Source: an uncultured Gammaproteobacteria bacterium
Lineage (GTDB): Bacteria > Pseudomonadota > Gammaproteobacteria > Steroidobacterales > Steroidobacteraceae
Reading direction: 5' to 3'
Assembly (NCBI GenBank): GCA_963778855.1
Contig: CAVZWC010000004.1
Location: 117,309-181,308, forward strand
Length of the DNA stretch: 64,000 nt
The position numbers and the translations under genes were made by a program. Positions 1-64,000 of the stretch are shown piece after piece; positions within the stretch are counted from its first letter, which is position 1; every line of letters begins with the position of its first letter. Under the pieces are notes generated by a model. It worked only from the letters and a program-made list of their open reading frames with translations. It did no database searches and was not told the origin of the DNA.

Positions 1-1261
1 TACAGCTGGCGCCCGAGTCCCTCGACGTTGAGCAGCGTCTTCTGCAGCAGGATCAGCTGCGGCTGGATCTGCCCGTCGAAGCGCCGCAGCGCCTCGAACA
101 GCCGCAGCAGCACGGCGCCGAAGGAGATCTCGCTTCAGCGGGCGGTCGAAGATCGGCTCGCAGATCGTGCGCACCGCGGACTCCAGCTCGTCGACGCGCG
201 TGGCCGGCGGCACCCAGCCGGCTTCGCAGGTGCAGCTCGGCGACGCGCCGGTAGTCGCGGTCGAAGACCGCGAGGAAGTTCTCGGCGAGGTAGCGCTGGT
301 CGCGCGCCTCGAGCGTGCCGACGATGCCGAAGTCGACCGCCGCGTAGCGCGGCTGCTTCGGGTCGTCGACGAGCACGAAGATGTTGCCCGGGTGCATGTC
401 GGCGTGGAAGAAGTTGTGGCGGAACACCTGGGTGAAGAAGATCTCGACGCCGTTCTCGGCCAGGCGCTGGATGTCGGTGCCGCGCGCGCGCAGCGTCGCC
501 GAGGTCGCTGATCGGCACGCCGTGGATGCGCTCCATGACCATGACGTCGGCGCGGCACAGCTCCCAGTGCACCTCCGGCACGTACAGCAGCGTCGAGCCG
601 GCGAAATTGCGCTTCAGCTGCGCGGCGTTGGCCGCCTCGCGCATCAGGTCGAGCTCGTCGAGGATGGTCTTGTCGTATTCGCGCACCACCTCGATCGGCC
701 GCAGGCGCCGCGCCTCGCGGCCAGTAGCGCTCCGCGAGCCGGCCAGCGCGTACAGCACCTCGAGGTCGCGCGCGATCAGCTCGCGCATGCCCGGGCGCAG
801 CACCTTGACGACGACCTCGCGGCCGTCGAGCAGCCGCGCCACGTGCACCTGCGCGATCGAGGCCGCGGCCAGCGGCTCTCGTCGAAGCTGCGCGAACAGC
901 TCCGCGAGCGGCCGGCCGTAGCGCCGCCTCGACGGCTGGCGCGCGCCTGCGTGCCCGGGAAGGGCGGCACCCGGTCCTGCAGCTTCGCCAGCTCGTCGGC
1001 GATGTCCGCGGCAGCAGGTCGCGGCGCGTGGACACCGCCTGGCCGAACTTGACGAAGATCGGCCCCAGCTCCTCGAGCGCGAGCCGCAGCCGCTCGCCGC
1101 GCGTGCTGCCGCGGCGGCGCTCGAACCAGGTCCAGGGCGAGAGGAAGAACAGGAAGCGCAGCGGCCGGTACAGGTGCGTCGCGCGCACGAAGTCGTCGAG
1201 CCCGTGGCGCACCAGCACGCGCTGGATCTCGAGCAGCCGCGCGGCGACGCGCGGCTGTCAT
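1..1261 (-). pseudogene. ubiB: UbiB (ABC1/ADCK-family ubiquinone biosynthesis protein). The C-terminal part runs off the left edge and the reading frame is broken several times.
   Basis: Minus-strand fragments in three frames carry UbiB hallmarks: the start [20 protein letters not shown] (ATG at 1261), [46 protein letters not shown] and [13 protein letters not shown]. It lies downstream of ubiE-ubiJ, as in the canonical operon. Confidence 0.85.
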
Positions 1262-1885
1262 GCGCCGTCCCGCGGCCGGCGCGAGCGTGGCGAGGCGCTC
1301 TGCCAGCGCGGCGGTGCGCCGCTCGGCGTCGGCCAGCCGGGCGCGCAGCGCGTCGACGCCGCCGAGGAACTCCTCGACCTCCGCACGCGGCACCAGGTCG
1401 CGGCTCTCGTGGGCCAGGTACTCGGCGACGTTGCGCGCCAGCGATTCGCCGGCGTCGCGGCCCCAGCGGCCGAGCAGCCGCAGCCCGCGCGCGGCGAAGT
1501 GCGCCGGCACGCGACCGACGAGGCCGCCGAGCGCCTCCTCGAGGTCCGGGCGCAGCAGCCGCGCAGCTCCTGGAATTGCTGCGCGAGCTCTGCGTCGCCG
1601 CTCGAGGCTGGCGGCGCCGCGCGCCACGACCGCGCGCGCGTCGGCGCCCGCCATCGCCAGCAGCGCCAGCGGGCTGCCCGTCAGCGTAGCGTCCGCGGAG
1701 GCGGTCGCGTCGGCGGCGGGCCCGACCTCGAGCCGGCCGCCCGTGGCGCAGACTTCGAAGCTCGCCGGGATCCCACGCACGTCGATCCTGAGCCGCCGGC
1801 CCTCGAGTCCGGCGCACAGCTCGCGCGCGCGCGGCGAGCGCTCGAGCGAGCGCGCGAGCAGGCGATTGAGCGAGGCGGCCAGCAC
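1258..1885 (-). CDS. ubiJ: UbiJ-like SCP2-domain ubiquinone biosynthesis accessory factor
   Basis: It sits between ubiE and ubiB, with a GTG at 1885 two nt after the ubiE stop. UbiJ-like strings are LNRLLARSLE, LRPDLEEALGGLVGRVPAH and a C-terminal coiled segment. The expected GDAELAQQFQEL segment near 1560-1610 reads only in a shifted frame, which suggests a compensating indel pair. The exact stop is uncertain (ATGA overlap with ubiB expected). Confidence 0.65.
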
Positions 1886-1887
1886 TG

Positions 1888-2702
<815 letters not shown>

Positions 2703-2784
2703 TCATTTTGCCGGCAGTCGTCTAGAATTCCGACCCGGTTGGCAACCCAAAAGGTCCAATCAGTGGGGGTCTTGTTTGAGAACT

Positions 2785-2810
2785 GGCCGGGCATTGCCCG
2801 GCCTTTCTTT
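2785..2810 (+). terminator. Intrinsic-terminator-like hairpin (8-bp GC stem GGCCGGGC/GCCCGGCC, 3-nt loop) followed by TTTCTTT on the + strand
   Basis: Read directly: ggccgggc att gcccggcc tttcttt. It lies 15 nt beyond the stop of the minus-strand DUF971 gene, but the T-tract is on the + strand, where no gene is annotated upstream. Confidence 0.45.
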
Positions 2811-2818
2811 GTGGCTGC

Positions 2819-3187
2819 TTATGGTGACCCCACACTCCGCGTGATGCCCGCCTGTTCCAGCCGCCGCAAGTACCTGAGCCACCGCGCATCCTGCTCCGAG
2901 CCAAGCTCGTACAGGTATTTCCAGGTGTACAGCCCGGTGTCGTGGCCGTCGTCGAACAGCAGGCGGACGGCGTAATGCCCGATTGGCTCCACGGTCTTGA
3001 TGCCCACTTCCTCCTTGCCCGACACCAGCACGCCGCCGCCGGCGCCGTGGCCCTGTACCTCCGCGGAGGGCGAGTGCACGCGCAGGTACTCGGCCGGCAG
3101 CTCGAAACGGGCACCGTCGGCGAACTCGACCTCGAGCAGGCGCGACCGGGTGCGCAGGCGGATCGACGTTGGGGCAGGTACACTCAT
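2819..3187 (-). CDS. DUF971 (gamma-butyrobetaine hydroxylase-like N-terminal domain) protein
   Basis: The ORF has an ATG at 3187 (MSVPAPTSIRL..). The pattern LEVEFADGARFELPAEYLRVHSPSAEV..YAVRLLFDDGHDTGLYTWKYLYELG is typical of DUF971. Confidence 0.7.
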   Translation of the reverse strand: MSVPAPTSIRLRTRSRLLEVEFADGARFELPAEYLRVHSPSAEVQGHGAGGGVLVSGKEEVGIKTVEPIGHYAVRLLFDDGHDTGLYTWKYLYELGSEQDARWLRYLRRLEQAGITRSVGSP

Positions 3188-3234
3188 CGCACGCGCTCGC
3201 CTAAACCCTGGCCTTTTGCTATACAAACAGACCC

Positions 3235-5015
3235 GTGAACCCTACTGATACCTCGCATCCCGACTATTATCATCGCGTCGTCGACTGCCAGTGGGCCTGC
3301 CCGGCCCACACCGACGTGCCGGAATACATCCGCCTGATCGCCCAGGGCCGCTTCACCGACGCCTACCTGGTCAACCGCGAGTCCAACGTCTTCCCGGGCA
3401 TCCTCGGCCGCGTCTGCGACCGCCCCTGCGAGCCCGCCTGCCGCCGCGGCCGCGTCGAGGAGAAGCCGGTCGCGATCTGCCGCCTGAAGCGCGTCGCCGC
3501 CGACCACCGCGACGACCTGACCGGCCGGCTGCCGCGCGCGCCGGAGCAGAGGAACGGCAAGCGCGTCGCCTGCATCGGCGCGGGGCCGGCGTCGCTCACG
3601 GTCGCCAACGATCTGGTGCCGCTCGGCTACGAGGTCACGATCTTCGAGCAGCTCGGCGACGCCCGGCGGCCTCATGCGCACCAACATCCCCTCGTTCCGC
3701 CTGCCGCAGACGGTGCTCGACGAGGAGATCGGCATGATCCTCGACATGGGCGCCGACCTGCGGCTCGACACGCCGGTCACGAGCATGCGCGAGCTGCTGC
3801 GACGAACAGGGCTTCGACGCGGTGTTCGTCGGCTCCGGCGCGCCCAAGGGCAAGGAGCTGGAGCTGCCGGGCCGCCACGACACCGACCGCATCCACATCG
3901 GCATCGACTGGCTCGAGTCGGTCGCCTTCGGCCACATCGACAAGATCGGCGAGCGCGTGCTGATCATCGGCGTCGGCAACACCGCGATGGACTGCTGCCG
4001 CACCTCGCTGCGCCTCGGCGCCAAGAGCGTGAAGGTCATGGCGCGCAAGCCGCGCGGCTTCTTCAAGGCCTCCGACTGGGAGCTCGAGGACGCCGAGGAC
4101 GAGAACGTCGAGATCGTCGTCAACCACTCGCCGAAGGCCTTCGTGATCGAGAACGGCAAGCTCACCGGCATGCTGTTCGACAAGATGGAATACGAGCTCG
4201 AGGACGGCCGCATCACCGCCGAGCGCGTGCTCGGCGAAGAACTGCTTCCCTGCGACGACGTGATCCTCGCCATCGGCCAGGAGAACGCCTTCCCGTGGAT
4301 CGAGCGCGACCTCGGCATCGAGTTCGACAAGTGGAACGTGCCGAAGGTCGACGCCAGCCACCTTCCAGTCGACGCGCCCGGGCGTGTTCTTCGGCGGCGA
4401 CGCCGCCTTCGGCCCCAAGAACATCATCTGGGCGGTCGAGCACGGCCACCAGGCCGCGATCTCGATCCACCAGTATCTGCCAGGGCAAGCCGCTGGACCG
4501 AGCGGCCGGCGCGCGGCGTGAAGCTCGGCAGCCGCAAGATGGGCATGCACGAGTGGGCCTACAGCAACGACTACAACGCCGCCGAGCGCCGGCTGGTGCC
4601 GCACGTCTCGCTCAAGGAGCGCTTCAAGAAGATCAACATCGAGGTCGAGCTCGGCTTCACGCGCCGAGCAGGCGGCGCAGGAAGTGCAGCGCTGCCTCAA
4701 CTGCGACGTGCAGACGGTGTTCGACGCGAAGCTGTGCATCGAGTGCGACGCCTGCATCGACATCTGCCCGGTCGACTGCCTGACGATCACGCCGAACGGC
4801 ACCGAGGCCGAGCTGCGCACGCGCCTGAAGGCGCCGGCCAAGAATCGCGACGCAGGCGCTGTACGTGTCCGCGCGCGCTGCCGCAGACCGCGCGCGTCAT
4901 GGTCAAGGACGAGGACCTCTGCGTGCACTGCGGCCTGTGCGCCGAGCGCTGCCCGACGGCCGCCTGGGACATGCAGAAGTCGACGATCCATTGGCCCCAC
5001 GCCGGACGACGGTGA
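3235..5015 (+). pseudogene. GltD-like FAD/NAD(P)-dependent oxidoreductase with C-terminal 2x[4Fe-4S] ferredoxin domain, multiply frameshifted
   Basis: Fragments in all three + frames read DCQWACPAHTDVPEYIRLIAQGRF, VACIGAGPASLTVANDL, FVGSGAPKGKELELPGR, LIIGVGNTAMDCCR, FFGGDAAFGPKNIIWAVEHGHQAA, CLNCDVQTVFDAKLCIECDACIDICP and LCVHCGLCAERCP. I infer at least about 8 frame changes. Confidence 0.8.
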
Positions 5016-6891
5016 ACCCGCATGCCAGCTACGCAGCGCCAAACCGCGTCAACGATTTCGTCATCAAGATCGCCAACGTCAACGGCACCGGCTCGGCCAG
5101 CGCCAACTCGCTGCTCATGAAGGCGATCTTCCGCAGCGGCGTGCCGGTGATCGGCAAGAACTACTTCCCGTCGAACATCCAGGGGCTGCCGACCTGGTAC
5201 GAGATCCGCGTCACCCGCGACGGCCACCTGCGCCGCGCCGCGGCGCGGTCGACATCATGGTGGCGATGAACGCCGAGACCTACGCGCGCGACGTGCAGGA
5301 GGTCGCGCTCCGGCGGCTACCTCATCTACGACTCCACCTGGCCGCGCGCCGGCGCTGCTGCAGCGCGACGACATCACGGTGCTCGGCGTGCCGCTCGCGC
5401 AGCTGTGCAACGAGAACTTCAACGGCGTGCGCAACCGCATCCTGATGAAGAACATCTGCTACGCGGGCGTGCTGGCGGCGCTGCTCGACCTCGACCTCGG
5501 GCGTCATCCGCGACGCTGCTGGCCGAGACCTACGCCAAGAAGCCGCAAGCTGCGTCGACACCAACATGAAGGCGATCCAGCTCGGCTACGACTACGCGCA
5601 GCGAGCACTTCACCTGCCCGCTGCCGCTGCGCGTCGAGCAGCTCGACAAGACCGCGCGGCCACATCATGATCGACGGCAACACCGCCGCGGCGCTGGGCT
5701 GCGTGTACGCCGGCGCCACGGTCGGCGCCTGGTATCCGATCACGCCCGTCGACCTCGCTGATGGACGCCTTCAAGGGCTTCTGCGACCGCTGCGCGTCGA
5801 TCCGGCGACCGGCCGCAAGAACTTCGCTGGTGATCCAGGCCGAGGACGAGCTGGCCGCGATCGGCATGGTGATCGGCGCCATCGTGGAACGGCGCGCGCG
5901 CCTTCACCGCCGACCAGCGGGCCCGGGCATCTCGCTGATGAACGAGTTCCTCGGGCTCGCCTACTACGCCGAGGTGCCGGCGGTGGTCTTCGACGTGCAG
6001 CGCGTCGGACCCTCCACCGGCATGCCGACGCGCACCCAGCAGTGCGACATCATTCGGCTGCGCCTACGCCTCGCACGGCGACACGCGCCACGTGTGCCTG
6101 TTCCCGGCCAACCCGGAGGAATGCTTCTACATGTCGCGCCGCAGGCCTTCGATCTGGCCGAGCGCCTGCAGACGCCGGTGTTCGTGCTGTCCGACCTCGA
6201 CATCGGCATGAACGACTGGATGTGCCGCGACCTCAAGTGGGACGACGCCTACGTGCCCGATCGCGGCAAGGTGCTCGACGAGGAGCAGCTCGACGAAGCT
6301 CGAGAAGTTCTAGCGCTACGTCGACCACGACGGCGACGGCATCCCCTACCGCACCCTCCCGGGCGTGCAGCCCCAAGGGCGCGTACTTCACGCGCGGCTC
6401 CGGCCACAACCAGTACGGCGCCTACACCGAGGACTCGGCCGAGTACCAGGTGGTGCTCGACCGGCTGCGCAAGAAGTGGATCACGGCCGCGACGCCTGGT
6501 GCCGCAGCGCGGTGATCGAGTCGCCGGCGGGCAGCGAGCTCGGCATCGTCACGCTCGGCAGCTGCGACGGCGCCGTCCGCGAGGCGCATCGACGCGCCTC
6601 GGCCGCGCAGGGCGTGCACGCTCGACTACATGCGCGTGCGCGGCTTCCCGTTCGGCGAGGAGGTCGAGCACTTCCTCGCCGCGCACCAGCTGCAATGTTC
6701 GTCGTCGAGCAGAATCGCGACGCGCAGCTGCGCGCGCTGCTGACGCTCGAGACCGGCGTCGCGAAGAGCCAAGCTGCGCTCGATCCTGCACTACAACGGC
6801 ATGCCGCTGTCCGCCGACTTCATCGTCGACGGCGTCATGGCCGAGGTGCAGGACGACGCCGCGCCCGACGGCGCAACTGGTGCGCAAATGA
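5012..6891 (+). pseudogene. korA: 2-oxoglutarate/2-oxoacid:ferredoxin oxidoreductase subunit alpha (KorA), multiply frameshifted
   Basis: GTGA overlap with the preceding gene. Fragments are DFVIKIANVNGTGSASANSLLMKAIFRSGVPVIGKNYFPSNIQGLPTWYEIRV, IMIDGNTAAALGCVYAGATVGAWYPITP, IQAEDELAAIGMVIGA, GISLMNEFLGLAYYAEVPAVVFDVQRVGPSTGMPTRTQQ and FVVEQNRDAQL. The end is set at the TGA that overlaps the korB ATG. Confidence 0.8.
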
Positions 6892-7952
6892 GCTTCATGG
6901 CCAAACCCAAGGTCGCCCATCCCGTCGCTGCCGAAGAACGCGCTCGGCCTCACGCGCCGCGACTACGAGGGCGCGCATGTCGACGCTGTGCGCCGGCTGC
7001 GGCCACGACTCGATCACGGCCGCGATCGTCGAGGCCTGCTGGGGCCTGTCGATGCGAGCCGCAGCAGCTGGTCAAGCTCTCCGGCATCGGCTGCTCCTCG
7101 AAGACCACCGCCTACTTCGTCAGCGGCGCGCACGGCTTCAACTCCGTGCACGGCCGCATGCCCTCGATCGCCACCGGCGCCAACGCCGCCAACCGCAAGC
7201 TGCACTACATCGGCGTCTCCGGCGACGGCGACACGCTGTCGATCGGCCTCGGCCAGTTCTGCCACGCGATCCGCCGCAACCTCAACATGCTGTACATCAT
7301 CGAGAACAACGGCGTCTACGGGCTCACCAAGGGCCAGTTCTCGGCCTCGGCCGACATCGGCACCAAGGCCAAGAAGGGCGAGGCCAACCAGCAGCCGCCG
7401 ATCGACCCGGTGCTGCTGGCGCTGACGCTCGGCGCCACCTTCGTCGCGCGCAGCTTCTCGGGCGACAAGGCGCAGCTGGTGCCGCTGATCCAGGCGGGCA
7501 TGCATGCACCAGGGCTTCGCGCTCATCGACGTGCTCTCGCCCTGCGTGACCTTCAACGACCACGAGGGCTCGACCAAGAGCTACGCCTACACGCGCGAGC
7601 ACTACGAGCCGGGTCGTGCACGCCGACTTCGTGCCGCCGGCGCCGCGAGATCAGCGGCAGACTACGCGCGAGGGCGAGAGCGCTGCCGGTGACGATGCAC
7701 GACGGCAGCCGCATCGTGCTGCGCAAGCTCGATCCGGCCTACGACCCCACCGATCGCAGCGCGGCGCTGGCGCACATCCACGAGCGGCTGCAGGCGCAGG
7801 AATACCTGACCGGGCTGCTGCACATTGAGCCCGCGCAGCCCGAGTTCCACGAGCTCAATGTCACGCCCGACGAGCCGCTGAACGCGATGCCCTACGCGCG
7901 GCTCAATCCGGGCGCGGCGGCGCTGGCGAAGACCCTGGCGCGCTTCCGCTGA
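6888..7952 (+). pseudogene. korB: 2-oxoglutarate/2-oxoacid:ferredoxin oxidoreductase subunit beta (KorB), frameshifted
   Basis: MSFMAKPKVAHP.., MSTLCAGCGHDSITAAIVEA, LSGIGCSSKTTAYF..HGRMPSIATGANAAN..GDGDTLSIGLGQFCHAIRRNLNMLYIIENNGVYGLTKGQ (TPP motif), and GFALIDVLSPCVTFND. The C-terminus is intact up to the stop at 7952. Confidence 0.85.
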
Positions 7953-8017
7953 CGTTTGCGCCACGGCGCGCGAATCTCTAGACTCGGCGCCCTTCGTCAG
8001 CAGCTGGAGAAGCTTAA

Positions 8018-8134
8018 GTGGGCAAGGGTGATCGCAAGACGCGTCGCGGCAAGATCTACGCCGGTTCCTTTGGCAAGTCGCGCCCCAAGGATCCGGCCAA
8101 GCGCAAGGCGGCGGCGAAGCGGACGCGAAGGTAG
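8018..8134 (+). CDS. 30S ribosomal protein Thx (bTHX), 38 aa. It is not in the ORF track because it is below the length cutoff.
   Basis: My translation is VGKGDRKTRRGKIYAGSFGKSRPKDPAKRKAAAKRTRR*. It starts at a GTG preceded by GGAGA 8 nt upstream. The GKGDxxTxRGK signature is that of the Thx family. Confidence 0.75.
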   Translation: MGKGDRKTRRGKIYAGSFGKSRPKDPAKRKAAAKRTRR

Positions 8135-8176
8135 CCGCGATCCCGCGCCGGGCGCGACTTCAGGCCGCGCGCCGCT

Positions 8177-10117
8177 TCAGGCCGGGCGCTTGAGCGACAG
8201 CCGGCTCTGGGTGCGGCCGGGGTCGTCCGCCGCCAGGTCCTGGGAGTGGCCGCCGCGCCGGATCAGCGCGGCGAACTCCGCCGCCGGCATCGGCTTGCTG
8301 TAGTGGTAGCCCTGGTACTGGTCGCAGCCCAGCATCTGCAGGAACTCCAGCTGTTCCGGCGTCTCGACGCCCTCGGCGATGACCTTGAGCTTGAGCGTGT
8401 GGCCGAGTGAGACGATCGCGCTGACGATCGAGGCGTCGTCGTTGCTCGAGGTCACGTCGCTGATGAAGGTGCGGTCGATCTTGAGCTTGTCGATCGGGAA
8501 GCGCTGCAGGTAGCTCATGCTCGAGTAGCCGGTGCCGAAGTCGTCCACCGACACCAGCACGCCCATCTCGCTGAGCTTGCGCAGGATGCTGACCGACTCC
8601 TCCGGATCGCTCATGAGCGCGCTCTCGGTGATCTCGACCTCGAGGAAGGCCGGGTCGAGGCGGTATTCCTCCAGCGCCTGGCGGATCGTCGCCAGCAGCG
8701 TGCCGTTGCGGAACTGGAACGCCGACAGGTTGACGGCCACGCGTGTGGGCGTGAGGCCCTCGTCCTGCCAGGCACGGGCCTGGCGGCAGGCCTCGCGTAT
8801 CACCCAGTTGCCGATGGACTCGATCAGGCCGCATTCCTCGGCCAGCGGGATGAAGACCGCCGGCGCGACCGGGCCGCGCTCGGGGTGCAGCCAGCGGATC
8901 AGGGCCTCGGCGCCACGCACCAGGCCGCTCTGGGCGTCGACCTTGGGCTGGTAGTGGAGCACGAACTGGCCGCGCGCGAGCGCGTGGTGCAGGTCGCTCT
9001 CGAGCTTGCCGCGGTCCTGGGTGGCGGCATCCATGCCGGGCGTGAAGAACTGCACGTCGTTGCGGCCCTGCTGCTTGACGCAGTACATCGCCGCGTCGGC
9101 GTGCGCCATGAGCGCCTCGACGCTGCTGCCGTCCTGCGGATAGAGCGCGATGCCGATGCTGGCGGAAGTGTGGATCTCCTGCTCACCGATGCGCAGCGGC
9201 TGGTGCAGGACCGCGAGCGCGCGCTGCGCCACCGCCTGCGCGTCCGTCGGCTGCGCCAGGTTGTCGATGATCATGACGAACTCGTCGCCGCCGAGGCGCA
9301 CTACGGTGTCGATGCTGCGTGCAACGCCCTGCAGGCGGGCGGCGACCTCCTTGAGCAGGGTGTCGCCGGCGCCGTGGCCGAAGGAGTCGTTGACCACCTT
9401 GAAGCGGTCGAGGTCGAAGACCGCGACCGCGAAGCTGTGGCCGTCGCGCGCGGCGTGGGCGATCGCCTGCGACAGCCGGTCCTCGAGCAGGATGCGGTTC
9501 GGCAGGCCGGTGAGCGCGTCGTGGGTGGCGAGGTGGCGCAGCTGGCGGTTGGCGGCCTCGAGCCCGCGGGTGCGATCCTCGACCACGCGCTCCAGGCTCT
9601 CGACGTGGCGCCGCAGCGTCAGCTCGTTCTGCCACTTGCGCGTCAGCGCGCTCGCGCACTGCATGACCTCGATCGGCTCGAAGGGCTTCTTGACGACCAG
9701 CAGCTTGTCGGAGTGGTCGAGGCGCGCGACCACTTCGGTCCAGTCGTAGTCGGAGTGCGCCGAGCAGATCACGACCTGCACGTTCGGGTCGATCGCCCAC
9801 AGGCGCTGGATGGTCTCGAGGCCGTCCCATCCCGGCGGCATGCGCATGTCGACGAAGGCGAGCGCGTAAGGGTGCCCGGCCTCGAGCGCGCGCCGCGCCT
9901 GCTCGACGCCCTGCTGGCCCTGCAGCGCGGTGTCGACCTCGAAGCACTGGCGGGTGCTGGCCGCGACCGGCTCGCCGAGCAAGGCGCGCTCGGCCTCGAG
10001 CAGCGCCGACTCGGCGCCCTGCTCGGGGCCGAGGATCTTGACGAAGTCTTCGTGGATCGACGGGTTGTCGTCGATTACGAGCACGCGGCGGTTGCCGGCG
10101 TGGGAATTAGTGGCCAT
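8177..10117 (-). CDS. Response regulator with REC-GGDEF-EAL architecture (c-di-GMP turnover)
   Basis: Intact 646-aa ORF. It has an N-terminal receiver (VLVIDDNPSIH..AFVDMRMPPGWDG), an intact GGDEF motif (VVRLGGDEFVM) and EAL-domain motifs (GAEALIRW, EVEITES, DDFGTGYSS). Its start overlaps the stop of the upstream kinase by 11 nt. Confidence 0.9.
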   Translation of the reverse strand: MATNSHAGNRRVLVIDDNPSIHEDFVKILGPEQGAESALLEAERALLGEPVAASTRQCFEVDTALQGQQGVEQARRALEAGHPYALAFVDMRMPPGWDGLETIQRLWAIDPNVQVVICSAHSDYDWTEVVARLDHSDKLLVVKKPFEPIEVMQCASALTRKWQNELTLRRHVESLERVVEDRTRGLEAANRQLRHLATHDALTGLPNRILLEDRLSQAIAHAARDGHSFAVAVFDLDRFKVVNDSFGHGAGDTLLKEVAARLQGVARSIDTVVRLGGDEFVMIIDNLAQPTDAQAVAQRALAVLHQPLRIGEQEIHTSASIGIALYPQDGSSVEALMAHADAAMYCVKQQGRNDVQFFTPGMDAATQDRGKLESDLHHALARGQFVLHYQPKVDAQSGLVRGAEALIRWLHPERGPVAPAVFIPLAEECGLIESIGNWVIREACRQARAWQDEGLTPTRVAVNLSAFQFRNGTLLATIRQALEEYRLDPAFLEVEITESALMSDPEESVSILRKLSEMGVLVSVDDFGTGYSSMSYLQRFPIDKLKIDRTFISDVTSSNDDASIVSAIVSLGHTLKLKVIAEGVETPEQLEFLQMLGCDQYQGYHYSKPMPAAEFAALIRRGGHSQDLAADDPGRTQSRLSLKRPA

Positions 10118-11963
10118 GGGATCTCTCGCTCGGTCGGGTTGGCAGTTCCAGTACGAAGGTCGCGCCGTGGCCGGCGCCCTGGCTCTCGACGCGCAGCGCG
10201 CCGCCGAGCTCGCGGGCCGCCAGCGCGCCGCTGTGCAGGCCGAAGCCGTGGCCGTTCTTTTTGGTCGTGAAGCCGTGGTTGAAGATCCGCGTCAGGTTCT
10301 CGGGCGGGATGCCGACGCCGTTGTCACTGACGGCGATGGCGACTCCGTCCTGGCGGCGGCTGACGCGCACGTTGATGCACTTGTCGCTGCGGCTCGTGGC
10401 CTGGCAGGCGTGCTTGGCGTTACGCAGCAGGTTGACGAGGATCTGCAGCACGCGGTGCTTGTCGACCGTGACCGGCGGCACCTCGGCGAAGTCCCGCTGC
10501 AGCCTGATCGACTGGCGCTCGAGCTCGTCGGCGTTCAGGCGCAGGCTCTCCTCGACCAGCTTGTGGACGTCGACGCTCTCGGCGACGCCCACGAGCCTGG
10601 AGTAGCTCTGCTGCATCGCCACGACCTCCTTGATGTGCTCGACGTTGGCGCGCAGGGCGTCGAGCTCCTGCAGCGTCTCGACGCGCTCGCCCGCCAGCTG
10701 CTTCGACAGCTGCTCGAGGTAGGCCGGCAGGTGCCGGCCGCGCTCGTCGGCGGCGATGAACTGGCCGAGGTCGTCGCGGTGCTCCTGCAGCAGCGCGGCC
10801 ACGCGTTCGAGGCCGGCGGCCTTCGACCTGCGGATGCCGTCGGCCAGCAGGCTGGCCGAAACGTTGACGCTGTTGAGTACGTTGCCGACGTTGTGCAGCA
10901 CGCTGGCGGCGACTTCGGCCATGCCGGCGAGGCGCGAGGCGTCGCGCAGCTGCTGTTGCAGCGCCGATTCGCGCTGCTCGGCGCCTACGCGCTCGGTGAC
11001 GTCGAGATCGATGCCGACCAGGCGCGAGCCGCCGTCGGCGGAGTCGACCACCGCGGCGGCGAGCGATTCGATGTGGCGGACCGTGCCGTCGGGCAGCACC
11101 ACCCGGTAGCGCGTGCGCAGCTGCTGGTGCGCGCGCAGTGCGGTCGACATGGCCTGGGCCGCGGCCGCGCGGTCTTCCGGGTGTATCAGCTCCAGCCAGC
11201 TGGCCAGCGTCGGCCTGAAGTCCGGCGCCGTCTGGCCATAGAGCTCGCTCATGGTCTCGCTCCACCAGACCTGCTCGGACTGGGCCTGCAATTCGTAGAC
11301 GCCGGCGTGCGCCGCCTTGGTTGCGGCGCCGAAGCGAATCGACAGCCTCTCGAGCTCGGCACGGCGTGCGCGCTCGATGGCAGCGTCGGCCTCGATCTGC
11401 TGCTTGAGCCGGCGGCGCGTCAGCAGCACGAAGTACACCGTCAGCGCGCCGCTGACGAACAGCGCCGCGACCAGCAACCGCTGCTGCAACTTGGCCGAGT
11501 CGATGACCTCGCGCACCACGGCCTGGTCGCGGTTGACGAAGTTGGCGTCGATGGCCCGCGTCTGCTGGTCGGCCTGCAGGATCGTAGGGCGCAGCGGCAT
11601 CAGCGCGTCGAGGCGCGCGCCGGCGTGGATCGAGCCCGCCAGCGAAGCGACCAGGGCCGGCGTGTTGCCGAGCACCGGGGTCTGGCCGAGCCGCGCCAGC
11701 CGCGCGAGCTGGTCGGCCGAGCCTTGCAGCGCCTCGGCGGACTGGCGGCTGAGGGTGCCGGAGTCGACCGCGTCGGTGACGCCGTTGATGAAGGTGCGGT
11801 AGCTGGCGCGCGCCTCGCTGGCCAGGTTGCGCAGCGGCCGCGATTCGGCGAGCGCGGTCGCGCGCCGCGCGTCGCCCAGCAGCTGGGCGAACAGCACCAG
11901 CGAAACCGGCAGGATCACGGCCAGGAACTGCAGGGCAATCAGGTTGTCGGTCGATCGTCGCAT
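10107..11963 (-). CDS. Membrane sensor histidine kinase (periplasmic domain, TM, PAS, HisKA/HATPase)
   Basis: Intact 618-aa ORF. It has two hydrophobic segments flanking a ~150-aa periplasmic region, a PAS-like segment, an H-box (ASVLHNVGNVLNSV), and N/G boxes (LLRNAKHA, DNGVGI, GHGFGLH). Confidence 0.9.
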   Translation of the reverse strand: MRRSTDNLIALQFLAVILPVSLVLFAQLLGDARRATALAESRPLRNLASEARASYRTFINGVTDAVDSGTLSRQSAEALQGSADQLARLARLGQTPVLGNTPALVASLAGSIHAGARLDALMPLRPTILQADQQTRAIDANFVNRDQAVVREVIDSAKLQQRLLVAALFVSGALTVYFVLLTRRRLKQQIEADAAIERARRAELERLSIRFGAATKAAHAGVYELQAQSEQVWWSETMSELYGQTAPDFRPTLASWLELIHPEDRAAAAQAMSTALRAHQQLRTRYRVVLPDGTVRHIESLAAAVVDSADGGSRLVGIDLDVTERVGAEQRESALQQQLRDASRLAGMAEVAASVLHNVGNVLNSVNVSASLLADGIRRSKAAGLERVAALLQEHRDDLGQFIAADERGRHLPAYLEQLSKQLAGERVETLQELDALRANVEHIKEVVAMQQSYSRLVGVAESVDVHKLVEESLRLNADELERQSIRLQRDFAEVPPVTVDKHRVLQILVNLLRNAKHACQATSRSDKCINVRVSRRQDGVAIAVSDNGVGIPPENLTRIFNHGFTTKKNGHGFGLHSGALAARELGGALRVESQGAGHGATFVLELPTRPSERSHGH

Positions 11964-12119
11964 GGCTCTCGGGCTGCCTACGGCTTACCCGCGGACACTA
12001 ACCGGATTGCAAGATTTACATAGTGCGCCGGCGCCGATAGTCAAATCGCCGCCGCGCCTGGCTGCGAAAACTGTGACCGGCGTCATGCGGCCGGCCGCCG
12101 GCCCGCAACGGAGGCGGCG

Positions 12120-13444
<1,325 letters not shown>

Positions 13445-13448
<4 letters not shown>

Positions 13449-13990
13449 GCGCGCAGCTCCTCGATGACGAGGTTGCGGTTGGTGTAGATGCAGATGTCGG
13501 CGGCGATGTTGAGCGCGCGCTCGATGATTTCGCGTGCCGTCAGCGTCGAGTTCTGCAGCAGCGCCAGCGCCGCAGACTGCGCGTAGGGGCCGCCGGAGCC
13601 GATCGCCGCCAGCGGATGCTCGGGCTCGATGACGTCGCCGTTGCCCGAGATCACGAACAGGCTGCCGGGGTCGCCGACCAGCAGCAGCGCCTCGAGCCGC
13701 CTGAGATAGCGGTCGGAGCGCCAGTCCTTGGCGAGCTCGATCGCGGCGCGCGTCAGGTTGCCGAATTTCTCGAGCTTGCCCTCGAAGCGCTCGAACAGCG
13801 TGAAGGCGTCGGCGGTGCCACCGGCGAAGCCCGCCACCACCTTGCCGTCGGCGAGCCGCCGCACCTTGCGGGCGTTGGCCTTCATGACGGTGTTGCCGAG
13901 CGTCACCTGGCCGTCGCCGCCGAGGGCGATGGCGCCGTCGCGGCGCACGGCCAGGATCGTGGTGCTGTGCGGATCGAAGTTGGGGCTCAT
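13445..13990 (-). CDS. hslV: ATP-dependent protease subunit HslV
   Basis: Intact 181-aa ORF with [10 protein letters not shown] (N-terminal Thr nucleophile after processing) and [11 protein letters not shown]. It overlaps hslU by 4 nt. Confidence 0.97.
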
Positions 13991-14020
13991 CGGCGGCTCC
14001 TCCGGGCAGGCCTCAAGGGC

Positions 14021-14920
14021 TCAGCCGCGCCGGCGGGCGCGCGGGTGCGAACTCTCGTAGATGCGGGCGAGGTGCTGGAAATCAAGATGGGTGTAGACCT
14101 GGGTGGTGCCGATGCTGGCGTGGCCGAGCAGCTCCTGCACCGCGCGCAGGTCGCGGCTCGATTCGAGCAGGTGGGTGGCGAAGGAATGGCGGAACAGGTG
14201 CGGATGCACGCCCATCGGCAGGCCCTGCGCGCGCGCGTGCCGCGCCACCAGCAGCTGCACGGCGCGCCCACCCAGTCGCCGGCCGCGGTGGTCGAGGAAC
14301 AGCGCGCTCTCGCCGCGCGCGGCGAGCGAGTGGCGTTCGTGCAGCCAGCGCTGCAGTGCCGCCAGCGCCTGGCTGCCGACCGGCACGATCCGTGTCTTGC
14401 TGCCCTTGCCGAGCACGCGCACGGTGCGATCGGCCAGATCGAGGTCGGCCACGTCGAGGCCCACGAGCTCGGCGAGCCGCAGGCCGGAGGAATAGAGCAG
14501 CTCCATCATGGCCAGGTCGCGCTGCTGCAGTGGGCCGCGCGGCTGCAACGCGAGCAGTGCGCCCATCTGGTCGACGTCGAGCGTGTGCGGCAGGCGCCTG
14601 CCGGCCTTGGGCGCGCGGATGCCGGTGGCCGGATTGTTCCTGAGCCGGCCCTCGCGCACCAGGAAGGCGAAGCAGGTGCGCAGCGCCGACAGGCGCCGCT
14701 GCACGCTGCGCGGCTGCAGGCCGGCGGCGTGGCTGCGCGCGGCGAAGCGGCGCAGCTGCTCGGTGTCGACGCGGGTCCAGTCGCGGATGTCATTGCGCCG
14801 GCACCAGGCCTGCAGCGCCGCCAGCTCGCGCAGGTAGGCGGCGACCGTGTGCGGCGACAGGCGGCGCTCGGTGGCGAGGTGGCGCTCGAAGCGCGCGATC
14901 CAGTCCGCTGCGGCGGTCAT
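14021..14920 (-). CDS. xerC: Tyrosine recombinase XerC
   Basis: Intact 299-aa ORF with catalytic-region strings (LYSSGLRLAELVGLDV, HPHLFRHSFATHLLE, LLGHASIGTTQVYTHL). It sits in the conserved dapF-DUF484-xerC context. Confidence 0.92.
   Translation of the reverse strand: MTAAADWIARFERHLATERRLSPHTVAAYLRELAALQAWCRRNDIRDWTRVDTEQLRRFAARSHAAGLQPRSVQRRLSALRTCFAFLVREGRLRNNPATGIRAPKAGRRLPHTLDVDQMGALLALQPRGPLQQRDLAMMELLYSSGLRLAELVGLDVADLDLADRTVRVLGKGSKTRIVPVGSQALAALQRWLHERHSLAARGESALFLDHRGRRLGGRAVQLLVARHARAQGLPMGVHPHLFRHSFATHLLESSRDLRAVQELLGHASIGTTQVYTHLDFQHLARIYESSHPRARRRG
14059..14086 (-). promoter_or_regulatory. Sigma-32 (RpoH)-type promoter candidate for hslVU, embedded in the 3' end of xerC
   Basis: The minus strand reads CTTGATT-13 nt-CCGCATCT, compared with the heat-shock consensus CTTGAAA-N13-15-CCCCATNT. 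It is ~70 nt upstream of the hslV ATG. hslVU is sigma-32 dependent in E. coli. Confidence 0.5.
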
Positions 14921-14954
14921 GCGCGGCCCGCGGCGGCGGTGCGGTGCGCGGACC

Positions 14955-15683
14955 TCAGGGCCGCGACAGCGAATCCGCGATCAGTTCGGCCATGCGCGCC
15001 AGGAACTCGATGCTCATGCCCGGATGGAAGCGGTCGCGGTCGACGCTGCCGAGCGACAGCAGGCCCGGTGGCGTCAGCGTGGTCAATGGGATCAGCGCCA
15101 CCGAACCGATGTCGGCAGCCTCGCTGCCGAACAGGAAGTCACGCTGGCTGTCGCGCACCTGGCCGCAGCGCGGCCGGGCGTTGCTGAACAGGGTCTCGAA
15201 GCTGCGCCAGGCCGGATTATCGGCGGGCACCGCGCGCAGGAAGCGGCTCGCGGGCTCGCCATCCACGCTGGCGCCGGCGGCGCCCGCAGCGCCGGCCGCC
15301 GTGGGCAGCACCAGCACGGTGTGGTAGGTGTCGAAGTCTTCGCGCAACCCGGCCTCGACCTGCGCCAGCGCCTGCTCGCGCGTCGCGGTGCGCAGCAGCC
15401 GGCGCGTGAAACGGTGGATGCGCTCGGCGAGCGCGTCGTTGCCGCGCGCCACGCGCACGAACTCGGCCAGCTTCTGCTCGAGCGCGGCGTGCTTCTCGCG
15501 CAGCACCTCGACCTGGCGCTCGATCAGCGAAACGGTAGTGCCGTGGCGCGGATGCTGCAGGCGCAGGCGCGTGAGCAGCTGCGGATGGCGGTCGAAGAAG
15601 TCCGGATGCTGCTGCAGGTACTGCGAGACCGCCTGCTCGTCAATGGCCTCGAGTTGCAGGCCCGGTGCGCTGCTGCTGGTCAT
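14955..15683 (-). CDS. DUF484 family protein (GAF-like, XerC-associated)
   Basis: Intact 242-aa ORF (VSQYLQQHPDFFDRHPQLL..LIERQVEVLREK) in the classical position between dapF and xerC. Confidence 0.8.
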   Translation of the reverse strand: MTSSSAPGLQLEAIDEQAVSQYLQQHPDFFDRHPQLLTRLRLQHPRHGTTVSLIERQVEVLREKHAALEQKLAEFVRVARGNDALAERIHRFTRRLLRTATREQALAQVEAGLREDFDTYHTVLVLPTAAGAAGAAGASVDGEPASRFLRAVPADNPAWRSFETLFSNARPRCGQVRDSQRDFLFGSEAADIGSVALIPLTTLTPPGLLSLGSVDRDRFHPGMSIEFLARMAELIADSLSRP

Positions 15684-15718
15684 CCTCGTGCTTCCTCTCG
15701 CATCATAGGTGCCGGTGC

Positions 15719-16552
15719 TCAGATCTCGACCTGGCCGGTAAAGGCCACCTCAGCCGGCCCGGTCAGCCAGATGCCGTGGCCCGGACCCTGCCAGTGTACG
15801 CCGACCCGGCCGCCCGGAACATGCACTTCGACCTCCGGCGCCAGCAGGCCGAGGTTGCGCCCCACCGCCACCGCGGCGCAGGCGCCGGTGCCGCAGGCGA
15901 GCGTCTCGCCCGCGCCGCGCTCGTAGACGCGCAGGCGGATGTGAGCGGCGTCGACGATCTCCATGAAGCCGACGTTGACCTGGCGCGGGAAGTCCGGGTG
16001 CTGCTGCAGGGCGCGGCCGACGCGCTCGACGGGCGCGCTCTCGATCGCCGCGACCCGCAGCACCGCGTGCGGGTTGCCGATCGCGACCGCGCCGAACTCC
16101 ACGCGCTCGCCGCCCGTCTCGAGCACGTACTGCGACGCGGCGCTGCCCGCGTTGAAGGGTAACGAACGTGGCTCAAAGTCGGGCACGCCGAGCTCGACCG
16201 TGACGCGGCCGTCGGCGAGCACGCGCGCCGCAACCGGGCCGCCGGCGCTGTCGAGCCGCACGGCGCCGTCGGGGCCGCCGCGCCCCTTGAGGTGCAGGTA
16301 GCGCGCGACGCAGCGCGCGCCGTTGCCGCATTGCTCGACCTCGCTGCCGTCGGCGTTGTAGACGCGGTAGCCGGCCGCCGCCTGCGCCGTGCGCGGCGGC
16401 TCGAGCAGCAGCGCCTGGTCGAAGCCGACGCCGGCGTGGCGGTCGGCGAGCCGGCGCCACTGCGCGCCGTCGGGGCGCGCGCCGCCGGTCGGCGCCTCGA
16501 CGACCAGGAAGTCGTTGCCGAGGCCGTGCATCTTGGTGAAGGCGAGTTGCAT
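15719..16552 (-). CDS. dapF: Diaminopimelate epimerase DapF
   Basis: Intact 277-aa ORF with MQLAFTKMHGLGNDFLVV, both catalytic Cys contexts (EVEQCGNGARC, TLACGTGACA), and the end of the protein. Confidence 0.96.
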   Translation of the reverse strand: MQLAFTKMHGLGNDFLVVEAPTGGARPDGAQWRRLADRHAGVGFDQALLLEPPRTAQAAAGYRVYNADGSEVEQCGNGARCVARYLHLKGRGGPDGAVRLDSAGGPVAARVLADGRVTVELGVPDFEPRSLPFNAGSAASQYVLETGGERVEFGAVAIGNPHAVLRVAAIESAPVERVGRALQQHPDFPRQVNVGFMEIVDAAHIRLRVYERGAGETLACGTGACAAVAVGRNLGLLAPEVEVHVPGGRVGVHWQGPGHGIWLTGPAEVAFTGQVEI

Positions 16553-16571
16553 GCGTGAATGTTATCCGATG

Positions 16572-17360
16572 TCAGTCGCCCGCCAGCGCCGCGACCGCCT
16601 GCTCCCACAGCTCCGGCGTCGCCGCCGCCAGCACCGCATCGCCCGAATCCGCGTCGAGCGCGCGCCCGTTCCAGTCGCTGATGCGCCCGCCAGCTCCCTC
16701 GACCACCGGCACCAGCGCCAGGAAGTCGTGCGGCTTCATCGCCGCCTCGATCACGAGGTCGCAATAGCCCGAGGCCAGCATGCCGTAGAGGTAGCAGTCG
16801 CCGCCGAAGCGTCGCTGCGCGGCGCGGCGCGAGTAGGCGTCGTAGCGGCGCAGGCGCGTGGCGCTGAAGGCGTCGGTGGTCGTGCTGTACACGCGCGCGT
16901 TGCCGATGTCGCGGCAGTCGCTGGCGCGCACCGGAGCGCCGTTGCAGCGGGCGGGCATTCCCTCGACGCCGAGCCAGCGCTCGCCCTGCGCCGGCGCCTC
17001 GATCACGCCCAGCACGGCGCGCGCGTCGCGCGTGAGCGCGATCAGCGAGCCGAACAGCGGCATGCCGCTGATGAAGCTCTTGGTGCCGTCGATCGGGTCC
17101 AGCACCCAGATGAACTCGCCGCCGCCCTCGGCGGCGAACTCCTCGCCCTGGATGCCATGTTGCGGGAACTCGGCGCGGATCAGGCGCCGCATCTCGGTTT
17201 CGATCGCGCGATCGGCGATCGTTACCGGGCTCAGGTCGGCCTTCTGCTCCACGGCGAGCGGGCGCCGGAAGTGGCTGCGCGCGATCTCGCGGGCCGCGTC
17301 GGCGAGCCGCTCCGCCAGTGCGAGTGCGCGCTGACAGTCGCGGTGCCGGGCGAAACTCAT
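16572..17360 (-). CDS. Inositol monophosphatase family protein (possibly a HisN-type histidinol-phosphatase)
   Basis: Start chosen at the ATG at 17360 (MSFARHRD..). IMPase motifs are DLSPVTIADRAIE, WVLDPIDGTKSFISG and GGDCY. Confidence 0.75.
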   Translation of the reverse strand: MSFARHRDCQRALALAERLADAAREIARSHFRRPLAVEQKADLSPVTIADRAIETEMRRLIRAEFPQHGIQGEEFAAEGGGEFIWVLDPIDGTKSFISGMPLFGSLIALTRDARAVLGVIEAPAQGERWLGVEGMPARCNGAPVRASDCRDIGNARVYSTTTDAFSATRLRRYDAYSRRAAQRRFGGDCYLYGMLASGYCDLVIEAAMKPHDFLALVPVVEGAGGRISDWNGRALDADSGDAVLAAATPELWEQAVAALAGD

Positions 17361-17416
17361 GCGCCCCAGTATAATGAGCCGCACCCGGATCCGGTACGAC
17401 ATGATCAATCCCGCCG

Positions 17417-19861
17417 ATGGCTGAGCTCCCGCAGCACGCACGCGCCGTCGTGATCGGCGGCGGCATCGTCGGCTGCTCGACCGCCTACCATCTCGCCCGG
17501 CTCGGCTGGAGCGATACACTCCTGGTCGAGCGCCACAAGCTGACCTCGGGCTCGACGCACCACGCGGCCGGGCTTGTCGGCCAGCTGCGCACCAGCGCCA
17601 ACATCACCCAGCTGCTCGGTTACTCGGTCGCGCTCTACGATTCACTCGAGGCCGAGACCGGCCTCGCGAGCGGCTGGAAGATGAACGGCGGGCTGCGCCT
17701 CGCCTGCAACGACGCGCGCTGGACCGAGCTCAAGCGCCAGGCGACCACGGCCCGCTCCTTCGGGCTGGAGATGCAGCTGCTGACGCCGCGCGAGGCGCGC
17801 GAGCTGTGGCCGCCGATGGAGATCACGGACCTGGTCGGCGCCGCCTTCCTGCCCACCGACGGCCAGGTCAATCCCAGCGATATCACCCAGTCACTGGCGC
17901 GCGGCGCACGCCTGCGCGGCGCGCGCATCTGCGAGGACACGCGCGTGCTCGGCGTCGAGCTCGAGCGCGGGCGCGTGGTCGCGGTGCTGACCGACCGGGG
18001 CCGCGTGGCCTGCGAAGTCGTGGTCAACTGCGCCGGCCAGTGGGCGCGCGAGCTCGGCGCGCTCGCGGGCGTCAACGTGCCGCTGGTGTCGGTGCAGCAC
18101 CAGTACTTGATCACGGACGCAATTCCCGGTATCGGCCGCAACCTGCCAACACTGCGCGACCCGGACCGGCTGACCTACTACAAGGAGGACGTCGGCGGCC
18201 TGGTCATGGGCGGCTACGAGCCCAATCCACGACCGTGGGCGCTGGACGGCGCGCCCGGCGACTTCGCCTTCCAGCTGCTGCCGCCGGACTGGGACCACTT
18301 CCAGCCCATGCTCGAGCAGGCGATCGCGCGCGTGCCGGCGCTCGCGGGCGCCGGCGCGAAGCAGCTCGTAAACGGCCCCGAGAGCTTCACGCCTGACGGC
18401 AACTTCATCCTCGGACCGGCGCCGGGCCTGCGCGGTTACTACGTCGGCGCCGGCTTCAATGCCTTCGGCATCGCCTCGGGCGGCGGTGCCGGCAAGGTGC
18501 TCGCCGAGTGGATCGTCGGCGGCGAGGCGCCCTTCGACCTCTGGCCGGTTGACCTCCGCCGCTTCGGCGCGCCGCACGCCGACGTCGACTGGGTACGCGC
18601 GCGCACGCTCGAGCTCTACGGCAAGCACTACAGCATCGCCTGGCCGGGCGAGGAGCACGCCAGCGGCCGGCCGCTGCGCCGTTCGCCGCTGTTCGAGCAT
18701 CTGCGCGCGCAGGGTGCCGTGTTCGGCGAGAAACTCGGCTGGGAACGGCCCAACTGGTTCGCGGCGCAGGGCGAGCGCGCCGCGGACGAGTACGGCTTCG
18801 GCCGCCCGAACTGGTTCGCGGCGGTGGCGCGCGAGCACCAGGCGGCGCGCGAGCGGGTCGCGCTATTCGACCAGAGCTCGTTCGCGAAATTCCTGCTGCT
18901 CGGCCGCGACGCCGGGCGCGCGCTCGACTGGATCTGCGCCAACGAGGTGGCGCGCCCGGTCGGCAGCCTCGTCTACACGCAGATGCTCAACGAGCGCGGC
19001 GGCATCGAGTGCGACCTGACGGTGGCGCGGCTCGCGGCCGACCGCTATTACCTTGTGACCGGCACCGGCTTCGCGACCCACGACTTCGACTGGATCAGCC
19101 GCGCGTTGCCCGCGGACTGCGACGCGCGGCTGATCGATGTGACCTCCTCCAACGCCGTGCTTGCGCTCATGGGTCCGCACGCCCGAGAAGTACTCGGGCG
19201 GCTCACGCGTGGCGCGCTCGACAACGAGGCATTCCCGTTTGGCCAGGTGCGCGCGCTGCAGGTCGCCGGCGCGCCGGTCACGGCGCTGCGCGTGACCTAC
19301 GTCGGCGAACTCGGCTGGGAGTTGCACCTGCCGGTGGAGTTCGCCGCCACGGTCTATGGCGCGCTCATGGGCGCTGGCGACGAATTCGGCATCGTCAACG
19401 CCGGCTACCGCGCGATCGAGTCACTGCGGCTCGAGAAAGGCTACCGCGCCTGGGGCGCCGACATCGGCCCGGACCACACCCCGCTCGAGGCGGGCCTCGG
19501 CTGGGCGGTGAAGCTCGCGGGCGGCAAGCCTTTCCTGGGGCGCGAGGCCTTGCTGGCGCAGCGTGGCTCGCCGCTGGCGAAGTGGCTGTGCGGCTTCACG
19601 GTCGACGACCCGGGCGTGAACCTGCACGGCCGCGAGACGATCTATCGCGACGGCGAGCGGGTCGGCTGGCTCGGCAGTGGCGGTTACGGCCACACGCTGC
19701 AGCGGGCCATCGGCTACGGCTACGTGCGGCGCGCCGCAGGCATCGACCGCGAGTACCTGCGATCCGGCCGCTACGAGCTCGAGGTCGCGACCGAGCGCTT
19801 GCCCTGCGAGCTGCACCTCGAGCCACCGTACGACCCGCGCATGGAGCGCGTGCGCGCCTGA
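17417..19861 (+). CDS. FAD-dependent oxidoreductase with C-terminal GcvT-like folate-binding domain (dimethylglycine/sarcosine dehydrogenase family)
   Basis: Intact 814-aa ORF. It has the N-terminal dinucleotide fold VVIGGGIVGCSTAYHL and SGSTHHAAGLVGQL (covalent-FAD His context). The C-terminal half is aminomethyltransferase-like (YVGELGWELHLP). Confidence 0.85.
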   Translation: MAELPQHARAVVIGGGIVGCSTAYHLARLGWSDTLLVERHKLTSGSTHHAAGLVGQLRTSANITQLLGYSVALYDSLEAETGLASGWKMNGGLRLACNDARWTELKRQATTARSFGLEMQLLTPREARELWPPMEITDLVGAAFLPTDGQVNPSDITQSLARGARLRGARICEDTRVLGVELERGRVVAVLTDRGRVACEVVVNCAGQWARELGALAGVNVPLVSVQHQYLITDAIPGIGRNLPTLRDPDRLTYYKEDVGGLVMGGYEPNPRPWALDGAPGDFAFQLLPPDWDHFQPMLEQAIARVPALAGAGAKQLVNGPESFTPDGNFILGPAPGLRGYYVGAGFNAFGIASGGGAGKVLAEWIVGGEAPFDLWPVDLRRFGAPHADVDWVRARTLELYGKHYSIAWPGEEHASGRPLRRSPLFEHLRAQGAVFGEKLGWERPNWFAAQGERAADEYGFGRPNWFAAVAREHQAARERVALFDQSSFAKFLLLGRDAGRALDWICANEVARPVGSLVYTQMLNERGGIECDLTVARLAADRYYLVTGTGFATHDFDWISRALPADCDARLIDVTSSNAVLALMGPHAREVLGRLTRGALDNEAFPFGQVRALQVAGAPVTALRVTYVGELGWELHLPVEFAATVYGALMGAGDEFGIVNAGYRAIESLRLEKGYRAWGADIGPDHTPLEAGLGWAVKLAGGKPFLGREALLAQRGSPLAKWLCGFTVDDPGVNLHGRETIYRDGERVGWLGSGGYGHTLQRAIGYGYVRRAAGIDREYLRSGRYELEVATERLPCELHLEPPYDPRMERVRA

Positions 19862-21424
19862 TCAGGACGCCGGTTTTTCGAGCGCGGCCTCGGTGGCGGC
19901 GATCTGCGCCTGCCGCCGCGCGATCGTCGCGCCGGTGGGCGGACCCTGGAAGCGGCGCCGCTCGAAGGCGAGCCAGACTACGGCGGTCAGCACCAGGAAG
20001 CCGATCGTGGTGCGCAGGGCCAGCTGGTTCGGCGGCTGCACGCCAATGACGAAGATCAGCACCATCGAGGCGATCGAGGCCACGGCGGCGAGCGAGTAGC
20101 CGGCCCGCCCCAGATTCCACGGCCCCATGCGCGGCCAGCGCGGGCCGCCGTAGGCCACGAGTCCAAGCGCGATCGGGATCGCGAACGAGAAGAACAGGAA
20201 GATGACGGTGCAGGACACGACCACCGTGTAGACCGGCGTGCCGCCGGCCTCGAACCACTTCGCGCCGATGACGAACAGCATCGACAGCGCCGCGCCAGTC
20301 CAGATTGCCGCGTCGGGCGTGCGATGCACGGGCGACACCCGTGCCAGCGTGCGCGAGGCCGGCAAGCCGCCGTCGCGCGCGAAGGCGTAGATCATGCGTG
20401 AGGTCGAGGTCACGGTCGCCAACCCGCACAGCACCTGCGAAACAAAGATCAGGAGGTACAGCAGGTCCTTTAGCAGGAGCGGCACGCGCTGGTCCATGGC
20501 CCAGAAGAACACGTTCCAGCCTTGCCGGGCGGCCATATCCATGTCGGGGATCATGAGCAGGAAGGCCACCAGGAACAGGAAGCCGAACACGCCCGACCAG
20601 CCGATGGCCGCAACCATCCCGCGCGGCACCGAATGCGCGGCCTGCCGCGTTTCCTCGGAGGTGTGCGCCGAGGCGTCGTAGCCGGTGATGGTGTAGATCG
20701 GCAGCAGCAGCCCGAGCGCGAAGGCCCAGCCGGTCGACACGCGCGGCCAGACGTTGGCGCCCGCGGCGCCGGTGTAGTTGGCGAAGGTCCAGAGACGGGA
20801 GTAGTCGTAGCCGCGCGCGCAGGCGAAGCAGGTGAGCGCGAGCAGCAGCGAGGCGCCGAAGATCAGGTAGCCAGAGAAATCCGTGAGCTTCGCCGTCAGC
20901 GAGATGCCGTAATGGTTGATGAGCGCCTGGGCGGCGGTCACGACGCCGAGGAAGGCCACCAGCGCCGGCAGCGAGTCCGTCAGCTTGAGCGCAGGACCGA
21001 AGGCGCCGAGCAGGAAATAGTAGGCGCCGACGTTGATCGATCCGAGCACCGTGATCAGCCCGAGCAGGTTGAACCAGGCTGTCAGCCAGCCGGTGAAGCG
21101 ATTGCCGAGGATCGAGCCCCAGTGGTAGAGCCCGCCCGCGGTCGGAAAGGCCGAGGCGATCTGCGCCATGGCCAGGCCGAAAACCCCGGAGATGGCGACG
21201 CCGAGCGGCCAGCCGAGGCCGATCGCGGCGCCGCCGGCGCCGGAGGTGGCCTGGGCGAGCGAGTTGATGGCGCCCGCGAGGATGCAGATGATCGAGAACG
21301 AGATCGCGAAGTTCGAGAAGCGGCTCAAGCGGCGCGCGAGCTCCTGCGCGTAGCCCATGCCGTGCAGCAGCCGGACGTCGTCATCGGCCGCGGTGGCCGT
21401 GGCCTGGCTTTCAGCCGGATCCAT
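19862..21424 (-). CDS. APC-superfamily amino acid/amine permease
   Basis: Intact 520-aa polytopic membrane ORF with roughly 12 hydrophobic segments. The N-terminal SRFSNFAISFSIICILAG pattern is typical of the APC family. Confidence 0.8.
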   Translation of the reverse strand: MDPAESQATATAADDDVRLLHGMGYAQELARRLSRFSNFAISFSIICILAGAINSLAQATSGAGGAAIGLGWPLGVAISGVFGLAMAQIASAFPTAGGLYHWGSILGNRFTGWLTAWFNLLGLITVLGSINVGAYYFLLGAFGPALKLTDSLPALVAFLGVVTAAQALINHYGISLTAKLTDFSGYLIFGASLLLALTCFACARGYDYSRLWTFANYTGAAGANVWPRVSTGWAFALGLLLPIYTITGYDASAHTSEETRQAAHSVPRGMVAAIGWSGVFGFLFLVAFLLMIPDMDMAARQGWNVFFWAMDQRVPLLLKDLLYLLIFVSQVLCGLATVTSTSRMIYAFARDGGLPASRTLARVSPVHRTPDAAIWTGAALSMLFVIGAKWFEAGGTPVYTVVVSCTVIFLFFSFAIPIALGLVAYGGPRWPRMGPWNLGRAGYSLAAVASIASMVLIFVIGVQPPNQLALRTTIGFLVLTAVVWLAFERRRFQGPPTGATIARRQAQIAATEAALEKPAS

Positions 21425-21434
21425 GTTCCCCCCG

Positions 21435-22172
21435 CTACAGCCCGAAGCGCTCGCGCAGCTCGCCGGCCAGCCTCCGGCTCACGGCCAGGCGCTCGTCGAT
21501 GTCGCGCAGTCGCACATGGTACTGGCCGGCGTCGTCGCGCTCGATCGCCGCCAGCCGGGCGACGTTGACCAGGGCGTTGCGGTGCACGCGCACGAACTGC
21601 GAGCCGAACTCCTCCTCGAGCGCGCGCAGCGGATCCTCGATCAGATCGCTCCCGCGCACGTGGCGCACGGTCGTGTACTTCTGGTCGGCCGCGAAGTAGT
21701 AGACCTCGGGCAGCGCGATCAGGCGCACCTGGTCGCCGAGTCGCGCGGCCACGTGCGTGCGCGGCGTGCGCGCCGGGTCGCGCGCGGCGATGCGCGCCAG
21801 TTGCGCGCCGGCCAGGCGCGCGGCGCGCTGCAGTGCGGCGCCGAGCTTTTCGGGCCGCACCGGCTTGAGCAGGTAGCCGATCGCCTGCGCCTCGAAGGCC
21901 TCCACCGCGTAGGCGTCGTAGGCGGTCGTGAACACCACGGCTGGCGGCTCGTCGAGCAGTGCGAGGTGGCGGGCCGCCTCGAGGCCGTTCATGCCGGGCA
22001 TGCGCACGTCGAGCAGCACCACGTCCGGGTGCAGCTCGCCGCCGAGCCGTACCGCCTGCTCGCCGTTGGCAGCCTCGGCCACGACCTCGGTCTCGCCGAG
22101 CTCGCCCAGCAGGCGACGCAGTCGCTCGCGCGCTGGCGCCTCGTCATCGACGATCAGGACGCGCTGCGTCAC
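21435..22172 (-). CDS. LytR/AlgR-family response regulator (REC + LytTR DNA-binding domain)
   Basis: Intact 245-aa ORF with a GTG start. It has a receiver (VLIVDDEAPARERL..VVLLDVRMPGMNG) and a LytTR C-terminus (FVRVHRNALVNV). Confidence 0.9.
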   Translation of the reverse strand: MTQRVLIVDDEAPARERLRRLLGELGETEVVAEAANGEQAVRLGGELHPDVVLLDVRMPGMNGLEAARHLALLDEPPAVVFTTAYDAYAVEAFEAQAIGYLLKPVRPEKLGAALQRAARLAGAQLARIAARDPARTPRTHVAARLGDQVRLIALPEVYYFAADQKYTTVRHVRGSDLIEDPLRALEEEFGSQFVRVHRNALVNVARLAAIERDDAGQYHVRLRDIDERLAVSRRLAGELRERFGL

Positions 22173-23262
22173 AGGGCGGAGCTTCGCGTCTCTTCGGCGA
22201 CGTAGGGGAAGCGCAGCCGCACCACGTACTCGTCGTCGATACGGCTCGCCTCGACCGAGGAGCGGCCCGGGTAGATCAGCTCCATGCGCTCGCGGATGTT
22301 GTCGAGCGCGATGCGGTTGCCCGACGGCGCCGCCGCGCCCTGCGCCGGCAGCGGGTTGCGCACCGCCAGGCCGATCACGCCGTCATCGAAGCGTACCACT
22401 GATCGTGACGATGCCGCCCGCGGGCAGCGGCTCGATGCCATGGTAGATCGCGTTCTCGAGCAACGGCTGCATCAGCAGCCCGGGCACCTGCGCGCGCATC
22501 GGCAGCTCGGCCACGTCCCAGACCACGTGCAGCCGCTCGCCGAGCCGCAGCTGCTCGATGCGCTGGTAGATGCGCGCGACCTCGAGCTCCTCCTTGAGAC
22601 GTGATGCTGCTGCGCTGCTCGCTGAGGTTGGCGCGGAACAGGTCGGCGAGGTCCTGCACCGCCTCCTCGGCCCGCGCCGGGTCGGAGCGCGTGAGCGCGG
22701 CGATCGTGTTCATGCTGTTGAACAGGAAGTGCGGCCGGATGCGCGCCTGCAAGGCGCGCACGCGCGCGCGCGCCTGCAGCTCGACGTTGCGGCGCCACTC
22801 GCCGCTTACGTAGAAGTAGCGCAGCGCGAGCGCGCCGATGATGGCGCCGATGCCGAGGTTGGCGGCGAAGAAGCGCTGCGGCGCCACCGGCAGCAGCAGG
22901 TTGGTGGCGCGCGGCCCCAGCACCGCGCTACTGCCGAGCCAGAGCACGCCGAGCGAGACCAGCGCGATCACCGCCACCACGCTACCCAGCGCCAGCGCGC
23001 TGGCGGTCGCGAGCGGCATGCGCGCCAGGCGCGCGCGCAGCAGGCACAGCACGGCAGCGCTGCCCATGCCGGCCCAGAGCAGGAACAGCGAGGTGCGCGC
23101 CAGGTCGAGCCAGAAGTTGATGCCGGTGTCCTGGCGCGCGACCGCCAGCACCACGGCCGTGAGCGTGACGATCAGCACCACCGCGAGCACGGCGCGCGCG
23201 GCGCAGAAATCCGGCAGGTTCAGCGAGCGCGCGTCCTTAGGGCTGGCGCCGTCCGTGCGCAC
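22169..23262 (-). pseudogene. AlgZ/FimS (LytS-type) sensor histidine kinase, frameshifted
   Basis: The N-terminal membrane part begins LNLPDFCAARAVLAVVL. It has the His-kinase-internal motif RIRPHFLFNSMNTIAAL and the C-terminal GNRIALDNIRERMELIY in another frame. There are at least two frame changes near 22400-22620. GTGA overlap with the regulator. Confidence 0.8.
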
Positions 23263-23267
23263 GGGTG

Positions 23268-24191
23268 CTAGGTCTGCTCGGTCCGGCCGGCGCCTGCATT
23301 GGCGCCTGCATTGACGCCAGCGGGCGCATGCGCGAACAGCGCCGCCTTGAGCGTGTAGATCGAGGAGATGTCCTCGTCCGCGTGGCCCGCGGCGATGAGC
23401 CGCTCGTAGTCGGCCAGCGTCGCCTCGACGACCGACAGCTCGGCCCCGCAATCGCGCGCCATCGCGCGGCAGATGCGCAGGTCCTTCTGGTGCAGCCGCA
23501 CCCGGAAGCCGGCCGGATAGGCCCCCCGGGCCATGTACGGGCCACGGTGCGTGAGGTACCAGTTGGCGGCGGCGCCCTGCCCGAGCGTGCCGATGACCTT
23601 GTCGAGCGCCAGCCCCTGCGCGGCGGCGAAGGCCAGGGCCTCGGCGTTGGCGCGGATGATGCCCGCGACCATGATCTGGTTCGTGGCCTTGGCGGCTTGA
23701 CCCGCTCCCTGCTCACCGAAGTGCGTGATCGTCGCGCCGAGGGCCTGGAGCACGGGCCGGGCGCGCTCCAGCGCCGCGGCCGCGCCGCCCACCATGATCG
23801 CGAGCGTGCCCTTCGCAGCGCCCTCGACGCCGCCGCTGACCGGCGCGTCGAGGAAATCCACGCCGCGCGCGGCCAGCTGCGCGCCGGCGGCGCGCGCGGT
23901 GTCGGCGCTGACCGTGGAGCAGTCGATGACTACCGTGCCGGCCCGGAGCGCGGGCGCGAGGTTGGCGACGACGGACAACACGTCCTGGTCGGCAGAGACG
24001 CACATGATGACGGCGTCGCAGTCGCGCGCCAGGTCGGCGAGCCGCGCCGGGGCCGCGCACTTGAGTTCGGCGGCCAAGGCTTGCGCCTTGGCGGGGCTGC
24101 GGTTCCAGACCGCGTGCAATAGACCTGCGCGATGAAGGTTGCGCGCCATGCCGCTGCCCATCGCACCCAGTCCGATGATTCCGGTTCGCAT
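23268..24191 (-). CDS. NAD(P)-dependent oxidoreductase, 3-hydroxyisobutyrate dehydrogenase/tartronate semialdehyde reductase family
   Basis: Intact 307-aa ORF with the Rossmann start MRTGIIGLGAMGSGMARNL and DAPVSGGVEGAAKGTLAIMVGG. Confidence 0.85.
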   Translation of the reverse strand: MRTGIIGLGAMGSGMARNLHRAGLLHAVWNRSPAKAQALAAELKCAAPARLADLARDCDAVIMCVSADQDVLSVVANLAPALRAGTVVIDCSTVSADTARAAGAQLAARGVDFLDAPVSGGVEGAAKGTLAIMVGGAAAALERARPVLQALGATITHFGEQGAGQAAKATNQIMVAGIIRANAEALAFAAAQGLALDKVIGTLGQGAAANWYLTHRGPYMARGAYPAGFRVRLHQKDLRICRAMARDCGAELSVVEATLADYERLIAAGHADEDISSIYTLKAALFAHAPAGVNAGANAGAGRTEQT

Positions 24192-24274
24192 GATTGACCT
24201 GGCTCCCGTCGCCGCCCGTGCAATTTAGCAGGCGCCGGGGAAGCTCTGCACAGCTAACGTGGGTGTGCAGCCGT

Positions 24275-24727
24275 TCAGCTGCCGGGAGTGCCGCAGCTGC
24301 GATCCATCTGCGTGCGGGCGTTCAGGCGCGCCTGGTCGAGCTCGGCGTCGGAGAGGTATTCGCGCTCGCCGGCCTTGTTGACCTTGTAGATGCGATGCGC
24401 ATCGATGGTCTGCTGGTACTTTTCTTTGGCCGCCTTGCAATCCTCGGCGCGCTTGGCGGCGACGTCCTTGTTGACGGCCTGGCGCGTGGCCTCGTCCTTG
24501 AGCTGCGCGTTGGCGTTGGCGTCGATCGGGGCCTTGTTGGCCGGTGCGGGCGCGGGCTCGCTCGCGGCGCCCATGGGTGCGCTGGCCACGTGGACGACGG
24601 TGGCGTTGGGGCTGGGGCGATCGCTGCAGTCGCGGCCCTGGTTGTTGCAATAGATCTCGCCCGCCCCGACAGCCTGGCAGGCCGCCAACGCCACGATGGC
24701 CAGGGACAGGGTCGATCGATGCCGCAT
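24275..24727 (-). CDS. Secreted protein, DUF4124-like
   Basis: The internal ATG at 24727 gives a signal peptide MRHRSTLSLAIVALAACQAVGA, followed by a Lys/Ala-rich helical C-terminus. The family call is tentative. Confidence 0.45.
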   Translation of the reverse strand: MRHRSTLSLAIVALAACQAVGAGEIYCNNQGRDCSDRPSPNATVVHVASAPMGAASEPAPAPANKAPIDANANAQLKDEATRQAVNKDVAAKRAEDCKAAKEKYQQTIDAHRIYKVNKAGEREYLSDAELDQARLNARTQMDRSCGTPGS

Positions 24728-24910
24728 CAATGCCTCCCGCGTCAAATCGAGAGTATCAGCGTTGCGCGGAAGCATAAAGGTGAGCGATATCACAGATTAT
24801 TGCTGCATAGCCGGCGCAAATGCGCTATTCCGGCGTCGCGGCGCTGCGCGTATCCTGCCCCCTGTTGAACGAGGTTGTCGCGCTGCGGCAGGGCATATTC
24901 GGGGAGACAT

Positions 24911-25186
24911 ATGGCGATCGAGGGCACCCAGGTCGAGGAAATGGCGAGGCGGTTCATGGCGGGCCTGCCCGCGGCGCTGCACGACATGCGCACGGAGCTC
25001 GAGGCCAACTTTCGCGCCGCGCTGCAGGGCGCCGCGAGCCGCTACGACCTCACGACCCGCAGCGAGTTCGAGGTCCAGGGCAAGGTGCTCGAGCGCTCGC
25101 GCGAGCGCATGGCGCTGCTCGAGGCGCGCCTGCAGGCCGTCGAGGCACGACTGGAGCAGTTGCTTCAGGCGCTGCCACCGGGCTGA
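24911..25186 (+). CDS. ubiK: UbiK/YqiC (BMFP) family ubiquinone biosynthesis accessory factor
   Basis: ATG at 24911 preceded by GGGGAGA. It is a ~90-aa coiled-coil protein (..RSEFEVQGKVLERSRERMALLEARLQAVEARLEQL) immediately upstream of comM, as in many proteobacteria. Confidence 0.6.
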   Translation: MAIEGTQVEEMARRFMAGLPAALHDMRTELEANFRAALQGAASRYDLTTRSEFEVQGKVLERSRERMALLEARLQAVEARLEQLLQALPPG

Positions 25187-25235
25187 CTCCAGCCCGCCCA
25201 GGCCCCGGGTCCCAGGTAGCGACGGCTGGTCAGCC

Positions 25236-26804
25236 ATGCCTGTCGCGCAGGTGCTGAGCCGGGCCCAGCTCGGGCTCGAGGCGCCGCTGGTCCAGATCGA
25301 GGCCCACCTCGGCAGCGGGCTGCCGGGCTTCAGCATCGTCGGTCTGCCGGCCCCCGTCGTGCGCGAGAGTCGCGAGCGCGTGCGCTCGGCCCTGCTCAAC
25401 AGCGGCTTCGATTTCCCGCCCGGGCGCATCACGGTCAATCTCGCTCCCGTCGAGCTCGCCAAGGAAGGCGGCCGCTATGACCTGCCCGTGGCGCTGGCCC
25501 TGCTGATCGCGAGCGGGCAGCTCCAAATTCGCCGCCCGGCCATCCCGGAGTGCTACGGCGAGCTCGGCCTCGACGGCCAGCTGCGCCCGGTGCGTGCGCT
25601 GCTGCTGGCGGCGATTCACGCCGGCCGGGCAGGCCACGAAATGATCCTGCCGCGCGGCAATCTCGACGAAGTCGGGCTGGCACGCCTGCCCTGCGCGGCT
25701 GGCTTTTCGGATCTTCGGAACGTTTGCCTGTATCTTGGCGACGCTGCCCAGGCGGCTCCAGGCTTCAGCCCGGAATCACCTAAATCTGTATCACCAGTGT
25801 TACAAAATAGCTCTCTGGACGATATCAGGGGCCAGTGGCGGGCCAAAAGGGTACTGACCATCGCCGCCGCCGGCGGGCACAGTCTGCTCATGATGGGCCC
25901 GCCGGGCAGCGGCAAGAGCATGCTCGCGACGCGCCTGCCGGGCTTGCTGCCACCACTCGACGAAAACGAGGCCATGGAGGTCGCGGGCATCGCATCGATC
26001 AGCGGCCCGGGCTTCGATCCGGCGCGCTGGGGCCAGCGGCCGTTCCGCTCGCCCCACCACGCTGCTTCGGCCAATGCCATCGTCGGCGGCGGCTCGCGAC
26101 TGCAACCCGGCGAGATCAGCCTCGCGCACCGGGGCGTGCTGTTCATGGATGAGTTGCCTGAGTTCGACCACCGCGTGCTCGAGGCGCTGCGCGAACCGCT
26201 CGAGACCGGGACGATCACGCTGGCGCGCGCCAACGACCGCCTCACGCTGCCAGCCGAGTTCCAGCTCGTGGCCGCCATGAATCCCTGCCCCTGCGGCTAC
26301 CTTGGCGACCCGGCGAACCGCTGCCGCTGCGGGCCGCGCCGCGTGCGCCGCTACCGCGATCGCCTGTCCGGGCCGCTGCTCGACCGCATCGACCTGCATC
26401 TCGAGGTGCCGCGCGTCGAACTCCGAGCCCTGCGTGGCGCCGCGTCCGCGCACCAGTCCAGCGCGGTGGCCGAGTGCGTCCGCGGCGCACGCCGGTTTCA
26501 GATGGAGCGGCAATCCTGCTGCAACGCGCGGCTCGGCCAGCCGGGCATCGAGGCGCATTGTCACGTCGACCCGGCTACCGGTGAATTGCTGGAGCTCCTG
26601 GGTGAACGGCTGCGCCTGTCCGCCCGCGGTTATCATCGCCTGCTCAAAGTGGCCCGCACGATCGCCGATCTCGAGGGCGTGGGACCGATCGGCGTGGCCC
26701 ATGTGACCGAGGCGGCTACCCTGCGGCCACCCGGAGAGCCCGCCGCTACGGGCACTTCAGGGTTTACTGGCCCTTCAATACCAGGTAATCCACGCCCGAC
26801 TTGA
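25236..26804 (+). CDS. comM: YifB/ComM family Mg-chelatase-like ATPase
   Basis: It has the N-terminal Lon-like domain (VQIEAHLGSGLPGFSIVGLP..RVRSALLNSGF), Walker A MMGPPGSGKSMLA, and FMDELPEF. The last ~30 codons overlap the convergent cytochrome c5 gene, so the true stop may be earlier. Confidence 0.88.
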   Translation: MPVAQVLSRAQLGLEAPLVQIEAHLGSGLPGFSIVGLPAPVVRESRERVRSALLNSGFDFPPGRITVNLAPVELAKEGGRYDLPVALALLIASGQLQIRRPAIPECYGELGLDGQLRPVRALLLAAIHAGRAGHEMILPRGNLDEVGLARLPCAAGFSDLRNVCLYLGDAAQAAPGFSPESPKSVSPVLQNSSLDDIRGQWRAKRVLTIAAAGGHSLLMMGPPGSGKSMLATRLPGLLPPLDENEAMEVAGIASISGPGFDPARWGQRPFRSPHHAASANAIVGGGSRLQPGEISLAHRGVLFMDELPEFDHRVLEALREPLETGTITLARANDRLTLPAEFQLVAAMNPCPCGYLGDPANRCRCGPRRVRRYRDRLSGPLLDRIDLHLEVPRVELRALRGAASAHQSSAVAECVRGARRFQMERQSCCNARLGQPGIEAHCHVDPATGELLELLGERLRLSARGYHRLLKVARTIADLEGVGPIGVAHVTEAATLRPPGEPAATGTSGFTGPSIPGNPRPT

Positions 26805-27279
26805 CCAGGTCGTCGCTGAGGTCGGTTCGTCCGCCCTTCGGCGGCATGACGCCGGCGCTGCCGTGGAAGCCTTTCAAGGCATGGTCGTACAAGGTCGGCT
26901 TGCCCTGCGCGACGCGCGGCGCCCAGGCCGCGTGGTCGCCGAATTTGGGCGCGCCCGCGAGCCCCGTGGCGTGGCAGGTCTTGCAGACCGCCTCGTAGAG
27001 CGCCGGACCATCCTTCGGCACGGCGAGCGCGACGGTCGCGGCCTGCGCCGGCGCCTCGATCTTGAGCGCCGAGTTGTCGGCGCCAGCCACGGCGACGCGC
27101 GCGAAGGGCTTGGTGCGCTCCTCGACGCTGGCGACGTACTTCGGGTCTGAGTAGACCTGCGGCTCCTGCGTATGGCCGGCCACGGCGCGCGCCAGCGCGA
27201 ATATCACCAGCGCGACCACGATCAGCCCGCCGATGACCACGCTGAAGTTATTGAAGAAGTGTGTGTCGTGCTTGCTCAC
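26764..27279 (-). CDS. Membrane-anchored cytochrome c5 family protein
   Basis: 171-aa ORF with an N-terminal TM helix, a single haem motif CKTCHATG, and a downstream Met ligand context (SAGVMPPKG). Confidence 0.85.
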   Translation of the reverse strand: MSKHDTHFFNNFSVVIGGLIVVALVIFALARAVAGHTQEPQVYSDPKYVASVEERTKPFARVAVAGADNSALKIEAPAQAATVALAVPKDGPALYEAVCKTCHATGLAGAPKFGDHAAWAPRVAQGKPTLYDHALKGFHGSAGVMPPKGGRTDLSDDLVKSGVDYLVLKGQ

Positions 27280-27473
27280 GGATGGTCCAAAGGCTGGTTC
27301 GGAAACGGGCGCGATTATAGCGGATGCGCCGCGCTGCGGTGGTGTTCCCGCGCTGGCGCGCCGCGGCTGGCCGCCTGGGCGCCGCTACCTGCGTAATTCC
27401 CACATTGAGGATTATCCGACGCTGGTGTAAAAAGCTGGGGAGTTGCAACAACAACAAATCCTGGCGTGCCGGG

Positions 27474-28403
27474 ATGCCAGTGAATCCGAGGAGGACGCCC
27501 GTGACTGCAAGACTCCCAACAAGCATCGCGCCGCTGGCCACGCTGGTGCTCGCGAGCACGCTCATGGCCATTCCAGCTTTGGCTGAGCCGGTGTCGGTGG
27601 GTGGCACGAGCGCGTATGTCGAGGGCACCTCGGCCGGCGGCTACATAAACGACAAATACCAGTTCAGCTTCGGCACCTACGTCGTGGGCTCGAACCTGAA
27701 GTCCACCTTTGATGGCACGGCGGTCGGCTCAGGCGACCGGGTCGACTTTGCACGCACCTTCGACATGAACAAGGACTTCACCCGCTTCCGGCTCGACGGG
27801 CTGTGGCGCATCACGCCGAAGCATCATTTGCGCTTCGTGTACTTCCAGAACAACATCACGCGCACCAAGACGCTCGAAAAGGACCTGGCCTGGGGCGATT
27901 ACACTTTCCAGGCCAACGCCGAAGTCTCGGCGGAGACCAAGTTCGGCGTTTACGAGCTGTCTTACGAATACGCCTTCATCCGCAAGCCCACCCTGGAGGT
28001 GGCCGCCGGGGCCGGCATCCACATGACGAACATGTCGATCAAGCTCTCGGGTAATGCCACGTTTACGGACGCCGACGGCACCGTCCACCCGGCGGATCTC
28101 TCGACCTCGAACAGCAACCTGCCCGCGCCGTTCCCGGTGATCGGCGCACGCGCCACCTGGGCCGTCACGCCGAACATCTTCATCGAGCCCGAGGTGCAGT
28201 GGTTCGCGTTCAAGTACGATGCCTACAACGGCAACTGGTGGGACGCACGCCTCGCCGCTAAGTGGATGTTCACCCGCCACTGGGGCGTCGGCCTGGGCTA
28301 CGACGCTTTCCACGTCAACGTGACCGTGGACAAGGCCAGCTTCAACGGCAACGTGACGCTCGGCTACTCAGGTGGCCAGGTCATGCTGGTGGGCTCGTAC
28401 TGA
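27474..28403 (+). CDS. Outer-membrane beta-barrel protein of unknown family
   Basis: Signal peptide (..LVLASTLMAIPALA), alternating amphipathic beta-strand pattern, and a C-terminal aromatic residue (..VMLVGSY). Confidence 0.6.
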   Translation: MPVNPRRTPVTARLPTSIAPLATLVLASTLMAIPALAEPVSVGGTSAYVEGTSAGGYINDKYQFSFGTYVVGSNLKSTFDGTAVGSGDRVDFARTFDMNKDFTRFRLDGLWRITPKHHLRFVYFQNNITRTKTLEKDLAWGDYTFQANAEVSAETKFGVYELSYEYAFIRKPTLEVAAGAGIHMTNMSIKLSGNATFTDADGTVHPADLSTSNSNLPAPFPVIGARATWAVTPNIFIEPEVQWFAFKYDAYNGNWWDARLAAKWMFTRHWGVGLGYDAFHVNVTVDKASFNGNVTLGYSGGQVMLVGSY

Positions 28404-28419
28404 TCGCAGTGAATTGAGT

Positions 28420-28496
28420 TGGCGCGCCCGACTGGATTCGAACCAGCGACCTGCAGCTTCGGAGGCTGCCACTCTATCCATCTGAGCTACGGGCGC
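28420..28496 (-). tRNA. tRNA-Arg (anticodon CCG)
   Basis: The reverse complement GCGCCCGTAGCTCAGATGGATAGAGTGGCAGCCTCCGAAGCTGCAGGTCGCTGGTTCGAATCCAGTCGGGCGCGCCA folds as a cloverleaf. The anticodon stem is GCAGC/GCTGC, the loop is CU-CCG-AA, and the T-loop is GGTTCGAATCC. CCA is encoded. Confidence 0.95.
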
Positions 28497-28558
28497 AGGC
28501 GCGCAAGATTACCCTAAATTCCCGTGGCGCGCGCCGCGGCCCGCGCCGCCGGCTGCGC

Positions 28559-29524
28559 TACAGCCACCGGCGGCGCTTGAAGAACAAGTACGGCAGCAGC
28601 GCCGAGGCCAGCATCAATGCCGAGCGCGGCCATGAACCCCCAGGATTCGTGGGCCCAGGGGATGTGGTCGAAGTTCATGCCGTAGATCGCGCCGATGACC
28701 GAGGGCGGCAGCAGGAACACGGTCACGACCGAGAAGATCTTGAGGATGTTGTTCTGGTCGATGTTCACCATGCCGAGCGTGGCATCGAGGATGAACGAGA
28801 CGTTGTTGCCGAGGAAGGAGGCGTGGTCGCTCATGGCGATGACGTCGCGCGAGAGCGTGCGCAGGCGCGTGCGCACGTCGTTGGTGAGGTTGACGCTGCT
28901 CGCCTGCTGCACGAAGGCGAGCGCACGGCCGAGGCTTACGAGGCTCTCGCGGGTCTTGGCGATGAGCTCGCCGCTTTGGCCGACGCGCTCGAGCACGACC
29001 TGGTAGTCGCGCGCGCGGCCGCGGCGCCGGCGCGGCGGCCGCGTGAAGACGTCGGCCGAAATCGCGTCGAGGTCGGCGCTGACGCGCTCGATGACGTCTG
29101 CGACGCGGTTGATGATGGCCTCGACGAGGCCGGCGAGCACGGCCGGCCCCGAGCTGCAGGATGGGCCGTGGCGTTCGGCGTAGCTGATGAAGCGCCGGAA
29201 CGGCAGCGGGTCGGTGTAGCGGTTGGTGATCAGCCGGCCGTCCTTGAGGATGAAGGTGACCTGCGAGTTCTGCGGCAGATCGGCGTCAAGTTTGGTGACG
29301 ATGGTCGTCGTCAGGTAGACCCCGCCGTCCTCCTCGTACAGGCGATTCGAGGACTCGATCTCGCGCATTTCCTCGCGCGTCGGCACGTCAATGCCGCACT
29401 GTGACTCGACCGCGCGCTCTTCCTCGGCGGTGGGCTCGAGCAGGTCGATCCACATGATGTCGCCGAGCGCCGCGTTGCCCGCGGCGACCAGCCCCGGGCC
29501 CTGCAGCACGTAGCGATAGAGCAT
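28559..29524 (-). pseudogene. corA: Magnesium/cobalt transporter CorA with one frame break near the C-terminus
   Basis: The 336-aa ORF carries YGMNF. The canonical C-terminal tail ..ALMLASALLPYLFFKRRRWL* is only readable in another frame and ends at 28559, implying one indel near ~28620. Confidence 0.85.
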
Positions 29525-29563
29525 GCTAGGGCCTGTTCACGCTGACGGCGTGACTGCGCCCGC

Positions 29564-30419
<856 letters not shown>

Positions 30420-30420
30420 G

Positions 30421-31086
30421 TCAGCGCAGTGCCCTGGACGTAGGAGGCGACATCGCGCATGTCCTCGGCGTTCAGTCGCGCGGCGATGGTCTGCATGATG
30501 AGATAGTTCTCGCCGCCCATGCTCGTGCCCTTGGTGTCCTTGGTGTAGCGCTCGCCGGCGCCGTAGGCCTTGAGCTGCTTGACCACGTACATCGACTGCT
30601 GCGCGCGCAGCGCGGGATAGCCGGCAGCCGGGATTGCCGCGCCCGGTCGGCCCGTGGCAGGCGGAGCAGGCTGGGATCGCGCGCTCGCGATCGCCGCTGC
30701 GGTACAGCTTCTGGCCCGCCTTCCAGTACGACGGGTCGGCCTCGAGGCCGGCAGGCGTCTGCTGCTCGAAGTACACGGCGACGTCCTCGATGTCCTGGTC
30801 GGTCAGCGTGGCCGCCATCGGCGGCATCATGGCCGCGGACGCGTCGCCTGGCATCCCGGGGCGCATGCCGTCGTGCAGCAGGTGCAGCTGGTGCGGCGAT
30901 GTAGTCGGCGTTCTGGCCGGCGAGGTTCGGCCACTCGGGGTTCGACGCTGTTGCCGTTGCTGCCGTGGCAGGCGTGGCAGGTGGCGGCCACCGCGGCGCC
31001 CGCCTCGGCCGAACCTTCGGACCAGGAACTGCGGCGCGGCCAAGCAGGGCGAGCGCGCAGCAGGCGATTCGTATCGTCGCGGTCAT
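30421..31086 (-). pseudogene. Dihaem cytochrome c4, frameshifted
   Basis: Signal peptide MTATIRIACCALALLG, then NPEWPNLAGQNADYI, GMPGDASAAMMPPMAATLTDQDIEDVAVYF, the second haem motif PACSACHGPTGRG, and the C-terminus EDMRDVASYVQGTAL*. It lies upstream of dsbA and divergent from engB, as in Pseudomonas. Confidence 0.8.
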
Positions 31087-31165
31087 CGTGTTTTCCGTGC
31101 CTCGTGGGACGCAGGATTGTACACTAGGACTTGCCGTCCCGCCGCAAGCCGGATCGACCCCGCCG

Positions 31166-31768
31166 ATGAGCACCTATCCTCGCGCCGCCCTGCTGGTCAG
31201 CGCCGCGCACGAGCGCCAGTTTCCCCGCGGACCTTGGGGCCGAGGTGGCCTTCGCCGGCCGCTCGAACGCGGCAAGTCGAGCGCGATCAACGCGCTCACC
31301 GCGCGCCACGGTCTGGCGCGCACGACCAAGACGCCGGGGCGCACGCGGCTGCTCAACTTCTTCGAGCTGGCGCCGCTGCGGCGCATCGTCGACCTGCCCG
31401 GCTACGGCTACGCGTCCGCGGGTCGCGGCCGAGCGCGCGAACTGGGCGCCGATGATCTCGGCGCTGGCCGCGCGCTCCTCGCTCCGGGGTCTGTTCCTGA
31501 TCGTGGACGCCGGCGCGGCCTGATGCGGGGCGACTGGGAGTTGCTCGACTGGGCCGAGGCCGCGCAGCGGCCGGTGCACGTGCTGCTCACCAAGGCCGAC
31601 AAGCTCAAGCGGGCGGAATCCAGGCAGGCGCTGGCGCGCCGCGACGGCGATGCTGTCCGGCCGGGCAACGATCCAGCCTTTTTCGGCCGTCGACGGCACG
31701 GGCCTCGAGGACGCCCGGCGGCAGCTCGAACGTTGGCTTCGCGACAGCGGTCAAGCCGGCGAAGATTG
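31166..31768 (+). pseudogene. engB: Ribosome biogenesis GTP-binding protein EngB/YihA, frameshifted
   Basis: Fragments read ..[50 protein letters not shown] and, from my own translation, the C-terminus [32 protein letters not shown] ending at 31768. Confidence 0.85.
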
Positions 31769-31779
31769 AAAACCTGGGC

Positions 31780-31876
31780 CAATAAAAAGGCCCCGGTGGC
31801 CGCAGATTGGGGGGGATTGGCCACCGGGGCACAGCGACCCGCTTAGGGAGGGAGCGGGGAGCGCTTGTCGCACTCA
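31780..31876 (-). ncRNA. Candidate sigma-E-dependent small RNA at the Spot 42/ErsA-equivalent locus between polA and engB
   Basis: On the minus strand a sigma-E-type promoter (31883-31910) is followed by ~95 nt. This ends in a 12-bp GC stem (GCCCCGGTGGCC/GGCCACCGGGGC, 31789-31829) plus CUUUUUAUU. An upstream stem-loop exposes CCCUCCCUA, and the terminator loop contains C7. The 5' end is an estimate. Confidence 0.55.
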
Positions 31877-31882
31877 CGGGAA

Positions 31883-31910
31883 GTTGGAGCAGGCCGTCGC
31901 AGAATAGTTC
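31883..31910 (-). promoter_or_regulatory. Sigma-E (RpoE/AlgU)-type promoter
   Basis: The minus strand reads GGAACTA-16 nt-TCCAA, compared with the consensus GGAACTT-N15-17-TCnAA (E. coli RpoE) or GAACTT-N16-17-TCTGA (AlgU). Confidence 0.55.
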
Positions 31911-31951
31911 CCGCGGTTGGCATCGTGGGGCCAAGGGGCCGCCGCGGCTCA

Positions 31952-31988
31952 GAAAAACGACCGGCTGGGGCCCACCGAGAGCAGGGTC
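31952..31988 (-). terminator. Possible polA terminator (imperfect hairpin CGACC-CTG/CAG-cc-GGTCG followed by TTTTTCT)
   Basis: It lies 25-60 nt downstream of the polA stop on the minus strand. The stem is weak (8 bp with a bulge) but followed by a T5 tract. Confidence 0.35.
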
Positions 31989-32013
31989 GGCGTGGAGGTC
32001 TTGCGTCCCGGCC

Positions 32014-34831
32014 CTAGTGCGCCTCGTCCCAGTTGGCGCCGAGGCCGACGTCGACCTTGAGCGGCACGCGCAGCTCGGCCGCCGCCGCCATGAGCGCGCG
32101 CACGCGCGCACTGGCCTGCTCGAGCGACGTCCGCGTCGCACCTCGAGCACGAGCTCGTCGTGCACCTGCATCAGCAGCCGCGCGCGGTGCCGGGTCGCTG
32201 GCACCACGCGTCGACCGCGATCATCGCGCGCTTGATGATGTCGGCCGCCGTGCCCTGCATCGGCGCGTTGATCGCGCTGCGCTCGGCGTACTGCTGCAGT
32301 TGCCGATTGCGCGAGCGGATGTCGGGCAGGTACAGCCGCCGTCCGAACACGGTCTCGACGTAGCCGTCGCGCGCGCGCGCGCTCGCGCGTGTCGTCCATG
32401 TAGCGGCGCACGCCCGGGTAGCGCGCGAAGTAGAGCTCGACGTACTGCGCGGCGGCCGCGCGGTCGATGCCGAGCTGGCGCGCGAGGCCGAAGGCCGACA
32501 TGCCGTAGATCAGCCCGAAGTTGATCGCCTTGGCCGAGCGGCGCTGGTCGGCGCTGACCGCGTCGGGCGCGACGCCGAACACCTCGGCGGCGGTCGCCTG
32601 GTGCATGTCGCGGTCCTCGGCGAAGGCGCGCAGCAGCCCCTCGTCGCCCGACAGGTGCGCCATGATGCGCAGCTCGATCTGCGAGTAGTCGGCCGCCAGC
32701 AGCAGCCAGCCCGGCGGGGCAATGAAGGCCTGGCGGATGCGCCGGCCCTCGGGGCGTGCGGATCGGGATGTTCTGCAGGTTCGGGTCGGTCGAGGACAGC
32801 CGCCCGGTCGCCGCCACGGCCTGGTGGTAGGAGGTGTGGATGCGGCCGGTGCGCCGCGTCGATCTGCTGCGGGAGCTTGTCGGTGTAGGTCGAGCTCAGC
32901 TTGGCGAGCGCGCGGTAATCGAGGATCAGCCGCGGCAGCGCGTGTTCGGCGGCGAGCTCCTCGAGCACGTCCTCGGCGGTCGAGGGCTGGCCGGTCGGCG
33001 TCTTGCGCAGCACCGGGATCTGCAGCTTCTCGAACAGGATCTGCTGCAGCTGCTTCGGCGACTCGAGGTTGAACTCCTGCCCCGCCTCGCGCTGCGCCTG
33101 CGCGCCGAGTTCGGCCAGGCGCTTCGCGAACTCGCCGCTCTGCGCCTGCAGCATCGCACGGTCGACCAGCACGCCGCCGCGCTCCATGCGCTGCAGCACC
33201 GGCACCAGCGGCTGCTCGATCTCGTCGTAGAGCCGCGCGAGCGCGGGCACGGCCTCGAGCTGCGGCCACAGCGCCTGGTGCAGCCGCAGCGTGACGTCGG
33301 CGTCCTCGGCGGCGTACTCGGTCGCGCTGCTCGACGCTGACCTGGTCGAAGCTGAGCTGCTTGGCGCCCTTGCCGGCCACGTCCTCGAAGTGGATGGTCT
33401 CGATGCCGAGGTAGCGCTTGCCGCCATCGAGTCCATGTCGTGGCGGGTCGCGATGCTGTTGAGCACGTACGACTCGAGCATCGTGTCGTAGCGCATGGCC
33501 GCGCAGCGTGATGCCGTGGTTGGCGAGCACGTGCGTGTCGAACTTCATGTGCGCGCCGACCTTGGCGTGGCCGGGATCCTCGAGCAGCTGGCTTGCAGCG
33601 CGCCGAGCACGCGCTCGCGCGCCAGCTGCTCGGGCGCGCCCGGGTAGCCGTGCGCGAGCGGCACGTAGGCGGCCGCGCCCGGCTCGACGCAGAAGGAGAC
33701 GCCGACGATCTCGCGCCTTCATGTAGTCGAGGCCCGTGGTCTCGGTGTCGAAGGCGAACAGGCTGCGCGCCGCAGGCGCTCGAGCCAGCCCAGCGAACAC
33801 GGTCCAGTCGTCGATCATCTCGTAATGCCGCTCGACCGGGTCGGCGCCCGTGATCGGCGGCGCGGAGCTGGCGGCCGCCCCCGGCCCGAGGGCTGTGGCC
33901 GCGGCGGCAGCCGGCATCGCGCGCATGGCTGCGGCGCCGGTGGCAGCACCGGGTGTGCCCGCAGCGCCCTCGCCGCCGTCCAGCGCGCGCAGGAGCGAGC
34001 GCATCTCGAGCCGCGTGTAGAGGTCCCGCAACGCCTCGGCGTCCGCCGGCCGCGGCCGCAGCGCCGCCTCGTCGATCGCGGCAGGTCGAGGTCGCAGCGT
34101 ATCGTCGCCAGCTGGCGCGACAGCTCGAGCGTGTCGAGTGCCGGCGCGCAGGTTCTCGCCCACCTTGCCCGTGATCTCGGCCGCGTGCGCCAGGATCGCG
34201 TCGAGCGTGCCGTACTGCGTGAGCCACTTGGCCGCGGTCTTCGGCCCCACCTTGTCGACGCCGGGGATGTTGTCCGAGCTGTCACCGACCAGCGCCAGGT
34301 AGTCGACGATCTGCTCGGGCTAGACGTCGAACTTCGCCTTGACGCCGTCGCGGTCGAGCAGCGTGTCCGTCATCGTGTTGATGAGCGTGACGCGCTCGTC
34401 GACGAGCTGCGCCATGTCCTTGTCGCCGGTCGAGATCAGCACCTGCTCGCCGGCCGCGGCCGCGCGCGAGGCCAGCGTGCCGATGACGTCGTCGGCCTCG
34501 ACGCCCGCGATGCGCAGCAGCGGCAGGCCCAGCGCCGGTGACGGTCTGCAGCAGCGGCTCGATCTGCGCGCGCAGGTCGTCCGGCATCGGCGGGCGGTGC
34601 GCCTTGTACTCGCGCGAACAGGTCGTCGCGGAAGGTCTTGCCCGGCGCGTCGAAGACCACCGCGAGCCGCGTGCCCGGATACTCCCGCACCAGCTTCTGC
34701 AGCATGTTGAGCACGCCGAGCACGGCGCCGGTGGGCTCGCCGCGCGAGTTGCTCAGCGGCGGCAGGGCGTGGAAGGCCCGGTACAGGTAGGAGGAGCCGT
34801 CGACGAGGATCAGGTTCGGCTTGGGAGGCAT
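32014..34831 (-). pseudogene. polA: DNA polymerase I, heavily frameshifted
   Basis: The N-terminus is [26 protein letters not shown] (5'-nuclease). Other strings are [45 protein letters not shown] (3'-5' exo), [48 protein letters not shown] and [13 protein letters not shown]. The C-terminus GANWDEAH* ends at 32014. These pieces are scattered over all three minus frames, implying at least ~10 frame changes. Confidence 0.9.
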
Positions 34832-34847
34832 CAGGGGACGCGCTTGA

Positions 34848-35081
34848 CTACTGCGCGGTCGAGGGGTCCGGTGCCGGCGGCAACTTGCGGCGCGTGGCGG
34901 GGTCGTCGGCGGGCGGCGTCCCGGGTGGTACGGCCGGGGCCGCCGCGGGTGGCTTGGCCGGCACCCTGGCCGGCGCCTCGTCTGGCAGGTACAGGCCGCC
35001 CTTCTGTCCGCAGCCGCCCAGGATCGACAGCAAGCACACGGCCACGATCGGGGACGGACGAGACCAGTCCTGGTCGCTCAT
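34848..35081 (-). CDS. lptM: LPS translocon maturation lipoprotein LptM (YifL family)
   Basis: The ATG at 35081 gives [35 protein letters not shown], i.e. a lipobox followed by the conserved GxLYLP motif and then a Pro/Ala-rich tail. Confidence 0.7.
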
Positions 35082-35085
35082 GGCT

Positions 35086-35532
35086 TCAACTCCCGGCTGG
35101 CGCCAGCGGCGCCGACGGCGGCATCGGCCGCCGCGATCGGAGGGTGAGCCAGCCGCGCGCCACGCGGTAGGCCACCCACAGTCCGACGATCGCAAAGCCG
35201 ATGATGACGATGTAGATGCCGACGACGATCAGGGTCAGTGGGGCGCCCACAAGCAGCGTCAGGCAGACCCAGAGCAGCGCGAACCAGAAGGTGCGGATCT
35301 GCCAGCCGAAGTGGGACTCGAGCCAGGTGCCGCGCACCTCCGACCGGCGCGCATAGTTGAGGATGACGGCGACGATCGAAGGCAGGCCGAACAGGAACCG
35401 GCCGGCGATGCTCGAGCTCGTGAGCACGCCGGTCAGCACGGCGCAGGCGTGCAGGCCGTAGATCCACTGCGTGTAATTGAACAGCCCCGCTGCGGGCTCC
35501 ACCACAAAGGTCTGCTCGTGCGCATCGCTCAT
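35086..35532 (-). CDS. Small integral membrane protein (four predicted TM segments, DUF4870-like)
   Basis: Intact 148-aa ORF with hydrophobic segments and a conserved-looking NYARRSEVRGTWLESHFGWQIRTFW. The family assignment is tentative. Confidence 0.5.
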   Translation of the reverse strand: MSDAHEQTFVVEPAAGLFNYTQWIYGLHACAVLTGVLTSSSIAGRFLFGLPSIVAVILNYARRSEVRGTWLESHFGWQIRTFWFALLWVCLTLLVGAPLTLIVVGIYIVIIGFAIVGLWVAYRVARGWLTLRSRRPMPPSAPLAPAGS

Positions 35533-35685
35533 GGGAACCGCCTGCCGCTCGGCTGCGGGGATCCGCGTGGGCCGCCATGATAATCCGGGTTCGTGGGCAA
35601 GGCTTCCTTAAGGGCAATTGCATCACTCGTGTGACAATAGGACCGCAAGTAGCAATATTGTAGCTGTGTGGCGCACATTTCGCGT

Positions 35686-37312
<1,627 letters not shown>

Positions 37313-37488
37313 GGAAATGGATTCCCCCTCGAGGACCTCTGCAAAGTATAGCCTGCCACGCTGGCGGGCAGCCCTTGCGCGGTTGCCGGTCGCACGGAAC
37401 AGGCTCGGCGTACCCCGCGTGCCAGCGCGGTTGCCAACGTGGTTTGCTACAGTAGCCGCCTCCCAGTTTCCACTGGTGCCGGCGCCCC

Positions 37489-38124
37489 ATGTACACGCTC
37501 TATTACTCCCCCGGTACCGCGAGCCTCGTCATCCATCTCGCCCTGCTCGAGATCGGCGCGCCCTACCGGCTCGAACTCGTCGACTTCGAGAAGAAGGCGC
37601 AGCGCAGCCCGGCCTACCTCAAGCTCAATCCGCAGGGGACGGTGCCGACGCTGCTGATCGACGACCAGCCGTACGCCGAATCGGTGGCCTTGCTGATGAT
37701 GCTCAGCGACCGCCATCCGGATTCGCGCCTGGCCCCGCCCGTGGGCGGCGCGGAGCGCAACGAGTGGTACCAGTGGCTCGTGTACTTGGGCAGCGCGCTC
37801 GGCGCCACCTACCGGTTCTGGTTCTATCCGCCCGAGCTGGGTGCCGAGGAGCACTCCCCGGTCGTGCGCGCGGCGCTCCAGGCGCGCATCGAGGCCGTCT
37901 GGGACCGGCTCGACGCGCGCTTCGCCGCGCGCGGCCCGTACCTGCTGGGCGCGCAGCTCTCGGCGGCCGACCTGCTGCTCCTGATGTACCTGCGCTGGTC
38001 GCGCAACATGCCGCGGCCGGCGCTGCAGTGGCCGGCGCTCAAGGATTTCGCGACGCGGATGCGCGCGCGCGCGAGCTGGCAGAAGCTCTGCGACCTCGAG
38101 GGGCTGACCGAGTGGCGCGCGTGA
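37489..38124 (+). CDS. Glutathione S-transferase
   Basis: Intact 211-aa ORF with an N-terminal thioredoxin-like GST fold (MYTLYYSPGTASLVIHLAL..LNPQGTVPTLL) and a helical C-domain. Confidence 0.85.
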   Translation: MYTLYYSPGTASLVIHLALLEIGAPYRLELVDFEKKAQRSPAYLKLNPQGTVPTLLIDDQPYAESVALLMMLSDRHPDSRLAPPVGGAERNEWYQWLVYLGSALGATYRFWFYPPELGAEEHSPVVRAALQARIEAVWDRLDARFAARGPYLLGAQLSAADLLLLMYLRWSRNMPRPALQWPALKDFATRMRARASWQKLCDLEGLTEWRA

Positions 38125-38146
38125 ACGTCGACGGCGGGCCCGCGCC

Positions 38147-39517
38147 GTGATGCAACCCGGAGAGGTCCGCAGCGCGGCGCAGGCGCGCACCATCGTCGAG
38201 GAGCGCGGCCTGCAACACGTAAAGGTCGGCGTGTTCGACAACGACGGCATCCTGCGCGGCAAGTACATCGACCGCGCCAAGTTCTTCGCCGCGCTCGACA
38301 AGGGGCTGGGCTTCTGCGACGTGGTGCTGGGCTGGGATTCGAACGACCAGCTCTACGACAACGCGCGCTTCACCGGCTGGCACACCGCCTACCCCGACGC
38401 GCAACTGCGGCTGCTGCCGGGCAGCTGTCGCAGCCTGCCGCTCGAAGGCAACATGCTGCTGTTCCTGCTCGAGTTCACCGGCACCGCCGAGCAGGTGTGC
38501 CCGCGCGCGACGCTGCGGCGGGTGCTGGAGCGCGCCGCCGGCCTTGGTTACAGCGCCGCAGCGGCCGCGGAATTCGAATTCTTCGTCTTCAACGAGACGC
38601 CCGAGAGCGTGCGCGCCAAGGGCTATCGGGCCTTGAGCAACCTGACGCCCGGCTACTTCGGCTACTCGATGCTGCGCAGCTCGGTGCACGCCGAGCTCTA
38701 CCAGGCGCTGCTGCAGCTCAGCGCCGAGATGCGCATGCCGATCGAAGGGCTGCACACCGAGACCGGGCCGGGCGTCATGGAGGCCGCGCTGCAGTACTGC
38801 GAGGCGCTCGAGGCGGCCGACCGCGCGGCGCTGTTCAAGACCTACGCCAAGGTCATGATGCAGCGACGCGGGCTCATGGCGACGTTCATGGCGAAGTGGT
38901 CGCAGCAGCTGCCCGGGCAGAGCGGCCACCTGCACGTCTCGTTGGCGCGCCAGGACGGCAGTTCCGTGTTCCACGACGCCGCCAAGCCGCACACGATGTC
39001 GGACGAGATGCGCTGGTTCGTCGGCGGGCAGCAGGCGCTGATGCCGGAGCTGCTGGCCATGGTCGCCTCCACCGTCAACAGCTATTCGCGGCTGGTGCCG
39101 GGCTTCTGGGCGCCGACCAGCGCGACCTGGGGCGTCGAGAACCGCACCTGCGCCCTGCGCGTGATCCAGGGCGGGCCCAGGAGCCAGCGCGTGGAATACC
39201 GCATCGCCGCCGCCGACATCAATCCGTACCTGGCGATCGCGGTGGCGATCGGCTCGGGACTGTGGGGCATCGAGCGGCGCATCGAGCCTGACGCGCCGAT
39301 GGTCGGCAACGCCTATGACCGCAAGCTCCCTGCGAAGCGCCAGCTGCCCCGCACGCTGACCGAGGCCGCCGCGGCGCTGCGGCGCTCGCACGCGGCGAAG
39401 GAGTTGTTCGGCGAGCCGTTCGTCGAGCACTTCGCCGCCAGTCGCGAATGGGAAGAGCGCGAGTTCCGCCGCGCCGTGACCGACTGGGAGCTGGCGCGCT
39501 ACTTCGAAATCATCTGA
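38147..39517 (+). CDS. Glutamine synthetase family protein, gamma-glutamyl-amine (PuuA/IpuC/GlnA4-like) synthetase type
   Basis: Intact 456-aa ORF with type-III/PuuA-like GS catalytic-domain strings (EFEFFVF, HTETGPGVMEAAL, GQSGHLHVSL, NRTCALRV). It is the first gene of a tightly packed operon. Confidence 0.8.
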   Translation: MMQPGEVRSAAQARTIVEERGLQHVKVGVFDNDGILRGKYIDRAKFFAALDKGLGFCDVVLGWDSNDQLYDNARFTGWHTAYPDAQLRLLPGSCRSLPLEGNMLLFLLEFTGTAEQVCPRATLRRVLERAAGLGYSAAAAAEFEFFVFNETPESVRAKGYRALSNLTPGYFGYSMLRSSVHAELYQALLQLSAEMRMPIEGLHTETGPGVMEAALQYCEALEAADRAALFKTYAKVMMQRRGLMATFMAKWSQQLPGQSGHLHVSLARQDGSSVFHDAAKPHTMSDEMRWFVGGQQALMPELLAMVASTVNSYSRLVPGFWAPTSATWGVENRTCALRVIQGGPRSQRVEYRIAAADINPYLAIAVAIGSGLWGIERRIEPDAPMVGNAYDRKLPAKRQLPRTLTEAAAALRRSHAAKELFGEPFVEHFAASREWEEREFRRAVTDWELARYFEII

Positions 39518-40906
39518 ATGACCACGACGCGAACCATCAGCCCGGTCGACGGGCGCGTATACGTCGAGCGGGCCACCGACGGTGGCGCGCAGATCGAGGC
39601 CGCGCTCGGGCGGGCGCAGGTCGCGCAGCGGCAGTGGCGCGCGGTGCCACTGCCTGAGCGCGCTCGGCTCATGGAACGCTTCTGTGCCGCCTTCGAGGCG
39701 CGCGCCGCCGAGTTCGCCCCCGAGTTGAGCTGGCAGATGGGCCGGCCGCTGCGCTACGCGCCGAACGAGCTGCGCAGCACGATCGAGCGCGCGCGCTACA
39801 TGATCGGCATCGCGCCTGCCGCGCTCGCCGACATCGACGTCGGCCCGAAGCCGGATTTCCACCGTTTTCTGCGGCGCGAGCCGCTCGGCGTGGTGTTCAC
39901 GGTCGCGGCCTGGAATTTCCCCTACCTGATCGCGGTCAACAGCGTGGTGCCGGCGCTCATGGCGGGCAACGCGGTGCTGCTCAAGCACTCGGCGCAGACC
40001 CCGTTGTGCGCCGAACGCTTCGCCGAGTGCTTCGCCGCCGCGGGGCTGCCGGCGGGCGTGTTCCAGCTGCTGCACCTCGAGCACGCCGACACCGAGCGCG
40101 TGATCCGCGACCCGCGCGTCGACTTCGTCGCCTTCACTGGCTCGGTGGCCGGTGGCCGCGCGGTGCAGCGCGCCGCGTCCGAGCGCTTCATCGGCGTCGG
40201 CCTCGAGCTCGGCGGTTGCGACCCGGTCTACGTGCGCCACGACGCCGACGTCGCGCACGCGATCGAGAACATCGTCGACGCCGCGTACTTCAATTCCGGG
40301 CAGTCCTGCTGCGGCCTGCAGCGCATCTACGTACACGCGGACGTCTACGAGCGCTTCGCGGCCGGCGCCACCGAGCTCGTGCGCCAGTACGTGCTCGGCG
40401 ACCCGCTCGACCCTGCGACCACGCTCGGGCCAGTCGTGCGCGCGGGCGCCGCGGACGCGATCCGCGCGCAGGTCGCGGACTCGATCCAGGCCGGCGCGCA
40501 ACCGGTGATCGACGAGCGCGCCTTCGCGCGCAGCCGCGCCGGCACGCCTTACCTCGCGCCGCAGCTGCTGCTCGATGCGCCGCCTGACTCGCTGGTGATG
40601 CGCGAGGAGATCTTCGGCCCGGTCGCCGGCGTCATGAAGGTGCGCTCGGACGAGCAGGCCGTGCAGCTCATGAACGACAACGCCTACGGGCTCACGGCTG
40701 CGGTCTGGACGCGCGACGAGGCGGCGGCGCTCGCCATCGGCGACGCGCTGCAGACCGGCACCTTCTTCCAGAACCGGGCGGACTACCTCGACCCTGCCCT
40801 GGCCTGGGTCGGCGTCAAGGACTCGGGGCGCGGCTGCACGCTCTCGCGCATCGGCTACGAGCACCTGACACGGCCCAAGTCGTTCCACCTGCGGGTGAAG
40901 ACGTGA
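39518..40906 (+). CDS. NAD(P)-dependent aldehyde dehydrogenase
   Basis: Intact 462-aa ORF with FTGSVAGGR, LELGGCDP and the catalytic GQSCCGLQRIYV. Its ATG directly abuts the preceding TGA. Confidence 0.9.
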   Translation: MTTTRTISPVDGRVYVERATDGGAQIEAALGRAQVAQRQWRAVPLPERARLMERFCAAFEARAAEFAPELSWQMGRPLRYAPNELRSTIERARYMIGIAPAALADIDVGPKPDFHRFLRREPLGVVFTVAAWNFPYLIAVNSVVPALMAGNAVLLKHSAQTPLCAERFAECFAAAGLPAGVFQLLHLEHADTERVIRDPRVDFVAFTGSVAGGRAVQRAASERFIGVGLELGGCDPVYVRHDADVAHAIENIVDAAYFNSGQSCCGLQRIYVHADVYERFAAGATELVRQYVLGDPLDPATTLGPVVRAGAADAIRAQVADSIQAGAQPVIDERAFARSRAGTPYLAPQLLLDAPPDSLVMREEIFGPVAGVMKVRSDEQAVQLMNDNAYGLTAAVWTRDEAAALAIGDALQTGTFFQNRADYLDPALAWVGVKDSGRGCTLSRIGYEHLTRPKSFHLRVKT

Positions 40907-42066
40907 GCGCGATCCTCAAGGCGAACTGGAACTACCCCACCAAGGTCTGGGCCGGCCCGGGCCGCATCGCCGAGCTGCCGGCGGCCTGCGCCGCGCTCGG
41001 CATCCGCCGCCCGCTGCTGGTCACCGACGAGGGATTGCGCGACGCGCCGATGATCGCGGCGGCGCGCGCGCTCGTGCCGGGCACCGGGCTCTACGCCGGC
41101 GTGCGCGGCAACCCGGTCGCTGCGCACGTCGAGGCGGGGCTCGCCGCCTACGCCCACGGCGGGCACGACGGCGTCGTCGCCTTCGGCGGCGGCTCGGCGC
41201 TCGATGTCGGCAAGCTCATCGCCTTCATGTCCGGGCAGACGCGCCCGATCTGGGATTTCGAGGACGTCGGCGACTGGTGGACGCGCGCCAACGCGCGCGG
41301 CATCGCCCCAGTCGTCGCCGTGCCGACCACGGCGGGCACCGGTTCGGAGGTCGGCCGCGCCGGCGTGATCACGAACGAGGCGCACCAGAAGAAGATCATC
41401 TTCCATCCGGGCATGATGCCCGGCGTCGTCATCAGCGATCCGGAGCTCACGGTCGGGTTGCCGCCCAGCGTCACTGCGGCGACCGGCTTCGACGCCTTCG
41501 TGCATTGCTTCGAGGCTTACTGCACGCCGGGCTTCCATCCGCTCGCCGACGGCGTCGCGCTCGAGGGCATGCGGCTGATCCAGCAATACCTGCCGCGCGC
41601 CTTCGACGACGGCCGCGACCTCGAGGCGCGCTCGCGCATGCTGGCGGCGGCCAGCATGGGCGCCACGGCCTTCCAGAAGGGCCTGGGCGGCGTGCACGCG
41701 CTTGCGCATCCGGTGGGCGCGTACTTCAACACCCACCACGGTCTGACGAACGCCGTGATCCTGCCCTACGTGCTGGTGCACAACGCCGCGGCGATCGCGC
41801 CGCAGCTCGCGGTCATCGCGCGCGTGCTCGACCTGCGCGGCGAGCCTGGCGCGGCCATGCTCGACTGGGTGCTCGCGTTCCGCAAGCGGCTGCAGATCCC
41901 GCACACGCTGGCAGAGATCGGCGTCACGCTCGACGACCCGGAGCTCATCGGCCGCGAGGCCGCGATCGACCCATCGGCCGGCGGCAACCCGCTGCCGACC
42001 GACGCCGCGACCTACGCGCGGCTGTTCCGCTCCGCGGTCAAGGGCGACCTCGGGCTGCAAGGTTGA
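40903..42066 (+). CDS. Iron-containing (group III) alcohol dehydrogenase
   Basis: Intact 387-aa ORF with GGGSALDVGK, VPTTAGTGSEV and His-rich metal-site strings (HCFEAY, GGVHALAHPVG). GTGA overlap with the ALDH gene. Confidence 0.88.
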   Translation: MSAILKANWNYPTKVWAGPGRIAELPAACAALGIRRPLLVTDEGLRDAPMIAAARALVPGTGLYAGVRGNPVAAHVEAGLAAYAHGGHDGVVAFGGGSALDVGKLIAFMSGQTRPIWDFEDVGDWWTRANARGIAPVVAVPTTAGTGSEVGRAGVITNEAHQKKIIFHPGMMPGVVISDPELTVGLPPSVTAATGFDAFVHCFEAYCTPGFHPLADGVALEGMRLIQQYLPRAFDDGRDLEARSRMLAAASMGATAFQKGLGGVHALAHPVGAYFNTHHGLTNAVILPYVLVHNAAAIAPQLAVIARVLDLRGEPGAAMLDWVLAFRKRLQIPHTLAEIGVTLDDPELIGREAAIDPSAGGNPLPTDAATYARLFRSAVKGDLGLQG

Positions 42067-42067
42067 A

Positions 42068-42922
42068 ATGAGTCGCGCGCGCGTGCTGATCATCGACGGT
42101 AACCTGGCCGCGACGCGCGAGCAGCAGGTGGCTGCAGGCGGCCAGCCTTCGGGCGAGGGCTACGCCGCCGTGCTGGCGCAGCTCGGCCCGGTCGACTGCG
42201 ACATCGCGCGGCCGGCCGACGGTGAAGTGCGGTTCGCTGCTGGCGTCGGCCTCGCCGACTACGACGGCGTCGCGATCACGGGCTCGGCCCTCAACGTCTA
42301 TGACGGCGGTGCGCACATCACGCGCCAGGTCGAGCTGGTCCGCGCCGTGCTCGAGGCCGGCGTGCCCTGCTTCGGCAGCTGCTGGGGCATGCAGGTTGCC
42401 GTGACGGCGCTCGGCGGCACGGTGCGCCCGAATCCGCTGGGCCGCGAGTTCGGTTTCGCGCGCCGAATCGCGTTGACCGAGTCCGGGCGCGCGCATCCCC
42501 TGTACCTCGGCAAGCCGGCCGTGTTCGAGGCCGTCACGGTGCACAAGGACGACATCGGCAGCTTGCCCGCGGGCGCCGTGGTGCTGGCCGCGAGCGACAT
42601 GGGCCTGCAGGCCGTCGAACTGCGGCTCGGGGCGAGCGTATTCTGGGGCGTGCAATATCACCCGGAGTACAGCTACGCCGAGATCGCCGCGACCGCGCTG
42701 CGCTATGGCGAGGTGCTGGTGCGCGAGCGGCTGTTCGCCGACCGCGCCGCGCTCGAGGCTTACGTCGCCGAACTGCGGGCGCTGCAGGCGCAGCCGCACG
42801 ACCGGGCGCTGAACTGGAAGCACGGCCTCGGGCCGGCGCTGCAGGATCCGCGGCTCAAGCTCGCCGAGCTGCACAACTGGCTCGCACTGCAGGTCGGGCC
42901 CCGCCACCAGCAGCGCCACTGA
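42068..42922 (+). CDS. Class I glutamine amidotransferase-like hydrolase (candidate gamma-glutamyl-amide hydrolase)
   Basis: Intact 284-aa ORF with the nucleophile elbow GSCWGMQ and YHPE (His-Glu of the triad). It starts 1 nt after the ADH stop. Confidence 0.8.
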   Translation: MSRARVLIIDGNLAATREQQVAAGGQPSGEGYAAVLAQLGPVDCDIARPADGEVRFAAGVGLADYDGVAITGSALNVYDGGAHITRQVELVRAVLEAGVPCFGSCWGMQVAVTALGGTVRPNPLGREFGFARRIALTESGRAHPLYLGKPAVFEAVTVHKDDIGSLPAGAVVLAASDMGLQAVELRLGASVFWGVQYHPEYSYAEIAATALRYGEVLVRERLFADRAALEAYVAELRALQAQPHDRALNWKHGLGPALQDPRLKLAELHNWLALQVGPRHQQRH

Positions 42923-42925
42923 GCG

Positions 42926-43702
42926 ATGACGCACGCGCAGCTCGCGCTGGTCGGCCTCGCGGGATTCGCGGCCGGCGCGGTCAATGCGCTCGCGGGCGGC
43001 GGGACGCTGCTGAGCTTCCCGGCCCTGCTGGCCGCCGGGCTGCCTCCGGTCGTGGCCAACCTGACCAGCACCATCGCCCTGTGCCCCGGATATCTCGGCG
43101 CCACGCTCGCGCAGCGCGCGGACCTTGCCGGGCAACGTGCTCGAGCGCTGAAGTTGCTGCCTGCCGCTCTCGCCGGCGGCCTCGGCGGGGCGATGCTGCT
43201 GCTGCATACCAGCGAGGCCCGCTTCACCGCGCTGATCCCCTGGCTGCTGCTGGCCGCCTGCGGGCTGCTCGCCGTCCAGGAGCCGCTGCGTGCGGTGCTT
43301 GCGCTGCGCATGGCGCGCAATATCGGCGGTGCGCCGGGTCCCTGGCTGCCGCTGGGCATCGCGCTCGCCGCCGTGTACGGCGGCTACTTCGGCGCCGGCA
43401 TGAGCGTGCTGCTGCTGGCCGTGCTCGGGCTGGGCTGCATCGATGCCCTGCCGCGCCTCAACGCGCTCAAGCAGCTGCTGGCGCTGGCGGCGAATTTCGC
43501 GGCCGCGGCCTGGCTGGCCCTGAACGCCAGCGTCGACTGGAGCCTCGCGGCCCTGCTCGGTGCCAGCGCGCTGCTGGGCGGCGCGGTCGGCGGACGCTTC
43601 GCACGCCGGCTGTCGGCGCGCTGGCTGCGGCGCGTGGTCGTGTCGCTGGGCCTCGCGCTCGCGCTCTATTACCTGCTGCGCGCGCCGGCAGGAGTATCAT
43701 GA
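42926..43702 (+). CDS. TauE/SafE family sulfite/organosulfonate exporter-like membrane protein
   Basis: Intact 258-aa polytopic ORF with the duplicated GxxxG-rich TauE pattern (AGAVNALAGGGTLLSFPAL; YGGYFGAGMSVLLLAVL). Confidence 0.8.
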   Translation: MTHAQLALVGLAGFAAGAVNALAGGGTLLSFPALLAAGLPPVVANLTSTIALCPGYLGATLAQRADLAGQRARALKLLPAALAGGLGGAMLLLHTSEARFTALIPWLLLAACGLLAVQEPLRAVLALRMARNIGGAPGPWLPLGIALAAVYGGYFGAGMSVLLLAVLGLGCIDALPRLNALKQLLALAANFAAAAWLALNASVDWSLAALLGASALLGGAVGGRFARRLSARWLRRVVVSLGLALALYYLLRAPAGVS

Positions 43703-44250
43703 GCGGCACCATGGAGCGCGTGGCCTACACGACGTTTCGGACCGCCATCGGCCACTGCGGCCTCGCCTGGACCAACGCCGGCCTCGTGGCCGTGCAGCTG
43801 CCGGAGCGCAGCGCGGCGGCCACGGCGGCGCGGCTGCGCAAGCGTTTTCCCGGCGCCCGCCGGCGCCTCGCCCTGTCGCGCGCGGTGCGCCGGGCGCGTG
43901 CGGCGATCGTGCGCCTGCTGGCGGGCGAAGGCGACGAGCTGGCCGCGATCAAGCTCGACCTGTCGCACTGCAGCCCGTTCCATCGCCGCGTCTACGAGAT
44001 CGCGCGCACCATCCCGCGTGGCGAGACGCTGAGCTACGGCGAGCTCGCCGTGCGCGCCGGCAACCCGCGCGCCGCGCGCGCCGTGGGACAGGCGATGGCG
44101 CACAATCCGTTCCCATTGCTGGTGCCCTGCCACCGCGTGCTGGCCGCGCACGGCGCCGGCGGATTCTCGGCGCCCGGGGGAGTGGGCACGAAGTTCCGCC
44201 TGCTGCGCATCGAGGGCGCGCTCGCGCAGCGCGAATTGCCGCTGGGTTGA
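43699..44250 (+). CDS. ogt: Methylated-DNA-protein-cysteine methyltransferase (Ogt/MGMT)
   Basis: ATGA overlap with the TauE gene. The active-site motif is LVPCHRV, preceded by TLSYGELAVRAGNPRAARAVGQAMAHNP. Confidence 0.88.
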   Translation: MSGTMERVAYTTFRTAIGHCGLAWTNAGLVAVQLPERSAAATAARLRKRFPGARRRLALSRAVRRARAAIVRLLAGEGDELAAIKLDLSHCSPFHRRVYEIARTIPRGETLSYGELAVRAGNPRAARAVGQAMAHNPFPLLVPCHRVLAAHGAGGFSAPGGVGTKFRLLRIEGALAQRELPLG

Positions 44251-44287
44251 TCGGGCCCGGCGCGTGCCGTCGCCAGCCGGCTGCGGG

Positions 44288-44764
44288 CTACGCGACCGGG
44301 TCCGAGGTTGCAGTGTCCACCTGGCCCATGGCCGGGCGGAAGCGCACGCACACGCTGGCGGCGACGTGCATCGCCGAGCCCACCACCGTGACGCCCGCGT
44401 CCTGCAGGAAGGCGACGATGAAGGCCTGCAGTCCTTCGCAGCGCTGCCGCGCTGTTTCCTGGTCCTCGGACTGCGCCACCAGCCGTGCCCGCCAGTTCTG
44501 CGCGCGCGGATTCGCGACCGTGAGCTCGCGCAGCGCGCGATCGAGCAGCGCCAGGTCGCCGGAGAGCGTGTTGTCGGTCAGGTCGGGATTGCGCGCCTGC
44601 CCGGGTGCGGCAAGCCTTAGGTGCAGCAACGCGCCGTCGGGCTCGGACTCATCGTAGAGGCACACGGCCAGCGAGCTTTGCAGCCGCGCGCCGAGCACGA
44701 CGTCCGCCGAGGTGGCGCGGTAGTCGTCTGCCCGGACCTGCAACGCGGTGTCGCCGTCATCCAT
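44288..44764 (-). CDS. CheD-like (chemoreceptor glutamine deamidase fold) protein, orphan
   Basis: The 158-aa ORF has a layout (..LGARLQSSLAVCLYDE..GALLHLRL..; C-terminal ..GVTVVGSAM...VRFRPAMGQV) that follows the CheD pattern as I recall it. The canonical GSC nucleophile position reads SSL. Assignment is by memory only. Confidence 0.4.
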   Translation of the reverse strand: MDDGDTALQVRADDYRATSADVVLGARLQSSLAVCLYDESEPDGALLHLRLAAPGQARNPDLTDNTLSGDLALLDRALRELTVANPRAQNWRARLVAQSEDQETARQRCEGLQAFIVAFLQDAGVTVVGSAMHVAASVCVRFRPAMGQVDTATSDPVA

Positions 44765-44803
44765 GCGCGCAGTGTCGCAGGGCGCGCAACCGTCCCGGTG
44801 TTA

Positions 44804-44853
44804 GCTGCATCACAGTCCGGCGCGCTGATGCAGCGCTGTTGTTATCATGCAGC
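44804..44853. promoter_or_regulatory. Operator-like repeats in the divergent CheD-like/HAD promoter region: GCTGCATCA-N13-TGATGCAGC (perfect 9-bp inverted repeat) plus a third copy, tcATGCAGC, 12 nt further on
   Basis: Read directly at 44804-44812, 44826-44834 and 44845-44853. The last copy ends 1 nt before the HAD start codon. Confidence 0.4.
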
Positions 44854-44854
44854 G

Positions 44855-45580
44855 ATGAAGCTCACTGATTTCAAGGTCCTGACCTTCGACTGCTACGGCA
44901 CGCTGATCGACTGGGAGACCGGCATCTGGAATGCCCTGGCGCCGCTGGTCGGCAAGTCTGGCGGTGGCCGCACGCGCGACGTGGTGCTCGAGAACTTCGC
45001 GCGCCACGAAGTGGCGCAGGAGGAAGCGACTCCCGCGATGCCGTACTCGCAACTGCTGGCGGTGGTGTACGAGCGGCTGGCGCGGGAATGGGGCGTGCCG
45101 GTGACGCGCGAGCAGGCCAACATCTTCGGCGCCTCGGTGCCCGACTGGCCGGAGTTCCCGGATTCCTCCGAGTCGCTGCAGTACCTCAAGCGCCATTACC
45201 GGCTGGTGATCCTCTCGAACGTCGACCGGATCTCGTTCCGCTCCAGCAACGCGCGGCTGCGCGTCGAGTTCGATGCCGTGTACACCGCGCATGACATCGG
45301 TTCCTACAAGCCGGACGCGCGCAATTTCGACTACCTGTTGCGGCGGCTGCGCGAGGACTTCGGCCTCGGCAAGCCCGACATCCTGCACACGGCGCAGAGC
45401 CTGTTCCACGACCACGTGCCGGCCAAGCGCGTCGGCCTGGCCACGGCCTGGATCGACCGCCGCCACGCCGCCAGCGGCTGGGGCGCGACCGTGGCCCCGC
45501 CCGGCACGCCGAAGTACGACTTCCGCTTCGAGACCCTGGCGGCGTTTGCCGCTGCCCATCGGCAGGAGACGGGCGGGTGA
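44855..45580 (+). CDS. HAD-superfamily hydrolase (haloacid dehalogenase type II-like)
   Basis: The ATG at 44855 gives MKLTDFKVLTFDCYGTLIDWE (DxYGT motif I). Other motifs are ILSNVD (II) and YKPD..(III). Confidence 0.8.
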   Translation: MKLTDFKVLTFDCYGTLIDWETGIWNALAPLVGKSGGGRTRDVVLENFARHEVAQEEATPAMPYSQLLAVVYERLAREWGVPVTREQANIFGASVPDWPEFPDSSESLQYLKRHYRLVILSNVDRISFRSSNARLRVEFDAVYTAHDIGSYKPDARNFDYLLRRLREDFGLGKPDILHTAQSLFHDHVPAKRVGLATAWIDRRHAASGWGATVAPPGTPKYDFRFETLAAFAAAHRQETGG

Positions 45581-45769
45581 CGCGGCCTGCTCGCATGAGA
45601 AATACTATCAATAGGGCGCTAATGCGAGTCGGGAATTCGCCGGGGCCGAATCAAGATAACTGCAGGCATTGATTGCGCCTTTCAGCCCAACGGGGCCCCA
45701 CTCCAAAGAGCAGCGGCTCGCCATGGAGATCCTCAACGGAGTCCTGGCACAGGCCAGGCGGTAAGCCCA

Positions 45770-46318
45770 GTGGCGCGCTCCAAGACCCTGGCGCCACGTG
45801 TCGACATCGCTCGCGCCATCCTTATTCTGCGTAGTTACAAGGTCCTGCTGGATGAGAATCTGGCCACCCTCTATGGCGTCGAGACCAAGGTTCTCGTGCA
45901 AGCCGTCAGGCGCAACGCGGCCAGGTTTCCGGAGGATTTCATGTTCCAGCTCACCGCCCCGGAATGGAGCGCTTTAAGGTCACAATCTGTGACCTTAAAG
46001 CACAGGCGCGGCCAGCACCGCAAATACCTGCCATACGCGTTCACCGAGCAGGGCGTGGCCATGCTGTCGTCGGTGCTCCGTAGCCCTCGGGCCATTTCCG
46101 TCAACATCGAGATCATGCGTGCCTTCGTCCGCATGCGCGAGATGCTCGCCTCCGACCACGAGCTTGCGGAGCGCATTGATCAGCTCGAAGCCCGCATCGG
46201 CAAGAAACTCGCTACCCACGACAAGGCGATCACCGCCATCCTATCGGCCATTCGGGAGTTGATGCAGCCCCTGGCCACGAAGCGCCGGGGCATCGGATTT
46301 ACTGCCGAAATCGGCTAA
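45770..46318 (+). CDS. ORF6N domain protein (KilA-N-related DNA-binding)
   Basis: The 182-aa ORF has the family signature ILRSYKVLLDENLATLYGVETKVLVQAVRRNAARFPEDFMFQLT..LRSQ.VT..YLPYAFTEQGVAMLSSVLRS..AI.VNIEIMRAFV. It sits in a visibly lower-GC stretch. Confidence 0.85.
   Translation: MARSKTLAPRVDIARAILILRSYKVLLDENLATLYGVETKVLVQAVRRNAARFPEDFMFQLTAPEWSALRSQSVTLKHRRGQHRKYLPYAFTEQGVAMLSSVLRSPRAISVNIEIMRAFVRMREMLASDHELAERIDQLEARIGKKLATHDKAITAILSAIRELMQPLATKRRGIGFTAEIG
45971..46001. repeat. Perfect 31-bp palindrome (14-bp arms GCTTTAAGGTCACA / TGTGACCTTAAAGC, 3-nt spacer) inside the ORF6N CDS
   Basis: Read directly. It overlies codons ALRSQSVTLK. Confidence 0.9.
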
Positions 46319-46498
46319 CTTCCATTATTGTCGGTGAACAGGCTGCGCTTCACCGGAGATCCAGGCGCCCTTTGGAATTTGTGGAGGCACAAAGTAGTCG
46401 CGGATCGCGAATGTCGATGATCAGAATCTCTTTGGACTTGCATTGATCTTCTGGTTCATTGTCGAGTGCCACTCGGCCGCTATCAGGCCGGCAGCGCT

Positions 46499-47983
46499 TC
46501 AGGGCGCGAAGGCCATGTAGACGTCGGTGCGGTTGGCGCTGTCGTTGCCCGAGGTGACGAACAGCGGCAGGAATTGGCTGCCGCTGGTGGCCAGGGCCTG
46601 GTAGTCGCCGAGGAACAGTCCTTGCGCGTAGGGCGCGTTGCCGAGCGGGAACCCACCGCTGACATGCGTGTCCGTCCAGGTCGTGCCGTCGGTCGAGGTC
46701 GCGAGCCAGTAGTCGGCCCGGAACACGCCGGTGCTGGGCTGGTCGTAGCGCAGGTCGTAGTATCCGACGCCGATCAGGCCGTCGGCGCGCAGCTGCACGT
46801 TGGGGATGAAGGCCGCGGCCGCGAGGTCGCCGCTGGCGCGCGTCGGCATGGTCCAGCTCGAGCCGCCGTCGCTGGAGCGCGCGATCGCGATCGCGTCGCG
46901 CGCTCCGCCGCTGAAGGCGGACGACTGCCAGGCCACGTACACGGTGCCAGCCGCATCGCGCGCGACCGAGGGCAGGTCGGCGCCGTCGCGCACGACCAGG
47001 CCCGTGTTCGGGTCGTGGATGCCGGCGGATTGTTCGCTGCTGATCGTGACCGGCGCGCCCCAGCTCGCGCCGCGATCGCTCGAGCGGATCACGCGCAGCT
47101 TCGCGGCCACGCCGCCGGCGACGGCGTCGAATTCCGTGAACACCACCAGCAGCGTGCCGTCGGGCAGCGAGAGCGGGATGTTGCCGAGCGTCTGGTTGCC
47201 GGGCCCGGGATCGTAGATCGCGCGCGCGGCCTCCCAGTTCGTGCCGCCGTTGGTCGTGCGCGCGAACATCGTCGGGCCGTTGCCATTCTGGTCCAGGCGA
47301 TCCCAGGTGGCGTAGACGAAGTTCGCGTCGACGGCATCGGCGGCGATGGCGCCCTTGTCGTCGAAGAAGGCGTCACCGTCGCTGATCAAGGTCAGCGGCG
47401 CACCCCAGGTGGCGCCGCCGTCGGTCGAGCGCAGCACCAGCATCGCGCTCGAGGATCCGGTCGCCAGGGTCGCCCCCGAGATCGACAGCGACAGCAGGTA
47501 GGCCGTGCCGTCGGCGCTGACGGCCAGCCAGGGATCCGAGGCGCGCTCGTAGTCCGCGCCGTTCGCCGGCGATCCTCCGGCGCAGCGCGAGACCGGCGCG
47601 GCGCTGCGACTCCAGCTGTGGCCCGTGTCGAATGAGGCGGCCGTCATGAGTCCTTGTGAGCCGCCGTCGGACCAGCGGTCCTGCTGCCAGGCGGCGATGA
47701 CATTGCTCGGGTTGATCGGATTGACGGCCACCGCGGGCTCGACCTCCGCGTTCGGGTACACGGTGCCGGTCGGCGCAATGCCGCCGCAGCCCAGCGCGAA
47801 GGGCGTCGGCGCCGAAAGGGTCACGAATGGGAGCGAATCCAGCACCGGGGGCGGAGGAGGGGGCGGGGGCGGCGGGGCTGGGTTCTGTCCGCCGCCGCAA
47901 CCCACGAGCAGGCAGGCCAGGCCCGGCCATGGCCAGCGGATCCTCGGCCTCACGATGCCCCAGGGAAACGACGCATTCCGCAT
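46499..47983 (-). CDS. BNR/Asp-box repeat (sialidase-like beta-propeller) lipoprotein
   Basis: The ATG at 47983 gives ..WPGLACLLVGCGG (lipobox), then a run of ~11 Pro. Six Asp-box motifs follow: SFDTGHSW, STDGGATW, TTNGGTNW, SSDRGASW, SSDGGSSW and STDGTTW. Confidence 0.8.
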   Translation of the reverse strand: MRNASFPWGIVRPRIRWPWPGLACLLVGCGGGQNPAPPPPPPPPPPVLDSLPFVTLSAPTPFALGCGGIAPTGTVYPNAEVEPAVAVNPINPSNVIAAWQQDRWSDGGSQGLMTAASFDTGHSWSRSAAPVSRCAGGSPANGADYERASDPWLAVSADGTAYLLSLSISGATLATGSSSAMLVLRSTDGGATWGAPLTLISDGDAFFDDKGAIAADAVDANFVYATWDRLDQNGNGPTMFARTTNGGTNWEAARAIYDPGPGNQTLGNIPLSLPDGTLLVVFTEFDAVAGGVAAKLRVIRSSDRGASWGAPVTISSEQSAGIHDPNTGLVVRDGADLPSVARDAAGTVYVAWQSSAFSGGARDAIAIARSSDGGSSWTMPTRASGDLAAAAFIPNVQLRADGLIGVGYYDLRYDQPSTGVFRADYWLATSTDGTTWTDTHVSGGFPLGNAPYAQGLFLGDYQALATSGSQFLPLFVTSGNDSANRTDVYMAFAP

Positions 47984-48020
47984 ATTATCCGGATCCGGCA
48001 AACTGCAGGTCGACACCGCC

Positions 48021-48584
48021 ATGCAACTCGAGACACCGCGACTGCTGTTGCGCCCGCCGGAGCTGCGCGACCTGGACGGTTGGGCCGCGTTGATGGCGGA
48101 TCCCGAATCCGCCAACCCGATTGGCGGCGTGCAGCCGCGCGCCGTGGCTTGGCGCTCTCTGGCGATGATGGCAGGCGCCTGGAGCCTGGCGGGCTTCGGC
48201 ATGTTCTCGGTGCTCGAGAAATCCAGTGGTGATTGGGTCGGGCGGGTCGGTCCCTGGTGTCCCGAGGGCTGGCCCGGCACCGAGATCGGCTGGGGCCTGC
48301 GGCGCCAGTATTGGGGGCGGGGCTACGCGACCGAGGCGGCGATCGCCGCGATCGACTGGGCCTTCGGGTCGTTGCGCTGGGCCGAGGCGATCCACGTGAT
48401 CGCGCCCGACAACCTGCCGTCGCAGGCGGTAGCGCGGCGACTGGGCTCGGTGCGGCGCGGGCCGGCCGCACTGCCGGCGCCGCTCGCCGAACTCGAGGCG
48501 GAGTGCTGGGGCCAGACCCGCGCCCAGTGGCGCTCGCAGCGCGCACGGCTGCCGCTGCACGCGGCGCAGGAGGGCGGCACGTGA
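48021..48584 (+). CDS. GNAT family N-acetyltransferase (RimJ/RimL-like)
   Basis: The ATG at 48021 gives MQLETPRLLLRPPELRDLD. The acetyl-CoA motif region reads WGLRRQYWGRGYATEAAIAAIDWAF. Confidence 0.8.
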   Translation: MQLETPRLLLRPPELRDLDGWAALMADPESANPIGGVQPRAVAWRSLAMMAGAWSLAGFGMFSVLEKSSGDWVGRVGPWCPEGWPGTEIGWGLRRQYWGRGYATEAAIAAIDWAFGSLRWAEAIHVIAPDNLPSQAVARRLGSVRRGPAALPAPLAELEAECWGQTRAQWRSQRARLPLHAAQEGGT

Positions 48585-48604
48585 ACGACAGGAGTGGCGG
48601 CGGC

Positions 48605-49201
48605 ATGGGCAAATCGCGCCTCGAGGCCTTCAGCGATGGCGTGCTCGCGATCATCATCACGATCATGGTGCTCGAGCTGCGCGCGCCGCACGCCACCACG
48701 CTGGCGGCCCTGTGGCCACTGTGGCCGAAGATCCTGAGCTACGGCATGAGCTTCATGTACCTCGGCATCTACTGGAACAACCACCACCACCTCTGGCAGG
48801 CGGTCGAACGCGTCAACGGCAGCGTGCTCTGGGCCAACCTGCACCTGCTGTTCTGGCTTTCGCTCGTGCCCTTCGCCACCGCGTGGATGGGCGAGAACGA
48901 GTTCGCCGCTGCGCCGGTGGCGCTGTACGGCGTCGTGCTGCTGGCCGCGGCCTGCGCCTACTACGTCATGACGCGCGTGCTGCTGGCGAGCCACGCGCCC
49001 GACTCGCTGCTGGCGCGCGCGCTCGGCCGCGACTTCAAGGGGCGGGTCTCGATCCTGATCTACCTCGTGGCCATTGCCGGCTCGTTCCGGCTGCCGTGGC
49101 TGTCGGGCCTGCTCTACGTGCTGGTCGCGGTGATCTGGCTCGTGCCCGACCGCCGCTTCGAGCGGCTGCTCGCCATGGGGAGCCCCGCGGCGCGTCGCTA
49201 G
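48605..49201 (+). CDS. TMEM175/DUF1211 family potassium channel-like membrane protein
   Basis: MGKSRLEAFSDGVLAIIITIMVLEL carries the family RxxxFSD signature in TM1, and there are ~6 hydrophobic segments. Confidence 0.8.
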   Translation: MGKSRLEAFSDGVLAIIITIMVLELRAPHATTLAALWPLWPKILSYGMSFMYLGIYWNNHHHLWQAVERVNGSVLWANLHLLFWLSLVPFATAWMGENEFAAAPVALYGVVLLAAACAYYVMTRVLLASHAPDSLLARALGRDFKGRVSILIYLVAIAGSFRLPWLSGLLYVLVAVIWLVPDRRFERLLAMGSPAARR

Positions 49202-52200
49202 CGCTCGATCGTGTAGACGAGGTCGGCGCTGCGCGCATAGCCGGCCTCGGTCTTGAGCGTCCACCTGTTGCCGAGCGTGTAGCGCATCTTGAAGGTGTTG
49301 ATGGCCTCGGCGAGGCTCACGCCATAGCTGACGTAAAGGCGCGGCGACAGGTAGCGGCCAAGCACGAGCGAAGTTTCGTTGTTGAGGTCGGACTCGACGC
49401 TGACGTCGCTGATGCCGACCTTGCTGCCGAACTGCTGGAACAGCATCGCACTGCCCTGCATCAGGGCGAGGTCCTTGCCCTGCTGCGAATCGCTGGTGTT
49501 CTGGACGCTCTCGAGCGACCCGCCGGCGAGCAACAGCGAGACGATCTGCGACTGCGACACCGGTGGGTCCGAGAAGAAGGTCAGGCGGGGCTGGCGCAGC
49601 GTGCCGCGCACGTTGACGCCGGCCCTGATGTCCGGGAACTGCTTGACCGCGCGCAGGTCGATCGCCGGGTCGTTGAGCGGACCATCGCGGAACTGCAGGC
49701 GGCCGAGCTCGATGTCGAGCTTGCGGCCGTAGGCCGTGTACTTGCCTTCCTCGACCTTGAGCTCGCCGGTGCCGCGGTTGAAGCCGGAGTCGTCGGCCAC
49801 GACGCGCAGGCTCCCGCTCAGCCGCCCGACCAGGCCGAAGGTGTCGATCGTCACGCGCTCGCCGAGCCGCAGCGTCAGGTCGCTGAAGACGTGGAAGCCC
49901 TCCTTCGCCGGCGCCTGGTTGGCGGAGACGATGACCTCGTCGCTCGAAGTGCGCGCGGCGTTGGCCAGCTGGTCGGGGCGCAGCAAGCGCCCGTAGGGCA
50001 GCGTGACGGTGCCGGTGATGTCGATGCGGTGCCCGTCGAGCTTCATCGTCACGTCGGGTGAAGCCTGCACGCGCGCTTCCGGCAGGTTGATGATCCGCAG
50101 GTTGTCCCCGGTCAGGTGCAACTGGCCGTAGGGCAGGGAATCGCGCCAGGTGAGCTGGCCGCTCAGCCGCCCGCGACCGTCGGCGCCGGCGCGGGCGCTG
50201 CCGTCGAGCTGCAGCACCGGGCCGTTGAGTCGCGCGGCGAAATTGAGCTCGCGCAGGGCGAGGTTCACCTGGTAGGCGTCGACCTCGGCGTTGCTGAGGC
50301 GCAGCTCGCCGTTGAACTCCGGCGCGGCCAGCGTTCCGGCCACGGTCAGGTTGGCGTTGAGCTGGCCGGCGACGCGGTCGACCATGGCGACGTAGGACTC
50401 GATGAAGCCGAGCGAGTGCGTCTCGAGCTTGAGCTCGCCCTGCAGCGGCCAGCTGCCGGAGATGGTCCCGGGCCCGTGTGCCTGCATCCGCCCGACGATG
50501 TTGCCGGCGGCGCCGGCCTCGAGGCCCACGCTGCCGACGAGTCCCGCAGAGTCGAGCTTCAGCTGCACATCGCCGTTGCCGAGATTGAAGATTTCAACGC
50601 GTCCGCTCGTGAGGCGATGGCGCACGCTGGCCTCGGCGAGCGCGCCGATGAACGATGCCGTCCACGGCGCACCGGCCGGAGCCTGCGCGCGCAGGTCCAG
50701 CGACACCTGCCCGTCAAAGGTGGTGTCCGTGGTGAGGCCGGCAGTCAGCGCCCGCAACGGCACGCGCGCCGCGTTGAGCTCGAGCTCGCTACGGCCGAGC
50801 TCGTGCTCGCCGGCGGCGCAAAAAGCCGCGACCGCATCGCGCAGGCACAGGCGCTCGAGCCGCAGCAGCTGGCCATCGAGGGCCACCATCGCCGCGGCTG
50901 GTGAGGCCAGCTTCAGGTTCATCTCGGCGCCATCGCTGGCGGTGAATTCGCCAAACTGCGCGTGCCAGGCGCCTTGCGCGAAGCTGGCCGTGCCGCCGGC
51001 GTGCAGCGCCACCGGCGCGGCGTCGAGGTCGAGCGCGAAGCGGTGCGCGGCGGCGGTGCCGGTGGTGCTGAAGCGCAGGTGATCGAAGCCGTGATCGGCC
51101 AGGCGCAGCCCGGCGAGGTTCAAGTTGGTCGTGGCGTGCCCGCTGCCACCGGGGTCGAAGTCGATGCTGGCCTCGAGCGCGTGCAGGCTCGATGCGCCGT
51201 AGGCCAGCTCGCTGCCGCTCACGTGGGCGCGCACCACGGGATTGAGCTCATCGCCGCCGAGCTGGCCCCCGGCGCGGACGCGGCCGCTCGCGCCGACCTG
51301 CAGCAGCGCAAGGTCCGGGGTGTCGAGCGCGAAGTGCAGGTCCGGGTGCGCGCCGAGCCGCCCGTCGGCCTCGATGCGCGTCTCGCCGAGCTGCAGGCGC
51401 ACGTCCTGGAGCAGCCAATCCTCGCCCGACAGCGCGATGCCGGCGTGCCCGCTGGCGTGCCGGCCACGCACGGCGCCACTGATCTCGCTGACGCGCACCT
51501 GCAACGGGTGCCTCGGTCCCTCGTTGTGGCCTTCGGCGGCGACGTTGAAGTTGAGGTGGCCGTCGATCCCGGGCCGCAAGTGGGCGACGTCGAGGCCGCG
51601 CATTGCGCCGCCTGCCGACCAGGCCACTTGCGGTGACCAGCGCACCTCGCCATGCAGCTGCGCGTGGCCGCCGTAGGCCTCGACGGTCGCGGCCGGGATC
51701 TCCACGCCGTCGTGCGCCAGCCGTCCTGCCGCCTGGAATTGCAGCGAGTGCCCGGCGTAGGGCAGCAGGTCGCCCTCGGCCGTGAGCGCGTAGGGCTTCA
51801 GGCCCGCAAGCGTGTAGCTGCCCGCGTTGCTGCGGACCAGCGGCGCGGCCTCGGCCAGTGGCCAGCGGAACAATTGCCAGCGACCCGAAAGCTCGAGCCG
51901 CGGCCCGCCCTCGACGATGCCGACGGTGCCGGCGGTGCTGAGCTGCACGCCGTAGGCACGCTGGCGCAGCTGCAGGTTCGCGATGCTGAGCACGTGCGCG
52001 GCGTAATTGCCGGCGAAATCCACCGCCAGCGGCCCGGACTTGAGCCCGGCAGGGGTCAGCTCGCCGCTGGCCGAGAAGCCGTGATGATTGCCGCTGAGCC
52101 GCAACTCGCCACTGACCTTGCCGAGCGCGTCGCCGACGCCCCAGGGGCGCAGTTCAAAGCTATGCACCTGCGACAGGCCCTGCCAATGCCAGTCGCCGGC

Positions 52201-52938
52201 CAGCGCGCTGGCCGCGCCGTGAAAATCGGCCCTGAACGGTTCGAGCAGTACCGCGTTGATCCCGAGCCGGTCCAGGTCGCCATTGATCTGGCCGTCGACC
52301 AGCCAGGCGGGCTGCGCGGCCGCTTCGCTGGTGACCCGCAGTTGCGCGTGCATGCGCAGCGCGGCGGTTGCGTGCAGCACCCCGGTGGCGTGCACCACGA
52401 AGCCCGAGTAGTGCAGCGTGCCGTCGAAGACGCGGATCTCCCTGGCGCCGAGCTGGGCGGCGATGCTGAGCCGGTCGGCCTCGACGCTCGTGCCGCTGGG
52501 CGCGACGATCGCGGCGTGGCCGACCTCGACCCTCGCAAGCTCGATGCCGAGGAGCCCGGCGAGGAAGTGAGGTTGCCACGGCTCGCCGGCCGGGCCGGTA
52601 TGCGGCAGCACCTCGACCCGAACGTTGCCGAGCTCGAGCCGCGAAACGCGGATCGTCTGCCAGAGCAGCGGCAGCAGCGTGACGCGGCCGTCGATGCCGG
52701 TCACGATCACGCGCACGCGCTCGTGGTCGACCTCGACGCGATCGGCGTGCAGGCCGCCGTGCAACGTGCCGCGCGCGCCGCTGATCGCCAGCGTGACCGG
52801 GCCGAGGCGCCGGCTGGCCAGCGACGCCAGTCGCTGCAGCCCGCTCTCGGTCCAGCCGGCGTAGTAGATGCCGAGCGTGGCCAGCAGCGCCAGCGCCACC
52901 ACCAGGATCCACGAGGTATGCAGCAGGCGGCGGATCAT
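49198..52938 (-). CDS. tamB: Translocation and assembly module subunit TamB
   Basis: Intact 1246-aa ORF with an N-terminal signal-anchor, a long beta-rich body, and a DUF490-type C-terminus (..LGRYLSPRLYVSYGVSL..TLKTEAGYARSADLVYTIER). It overlaps the tamA stop by 4 nt. Confidence 0.92.
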   Translation of the reverse strand: MIRRLLHTSWILVVALALLATLGIYYAGWTESGLQRLASLASRRLGPVTLAISGARGTLHGGLHADRVEVDHERVRVIVTGIDGRVTLLPLLWQTIRVSRLELGNVRVEVLPHTGPAGEPWQPHFLAGLLGIELARVEVGHAAIVAPSGTSVEADRLSIAAQLGAREIRVFDGTLHYSGFVVHATGVLHATAALRMHAQLRVTSEAAAQPAWLVDGQINGDLDRLGINAVLLEPFRADFHGAASALAGDWHWQGLSQVHSFELRPWGVGDALGKVSGELRLSGNHHGFSASGELTPAGLKSGPLAVDFAGNYAAHVLSIANLQLRQRAYGVQLSTAGTVGIVEGGPRLELSGRWQLFRWPLAEAAPLVRSNAGSYTLAGLKPYALTAEGDLLPYAGHSLQFQAAGRLAHDGVEIPAATVEAYGGHAQLHGEVRWSPQVAWSAGGAMRGLDVAHLRPGIDGHLNFNVAAEGHNEGPRHPLQVRVSEISGAVRGRHASGHAGIALSGEDWLLQDVRLQLGETRIEADGRLGAHPDLHFALDTPDLALLQVGASGRVRAGGQLGGDELNPVVRAHVSGSELAYGASSLHALEASIDFDPGGSGHATTNLNLAGLRLADHGFDHLRFSTTGTAAAHRFALDLDAAPVALHAGGTASFAQGAWHAQFGEFTASDGAEMNLKLASPAAAMVALDGQLLRLERLCLRDAVAAFCAAGEHELGRSELELNAARVPLRALTAGLTTDTTFDGQVSLDLRAQAPAGAPWTASFIGALAEASVRHRLTSGRVEIFNLGNGDVQLKLDSAGLVGSVGLEAGAAGNIVGRMQAHGPGTISGSWPLQGELKLETHSLGFIESYVAMVDRVAGQLNANLTVAGTLAAPEFNGELRLSNAEVDAYQVNLALRELNFAARLNGPVLQLDGSARAGADGRGRLSGQLTWRDSLPYGQLHLTGDNLRIINLPEARVQASPDVTMKLDGHRIDITGTVTLPYGRLLRPDQLANAARTSSDEVIVSANQAPAKEGFHVFSDLTLRLGERVTIDTFGLVGRLSGSLRVVADDSGFNRGTGELKVEEGKYTAYGRKLDIELGRLQFRDGPLNDPAIDLRAVKQFPDIRAGVNVRGTLRQPRLTFFSDPPVSQSQIVSLLLAGGSLESVQNTSDSQQGKDLALMQGSAMLFQQFGSKVGISDVSVESDLNNETSLVLGRYLSPRLYVSYGVSLAEAINTFKMRYTLGNRWTLKTEAGYARSADLVYTIER

Positions 52939-54767
52939 AGTTGCGGGGAGATGTTGATGTGCAGGCGCGGGCCAGGAAGCGTCGCGAACCCCGGGGCGCG
53001 CACTGCCTTGGCGATGTCGAAGCCGACCGTGACCACCGGCAGGCGCCAGCGCAGTCCAACGCCGACCGACGCGGCCAGCGGCTCACCCAGGTTGTTGATG
53101 GCGTTACCGAAGTCGGTGAAGGCCGCGATGCCCATCAGCCGCGGCAGGTTCCGCACCACCTCGACCGTGCCCGTTATCAGGTGCCGGCCACCGACCCGGA
53201 CCTGCGAGCCGTCGGGCGCGGTCTGCACCGGCGAGAGCGAGTTGTAGGAGAATCCGCGCACGCTCCGGTCGCCGCCGGCATAGAAGCGGAAGGTGCCCGG
53301 CAGGTCCTGGAAATCGCCGACCGCGCTGGCGCCGACCTCGCCGCGCAGGAACAGGTGCCAGTGCTCGGTCATGTTGAGCACGCGCTCGGAGCGCATGTCC
53401 AGGCGCAGGAAGTTCGAGTTCGAGCCCAGCACGTGGTTCGAGCCGATCAGCTCGGCATACAACGTGTGCGAAAAAAGTTCCTCGCCCAGGTAGCCCTGGG
53501 GCACTGAGGCATAGGTGATGCCCGGCACGATCAGGTCGTCGACCACGTGGCCGTTGACCGCGTCGTCGGTGATGGTATGCATGAAGGCCATCGACAGCAC
53601 ACGCTGCCAGCGGCCGAGGTTCTGCGTGACGCTCGGCGTCACCGAATCCTCGTGCGTGTCGACCGCGCTGCTGGTCTTTTCCGACTGCGTCAGGAACTGC
53701 ACCGAAAACTTCTCGAGCACCGGATCGCCGAATGGAATGTCGTAGCGCGCGTTGAGGTTCTGGCCGATCTCGGAAACCTGCAGCCACACGCGCAGCCGGT
53801 GGCCCTGGTCGTTGACCAGCGGATTGAGCCAGCTGATGGTGCCGCGCACGCCGGTGTCGGTGCCGTAGCCGGCGCCAAAGGAATAGGTGTTGCGCGCGCG
53901 CTTGCCGCTGATGTTGATCGGCACCACGTGTTTGACCGGGTCGCGCTCGCCGGTGGCGACCTCGACGCCGGCGAAGAAGCGGCTGTCGTCGAGCGCGAAC
54001 TGCGTGCGCAGCAGCTTGCCCGCGTCGAACGGGTCGCCTTCCTGGTAGCGCAGGTAGCGGCGCAGCTGCGACTCGCGGATCGAGGCCTGCTCGAGGGTGG
54101 TGGGGCCGAACTTGTAGCGCTCGCCGGTCTCGAGCTCGAAGAAGGCGCGCGCCTGGCGCTGCTGCGGGTCGACCTGCAGCTCGTTGCGCAGCAGCCGCGC
54201 GTCCAGGTAGCCGAAGGTGACCGCCGCCGATTGCAGGTCCGACTTGGTCCTGTCATAGGCGGCGTGCTCGAGGCGCTTGCCCTTGATGAGCGCCGGCGCG
54301 GCGATGATGCGCGTGAACACCGAATCGGTGGCGCCGGGGCCGTGGACCAGGATGCTGACCTCCTCGACCAGCACCGGCTCGCCCGGGCGGATGTCGATCT
54401 GCACGCGCCAGTTGCGGTGGTTGGCCTCCTCGGTCAGCGTCGACTGCACGATCGGGCTGTAATAGCCGTAGGGCTTGAGTGCGTCGCGCACCTCGCTGTC
54501 GACGCGACGGTAGAGCCGCTGCACCGCGTCTGGCTCGATGCGGTCGCGATCCTTGTAGCGCTCGAGGCTCAGCAGCGCGAGCACGTTGCGCCTGAGCGTG
54601 GCGTCGACGCCGTTGACCTCGACGCGGATCGCGGCCGCGGCCGGCAGCGCCAGCGCCGCCAGGCCCGCCAGCGCCAGCCACGGCAGGCTGGTGCGTACCC
54701 CGGCGCGGCGGTGTTGCGGGCCCATGACTGTGGGAGCGGCGCGCCCGCCCGGGGTTCCGTGCCTCAC
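52935..54767 (-). CDS. tamA: Translocation and assembly module outer-membrane subunit TamA (Omp85 family)
   Basis: Intact 610-aa ORF with a signal peptide, POTRA-like repeats and an Omp85 barrel (..FYAGGDRSVRGFSY..). An internal ATG at 54725 is an alternative start. Confidence 0.9.
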   Translation of the reverse strand: MRHGTPGGRAAPTVMGPQHRRAGVRTSLPWLALAGLAALALPAAAAIRVEVNGVDATLRRNVLALLSLERYKDRDRIEPDAVQRLYRRVDSEVRDALKPYGYYSPIVQSTLTEEANHRNWRVQIDIRPGEPVLVEEVSILVHGPGATDSVFTRIIAAPALIKGKRLEHAAYDRTKSDLQSAAVTFGYLDARLLRNELQVDPQQRQARAFFELETGERYKFGPTTLEQASIRESQLRRYLRYQEGDPFDAGKLLRTQFALDDSRFFAGVEVATGERDPVKHVVPINISGKRARNTYSFGAGYGTDTGVRGTISWLNPLVNDQGHRLRVWLQVSEIGQNLNARYDIPFGDPVLEKFSVQFLTQSEKTSSAVDTHEDSVTPSVTQNLGRWQRVLSMAFMHTITDDAVNGHVVDDLIVPGITYASVPQGYLGEELFSHTLYAELIGSNHVLGSNSNFLRLDMRSERVLNMTEHWHLFLRGEVGASAVGDFQDLPGTFRFYAGGDRSVRGFSYNSLSPVQTAPDGSQVRVGGRHLITGTVEVVRNLPRLMGIAAFTDFGNAINNLGEPLAASVGVGLRWRLPVVTVGFDIAKAVRAPGFATLPGPRLHINISPQL

Positions 54768-55690
54768 TGCGGGGCGACGAGCGCGGTGCCCGTAACGCGC
54801 AGGTACCAGGCGTCGACCAGGCGACGCGCGATCGAGTACGGCGGCGGCAGCACGCGCGGCGCGCCGGCCGCGAGCTCCGCGGCGCTGAACCAGCGCGCGT
54901 CCTCGAGCTCGCCGTCGAGGTGCAGCGGCCCCGCGCTGCTGGCCGTGGCGTTGAAGCCGAGCATCAGCGAGGAGGGGAACGGCCAGGGTTGCGAGGCGTA
55001 GTAACTGACCGAGCTCGTGCGCACGCCGGTTTCCTCGAGCACCTCGCGCGCGACCGCGTCCTCGAGGCTCTCGCCGGGCTCGACGAAGCCGGCCAGGGCC
55101 GAATACCGGCCCGGCGGCCAGGTCGGCTGGCGCCCCAGCAGCGCACGCTCGCCGTCGCTGACCAGCACGATCACGGCCGGGTCGAGGCGCGGGAAGAATT
55201 CACTGCCGCATTCGCTGCTCGTGCAGCGCAGGCAGTGGCCGGCGTGGCGCGGCGCCGTCGGCGCGCCGCAGACCCCGCAGTGCTGGTGGCGGGCACGCCA
55301 GACCAGCAGCGCGCGGGCGCAGGCCAGTACCGCGGCCTCGGCCGCCGGCAGCTCGGTCAGCAGCGGGCGCAGCTCCTCGAGTTGCGTGCCCTCAGGCAGG
55401 GCGGGTGGTGCGGTCAGCGCGTCGAGCAGCACACAGCGCGCGCCCTGGTACCAGCCGAGCAGCACCAACTGGCCGGCGTCGGCGTCGCGCACCAGCGGAT
55501 GGCCGGCGTCGAGGAAGGCGATCCCGGCGCCCGGCCCGTGCCGCACCAGGTGCAGGGTGCCGATCGACAGCAGGTAGCGAGTGCCCGGCTCGGCCGCCGC
55601 GCGTGCCGCCCAATCGGCCTCGCTGCGCGATTCCGAGCGGCGGTCGAGCCAGGCGCCTGTAAAGGGATTCTGGCCGGCATCCGCCGTCAT
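54764..55690 (-). CDS. nudC: NAD+ diphosphatase (NADH pyrophosphatase) NudC
   Basis: Intact 308-aa ORF with a zinc ribbon (CGVCGAPT..CLRCTSSEC) and the Nudix box GFVEPGESLEDAVAREVLEETGV. It overlaps the tamA start by 4 nt. Confidence 0.9.
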   Translation of the reverse strand: MTADAGQNPFTGAWLDRRSESRSEADWAARAAAEPGTRYLLSIGTLHLVRHGPGAGIAFLDAGHPLVRDADAGQLVLLGWYQGARCVLLDALTAPPALPEGTQLEELRPLLTELPAAEAAVLACARALLVWRARHQHCGVCGAPTAPRHAGHCLRCTSSECGSEFFPRLDPAVIVLVSDGERALLGRQPTWPPGRYSALAGFVEPGESLEDAVAREVLEETGVRTSSVSYYASQPWPFPSSLMLGFNATASSAGPLHLDGELEDARWFSAAELAAGAPRVLPPPYSIARRLVDAWYLRVTGTALVAPQ

Positions 55691-55741
55691 CGGGCCACCG
55701 CTTGCATGGCCCGATATTATCAGCAGGCGGCGGGTGGGCTC

Positions 55742-56383
55742 CTAGGGCCTGCTCAAGCCGGGGCCCCGCCGGCCTCCGCGGCGGCCGACGGCGCAGGCCG
55801 CCTCGCGCTCGAGGCCCACCGGCGTGCACAGGGCGCAACGCGCGGGGCGCAGAGCCAGAGAATCGACGACCAGCAGGGCCCCGCAGCCCTGGCATTCGCC
55901 CAGGCGCAGCTCGCCGCCGCGGGCCAGCGCGTTGACCAGCAGCACGGCATGCTCGAAGCCGATGCTCGGAGTTCCGAGCAGCGCACGATAGGCCTCGTAG
56001 GCCTGGCACAAGGTACCGGCGCGGCCGACGCCGTGTCCCGGTGGTGACGACGGCATGGGCCACGCGTCGCCGATTGCGGTCACGTGGCCAGGGCCGGGCT
56101 CGAGCAGGCCAGCCAGGCAGCACAGGGCGGCCAGCGCCCCAGCCTCCTGCCGCAGGCGGGTGGTGCGCATGAAGAACGTGGCCTGCTGCGGCGACTTGCC
56201 GCGATGGCGTGTCAGGCCGCGGCCGCCCCCCTGCAGGTAGGAGCGGTAGAGCTTGCGGATGCGATCGTCGCTGAGCCCGGTCCAGAGGCGGATCGTGCGC
56301 GTGCGCGCCTCGTGGCGGATGAATTGCATGGCCACGTCGAGCCGCAGGCGGTCGCGGCTGTAGCGGTCGTCGGAGATGCGCAT
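55742..56383 (-). CDS. FlhC-family-like transcriptional regulator (non-flagellar context)
   Basis: The ATG at 56383 gives 213 aa. DVAMQFIRHEARTRTIRLWTGLSDDRIRKLYRSY parallels FlhC [33 protein letters not shown]. A C-terminal four-Cys knuckle (CQGC-x15-CALC) has FlhC-like spacing. The rest of the 474-aa ORF in the track is an artefactual upstream extension. Confidence 0.6.
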   Translation of the reverse strand: MRISDDRYSRDRLRLDVAMQFIRHEARTRTIRLWTGLSDDRIRKLYRSYLQGGGRGLTRHRGKSPQQATFFMRTTRLRQEAGALAALCCLAGLLEPGPGHVTAIGDAWPMPSSPPGHGVGRAGTLCQAYEAYRALLGTPSIGFEHAVLLVNALARGGELRLGECQGCGALLVVDSLALRPARCALCTPVGLEREAACAVGRRGGRRGPGLSRP

Positions 56384-56423
56384 CGTGGGCCTCGCTCGCC
56401 GGTTCTCCGGCTTGTTGGTAGAA

Positions 56424-56441
56424 TTGGGATAAATATCCCAA
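56424..56441. promoter_or_regulatory. Perfect palindrome TTGGGATA-AA-TATCCCAA in the divergent promoter region
   Basis: Read directly. It has 8-bp arms and a 2-bp spacer, lies in the AT-richer 120-bp spacer between the FlhC-like gene and the divergent 193-aa gene, and is roughly central. Confidence 0.5.
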
Positions 56442-56503
56442 ATTACGCGCTGGCGTGCCAGAGCCTGCGGCGGTGAATATCGCACCGGAATTGCGAGGAA
56501 CAC

Positions 56504-57085
56504 ATGACCCAGGCCAGTAATCCGACCGTCGAGGCGCCGTCCAACCCGCTGGCAGAGCTCAACGCCGGGATCCTCGAGGTCCTGGCCGGGGGCAGCGCGG
56601 GCCTGCAATGGCAGTGGCGCGCGCTCGGCGAGGTGGCGCGCGCGCGCCTCGCGCAATGCCCCTACCTGCTGGCTGACGCCGGCTTCGCCGATCCGCGGCG
56701 GTGGGCCACGCTGCCGCGCGCGGGCGTCCACGAGGCGCAGCCGCCCGAGGCCGGCGAGGCGCAGCGCTGCGTGCTGCCGACGCCGCTGCTGCGACGAGTG
56801 CTGCTGTACGCCTGGCACCTGGCGCGCGTCAGCCCGCTGGCTGCGCGCATGACCCTGGGCATGGGCGAGCGCTGCCTCGGCGTCGTCGCCGCCTGCCGCT
56901 TCGCCGACCTCGAGGCGCTGGCGGAGCGGCGCCCGCCCTGGATCCGCGCGCGCTGGGCCGAGCGGCCGGAACTGTGGCGCGCGTGGCTGGCCGCGGGCGC
57001 GCTGGAATCGCCGCTCGAGCTTGAGCTCATGCAGTTGTGGGGCCTGCAGATGATCGCCGCCGACCTCGCGCGCCGGGGCCGCTGA
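56504..57085 (+). CDS. Hypothetical protein with a possible FlhD-like helical segment
   Basis: 193-aa ORF with GAGGAA upstream of the ATG. The segment AWHLARVSPLAARMTLGMGERCLGVVAACRFADLEALAERRPPWIRARW can be threaded on FlhD [49 protein letters not shown]. This is weak and from memory only. Confidence 0.4.
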   Translation: MTQASNPTVEAPSNPLAELNAGILEVLAGGSAGLQWQWRALGEVARARLAQCPYLLADAGFADPRRWATLPRAGVHEAQPPEAGEAQRCVLPTPLLRRVLLYAWHLARVSPLAARMTLGMGERCLGVVAACRFADLEALAERRPPWIRARWAERPELWRAWLAAGALESPLELELMQLWGLQMIAADLARRGR

Positions 57086-57134
57086 ACGCCGTCGGCCGGC
57101 GACCCACGCCCGGTATGCGATAATCCGTCCCAGA

Positions 57135-58058
57135 ATGCAGGCATTGTCGATCCGTGGCCTCACCAAGACCTATCGCAATGGCGTCCAGGCGCTGCGCAGC
57201 GTCGACCTCGACGTCGAGCAGGGCGATTTCTTCGCGCTGCTGGGCCCGAACGGCGCCGGCAAGACCACGCTGATCGGCATCATCACCTCGCTGGTCAACA
57301 AGACCTCCGGTACCGCCAGCGTCTTCGGCTATGACCTCGACACGCAGCTCGAGCGGGCGAAGTCCTGCATCGGCGTGGTGCCGCAGGAGCTCAACTTCAA
57401 CCAGTTCGAGAGCCCGCTGACGATCGTCATCAACCAGGCCGGCTTCTACGGCATCCCGCGCCCGGTGGCGCGCGTGCGCGCCGAGAAGTACCTGCGCCAG
57501 CTGCAGCTCTGGGACAAGCGCAACGGCATGGCGCGCGGCCTGTCGGGTGGAATGAAGCGGCGTCTCATGATCGCGCGCGCGCTCATGCACGAGCCGCGGC
57601 TGCTGGTGCTCGACGAGCCGACCGCGGGCGTCGACATCGAGATCCGCCGCTCGATGTGGGAGTTCCTCAACGACATCAACGCCCGCGGCACGACCATCAT
57701 CCTGACGACGCACTACCTCGAGGAGGCCGAGAACCTCTGCCGCAACATCGCCATCATCGACAACGGCCGCATCGTCGAGCGCGACCGCATGAGCAACCTG
57801 CTGCGCGGGCTCCATACCCAGACCTTCGTGCTCAACCTGCGCCACCCGGTGGCGGTGGCGCCGCAGGTCGCCGGCTTCGAGGTCATCCGTGTCGACGACC
57901 ACACGCTCGAGGCCGAGGTCTCAAAGGAGCAGAGCCTCAACGGCCTGTTCGCGCAGCTCGCGGCGCAGGGATTCGACGTGCTGTCGATGCGCAACAAGGT
58001 CAACCGGCTCGAGGAAGTGTTCATGCGCCTGGTGGAGCATCGGGGGAACGGTGGCTGA
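57135..58058 (+). CDS. ABC transporter ATP-binding protein (YadG-like, ABC-2 exporter type)
   Basis: Intact 307-aa ORF with Walker A GPNGAGKTT, signature LSGGMKRRL and Walker B LLVLDEPTAGVD. Confidence 0.9.
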   Translation: MQALSIRGLTKTYRNGVQALRSVDLDVEQGDFFALLGPNGAGKTTLIGIITSLVNKTSGTASVFGYDLDTQLERAKSCIGVVPQELNFNQFESPLTIVINQAGFYGIPRPVARVRAEKYLRQLQLWDKRNGMARGLSGGMKRRLMIARALMHEPRLLVLDEPTAGVDIEIRRSMWEFLNDINARGTTIILTTHYLEEAENLCRNIAIIDNGRIVERDRMSNLLRGLHTQTFVLNLRHPVAVAPQVAGFEVIRVDDHTLEAEVSKEQSLNGLFAQLAAQGFDVLSMRNKVNRLEEVFMRLVEHRGNGG

Positions 58059-58863
58059 GGGCGCACCGGCCGCTGGTGGCGCGCTGCCGTCGCTGAACGC
58101 GGCCCGCTGGACGGGCTTCATGACCATCGTCATCCGCGAGTACAGCCGCATCATCCGCATCTGGGGCCAGACGCTGGTGCCCTCGGCCGTCACGGCGATC
58201 CTTTACTTTGTGATCTTCGGCAGCCTGATCGGCCGGCGCGTCGGCCGCATGGACGGCTTCGAGTACATGCAGTACATCGCCCCGGGTCTGATCATGATGT
58301 CGGTCATCACCAATTCCTACGCCAACACCGTGTCCTCGTTCTTCGGCGCCAAGTTCGGCAAGCACGTCGAGGAACTGCTGGTCTCGCCGCTCCCCAACTG
58401 GATCATCGTCGCCGGTTACGCCACCGGCGGGCTGCTGCGCGGCCTCATGGTCGGCGGCGTGGTCACGCTGGTGTCGCTGGTGTTCGCGCACCTGCCGGTG
58501 CACCACCTGGCGCTGATCGTCGCCGCGGTGCTGCTGACGGCGATGGTGTTCTCGCTCGGCGGCTTCATCAACGCCGTGTTCGCCAAGAACTTCGACCAGG
58601 TCAACTGGATCCCGGCCTTCGTGCTGACGCCGCTGACCTACTTCGGCGGCGTGTTCTACTCGGTGTCAATGCTGCCGCCGTGGGCGCGCACGCTCTCGCA
58701 CGTCAACCCGATCCTGCACATGGTCAACGCCTTCCGCTATGGCTTCCTGGGCGTCAGCGACGTCCACGTCGTCGGCGCCTTTGCCATCATGGTCGGGCTC
58801 GTGGCGGCGTTGTTCCTGGTCGCGCTGTGGCTCATGGATCGGGGGGCCGGAATCAGAGACTGA
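58051..58863 (+). CDS. ABC-2 type transporter permease (YadH-like)
   Basis: The GTG at 58051 overlaps the ATPase stop. It shows near-colinear similarity to E. coli YadH as recalled (IRIWGQTLVP..YFVIFGSLIG..FEYMQYIAPGLIMMSVITNSYANTVSSFFGAKF..VLTPLTYFGGVFYS..NPILHMVNAFRYGFLG). Confidence 0.85.
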   Translation: MAEGAPAAGGALPSLNAARWTGFMTIVIREYSRIIRIWGQTLVPSAVTAILYFVIFGSLIGRRVGRMDGFEYMQYIAPGLIMMSVITNSYANTVSSFFGAKFGKHVEELLVSPLPNWIIVAGYATGGLLRGLMVGGVVTLVSLVFAHLPVHHLALIVAAVLLTAMVFSLGGFINAVFAKNFDQVNWIPAFVLTPLTYFGGVFYSVSMLPPWARTLSHVNPILHMVNAFRYGFLGVSDVHVVGAFAIMVGLVAALFLVALWLMDRGAGIRD

Positions 58864-58879
58864 AGGGCAGGCAGACTGA

Positions 58880-59092
58880 CGCGCGGCTGCCGGCAATCGT
58901 CGGACTGCTCACGGTTGCGCGCGGGTCGCCCCGCTGTTCCCAAAGCCGCCCTGCGGGGCGCCGTTCCCTCGCGCGGCCGGGCGCCTTGGCCCAATTGTGT
59001 CAATGCTTCTGCCGGGCGTCGCACCGGACGGCGCCTGCGGCCGCGCTCGGCGCGCAGCAGTTGCGCCGCCGACGATTGCCGGCTGCTGCGCG
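58880..59092. repeat. ~213-bp intergenic element closed by a 24-bp near-perfect inverted repeat (15 bp perfect: GCCGGCAATCGTCGG / CCGACGATTGCCGGC)
   Basis: I paired it base by base. 58889-58903 is the exact reverse complement of 59069-59083. The pairing extends to 58880/59092 with one T/T mismatch and one G.T pair. An inner ACTGCT/AGCAGT pairing continues the stem after a bulge. The arms start 17-18 nt beyond the two convergent stop codons. Confidence 0.75.
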
Positions 59093-59109
59093 CCAGGTCA
59101 CCTGTTCGT

Positions 59110-60333
59110 TCAATTCCCGGTCTTGGGGCAACTCGGCATTTCGGGCGGCGCCTGTTCCTTGGGGGGGAGCTTCTTCCAGTCCGTCGGCATCTCGAACTGG
59201 TCGGCCGGGATCGCCTCGGTGCCAATGCTGGTGGTGACGACGCTGAACTGGGCGATCGTCGTCATCGCTGGCGCGGACGCGGCCGGGGCGCCAGCCGCGC
59301 CGCCGGCGCCGCTGGTGCTGCCCGCGCTGGTTGTGCCGGTCGTGCTGGCGGTGCCGGCCGCGTCGGCCGGCTTGGCCGCCGGCGCCTCGGCCGGCTTCTT
59401 CTTGCCGAACAGGCCTCCAAGCAGCTTGCTGGCCGCGGCACCGGCCGAGCCGCCGATCAGGCTGCCCACGTTGCTTGCCGTGTCGCCGGTCGACGCGCCA
59501 GCCGCGGCGTCGCCTTGCGCCTTGGCCGCGGCCGCGCAATGTGGCCCGCCAATCGCCACCTTGAACGAGGTCTTCAGCGGGTAACCCTTGAGTTCGCCCG
59601 ATTGGTCGCCGAGCTTGCGCAATGCATCCCGGTAGGGCGCGAGGAACTGGCTGAGCTGCGCCGGCGGCCCGGCGGCGGCGGCGTCGTCGAGCCCGAGCTT
59701 GCGCATGTAGTTCTGCTGGAAAGAGCGCCGATCGGCCATGCCGGGCAAGTCCTCGTTCGCCGTCCAGACGTCGAAGGTATAGGCCATGTCGCAGGAATCC
59801 TTGGTATCCGGGTTGGTGCAGCTTTGCGTCATGGCCACGATCGTGTGGTGCGTGTCGTGGCCGGCGATGTTGGCCACGTCGTCGGCCTTGGTCACGTTGA
59901 CGACCGGGGGCGACATCTGGCACTTCGAAGTGTCGACGCCTGCGGGCGCGGGGCCATGCGCCGGAGCCGGGCATGACTTGAGCTTCTCCGCCACGGCCTG
60001 CATGCGCTCCTCGAGCGCGCGCCGCTCTTCCGGCGTCGGCAGCGGCTTCTCGACGTAGCTCTTCTTCCCGGGATCGGCCGACATGATCACCGCGCGGTCG
60101 AGGCGAATGATCTCGAGGCTGCCGTTGTGGCCGCACAGCATCGACATGAATCCCTCGCAGCTGAACTCGGTCTCGGTCCGCTGCTTGTCGCTGGTGACGC
60201 GGCGGGTCGTTGTGCCGTGCGCCTTGATGATGGCGACTTCGAGGTTCATTTGCTCCTGCACGCTCACGTCAGCTTGCGCGCCGGCGCCGGCCAGCAGCAT
60301 GACGGCAGAAAGTGTGGCGCGGCTGGTGTACAT
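59110..60333 (-). CDS. Secreted hypothetical protein (signal peptide, Cys-containing N-domain, Ala/Gly/Thr-rich low-complexity segment)
   Basis: Intact 407-aa ORF with MYTSRATLSAVMLLAGAGAQA|DV. It has eight Cys in the mature part, a long AAGASTG..TASTTGTTSAGSTSGAGGAAGAPAASAPA tract and a conserved-looking C-terminus. No family is recognised. Confidence 0.6.
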   Translation of the reverse strand: MYTSRATLSAVMLLAGAGAQADVSVQEQMNLEVAIIKAHGTTTRRVTSDKQRTETEFSCEGFMSMLCGHNGSLEIIRLDRAVIMSADPGKKSYVEKPLPTPEERRALEERMQAVAEKLKSCPAPAHGPAPAGVDTSKCQMSPPVVNVTKADDVANIAGHDTHHTIVAMTQSCTNPDTKDSCDMAYTFDVWTANEDLPGMADRRSFQQNYMRKLGLDDAAAAGPPAQLSQFLAPYRDALRKLGDQSGELKGYPLKTSFKVAIGGPHCAAAAKAQGDAAAGASTGDTASNVGSLIGGSAGAAASKLLGGLFGKKKPAEAPAAKPADAAGTASTTGTTSAGSTSGAGGAAGAPAASAPAMTTIAQFSVVTTSIGTEAIPADQFEMPTDWKKLPPKEQAPPEMPSCPKTGN

Positions 60334-60477
60334 GGTGGCTTGGCTCCGGACTTTTTGCTCAGAGGGAACGGGATCGACCGAACTCCCATCTTACATTTTC
60401 TCGCTGCAACGGAGTGCAGCCCCATGTAACGCAGCGGTCATGCCGCCGTAACCGCGGCGTAGCAAAGCGCCGGCAGC

Positions 60478-61020
60478 ATGCGCGCCATGAACCGTGCCCA
60501 GCTCGTCCTGGCCCGCTTCGATGCCGCCGAGTACCGCTTCTGCCGCGGGCTCAATCGCGCGGCCGCCCGGGCGCCGTTCCGGGGACTGATGCGCCTCGCC
60601 AGCCGCGCCGGCGACGGCCCGCTCTGGGGACTGCTGCTCGTGGCGCTGCCGCTGGCCTGCGGCGCGACGGCGATCCGCCCGGTGCTGGCCATGGCGGCCA
60701 CCGGGCTCGCCGGGCACCTGGTGTACAGCCGGCTCAAGTCGACCCTGGTGCGCGAACGGCCGTTCATGCGCCATTCGGGCATCAACCAGGAGATGGCGCC
60801 CCTCGATCGCTACAGCTTTCCCTCGGGCCACACTTTGCACGCGGTGTGCTTCAGCCTGCAGGCGAGCGCCTTCGACCACGCCCTGGCCTGGCTGCTGGTG
60901 CCCGTGGCGGCGCTGATCGCGCTCTCGCGCGTGGCGCTGGGGCTCCATTATCCCACCGACGTCATCGCCGGCGCGGCGATCGGCGCCCTGCTGGCGGCCG
61001 CCGGCCTGGCGCTGGGCTGA
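60478..61020 (+). CDS. PAP2-family (type 2 phosphatidic acid / undecaprenyl-PP) phosphatase
   Basis: 180-aa membrane ORF with the acid phosphatase motifs KSTLVRERP, FPSGHT and SRVALGLHYPTDV. Confidence 0.85.
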   Translation: MRAMNRAQLVLARFDAAEYRFCRGLNRAAARAPFRGLMRLASRAGDGPLWGLLLVALPLACGATAIRPVLAMAATGLAGHLVYSRLKSTLVRERPFMRHSGINQEMAPLDRYSFPSGHTLHAVCFSLQASAFDHALAWLLVPVAALIALSRVALGLHYPTDVIAGAAIGALLAAAGLALG

Positions 61021-61029
61021 TCCACGCCG

Positions 61030-62310
61030 ATGCGGGTACTGATGGTCTCGGACGCCTACTTCCCGCGCGTCAACGGCGTGTCGACCTCGATTGCGAGCTT
61101 CCGCGCCGGCCTGGCCGAGGCCGGCGTGGCCACGACGCTGGTCTGCCCGCGCTACCAGGTGGCATCCGGGGCCGGCGACGGTCGCGGCGCCGACGCCGGC
61201 GCTGATACCGGTGCCGATACCACGGCTGACACCGGCGTGCTGCGCGTGCCGGCCGGCACGGTCCCCTTCGATCCGGAGGATCGGCGCATGCACTGGCGCC
61301 CACTGCAGGAGTGCATGGGCGCGCTCCAGGGCCAGGGCTTCGACCTGGTCCACGTGCACACCCCATTCCTCGCGCACTACGCGGGACTGCGCTTTGCAAG
61401 CCGCGCGGGGATACCGCTCGTCACGACCTTCCACACACTGTTCGAGGAATACCTGCACCTCTACGTGCCGCTGCTGCCGCGTCCGCTGGGCCGGGGCATG
61501 GCGCGCGCCCTGACGCGCGCGCAGTGCAATGCCGCCGACGGCGTGATCGCACCTTCGCAGCCGATGGCCGAGCTGCTGACCGCGATCGGCGTGCGGGAGC
61601 GGCCGCGCGTGATACCTACCGGCCTGCCCGCGGACCGCTTCGTCCCCGGCGTCGGCGCGCGCTTCCGCCGTCGGTACGGCTTGCCCGACACGCGGCCGCT
61701 GCTGCTCTGCGTCGGCCGCGTCGCGCGCGAGAAGAACCTCGACTTCCTGTTGCACAGCTTCCTCGAGGTCAGGCGGGCGCGTCCCGAGGCCATGCTGGTG
61801 ATCGCCGGCGAAGGCCCGGCGCGCGCGCCGCTTGCCGCGCAGGTGGCCCGGCTCGGCCTCGGCGGCGACGTGGCCTTCGTCGGCTACCTCGATCGGGAGC
61901 GCGGGCTCGCCGATAGCTACGCGGCCGCCGCCGTGTTCGTATTCGCCTCGCGCACCGAGACCCAGGGTCTGGTGCTGCTCGAGGCGATGGCGCAGGGCTG
62001 CGCCGTGGTGTCGACCGCGCGGCTTGGCACGACCTCGATCCTGCAACCCGGATGCGGCGCGCGGATCGCGCCCGAGCTGCCGGGCGCGTTCGCGCAGGCC
62101 GTGATAGAGCTGCTCGATGACCCGCAGCGCGCCGCGCGCTGCGGCGCCGAGGCCCGGCGCTACGCGCGGGGCTGGGACCAGGCCCGGATGGCCGGGCGGC
62201 TGCAGGAGTTCTACGCGGAATTGTGCGCCCGCGCTAAGATTGCCCGGGGCCTGCCACCGGCGGCGCCCGGGGAGCCGCATGAGCGCCAAGCGTGCCTTGA
62301 TAGTCGATGA
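61030..62310 (+). CDS. GT4-family glycosyltransferase
   Basis: 426-aa ORF with the N-terminal MRVLMVSDAYFPRVNGVSTSI and the C-terminal E-x7-E region (FVFASRTETQGLVLLEAMAQG). It contains a short low-complexity GADAGADTGADTTADTG insert. Confidence 0.85.
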   Translation: MRVLMVSDAYFPRVNGVSTSIASFRAGLAEAGVATTLVCPRYQVASGAGDGRGADAGADTGADTTADTGVLRVPAGTVPFDPEDRRMHWRPLQECMGALQGQGFDLVHVHTPFLAHYAGLRFASRAGIPLVTTFHTLFEEYLHLYVPLLPRPLGRGMARALTRAQCNAADGVIAPSQPMAELLTAIGVRERPRVIPTGLPADRFVPGVGARFRRRYGLPDTRPLLLCVGRVAREKNLDFLLHSFLEVRRARPEAMLVIAGEGPARAPLAAQVARLGLGGDVAFVGYLDRERGLADSYAAAAVFVFASRTETQGLVLLEAMAQGCAVVSTARLGTTSILQPGCGARIAPELPGAFAQAVIELLDDPQRAARCGAEARRYARGWDQARMAGRLQEFYAELCARAKIARGLPPAAPGEPHERQACLDSR

Positions 62311-63655
62311 CTCGCGGTCCGCGCGCAGCTTCCTGACTCGCATACTCGAGCGCTACGACCTCCAGGTCGACGGGGCCGCGTCGGCCGAGGAAGCGATCGA
62401 CTACCTGATCCGCCAGCGCCCCGACGTCATCTTCCTCGATCACCTGATGCCGGGCATGGATGGTTTCCAGGCGCTGACGGCGATCAAGAACGATCCGCGC
62501 ACCGCCACGATTCCCGTGATGATGTACACGTCGCAGGAGGGCGAGCTGTACCTGAGTCAGGCGCGTGCGCTGGGCGCGATGGGAGTGCTGCCCAAGCAGA
62601 CGCGGCCCGCCGACGTGAGCCACGCGCTCGAGCAGCTGCGCCTGCTCGGCGAGCGGCGACCGGAAAGCGAGATCGCCACGGTGCGCGTGCCCTCGTTGAG
62701 CGGCATTGCCGAGCCTGCTGCGCCCGCGGCACCCGGGGAGCCGGCCGAGGCGGCCGAGGACGAGGTCGAATCGCTGCTGACGCGTGCGCCACCCCTTTCC
62801 GCGCCGATCGGGCTGAGCCCGCAGATGCGCGCGCAGCTCGAGTTGCTGCTGCGCGACCACGGCACGGAGTTGCGTCGCTTCGTCGCCCGCTCGCTCGCGC
62901 AGCAGTCGGGGCAGATCATCAAGGAGGTGCGCACGCTGCTCGAGGGCGGCGGCGAGCCCGCGGCAGCGCCGCCACCGGCGGAGCCGGCGCCGGGTGCGCC
63001 GGGCGGCGCGGCGGCGGTGTGGCTGGGCGCCGCCGCGGCGTTTATCGCCCTGTTCGCCGGACTGCTCTGGTACCGCTTCAGTGACCAGGGTCGCCACGCC
63101 ACCGCGGACATGCGTCCGCGCGCCGCGCCCGCAGCCGGGACGCGAGCCGTCGCGTCGGCGGCGAGTGCATCGGCGGGGCCGGGCATGGGCCGCGGCGCCA
63201 CGGCGCCGCTGCTGGTGGTGCCGGTGCCATTCGGCGATTCGCCCTTCAGCGGCGCGCGCATCGACGCCGTGCAGGCCGCACTGGCGCGACTGGTCGCCAG
63301 CAGGTTCCGCGGCAGCGTCGAGATCCGCAGCTACCCCGGCCGCTACTGCCTGCAGGGCGCCGGCGACACCGTGGCGCTGCCACCCGCCGAACTCAGCTAC
63401 TCCCAGTGCGACCAGATCGGCAATCCGGTCGACAACGCCGGCGTCGCCGGGCGCGAATCGGTCGCGTTCGCCAACATGCTCAGCGCACAGCAGAGCCGCG
63501 CCCGCGGCGCATTCGAGGTCCAGTTGGCGGTGGGCAGCGCCGACGAGGTGGCTACGCCTTATCCGTTGGTGACGACCTTCCTCACGACCGGCGAATGGAA
63601 CCGCGCGGCGGCGGCGAATAACCGCGTCGAAGTGCGCGTCCGCCCGCAGCCTTGA
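62279..63655 (+). CDS. Response-regulator receiver fused via one TM helix to a periplasmic OmpA/MotB-like-looking domain
   Basis: The ATG at 62279 gives 458 aa. The REC domain is ALIVDDSRSARSFL..VIFLDHLMPGMDGF..MYTSQ. A Pro/Ala linker and a hydrophobic helix (AAVWLGAAAAFIALFAGLLWY) follow. The C-terminal ~190 aa end in ..EWNRAAAANNRVEVRV, reminiscent of the NRRVEI ending of OmpA_C. Confidence 0.7.
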   Translation: MSAKRALIVDDSRSARSFLTRILERYDLQVDGAASAEEAIDYLIRQRPDVIFLDHLMPGMDGFQALTAIKNDPRTATIPVMMYTSQEGELYLSQARALGAMGVLPKQTRPADVSHALEQLRLLGERRPESEIATVRVPSLSGIAEPAAPAAPGEPAEAAEDEVESLLTRAPPLSAPIGLSPQMRAQLELLLRDHGTELRRFVARSLAQQSGQIIKEVRTLLEGGGEPAAAPPPAEPAPGAPGGAAAVWLGAAAAFIALFAGLLWYRFSDQGRHATADMRPRAAPAAGTRAVASAASASAGPGMGRGATAPLLVVPVPFGDSPFSGARIDAVQAALARLVASRFRGSVEIRSYPGRYCLQGAGDTVALPPAELSYSQCDQIGNPVDNAGVAGRESVAFANMLSAQQSRARGAFEVQLAVGSADEVATPYPLVTTFLTTGEWNRAAAANNRVEVRVRPQP

Positions 63656-64000
63656 GCCAGGCGCCGGCCGCCAATCCCGGACCGGATCCGGACGCTGGCT
63701 TTCGGCCGCCGCGCTGGCTGCGTGGCACGCACCTGCAGTCCGTGCTGCCGAGCCTGCCGCCGCATCGCAACTGGGCGCGCTGGCGCGCGCGCGCGGTGCT
63801 GGCCTCGGGCCGGCCCTGGGAGCTCGATTGCGGCGCCGGCGTGCGCCTGCTGGCCTGGCACAGCCCGCCGCGGCAACCCGGCGCGCGCACCGCCGTGCTG
63901 TTGCACGGTTGGGAAGGCAGCGCCGACTCCGGCTACGTGCTGTCGCTGGCGGCGCTGCTGCACGCACATGGCTACGGTATCGTCCGGCTCAACCTGCGCG
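63652..64000 (+). CDS. Alpha/beta hydrolase (YheT-like), 5' part only, running off the right edge
   Basis: My translation of the open frame is ..FRPPRWLRGTHLQSVLPSLPP..VRLLAWHS..TAVLLHGWEGSADSGYVLSLAALLHAHGYGIVRLNLR. The start (TTG at 63652, overlapping the preceding TGA) is a guess. Confidence 0.6.
   Translation, partial: MSQAPAANPGPDPDAGFRPPRWLRGTHLQSVLPSLPPHRNWARWRARAVLASGRPWELDCGAGVRLLAWHSPPRQPGARTAVLLHGWEGSADSGYVLSLAALLHAHGYGIVRLNLR

Follow-up and report, generated by a model that had tools for sequence, protein, structure and literature searches.

The anti-hemB motif was first predicted in 2007 and proposed as a non-coding RNA (PMC1950547), with a 3′ terminator hairpin and U-tract among its traits (Weinberg 2007; PMC1950547). 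It has also been proposed as a regulator of hemB (bioRxiv 10.64898/2026.09.01.748597). In Burkholderia cenocepacia J2315, the family is expressed as ncS04 (292949 on replicon 1), a transcript of 105 nt that has a terminator, starts at a mapped position and co-purifies with Hfq (PMC4603805, PMC5688073); it showed no response to any stress applied (PMC5688073, Table 2). A second described system, sX13, lies downstream of polA, carries three C-rich loops (4C/5C apical) and builds up at high salt, at 37 °C and in minimal medium; it acts in trans on many mRNAs, that of hfq among its targets, and mRNAs are repressed through G-rich motifs near their start codons, independently of Hfq (PMC3771888). 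Rfam lists anti-hemB, sX13 and a third sRNA, ErsA of Pseudomonas, separately and without a clan.

We analysed a 64-kb stretch of DNA (hereafter referred to as the window) in which polA and engB converge on a common spacer. We estimate at about 80% the probability that this spacer holds a real sRNA gene of the anti-hemB/sX13 lineage with a sigmaE-type promoter, and ‘sRNA gene’ would then be its correct annotation. Along the polA strand, its parts are as follows:

32014–32016, minus strand: polA stop codon (TAG), closing ...NWDEAH
31951–31978, minus strand: weak terminator-like hairpin of polA, 5 bp with an 8-nt loop, then TCGTTTTTCT
31905–31911, minus strand: −35 box GGAACTA of the RpoE/AlgU (sigmaE) type (family consensus (G)GAACTT)
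31884–31888, minus strand: −10 box TCCAA, 16 nt past the −35 box (family consensus TC(T)(A)A)
31781–31877, minus strand: predicted sRNA of ~94–97 nt, start at ~31877 ± 2 from promoter geometry, 3′ end within the U-tract
31859–31875, minus strand: SL1, GAGUGC-GACAA-GCGCUC, 6 bp including one G-U, at the 5′ end of the RNA
31838–31858, minus strand: SL2, CCCGC / GCGGG, with an 11-nt loop UCCCUCCCUAA at 31853–31843
31790–31830, minus strand: intrinsic terminator with a 12-bp GC stem (31830–31819 / 31801–31790)
31818–31802, minus strand: terminator loop AAUCCCCCCCAAUCUGC, 17 nt, with a C7 run at 31815–31809
31781–31788, minus strand: U-tract UUUUUAUU
31767–31769, plus strand: stop codon (TGA) of convergent engB, a YihA/YsxC GTPase gene, separated by 11 nt from the 3′ end of the sRNA

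The flanking genes, promoter, terminator and C-rich loops named in a preliminary description of this DNA can all be read directly in the sequence. The engB stop, given there as 31768, is found at 31767–31769 (+) and the polA stop at 32016–32014 (−); the engB orthologue of one relative (L001) matches TIGR03598 at 193 bits. Behind polA, the described weak hairpin with T5 is present at 31978–31961 and was the sole terminator-like site in a simple scan. The predicted sRNA starts ~137 nt past the polA stop on the same strand, SL1 runs straight into SL2 without an intervening U-rich linker, and the 12-bp terminator stem is followed by CUUUUUAUU on the sRNA strand. Two hairpins had been described; both C-rich ones are real, but a third, the 5′ hairpin SL1 (31875–31859), had been overlooked. 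Two of the three apical loops (SL2 and terminator) are thus C-rich, and the SL1 loop, GACAA, has no C run. The CCUCC core of the SL2 loop is identical to the anti-Shine-Dalgarno core of 16S rRNA. A 106-nt stretch of the spacer has a folding energy of −47 kcal/mol, whereas shuffled sequences reach −31.3 ± 3.1 (z = −5.1), with 0/200 shuffles as low. The window copies of polA, engB, cytochrome c4 and dsbA contain many 1-nt frameshifts, so gene starts in the window are unreliable, and both the length of the C7 run and a single U absent from the SL2 loop relative to other copies may be sequence errors.

A covariance model built from 13 relatives with the window left out (R1) matched the window at 31781–31877 (−) with 61.2 bits (E = 1.2e-15), the sole match in 64 kb. 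A promoter scan of the spacer found no sigma70-like promoter. The pattern GGAACT-N16-18-TCNAA occurs once on the two strands of the 64 kb and in 0/100 dinucleotide shuffles (0.00 expected). In a looser form, GAA[AC]N3-N15-17-TCNNA, it precedes SL1 in 48/56 (+8/9) polA-context loci, compared with ~1.7% in shuffles (~1 locus expected), and the boxes are kept across otherwise variable spacers. The same 56 polA/engB loci gave 0/56 on the reverse strand and 0/56 in the region 400 nt upstream. Among polA-selected genomes with a convergent engB, the motif lies on the sRNA strand in 29/48 and on the other strand in 0/48 (1.84 expected), and 13 of 17 hemB/engB loci carry it too. In the consensus of 74 distinct promoters, the boxes (G)GAACTT and TC(T)(A)A stand ~16 nt apart, and SL1 begins 6–8 nt beyond the second. 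Members in a hemB/hemJ context have the sigmaE motif in 0/23 cases and sigma70-like promoters instead, so sigmaE control is not universal in the family; an RpoE/AlgU-type promoter is conserved in most gammaproteobacterial and some betaproteobacterial members. This conservation strongly backs the described assignment of the window promoter to the RpoE/AlgU (sigmaE) type; related extracytoplasmic function sigma factors recognise similar boxes, and the motif alone is no proof of dependence on a given factor.

The structure is conserved along with the promoter. With the window included, a first MAFFT alignment (A1) placed the terminator arm of the window on the middle hairpin of the relatives, and was replaced by an alignment restricted to the 13 relatives (A2) and by model-based alignments (A3, A4). 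In A2, 91.7% of cells are paired, compared with 31–46% when partners are slid, and nine pairs show compensatory changes. Across the 80 distinct sequences of A3, 96.4% of cells are paired (≤50% slid) and CCUCCC or CUCCCU is found in the SL2 loop of 79/81 sequences; both of these values are inflated, because A3 is a fit to the model and its members were partly collected by a pattern requiring the loop motif. The polA-selected subset and A2 are free of this bias. Compensatory changes occur at 26/27 base pairs of the 80 sequences, including 6/6 pairs of helix 1 (SL1) and 9/10 of helix 4 (terminator), and 0/500 shuffles reach any of these measures. While the stems covary, the CCUCCCU loop stays fixed; in distant members (L014, L026, L034 and L049) the SL2 stem is wholly replaced and the loop kept. 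The C-rich loops put forward in the preliminary description are real, on stems that covary among relatives; a CCCC run in the terminator loop is found in 29/81 members. The strand is fixed by G-U cells (~115 of them) together with the promoter and U-tract. The pattern scan of metagenomes gave 120 matches, ~14 of them without polA, engB, hemB or hemJ nearby. Some of the latter, L092, L104, L185 and L193 among them, look like chance, mostly lying in coding-like sequence.

Most likely, the gene encodes an RpoE/AlgU-controlled, trans-acting sRNA. Sequence features, family homology, helix covariation, the invariant loop and the conserved promoter and engB neighbour are results of computation, whereas sigmaE dependence, expression in this organism, action in trans, the targets and any role for Hfq are inferences. 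An extracytoplasmic-stress sigma factor of the RpoE/AlgU type would start transcription at GGAACTA-N16-TCCAA, and the strong intrinsic terminator would end the RNA 11 nt short of the convergent engB stop codon. The RNA would then act in trans, its C-rich apical loops (UCCCUCCCUAA of SL2 and C7 of the terminator loop) pairing with G-rich or Shine-Dalgarno-like sites near start codons and thereby lowering the translation of a set of mRNAs. Such an action has been demonstrated for sX13 and its own C-rich loops. Taken on its own, an anti-Shine-Dalgarno or G-rich-site mechanism seems to us slightly favoured. The perfect 7-mer target, AGGGAGG, occurs nowhere else in the 64 kb.

The genomic neighbourhood bears on how the RNA might act. 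Among relatives, the constant neighbour is convergent engB, with the sRNA terminator 0–50 nt from its stop or overlapping it. The distance to polA ranges from 40 to ~1570 nt, at times across an intervening gene for an outer-membrane protein or an MFS transporter, so that of the conserved polA–sRNA–engB order previously proposed, the engB part holds and the polA part does not. The family anchor is thus engB rather than hemB or polA. Since convergent engB is common to the polA/engB and hemB/engB contexts and has no obvious terminator on its own strand, the RNA could be a cis antisense or convergent element for engB, the engB mRNA reading through into the sRNA complement and the two transcripts controlling each other by pairing (through stability of the engB 3′ end or sponging of the sRNA), with trans targets secondary. 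We consider this improbable. Copies adjacent to hemJ and those of Rhodanobacteraceae, Thiocapsa and Xanthomonas keep the RNA and its loops with no engB downstream (PMC3771888 for the last), the most conserved part is the anti-Shine-Dalgarno-like apical loop, which fits pairing in trans, and the many mRNAs under sX13 are regulated in trans (PMC3771888).

Lying between two genes that converge, 11 nt short of the engB stop, and with an A-rich run (AAUAAAAAGG) ahead of the hairpin on the engB strand, the 12-bp GC hairpin and U-tract would also suit an element that is a terminator region only, serving polA and/or, bidirectionally, engB, with upstream hairpins devoid of function. This is very improbable. 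Read along the engB strand, the hairpin leads into ACAGCGACC and not into a U-tract, and polA has its own hairpin and T5 ~40 nt past its stop. Furthermore, the unit of promoter and hairpins stays beside engB even where polA is up to ~1570 nt away, SL1 and SL2 covary beneath a conserved promoter with the SL2 loop invariant, and homologues give rise to discrete sRNAs (PMC4603805, PMC3771888). The locus is thus better read, as first described, as a discrete RNA gene with its own promoter on the polA strand than as a mere polA terminator.

The preliminary description had further suggested that this sRNA might be new, which the family comparison contradicts. At gathering thresholds, Rfam reports only a tRNA in the window; below threshold, anti-hemB (RF02837) scores 34.0 bits (E = 4.6e-6; gathering score 49.5) and sX13 (RF02232) 25 bits (E = 0.016; threshold 50) at the same spot. 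Relatives at the same locus (polA / sRNA / engB) pass the anti-hemB gathering score (L024, 59.5 bits; L004, 57.4; L012, 54.8; L007, 51.9; L017, 51.1), as do L089, L102 and L103 at 53–61 bits; those above the threshold are Steroidobacteraceae-like metagenome-assembled genomes (MAGs). Of the 13 sequences behind R1, five pass, and this independent model links the window transitively to threshold-passing sequences. The window hairpin CCCGC-UCCCUCCCUAA-GCGGG (31858–31838) aligns to anti-hemB model positions 1–26 with high posterior probability, and the 3′ terminator hairpin and U-tract of that family are present. The window copy falls below the threshold because it lacks the family’s middle hairpin, with 29 model positions deleted from the segment that links the conserved hairpin to the terminator, an absence seen in only 3/81 family sequences. 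Metagenome contigs L082 and L101, the latter the closest relative across the engB region, have the same short three-hairpin layout and a terminator loop that carries a C6 run, and L082 shows a compensatory C-G to U-A change. Given these two contigs, we regard the short form as natural; because it falls below the family threshold, Rfam-based annotation misses the gene.

Judged by its sequence, and since its same-locus relatives pass the anti-hemB gathering score, the window RNA is a divergent, shortened member of the anti-hemB/sX13 group and not new in kind. A genuinely new family, similar to anti-hemB, sX13 and ErsA only because GC-rich hairpins with C-rich loops evolved convergently, might be argued from the fact that every Rfam match to the RNA lies below its gathering score, with the 6C model also reaching 26 bits, and from the emergence of C-rich-loop sRNAs such as 6C and RsaE in unrelated phyla. 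The chain of same-locus orthologues, however, runs unbroken from the window (61 bits with R1) to sequences above the anti-hemB gathering score, SL2 is near-identical to the anti-hemB consensus and the engB neighbour is shared, which leaves convergence a marginally weaker prospect than the terminator-only element. Finally, a small protein can be practically dismissed: the 26-aa (31923–31843) and 40-aa (31873–31751) ORFs exist on the minus strand but, consistent with the earlier verdict of no credible ORF, neither has a Shine-Dalgarno-like context or family match, the ORFs cross the promoter and hairpins, and relatives vary by compensatory stem changes and loop indels rather than in a codon-like manner.

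The link between the anti-hemB lineage and Xanthomonas sX13 runs through Rhodanobacteraceae copies, in which one element scores just below the sX13 threshold and significantly with R1: 42 and 35 bits in Rhodanobacter (L034), 44.7 and 30.8 bits in Dyella (L202), and 46.9 and 35.5 bits in Tahibacter (L203). We consider common descent of anti-hemB and sX13 probable. The polA relatives from the protein search were mostly fragments, with Dyella and Tahibacter alone usable; a Xanthomonadaceae MAG contig (L201) stops 133 nt past polA, too short to show sX13. Our literature search found no report joining sX13 to RpoE, AlgU or envelope stress, or ErsA to sX13.

On a wider scale, unannotated polA–engB sRNAs occur in Steroidobacterales, Woeseiaceae, Chromatiales, Methylococcales, OM182 and Oceanospirillales-type genomes. 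These sRNAs, anti-hemB/ncS04 (Burkholderiales), sX13 (Xanthomonadaceae) and ErsA (Pseudomonas) might all descend from one ancient proteobacterial sRNA gene that was convergent to engB, driven by an envelope-stress sigma factor and equipped with a CCUCCC anti-Shine-Dalgarno-like loop, a proposal that we advance tentatively, its odds being nearer one in three than even. If true, anti-hemB would gain a testable role, the sigmaE-triggered damping of translation where the ribosome binding site of an mRNA is strong or G-rich. The comparison itself ties the orphan motif of 2007 to the characterised regulator sX13 and probably to ErsA. Together, the engB anchor, the promoter conservation and the sX13 link amount to a concrete hypothesis for the regulation and mode of action of the family, and the comparison suggests joining the Rfam families in a clan and widening their models.

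Spot 42 was rejected as an identity for the window RNA, as the Rfam Spot_42 model gave no match at E ≤ 10 in 31500–32300. Spot 42 is CRP-cAMP controlled and A/U-rich, unlike the window RNA. The polA–engB spacer of Serratia (L073), scored with R1 only, reached just 13.9 bits (E = 0.19), and no sigmaE motif was found in the Enterobacter, Photorhabdus and Serratia spacers. What Spot 42 (spf) shares is the slot itself, polA, sRNA and convergent engB (yihA) (PMC3771888), a slot also present in the Serratia locus L073. Two further Rfam models reach the window below threshold, alpha-r7 (ar7, RF02342; 24.9 bits) and 6C (26 bits). Like RsaE/RoxS and CcsR, these RNAs have hairpins exposing C-rich loops that pair with G-rich sites, and ar7 also lies near polA (PMC3771888); they belong to other phyla or classes, and the likeness may be convergent.

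ErsA stands closer. The spacer had been described as an equivalent of the ErsA locus yet unlike ErsA or Spot 42 in sequence, and both statements stand: the ErsA / Pseudomon-1 model (RF01719) scores 17.3 bits (E = 1; threshold 50), and a broadened model (R2) matches the polA strand of the polA–engB spacer in 13/13 Pseudomonas, Halopseudomonas and Stutzerimonas loci at 24–32 bits, the matched spot being ErsA by Rfam in the two loci scored. Both RNAs lie in the polA–engB spacer on the polA strand (PMC8575079), and the AlgU (sigma22, sigmaE-type) promoter of ErsA, GAACTT-N16-TCAGA, resembles the window motif. ErsA likewise has a 5′ hairpin right at its start, and its terminator loop is CUUCCCUCCCCAUA. 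It differs in having a U-rich unstructured domain where the anti-hemB family has SL2; this domain, with Hfq, binds targets (PMC8575079). ErsA is probably a remote homologue of the window RNA, whereas we rate its inclusion in a common origin with anti-hemB and sX13 at somewhat less than even.

The window RNA resembles sX13 in lying downstream of polA on the same strand and in comprising ~100–115 nt of stem-loops with C-rich apical loops, arranged in the Rfam model as four helices. It differs in that sX13 has three C-rich loops, while the window RNA has two, its 5′ hairpin being free of C runs; sX13 is reported only in Xanthomonadaceae and has no engB downstream (PMC3771888). Compared with anti-hemB, the window copy has an enlarged C-rich terminator loop, no middle hairpin and a sigmaE-type promoter in place of the sigma70-like promoters of hemB/hemJ-context members, and its upstream neighbour is polA, whereas anti-hemB is placed upstream of, and divergent from, hemB. 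The two nevertheless agree in a 5′ hairpin, a GC terminator with a U-tract and a length of ~100 nt, in a convergent engB downstream in many members, and in the near-identical hairpin CCCCGC-(U)UC(U)CCUCCCUGA-GCGGG (consensus UCCCCGC..CCUCCCU.AGCGGGU).

The polA–engB spacer of the window (G+C, 70.5%) contains a compact RNA gene on the minus strand, at about 31877–31781, whose elements are arranged as follows.

Features of the polA–engB spacer in the window
32016–32014, minus strand: polA stop codon, after the C-terminal residues NWDEAH
31978–31951, minus strand: weak hairpin plus T5, the sole terminator-like site from a simple scan of the spacer
31911–31905, minus strand: −35 box GGAACTA, 16-nt spacer to the −10 box
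31888–31884, minus strand: −10 box TCCAA
31875–31859, minus strand: SL1, GAGUGC-GACAA-GCGCUC
31858–31838, minus strand: SL2, CCCGC-UCCCUCCCUAA-GCGGG
between SL2 and the terminator stem, minus strand: 7-nt linker
31830–31790, minus strand: terminator, 12-bp GC stem with loop AAUCCCCCCCAAUCUGC
directly after the terminator stem, minus strand: CUUUUUAUU
31767–31769, plus strand: engB stop codon, engB being convergent to polA

Exactly the SL1, SL2 and terminator hairpins were predicted in a 106-nt stretch (−47 kcal/mol), with a fold z of −5.1 against dinucleotide shuffles, none of 200 shuffles folding as well. The pattern GGAACT-N16–18-TCNAA occurs once in the 64 kb on either strand (0.00 expected), and no sigma70-like promoter was found in a scan of the spacer. 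A preliminary description had reported a sigma-E-type promoter, a terminator and hairpins with C-rich loops here. Given the unique promoter, the fold and the features found in the spacer, all of them present, this observation was correct and the feature is real; the sole omission was SL1, the two C-rich hairpins having been predicted.

CCTCCCT (AGGGAGG on the other strand) occurs once in the 64 kb, in the SL2 loop, and looks depleted elsewhere in the window, since shuffles give an expectation of 5.5 ± 2.3. A tRNA gene (28423–28496, minus strand; Rfam, 66 bits) adjoins the dsbA/cytochrome c4/engB block, a synteny that, tRNA included, is also seen in the relative L001. Frameshifts are frequent in the window, affecting polA (at least eight frame changes), engB, cytochrome c4, dsbA and the murJ N terminus; across 29573–37312, above all in polA (32014–34831, minus strand), essential genes are readable only via repeated frame switches. 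The pattern resembles that of an error-prone draft, at roughly one indel every few hundred bases, unless these genes form a run of pseudogenes, and single-base details of the window RNA could be wrong.

At gathering thresholds, Rfam gave no match at this spacer. With relaxed thresholds, several sRNA models stacked on one spot and strand: anti-hemB (RF02837; 34.0 bits, gathering 49.5, E = 4.6e-6), 6C (26.1 bits, gathering 47, E = 0.36), sX13 (RF02232; 25.0 bits, gathering 50, E = 0.016), ar7 (24.9 bits, gathering 60, E = 0.0093) and Pseudomon-1/ErsA (17.3 bits, gathering 50, E = 1). The window copy thus lies under the curated threshold of every Rfam family. Of the two models that the preliminary description had singled out for checking, ErsA stayed far below its threshold and Spot 42 gave no match at E ≤ 10. 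Against anti-hemB, the first hairpin of the model (UCCCCGC..CCUCCCU.AGCGGGU) and the terminator are nearly identical in the window, which lacks 20 nt from the middle of the model.

Relatives were sought with a reconstructed polA C terminus in one genome per species. The nearest (85–74% identity) were Steroidobacteraceae and unclassified gammaproteobacterial MAGs, and blastn of the spacer located a homologous element 3′ of polA, on the polA strand, in 13 relative loci. Five of the 13 pass the anti-hemB gathering score (L024, 59.5 bits; L004, 57.4; L012, 54.8; L007, 51.9; L017, 51.1). These relatives form a fourth helix in addition to SL1, SL2 and the terminator: a middle hairpin whose loop is GAGACC or CCCCA. 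A MAFFT alignment of the 13 without the window had 91.7% of cells paired, against 31–46% with the partners slid, and compensatory changes at 9 pairs; its covariation score was reached by none of 500 shuffles. The covariance model built from it, R1, matched the window at 31781–31877 on the minus strand (61.2 bits, E = 1.2e-15) and nowhere else in the 64 kb, handling the middle hairpin as a deletion. With relatives at the same locus passing the anti-hemB score and R1 matching the window, the earlier proposal of a new sRNA was not upheld.

Among 80 polA loci, R1 found 26 significant copies, every one on the polA strand and 3′ of polA, including Woeseiaceae, Methylothermaceae, Rhodanobacter and Thiocapsa. 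A scan of metagenome contigs with CCCCGC-N2–5-CCTCCCT-NN-GCGGG added at least 120 loci, so that part of the sampling is pattern-biased. An alignment of 81 copies, 80 of them distinct, guided by R1 had 96.4% of its cells paired, a share of no more than 50% once the partners were slid. Compensatory changes occurred at 26 of 27 pairs, including all five of SL2, and no measure was reached by any of 500 shuffles; this alignment leans towards structure because it was fitted to R1, and the MAFFT alignment of the 13 relatives serves as its unbiased control. Covariation of the stems, which the preliminary description had proposed looking for, is thus present in both sets. The SL2 loop CCUCCC(U) is retained even where the stem is wholly different. 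This loop shares its core with the 16S rRNA anti-Shine–Dalgarno sequence.

The middle hairpin is absent from only three sequences of the 81-copy set, the window, L082 and L101, in all of which the terminator loop is enlarged and includes C6–7. In the L082 terminator a C-G pair has become U-A, a compensatory change, and L101 is the nearest relative across the engB region (77% nucleotide identity); both are likewise under the Rfam threshold. The comparison thus identifies the short form as a natural variant specific to a clade.

Orienting 147 loci, including the pattern-scan matches listed, on the RNA and seeking neighbours by tblastn revealed three genomic contexts. Neighbour identities were confirmed (ALAD PF00490, UPF0093/HemJ, YihA/YsxC TIGR03598). 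The promoter was scored as GAA[AC]N3-N15–17-TCNNA within 85 nt upstream of SL2.

Genomic contexts among the 147 sampled loci, and loci with the promoter motif
polA →, sRNA →, engB ←: 56 loci; motif in 48/56
polA →, sRNA →, without downstream engB match: 9 loci; motif in 8/9
hemB ←, sRNA →, engB ←: 17 loci; motif in 13/17
hemB ←, sRNA →, hemJ →: 23 loci; motif in 0/23, 19/23 having TTGnnn-N16–18-TAnnnT instead
Controls: shuffles, about 1.7%; reverse strand, 0/56; 400 nt upstream, 0/56

Convergent engB is common to the polA/engB and hemB/engB contexts, and hemB to the hemB/engB and hemB/hemJ contexts. The sRNA terminator and the engB stop overlap or are 0–50 nt apart. The polA–sRNA distance ranges from 40 to about 1570 nt, sometimes with an inserted gene: a 184-aa outer-membrane beta-barrel protein (PF13505) in the relative L012 (6008–6562) and an MFS transporter in the relative L017 (5819–7099), engB still adjoining the sRNA in both. 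In a metagenome contig (L196, 11157–11276) the sRNA is inverted in the engB–polA spacer; engB precedes it in the same orientation, and polA converges on it from downstream. Four tandem copies of ACAGCCGTCTATTT directly follow the sRNA terminator in an OM182 genome (L069, about 6030–6085). In all three Xanthomonadales-type genomes fetched, a divergent DUF2782 gene lies just upstream of polA (L201, 669–1010; L202, 650–1138; L203, 667–1074).

Motif misses mostly differed by a single base (ACTAA or TCTAC, for example). The consensus of 74 distinct promoters is (G)GAACTT, a spacer of ~16 whose sequence varies freely, TC(T)(A)A, and 6–8 nt to the first G of SL1. The RpoE promoter of E. coli is GGAACTT-N16-TCAAA, and the AlgU promoter is GAACTT-N16/17-TCTGA; we take the family consensus to belong to this class, a putative sigmaE-type assignment that rests on the motif. 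In polA-selected genomes, chosen without the RNA pattern, with convergent engB, the motif was on the sRNA strand in 29 of 48 and on the other strand in 0 of 48 (1.84 expected). It is present in Pseudomonas (ErsA), Methylococcaceae, OM182 and Piscirickettsiaceae and was not found in the Spot 42 spacers of Enterobacter, Photorhabdus and Serratia. With the motif conserved and the polA/engB context recurrent, the earlier regulatory and positional interpretation was largely, not fully, right. SigmaE-type control is not uniform in the family. In L085 (4832–6606) and about 23 similar loci on Comamonadaceae-like contigs (L081, L097, L108, L113 and others), the anti-hemB RNA has divergent hemB on one side and, downstream on its own strand, a HemJ-like (UPF0093) gene on the other, and so is flanked by two heme-synthesis genes; a sigma70-like TTGAAA-N17-TAAATT promoter replaces the sigmaE type.

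Hairpins with C-rich loops were also seen in nine polA–engB spacers of Methylococcaceae, OM182, Piscirickettsiaceae, Neptunomonas/Neptuniibacter, Zhongshania and Microbulbifer (L021, 5790–5966; L030, 3233–3462; L039, 5825–6060; L069, 5870–6030; L054, 6146–6256; L072; L077; L080; L067). Most have a GGAACTT-type −35 box, not found in Zhongshania (L067) nor by regex in L030, L072 and L080. In default-parameter whole-spacer folds the C-rich runs are not all apical (not in L077 and L080), and R1 and R2, a broadened model from 31 diverse copies with pseudomonads left out, matched only L030, L021 and L054, weakly.

Computation shows an sRNA gene with a conserved stress-sigma-type promoter, a strong terminator and helices kept by compensatory change. 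Envelope stress would raise the RNA level through an RpoE-type sigma factor, and the C-rich loops would reduce translation of several mRNAs by pairing with their G-rich or Shine–Dalgarno regions, a mode of action demonstrated for sX13. The C7 loop of the window terminator may make up for the C-rich middle loop that this copy has lost. Less probably, the RNA would also interact with the transcript of convergent engB, which lacks an obvious terminator on the engB strand. Judged by its sequence, the window RNA is a new member, in shortened form, of the known anti-hemB/sX13 kind. The wider pattern, an engB-anchored, sigmaE-type-promoted RNA with C-rich loops across Proteobacteria, is worth following up and possibly unites three Rfam families.

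Anti-hemB was a CMfinder prediction of 2007, listed as a likely non-coding RNA (PMC1950547). Its Burkholderia cenocepacia form, ncS04, is a 105-nt transcript on Northern blots that co-purified with Hfq and whose level was unchanged under the conditions tried (PMC4603805, PMC5688073); it lies between BCAL0264 and BCAL0265 in a ‘<- -> <-’ arrangement (PMC4603805), with which our hemB/engB context agrees. A 2026 preprint associates anti-hemB with low salinity and heme regulation (bioRxiv 10.64898/2026.09.01.748597). sX13, a 115-nt RNA always 3′ of polA in Xanthomonadaceae, has three C-rich loops, represses mRNAs via G-rich motifs close to start codons, represses hfq, is Hfq-independent and accumulates in high salt, at 37 °C and in minimal medium; its authors already remarked that the polA locus also hosts Spot 42 and alpha-r7 (PMC3771888). 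In Rhodanobacteraceae, an element 3′ of polA scores with the sX13 model as well as with R1 (Rhodanobacter L034, 42 and 35.3 bits, respectively; Dyella L202, 44.7 and 30.8; Tahibacter L203, 46.9 and 35.5). The four helices recur in these copies, whose loops are of the CCUCCCUG type and whose promoter reads GAAC..-N15/16-TCTTAA, and we read them as intermediates joining sX13 and anti-hemB.

ErsA occupies the polA–engB spacer and is sigma22/AlgU-dependent; its structure comprises three stem-loops plus a U-rich domain (PMC8575079, PMC13613067). R1 matched it weakly (13–19 bits). R2 matched all 13 Pseudomonas, Halopseudomonas and Stutzerimonas loci at full length on the polA strand of the polA–engB spacer (24–32 bits, E = 1e-4 to 8e-3 in 654 kb), at the ErsA position in the two loci scanned with Rfam, and with no match at E ≤ 0.1 outside the expected spacer in the 654 kb. 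In the R2 alignment ErsA has counterparts of SL1, the third helix and the terminator with its C-rich loop, and carries its U-rich domain where the R2 family has SL2; homology between the sRNA family and ErsA is probable.

Follow-up and report, generated by a model that had tools for sequence, protein, structure and literature searches.

A divergent pair of genes in an uncultured gammaproteobacterium, here termed C and D, probably encodes a heteromeric transcription factor of the FlhD/FlhC type, forming a core, chromosomal and non-mobile pair of Steroidobacterales-type soil Gammaproteobacteria that is set in an envelope context. The conserved surroundings of the two genes are those of the cell envelope, not of flagella. 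A palindrome in the spacer between C and D overlaps the inferred promoter of C, and an identical palindrome is found at promoters of genes for DUF6502, a protein family unrelated to either subunit.

A conserved divergent gene pair

The window, meaning the whole stretch of 64,000 nucleotides that was analysed, contains the pair and its control region at the following positions.

55742-56383, minus strand: gene C, 213 aa, FlhC-like; the protein begins MRISDDRY
56384-56503, no strand: divergent C/D control region, 120 bp, with blocks conserved across 70+ aligned orthologous spacers
56504-57085, plus strand: gene D, 193 aa, with an FlhD-like C-terminal half

The mechanical list of ORFs shows C as an ORF of 474 aa, because that ORF begins from an upstream TTG. 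The starts chosen here for C and D agree with the starts of their homologues, plausible ribosome-binding sites are found 5' of C (GAGG) and 5' of D (GAGGAA), and gene calling done independently in relatives yields the identical two genes.

At least 593 stretches in species-representative genomes match C/D, and the best 80 of these all come from Steroidobacterales-type or unclassified gammaproteobacterial MAGs. Within the best 80, a D-like gene adjoins C upstream in divergent orientation in 75 of the 76 loci with enough flank. The divergent FlhC-like/FlhD-like pair described in the earlier note is therefore real, and its co-conservation in related genomes is strict. The family comprises 696 clusters at 50% identity (E<=1e-10), all of which carry the database name 'hypothetical protein' with neither taxonomy nor function, leaving the family unnamed in the databases checked.

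Gene C, an FlhC-like subunit

C itself falls below the curated thresholds for FlhC, scoring 18.2 bits (E=0.0022) against Pfam FlhC (PF05280), where the gathering cutoff is 27, and 19.3 bits against NCBIfam NF009365, where the cutoff is 216. Among close relatives of C, 33 of 38 match PF05280 (E<=0.01; best 3e-6), and FlhC is the sole match of the C family profile in the PDB (E=7e-4). The AF2 model of C (pLDDT 81) retrieves the chains 8j56_C, 8j56_F and 2avu_E in Foldseek with E-values from 6e-6 to 2.5e-5 and a probability of 1.0, and the next match after the FlhC chains stands at E=1. The alignment with 8j56_C spans ~185 columns (E=5.8e-6, target-normalised TM 0.75), and identity to FlhC in the Foldseek structural alignments is 21-22%. 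Judged by its model, C is a full-length FlhC-fold protein, in agreement with the first assignment of this gene as FlhC-like. The Pfam scan suggested at the same time bears this out for the relatives of C, leaving the window C below the FlhC threshold and the window D protein with no Pfam match of its own.

Conservation is uneven along C. Conservation is extreme over the first 50 residues, the segment 101-114 is a loop modelled at low confidence, and the tail beyond about residue 187 is variable. Across an alignment of 38 homologues 56 columns are invariant, which indicates strong purifying selection. The invariant columns include all four cysteines of the CQGC-x15-CALC knuckle to which the earlier note had drawn attention.

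55826-55894, minus strand: Cys4 knuckle of C (C164, C167, C183, C186; CxxC-x15-CxxC), aligning with the FlhC zinc site

In alignments with the FlhC proteins of E. coli and C. necator, these cysteines fall on the CxxC...CxxC of FlhC, with a spacing of x15 in C against x16 in E. coli FlhC, and they are predicted to bind metal.

Gene D, a two-domain FlhD-like subunit

The D protein divides into two parts of similar length.

56504-56779, plus strand: D N-terminal domain, residues 1-92, conserved and helical
56780-57085, plus strand: D C-terminal half, residues ~93-193, FlhD-like domain

Pfam FlhD (PF05247) is matched at E<=0.01 by 1 of the 43 D relatives scanned, and a precomputed PF05247 match exists on many relatives. 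Searched against the PDB, the D family profile matches FlhD chains alone (E=1.5e-5, 4e-4 and 5e-4), with profile positions 106-180 aligning with FlhD residues 23-96 of 8j56_A at E=1.5e-5. Foldseek agrees, as the top real matches for residues ~93-192 are FlhD chains (probability 0.8-0.99, target-normalised TM 0.59-0.71, rmsd 1.0-3.2 A); the E-values are weak, at 0.8-4, because the FlhD-like domain is short. On the model, the C-terminal half (~93-192) carries the FlhD helical fold, and the proposal that the core of D could be threaded onto FlhD has thus held up.

The N-terminal domain is modelled at high confidence and contains the invariant residues N20, W38, L41, A50, P53, L55 and L56. No relatives of this ~90-residue domain were detectable, and Foldseek gave no structural match to it. 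An internal duplication, in which the N-terminal half would be a second FlhD domain, was rejected at an hhalign probability of 1.6%.

An envelope neighbourhood

The genes flanking the pair in the window are listed below.

49198-52938, minus strand: tamB, start overlapping the tamA stop by 4 bp; Pfam TamB, E=2e-62
52935-54767, minus strand: tamA, start overlapping the nudC stop by 4 bp; Pfam Omp85 and POTRA_TamA_1
54764-55690, minus strand: nudC-like NADH pyrophosphatase, 51 bp 3' of C; Pfam NUDIX, NUDIX-like and Zn_ribbon_NUD
57135-58058, plus strand: ABC ATPase, 49 bp 3' of D; Pfam ABC_tran
58093-58863, plus strand: ABC-2 permease, on the D side; Pfam ABC2_membrane

On the C side, nudC is found in 71, tamA in 68 and tamB in 61 of the best 80 of at least 593 loci, and the gap between C and nudC is below 100 bp in 58 of the 71. 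No terminator was found, and C would be the first gene of a putative C-nudC-tamA-tamB transcript. On the D side, the ABC ATPase is present in 52 and the ABC-2 permease in 49 of the same best 80 loci, usually with other genes between; in the window, Pfam confirms both components of the ABC exporter that had been recognised as a flank. The housekeeping genes polA, murJ and corA are near the locus, as are hslUV, xerC and dapF, which were recognised by eye in the ORF translations. An rRNA in the gap at 29.5-35 kb was considered and rejected, as Rfam gives one tRNA alone and polA occupies the gap.

The pair has no tblastn match in 72,556 plasmids. Together with the nudC-tamAB synteny (61-71 of the best 80 loci) and the housekeeping neighbours, this supports a chromosomal, non-mobile FlhDC-type regulator, as the earlier description of a chromosomal locus flanked by nudC-tamAB had held. 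In one locus, L076, an IS is inserted into the C/D spacer; it is the sole mobile element seen.

A palindrome at the putative promoter of C

The 120-bp spacer does carry the perfect palindrome with 8-bp arms that was first noticed there, and the alignment of orthologous spacers places a putative promoter of C across it.

56424-56441, no strand: perfect palindrome TTGGGATA-AA-TATCCCAA, in the 120-bp C/D spacer
56432-56437, minus strand: inferred C promoter -10, GATATT, preceded by TGG and lying inside the palindrome (from alignment)
56455-56460, minus strand: C promoter -35 position, a weak TGGCAC here, TTGGAA or TTGAAA in relatives (from alignment)

A perfect palindrome with 8-bp arms is not rare per se, as the window contains 61 of them with spacers of 0-6, two of these being AT-rich. 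This particular sequence occurs once in the window, with 0 copies expected from shuffles, and relatives keep it in the same position, which indicates that it is non-random. TTGG-N10-CCAA is kept in 55 of 81 sequences, or about two thirds of loci, and many orthologous loci keep 22 of the 24 symmetric positions; the clade of L034, L036 and relatives has lost the palindrome. The core of the palindrome family is TTTGGGA-N6-TCCCAA(A), with arms of up to 11 bp in other clades, and some loci have two tandem copies in the spacer. No locus has a second operator copy within 6 kb, and when the window and 921 kb of related sequence were scanned with the PWM, no site of at least 18 bits appeared outside the C/D spacer.

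The motif TTGnnn-17-(G/C)A(T/A)ATT is present in 50 of 80 orthologous spacers (the best 80 of at least 593), 49 of them with the exact 17-bp spacing, and it occurs also in loci that have no palindrome. The palindrome overlaps the inferred -10 of C, which is a repressor-type position, and its centre precedes the likely start of a weaker D promoter by ~55-58 bp. A sigma-54 reading of the TGGCAC in the spacer was rejected by eye, there being no TTGC at N5.

In the proposed mechanism, C would be transcribed from a sigma-70 promoter composed of TTGGAA/TTGAAA, a 17-bp spacing and GATATT/GAAATT. As the dyad encloses this -10, binding of a two-fold symmetric protein to the dyad would block RNA polymerase and so repress C and the TAM operon. 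Several points weigh against the explanation favoured here: a consensus scan of the window found no promoter, the -35 is poor, and, for the subunits themselves, C is below the Pfam FlhC threshold and D is without a Pfam match.

The same palindrome at DUF6502 promoters

The dyad ATTTGGGA-W6-TCCCAAAT, flanks included, is common to the C/D spacer and to promoters of genes of the DUF6502 family (PF20112). In a metagenome scan, ~29 of 120 pattern matches lie at DUF6502 gene starts; the scan also returned one family each of lipoproteins, AAA ATPases and small proteins, and yielded no gene of the envelope or the flagellum that could be assigned to a genome with C/D. The DUF6502 genes with the dyad come from many unrelated bacteria of 44-70% GC. 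Their promoters have TTGACA 17 bp upstream of TATAAT, the latter at the dyad centre, and the start codon follows 1-3 nt past the dyad, so that the mRNA would be leaderless. The dyad of the C/D spacer overlaps the -10 of a promoter just as it does at the ~29 DUF6502 genes, and in both settings this is a sigma-70 -10 reading into the adjoining downstream gene. However, the dyad is centred on the -10 at DUF6502 genes, whereas the putative -10 of C is shifted by 3 bp, and the C mRNA would have a leader of ~42 nt.

Profile comparison shows no relationship between the DUF6502 proteins (~275 aa) and C or D; homology to either subunit would explain the common dyad and was rejected at an hhalign probability of <=0.3%. 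The DUF6502 profile has no match in the PDB, and a literature search found no published function for the family. A helix-turn-helix likeness around 'TGLS', seen by eye, proved generic. There is no DUF6502 gene in the window or in the best 80 of the at least 593 loci, and the named DUF6502 and D-like proteins that were traced belong to different assemblies.

The sharing of the dyad with DUF6502 -10s, the lack of relationship between DUF6502 and C/D, and the lack of co-variation between C and the dyad together favour a dedicated repressor. This would most simply be a DUF6502-type protein, which is at least as likely to bind the dyad as C/D and is slightly favoured. The genes setCD are gated by SetR and acaCD by Acr1/Acr2, and repressor gating of C/D would, by analogy, resemble these arrangements.

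It is conceivable, if doubtful, that the palindrome is bound by the complex of C and D, which would thereby control its own two divergent promoters, repressing that of C through the -10 overlap and possibly activating the weak D promoter from about -57. The dyad lies between both subunit genes in about two thirds of loci and is absent elsewhere within 6 kb, and the gene for a DNA-binding protein directly 3' of an operator is the classic layout of an autoregulator, which also counts against a separate repressor. An FlhD4C2-type complex is two-fold symmetric (PDB 2avu), and cooperative binding would fit the tandem dyads seen in some loci. CCCA/TGGG half-sites occur both in the dyad and in GCCCAAAATGGGC, the core motif of AcaCD (PMC5058578). 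However, the 20-bp dyad and its flanks also mark the unrelated DUF6502 promoters of bacteria with 44-70% GC, and one 20-mer read by two unrelated proteins is unlikely. In addition, the N-terminal 50 residues of C are invariant also where the palindrome is changed or lost, and characterised FlhDC-family sites sit at -35 and activate. The reading of the palindrome as an operator stands in so far as a conserved dyad occupies the spacer; as the pair's own operator it is a candidate, a separate repressor being at least as likely given the shared DUF6502 promoters and the unchanged C N-terminus.

Flagellar and mobile-element alternatives

An improbable alternative is that C/D is a flagellar master regulator, a divergently rearranged flhDC whose missing flagellar neighbours are incidental. 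Both folds are indeed those of FlhC and FlhD, and the flhDC of E. coli is often located apart from the class II targets that it controls. However, C is tightly linked to the same-strand nudC-tamAB across the clade, usually by less than 100 bp, its identity to FlhC is only 21-22%, D has an extra conserved domain, and the genes are divergent instead of forming an flhDC operon. The earlier claim that the 64 kb hold no flagellar or chemotaxis genes is upheld for the 20 window ORFs scanned against Pfam, none of which is such a gene. Polar-flagellated Gammaproteobacteria generally use FleQ/FlrA, which counts against a flagellar role for C/D. A non-flagellar pair with an undescribed regulon, as first suggested, is a hypothesis. 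Motility within the group points both ways, since several cultured members of the Steroidobacteraceae move by means of a polar flagellum, in favour of the flagellar alternative and against the explanation preferred here, and Steroidobacter has non-motile species (PMC7966939).

Though the characterised non-flagellar FlhDC-like regulators are all on mobile elements and C and D resemble FlhC and FlhD very little in sequence, the view of C/D as a decaying or functionless paralogue, or as the relic of an integrated conjugative element of the SetCD, AcaCD or BisDC type, is very improbable and already largely refuted by the strong purifying selection (56 invariant C columns, including the Cys4), the large family, the fixed synteny with core envelope genes, the lack of a plasmid match, and the L076 element being an IS in the spacer and not a carrier of the pair. 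No conjugation, transfer or integrase genes were noticed near the loci, whose neighbouring ORFs were annotated unsystematically.

Implications of a chromosomal branch

Beyond an FlhD/FlhC-type heteromer in an envelope context, a wider picture can be put forward tentatively. C/D may represent the first cellular, non-flagellar FlhDC branch, an order-wide heteromer with a two-domain FlhD that is co-transcribed with TAM and NudC and gated by a DUF6502 repressor family, whose leaderless, promoter-embedded operator would recur across many Proteobacteria. If true, this third, chromosomal branch widens the uses of the FlhDC heteromeric architecture; it is fixed in an abundant, poorly studied soil order and physically coupled to tamAB and nudC, and would offer the first handle on TAM regulation outside enterobacteria. 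The role proposed for DUF6502, a family with thousands of members and no literature, would be that of a repressor that controls its own gene through a 20-bp operator and is translated from a leaderless mRNA.

Comparison with known FlhDC-type systems

To our knowledge, every FlhDC-type regulator characterised so far controls flagella or else transfer genes carried by mobile elements. In comparison with FlhD4C2 of E. coli/Salmonella and Cupriavidus necator (PDB 2avu, 8j56), C shares the full FlhC fold and the Cys4, the C-terminal half of D shares the FlhD fold, and C and D likewise lie side by side and are strictly inherited together, in line with a heteromeric regulator. In contrast to the same-strand flhDC operon, C and D are divergent, and while FlhD is a single domain of ~116 aa encoded just 5' of flhC, D has 193 aa and an extra conserved N-terminal domain. 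Sequence similarity is low, with 21-22% identity between C and FlhC and both window proteins below Pfam thresholds, and the neighbours are nudC-tamAB and an ABC-2 exporter with no flagellar genes. The control sequences differ as well: the motifs known for the FlhDC family, long or degenerate, are placed at -35 (PMC4183435, PMC5058578, PMC4344509), and E. coli FlhDC sites are degenerate (PMC4183435), unlike the crisp 20-24-bp palindrome of the C/D spacer at the -10.

SetCD of SXT/R391 ICEs, AcaCD of IncA/C plasmids and FlhDC-SGI1 are distant heteromeric activators of the FlhDC family with non-flagellar regulons. These are encoded on mobile elements as same-strand operons, whereas C/D is chromosomal, with core synteny and no plasmid homologue. 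Boxes of the SetCD/AcaCD type coincide with the -35 or lie slightly 5' of it, in keeping with class II activation (PMC4344509, PMC5058578), whereas the C/D dyad lies at the -10; the AcaCD core motif and the dyad nevertheless have CCCA/TGGG half-sites in common (PMC5058578). Unlike BisDC of ICEclc, C matches FlhC directly, D contains an FlhD domain and no ICE context is seen, yet BisDC is, as proposed for C/D, a two-subunit activator that combines an FlhC-like subunit with a larger, non-canonical D subunit.

Divergent Homologues of FlhC and FlhD

The FlhC-like gene (C) and the FlhD-like gene (D) of the window diverge from a short spacer.

Features of the C/D pair in the window
56383 down to 55742, minus strand: gene C, 213 aa, beginning MRISDDRY
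56384-56503: spacer between both ORFs
56424-56441: palindrome TTGGGATA-AA-TATCCCAA, in the spacer
56432-56437: putative -10 element of the C promoter, inside the palindrome, from spacer comparison
56504-57085, plus strand: gene D, 193 aa

In a mechanical ORF list, C is 474 aa long, starting from an upstream TTG; the MRISDDRY start is common to all homologues, and independent gene calls in relatives concur. Against the FlhC models of Pfam (E=2e-3) and NCBIfam (E=8e-4), the window protein is sub-threshold, whereas 33 of the 38 homologues in an alignment of C match PF05280. This alignment has 56 invariant columns, among them C164, C167, C183 and C186, and its profile matches only FlhC chains in the PDB, collinearly across both the N-terminal helices and the Cys4 region. 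The AF2 model of C (pLDDT 81) matches three PDB FlhC chains (E=6e-6 to 2.5e-5, target-normalised TM 0.75, ~185 columns) and, beyond FlhC chains, nothing in the PDB below E=1. Because profile, PF05280 and model matches all lead to FlhC, C is a full-length, very divergent FlhC homologue (21-22% identity), in agreement with the earlier note, which had recognized an FlhC-like protein with a Cys4 knuckle.

The threading of part of D onto the FlhD core, also proposed there, was correct for the C-terminal half. The window D has no Pfam match, while many of 71 listed relatives carry precomputed PF05247. A profile of 43 D homologues matches FlhD chains only (E=1.5e-5, 4e-4 and 5e-4), with positions 106-180 aligning with FlhD residues 23-96. 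The top real Foldseek matches of the AF2 model (pLDDT 85, pTM 0.81) are likewise FlhD chains (probability 0.8-0.99, target-normalised TM 0.59-0.71, rmsd 1-3 Å), covering residues ~93-192 only. The N-terminal 92 residues make up a distinct helical domain, confidently modelled and highly conserved, with no Foldseek match; comparison of both halves showed it to be no copy of the FlhD-like half. With its two domains, D differs from a plain FlhD.

Distribution and Genomic Context

A word-indexed search returned >4,700 homologues of C and an exhaustive search 696 clusters at 50% identity (E<=1e-10), all unnamed or 'hypothetical'. 'FlhC' is a JGI label on a few family members, and the pair is otherwise unnamed in the sources compared. 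Species-representative genomes hold at least 593 stretches matching C, and the best 80 (L001-L080) all come from MAGs that carry the label Steroidobacteraceae, Steroidobacterales or unclassified Gamma-/Proteobacteria. Of these loci, 76 extend far enough upstream of C to be informative, and 75 of them have a D homologue there as the immediate, oppositely oriented neighbour; L030 alone lacks it, and the divergent pair seen in the window is co-inherited. In one contig (L026/L027; CAWIOP010000001.1, about 592-601 kb), two whole D-C modules with identical spacers flank nudC-tamA-tamB in inverted orientation, which may be a true inverted duplication or an error of assembly. Downstream of the main C gene, at a distance of 1.3 kb, another locus has a second, partial C-like ORF (L071:7849-8274) that matches profile positions 40-180 (E=1e-51).

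C is followed on its strand by nudC (71/80 loci), tamA (68/80) and tamB (61/80). The four genes probably form a single transcript, since, of 71 loci, 58 have a C-nudC gap below 100 bp (51 bp, without a terminator, in the window) and both the nudC/tamA and the tamA/tamB junctions are 4-bp overlaps. On the D side, an ABC ATPase (52/80) and an ABC-2 permease (49/80) are more loosely linked, usually with other envelope genes (CsgG-like, TonB_C-like) in between. These inserts, a CsgG-like lipoprotein or a TonB-C-like protein, vary by clade (L001:4187-5131, L203:3709-4656, L029:4271-4954) and all have a link to the envelope; in the window, D and the exporter have no such gene between them.

Elsewhere the window holds housekeeping genes: Pfam confirms polA, murJ, corA and a histidine kinase with a GGDEF-EAL response regulator, and hslUV, xerC and dapF were identified by eye from translations alone. 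The kinase gene, which encodes a PAS domain, precedes and overlaps the regulator gene (8177-11963, minus strand), beside hslVU. A tblastn search of 72,556 plasmids with C gave no match. Pairing, synteny, housekeeping context and the lack of a plasmid match argue that the pair is a vertically inherited chromosomal module, consistent with the chromosomal setting between nudC-tamAB and an ABC exporter described earlier. A flagellar role is possible: some cultured Steroidobacteraceae species have a polar flagellum, and others are non-motile (PMC7966939); among the ORFs scanned in the window there are no flagellar, chemotaxis, conjugation or integrase genes, and the absence of the first two had already been noted.

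A Conserved Palindrome Over the Putative Promoter of C

The perfect palindrome with 8-bp arms and an AA centre reported in the earlier note occurs once in the window and not in shuffles. Its perfection alone is little proof, because the window (70% GC) contains 61 perfect 8-bp-arm palindromes with spacers of 0-6, two of them AT-rich; the case for function comes from conservation across loci. The other AT-rich one, AAGGTCACA-ATC-TGTGACCTT (45976-45996, 9-bp arms), is flanked by a HAD-hydrolase-like and a BNR-repeat ORF.

In C orientation, most loci carry AATTTGGGA(T/A)ATTTnnCCCAA(A/T)T ~55-70 bp before the start of C. In one large clade the form is AATTTGGGAAA-TT-TTTCCCAAATT, with 22 of 24 positions symmetric, and in some clades the arms are altered on both sides (TTGGTC...GACCAA, TTGGTA...TACCAA). 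Five C/D spacers (L043, L054, L061, L066, L079) hold two tandem copies ~35 bp apart, and in ~15 loci the dyad has been lost. Scanning 921 kb of related sequence with a PWM gave no other site >=18 bits, except two operator halves in L076, where a 3.7-kb element (2172-5962) sits exactly in the operator centre and separates D and C by 4 kb. This element encodes an IS1595-type transposase and two passenger ORFs, with ~25-nt terminal inverted repeats and an 8-bp target duplication, AAATTTTT.

The dyad overlies a conserved promoter-like array, TTG(G/A)A(A/G), exactly 17 bp and (G/C)A(T/A)ATT, found in 50 of 80 loci including the palindrome-less clade. As the array is kept without the dyad and its -10 falls inside it, the dyad is separable and overlaps the -10 and start region, a placement that appears to be of the repressor type. 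The window has a poor -35 (TGGCAC), and a consensus promoter scan reported no promoter there; the putative C promoter is read off from comparison with relatives. The loci of one clade (L028, L034, L036, L037, L039, L042, L049, L058, L071) keep TTGGAG...CATATT (-35/17/-10) with the dyad replaced by TCTGTCATATTCGTACCGAATCTGTGAC, which may be a different operator.

The Palindrome at DUF6502 Genes and Its Candidate Readers

To find regulon members, metagenome contigs were scanned for TTTGGGA-W6-TCCCAAA, giving at least 120 loci. Among the matches listed, 18 are C/D spacers and ~29 precede genes for DUF6502 (PF20112, E=6e-100), an unplanned second lead. Here the dyad lies 1-3 nt upstream of the ATG, on contigs of 44-70% GC (e.g., L116:1322-1345, L129:2430-2452, L149:408-432), and the dyad centre is a TATAAT-like hexamer, with a consensus TTGACA 17 nt upstream of it. 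With the -10 there and the dyad so close to the ATG, the mRNA would be leaderless, which suggests an autoregulated leaderless gene family. C/D and DUF6502 dyads share a flanking A and T (ATTTGGGA...TCCCAAAT; DUF6502 form ATTTGGGA-W6-TCCCAAAT). Genes for a lipoprotein family (DUF4382 in L208), for an AAA ATPase and for a small protein follow further matches. One 68% GC contig has two dyads 109 bp apart, each after a repeated flank, GGTTGTGAACTATTTCCG (L189:219-347), and no C, D or DUF6502 gene.

A literature search found nothing published on the function of DUF6502, which has no relative in the PDB. The shared dyad, the lack of detectable homology between DUF6502 and C or D, and the N-terminal 50 residues of C, invariant across all operator classes and dyad-less loci, favour one conserved repressor family reading the dyad at C and DUF6502 genes alike. 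So does a difference in sites: characterised FlhDC-family sites lie at the -35, those of AcaCD being of unusual length and those of E. coli FlhDC degenerate (PMC5058578, PMC4344509, PMC4183435). Most simply, the reader would be DUF6502 itself as autorepressor. A dedicated repressor is our leading candidate, held at slightly less than even confidence. Because DUF6502 is only a candidate gene of C/D genomes, binding and autoregulation by the C/D complex stays a serious, if more tentative, rival; the binder may also be something else.

Comparison With Known Systems

In the mechanism we propose, C and D would assemble into an FlhD/FlhC-type complex, C would be co-transcribed with nudC-tamAB, and the dyad would be the operator through which a repressor controls the C promoter. 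The pair resembles FlhDC, SetCD and AcaCD in architecture, but departs from them in family-defining Pfam thresholds, operon layout and FlhD size, and stands outside the flagellar or mobile-element context of its known relatives.
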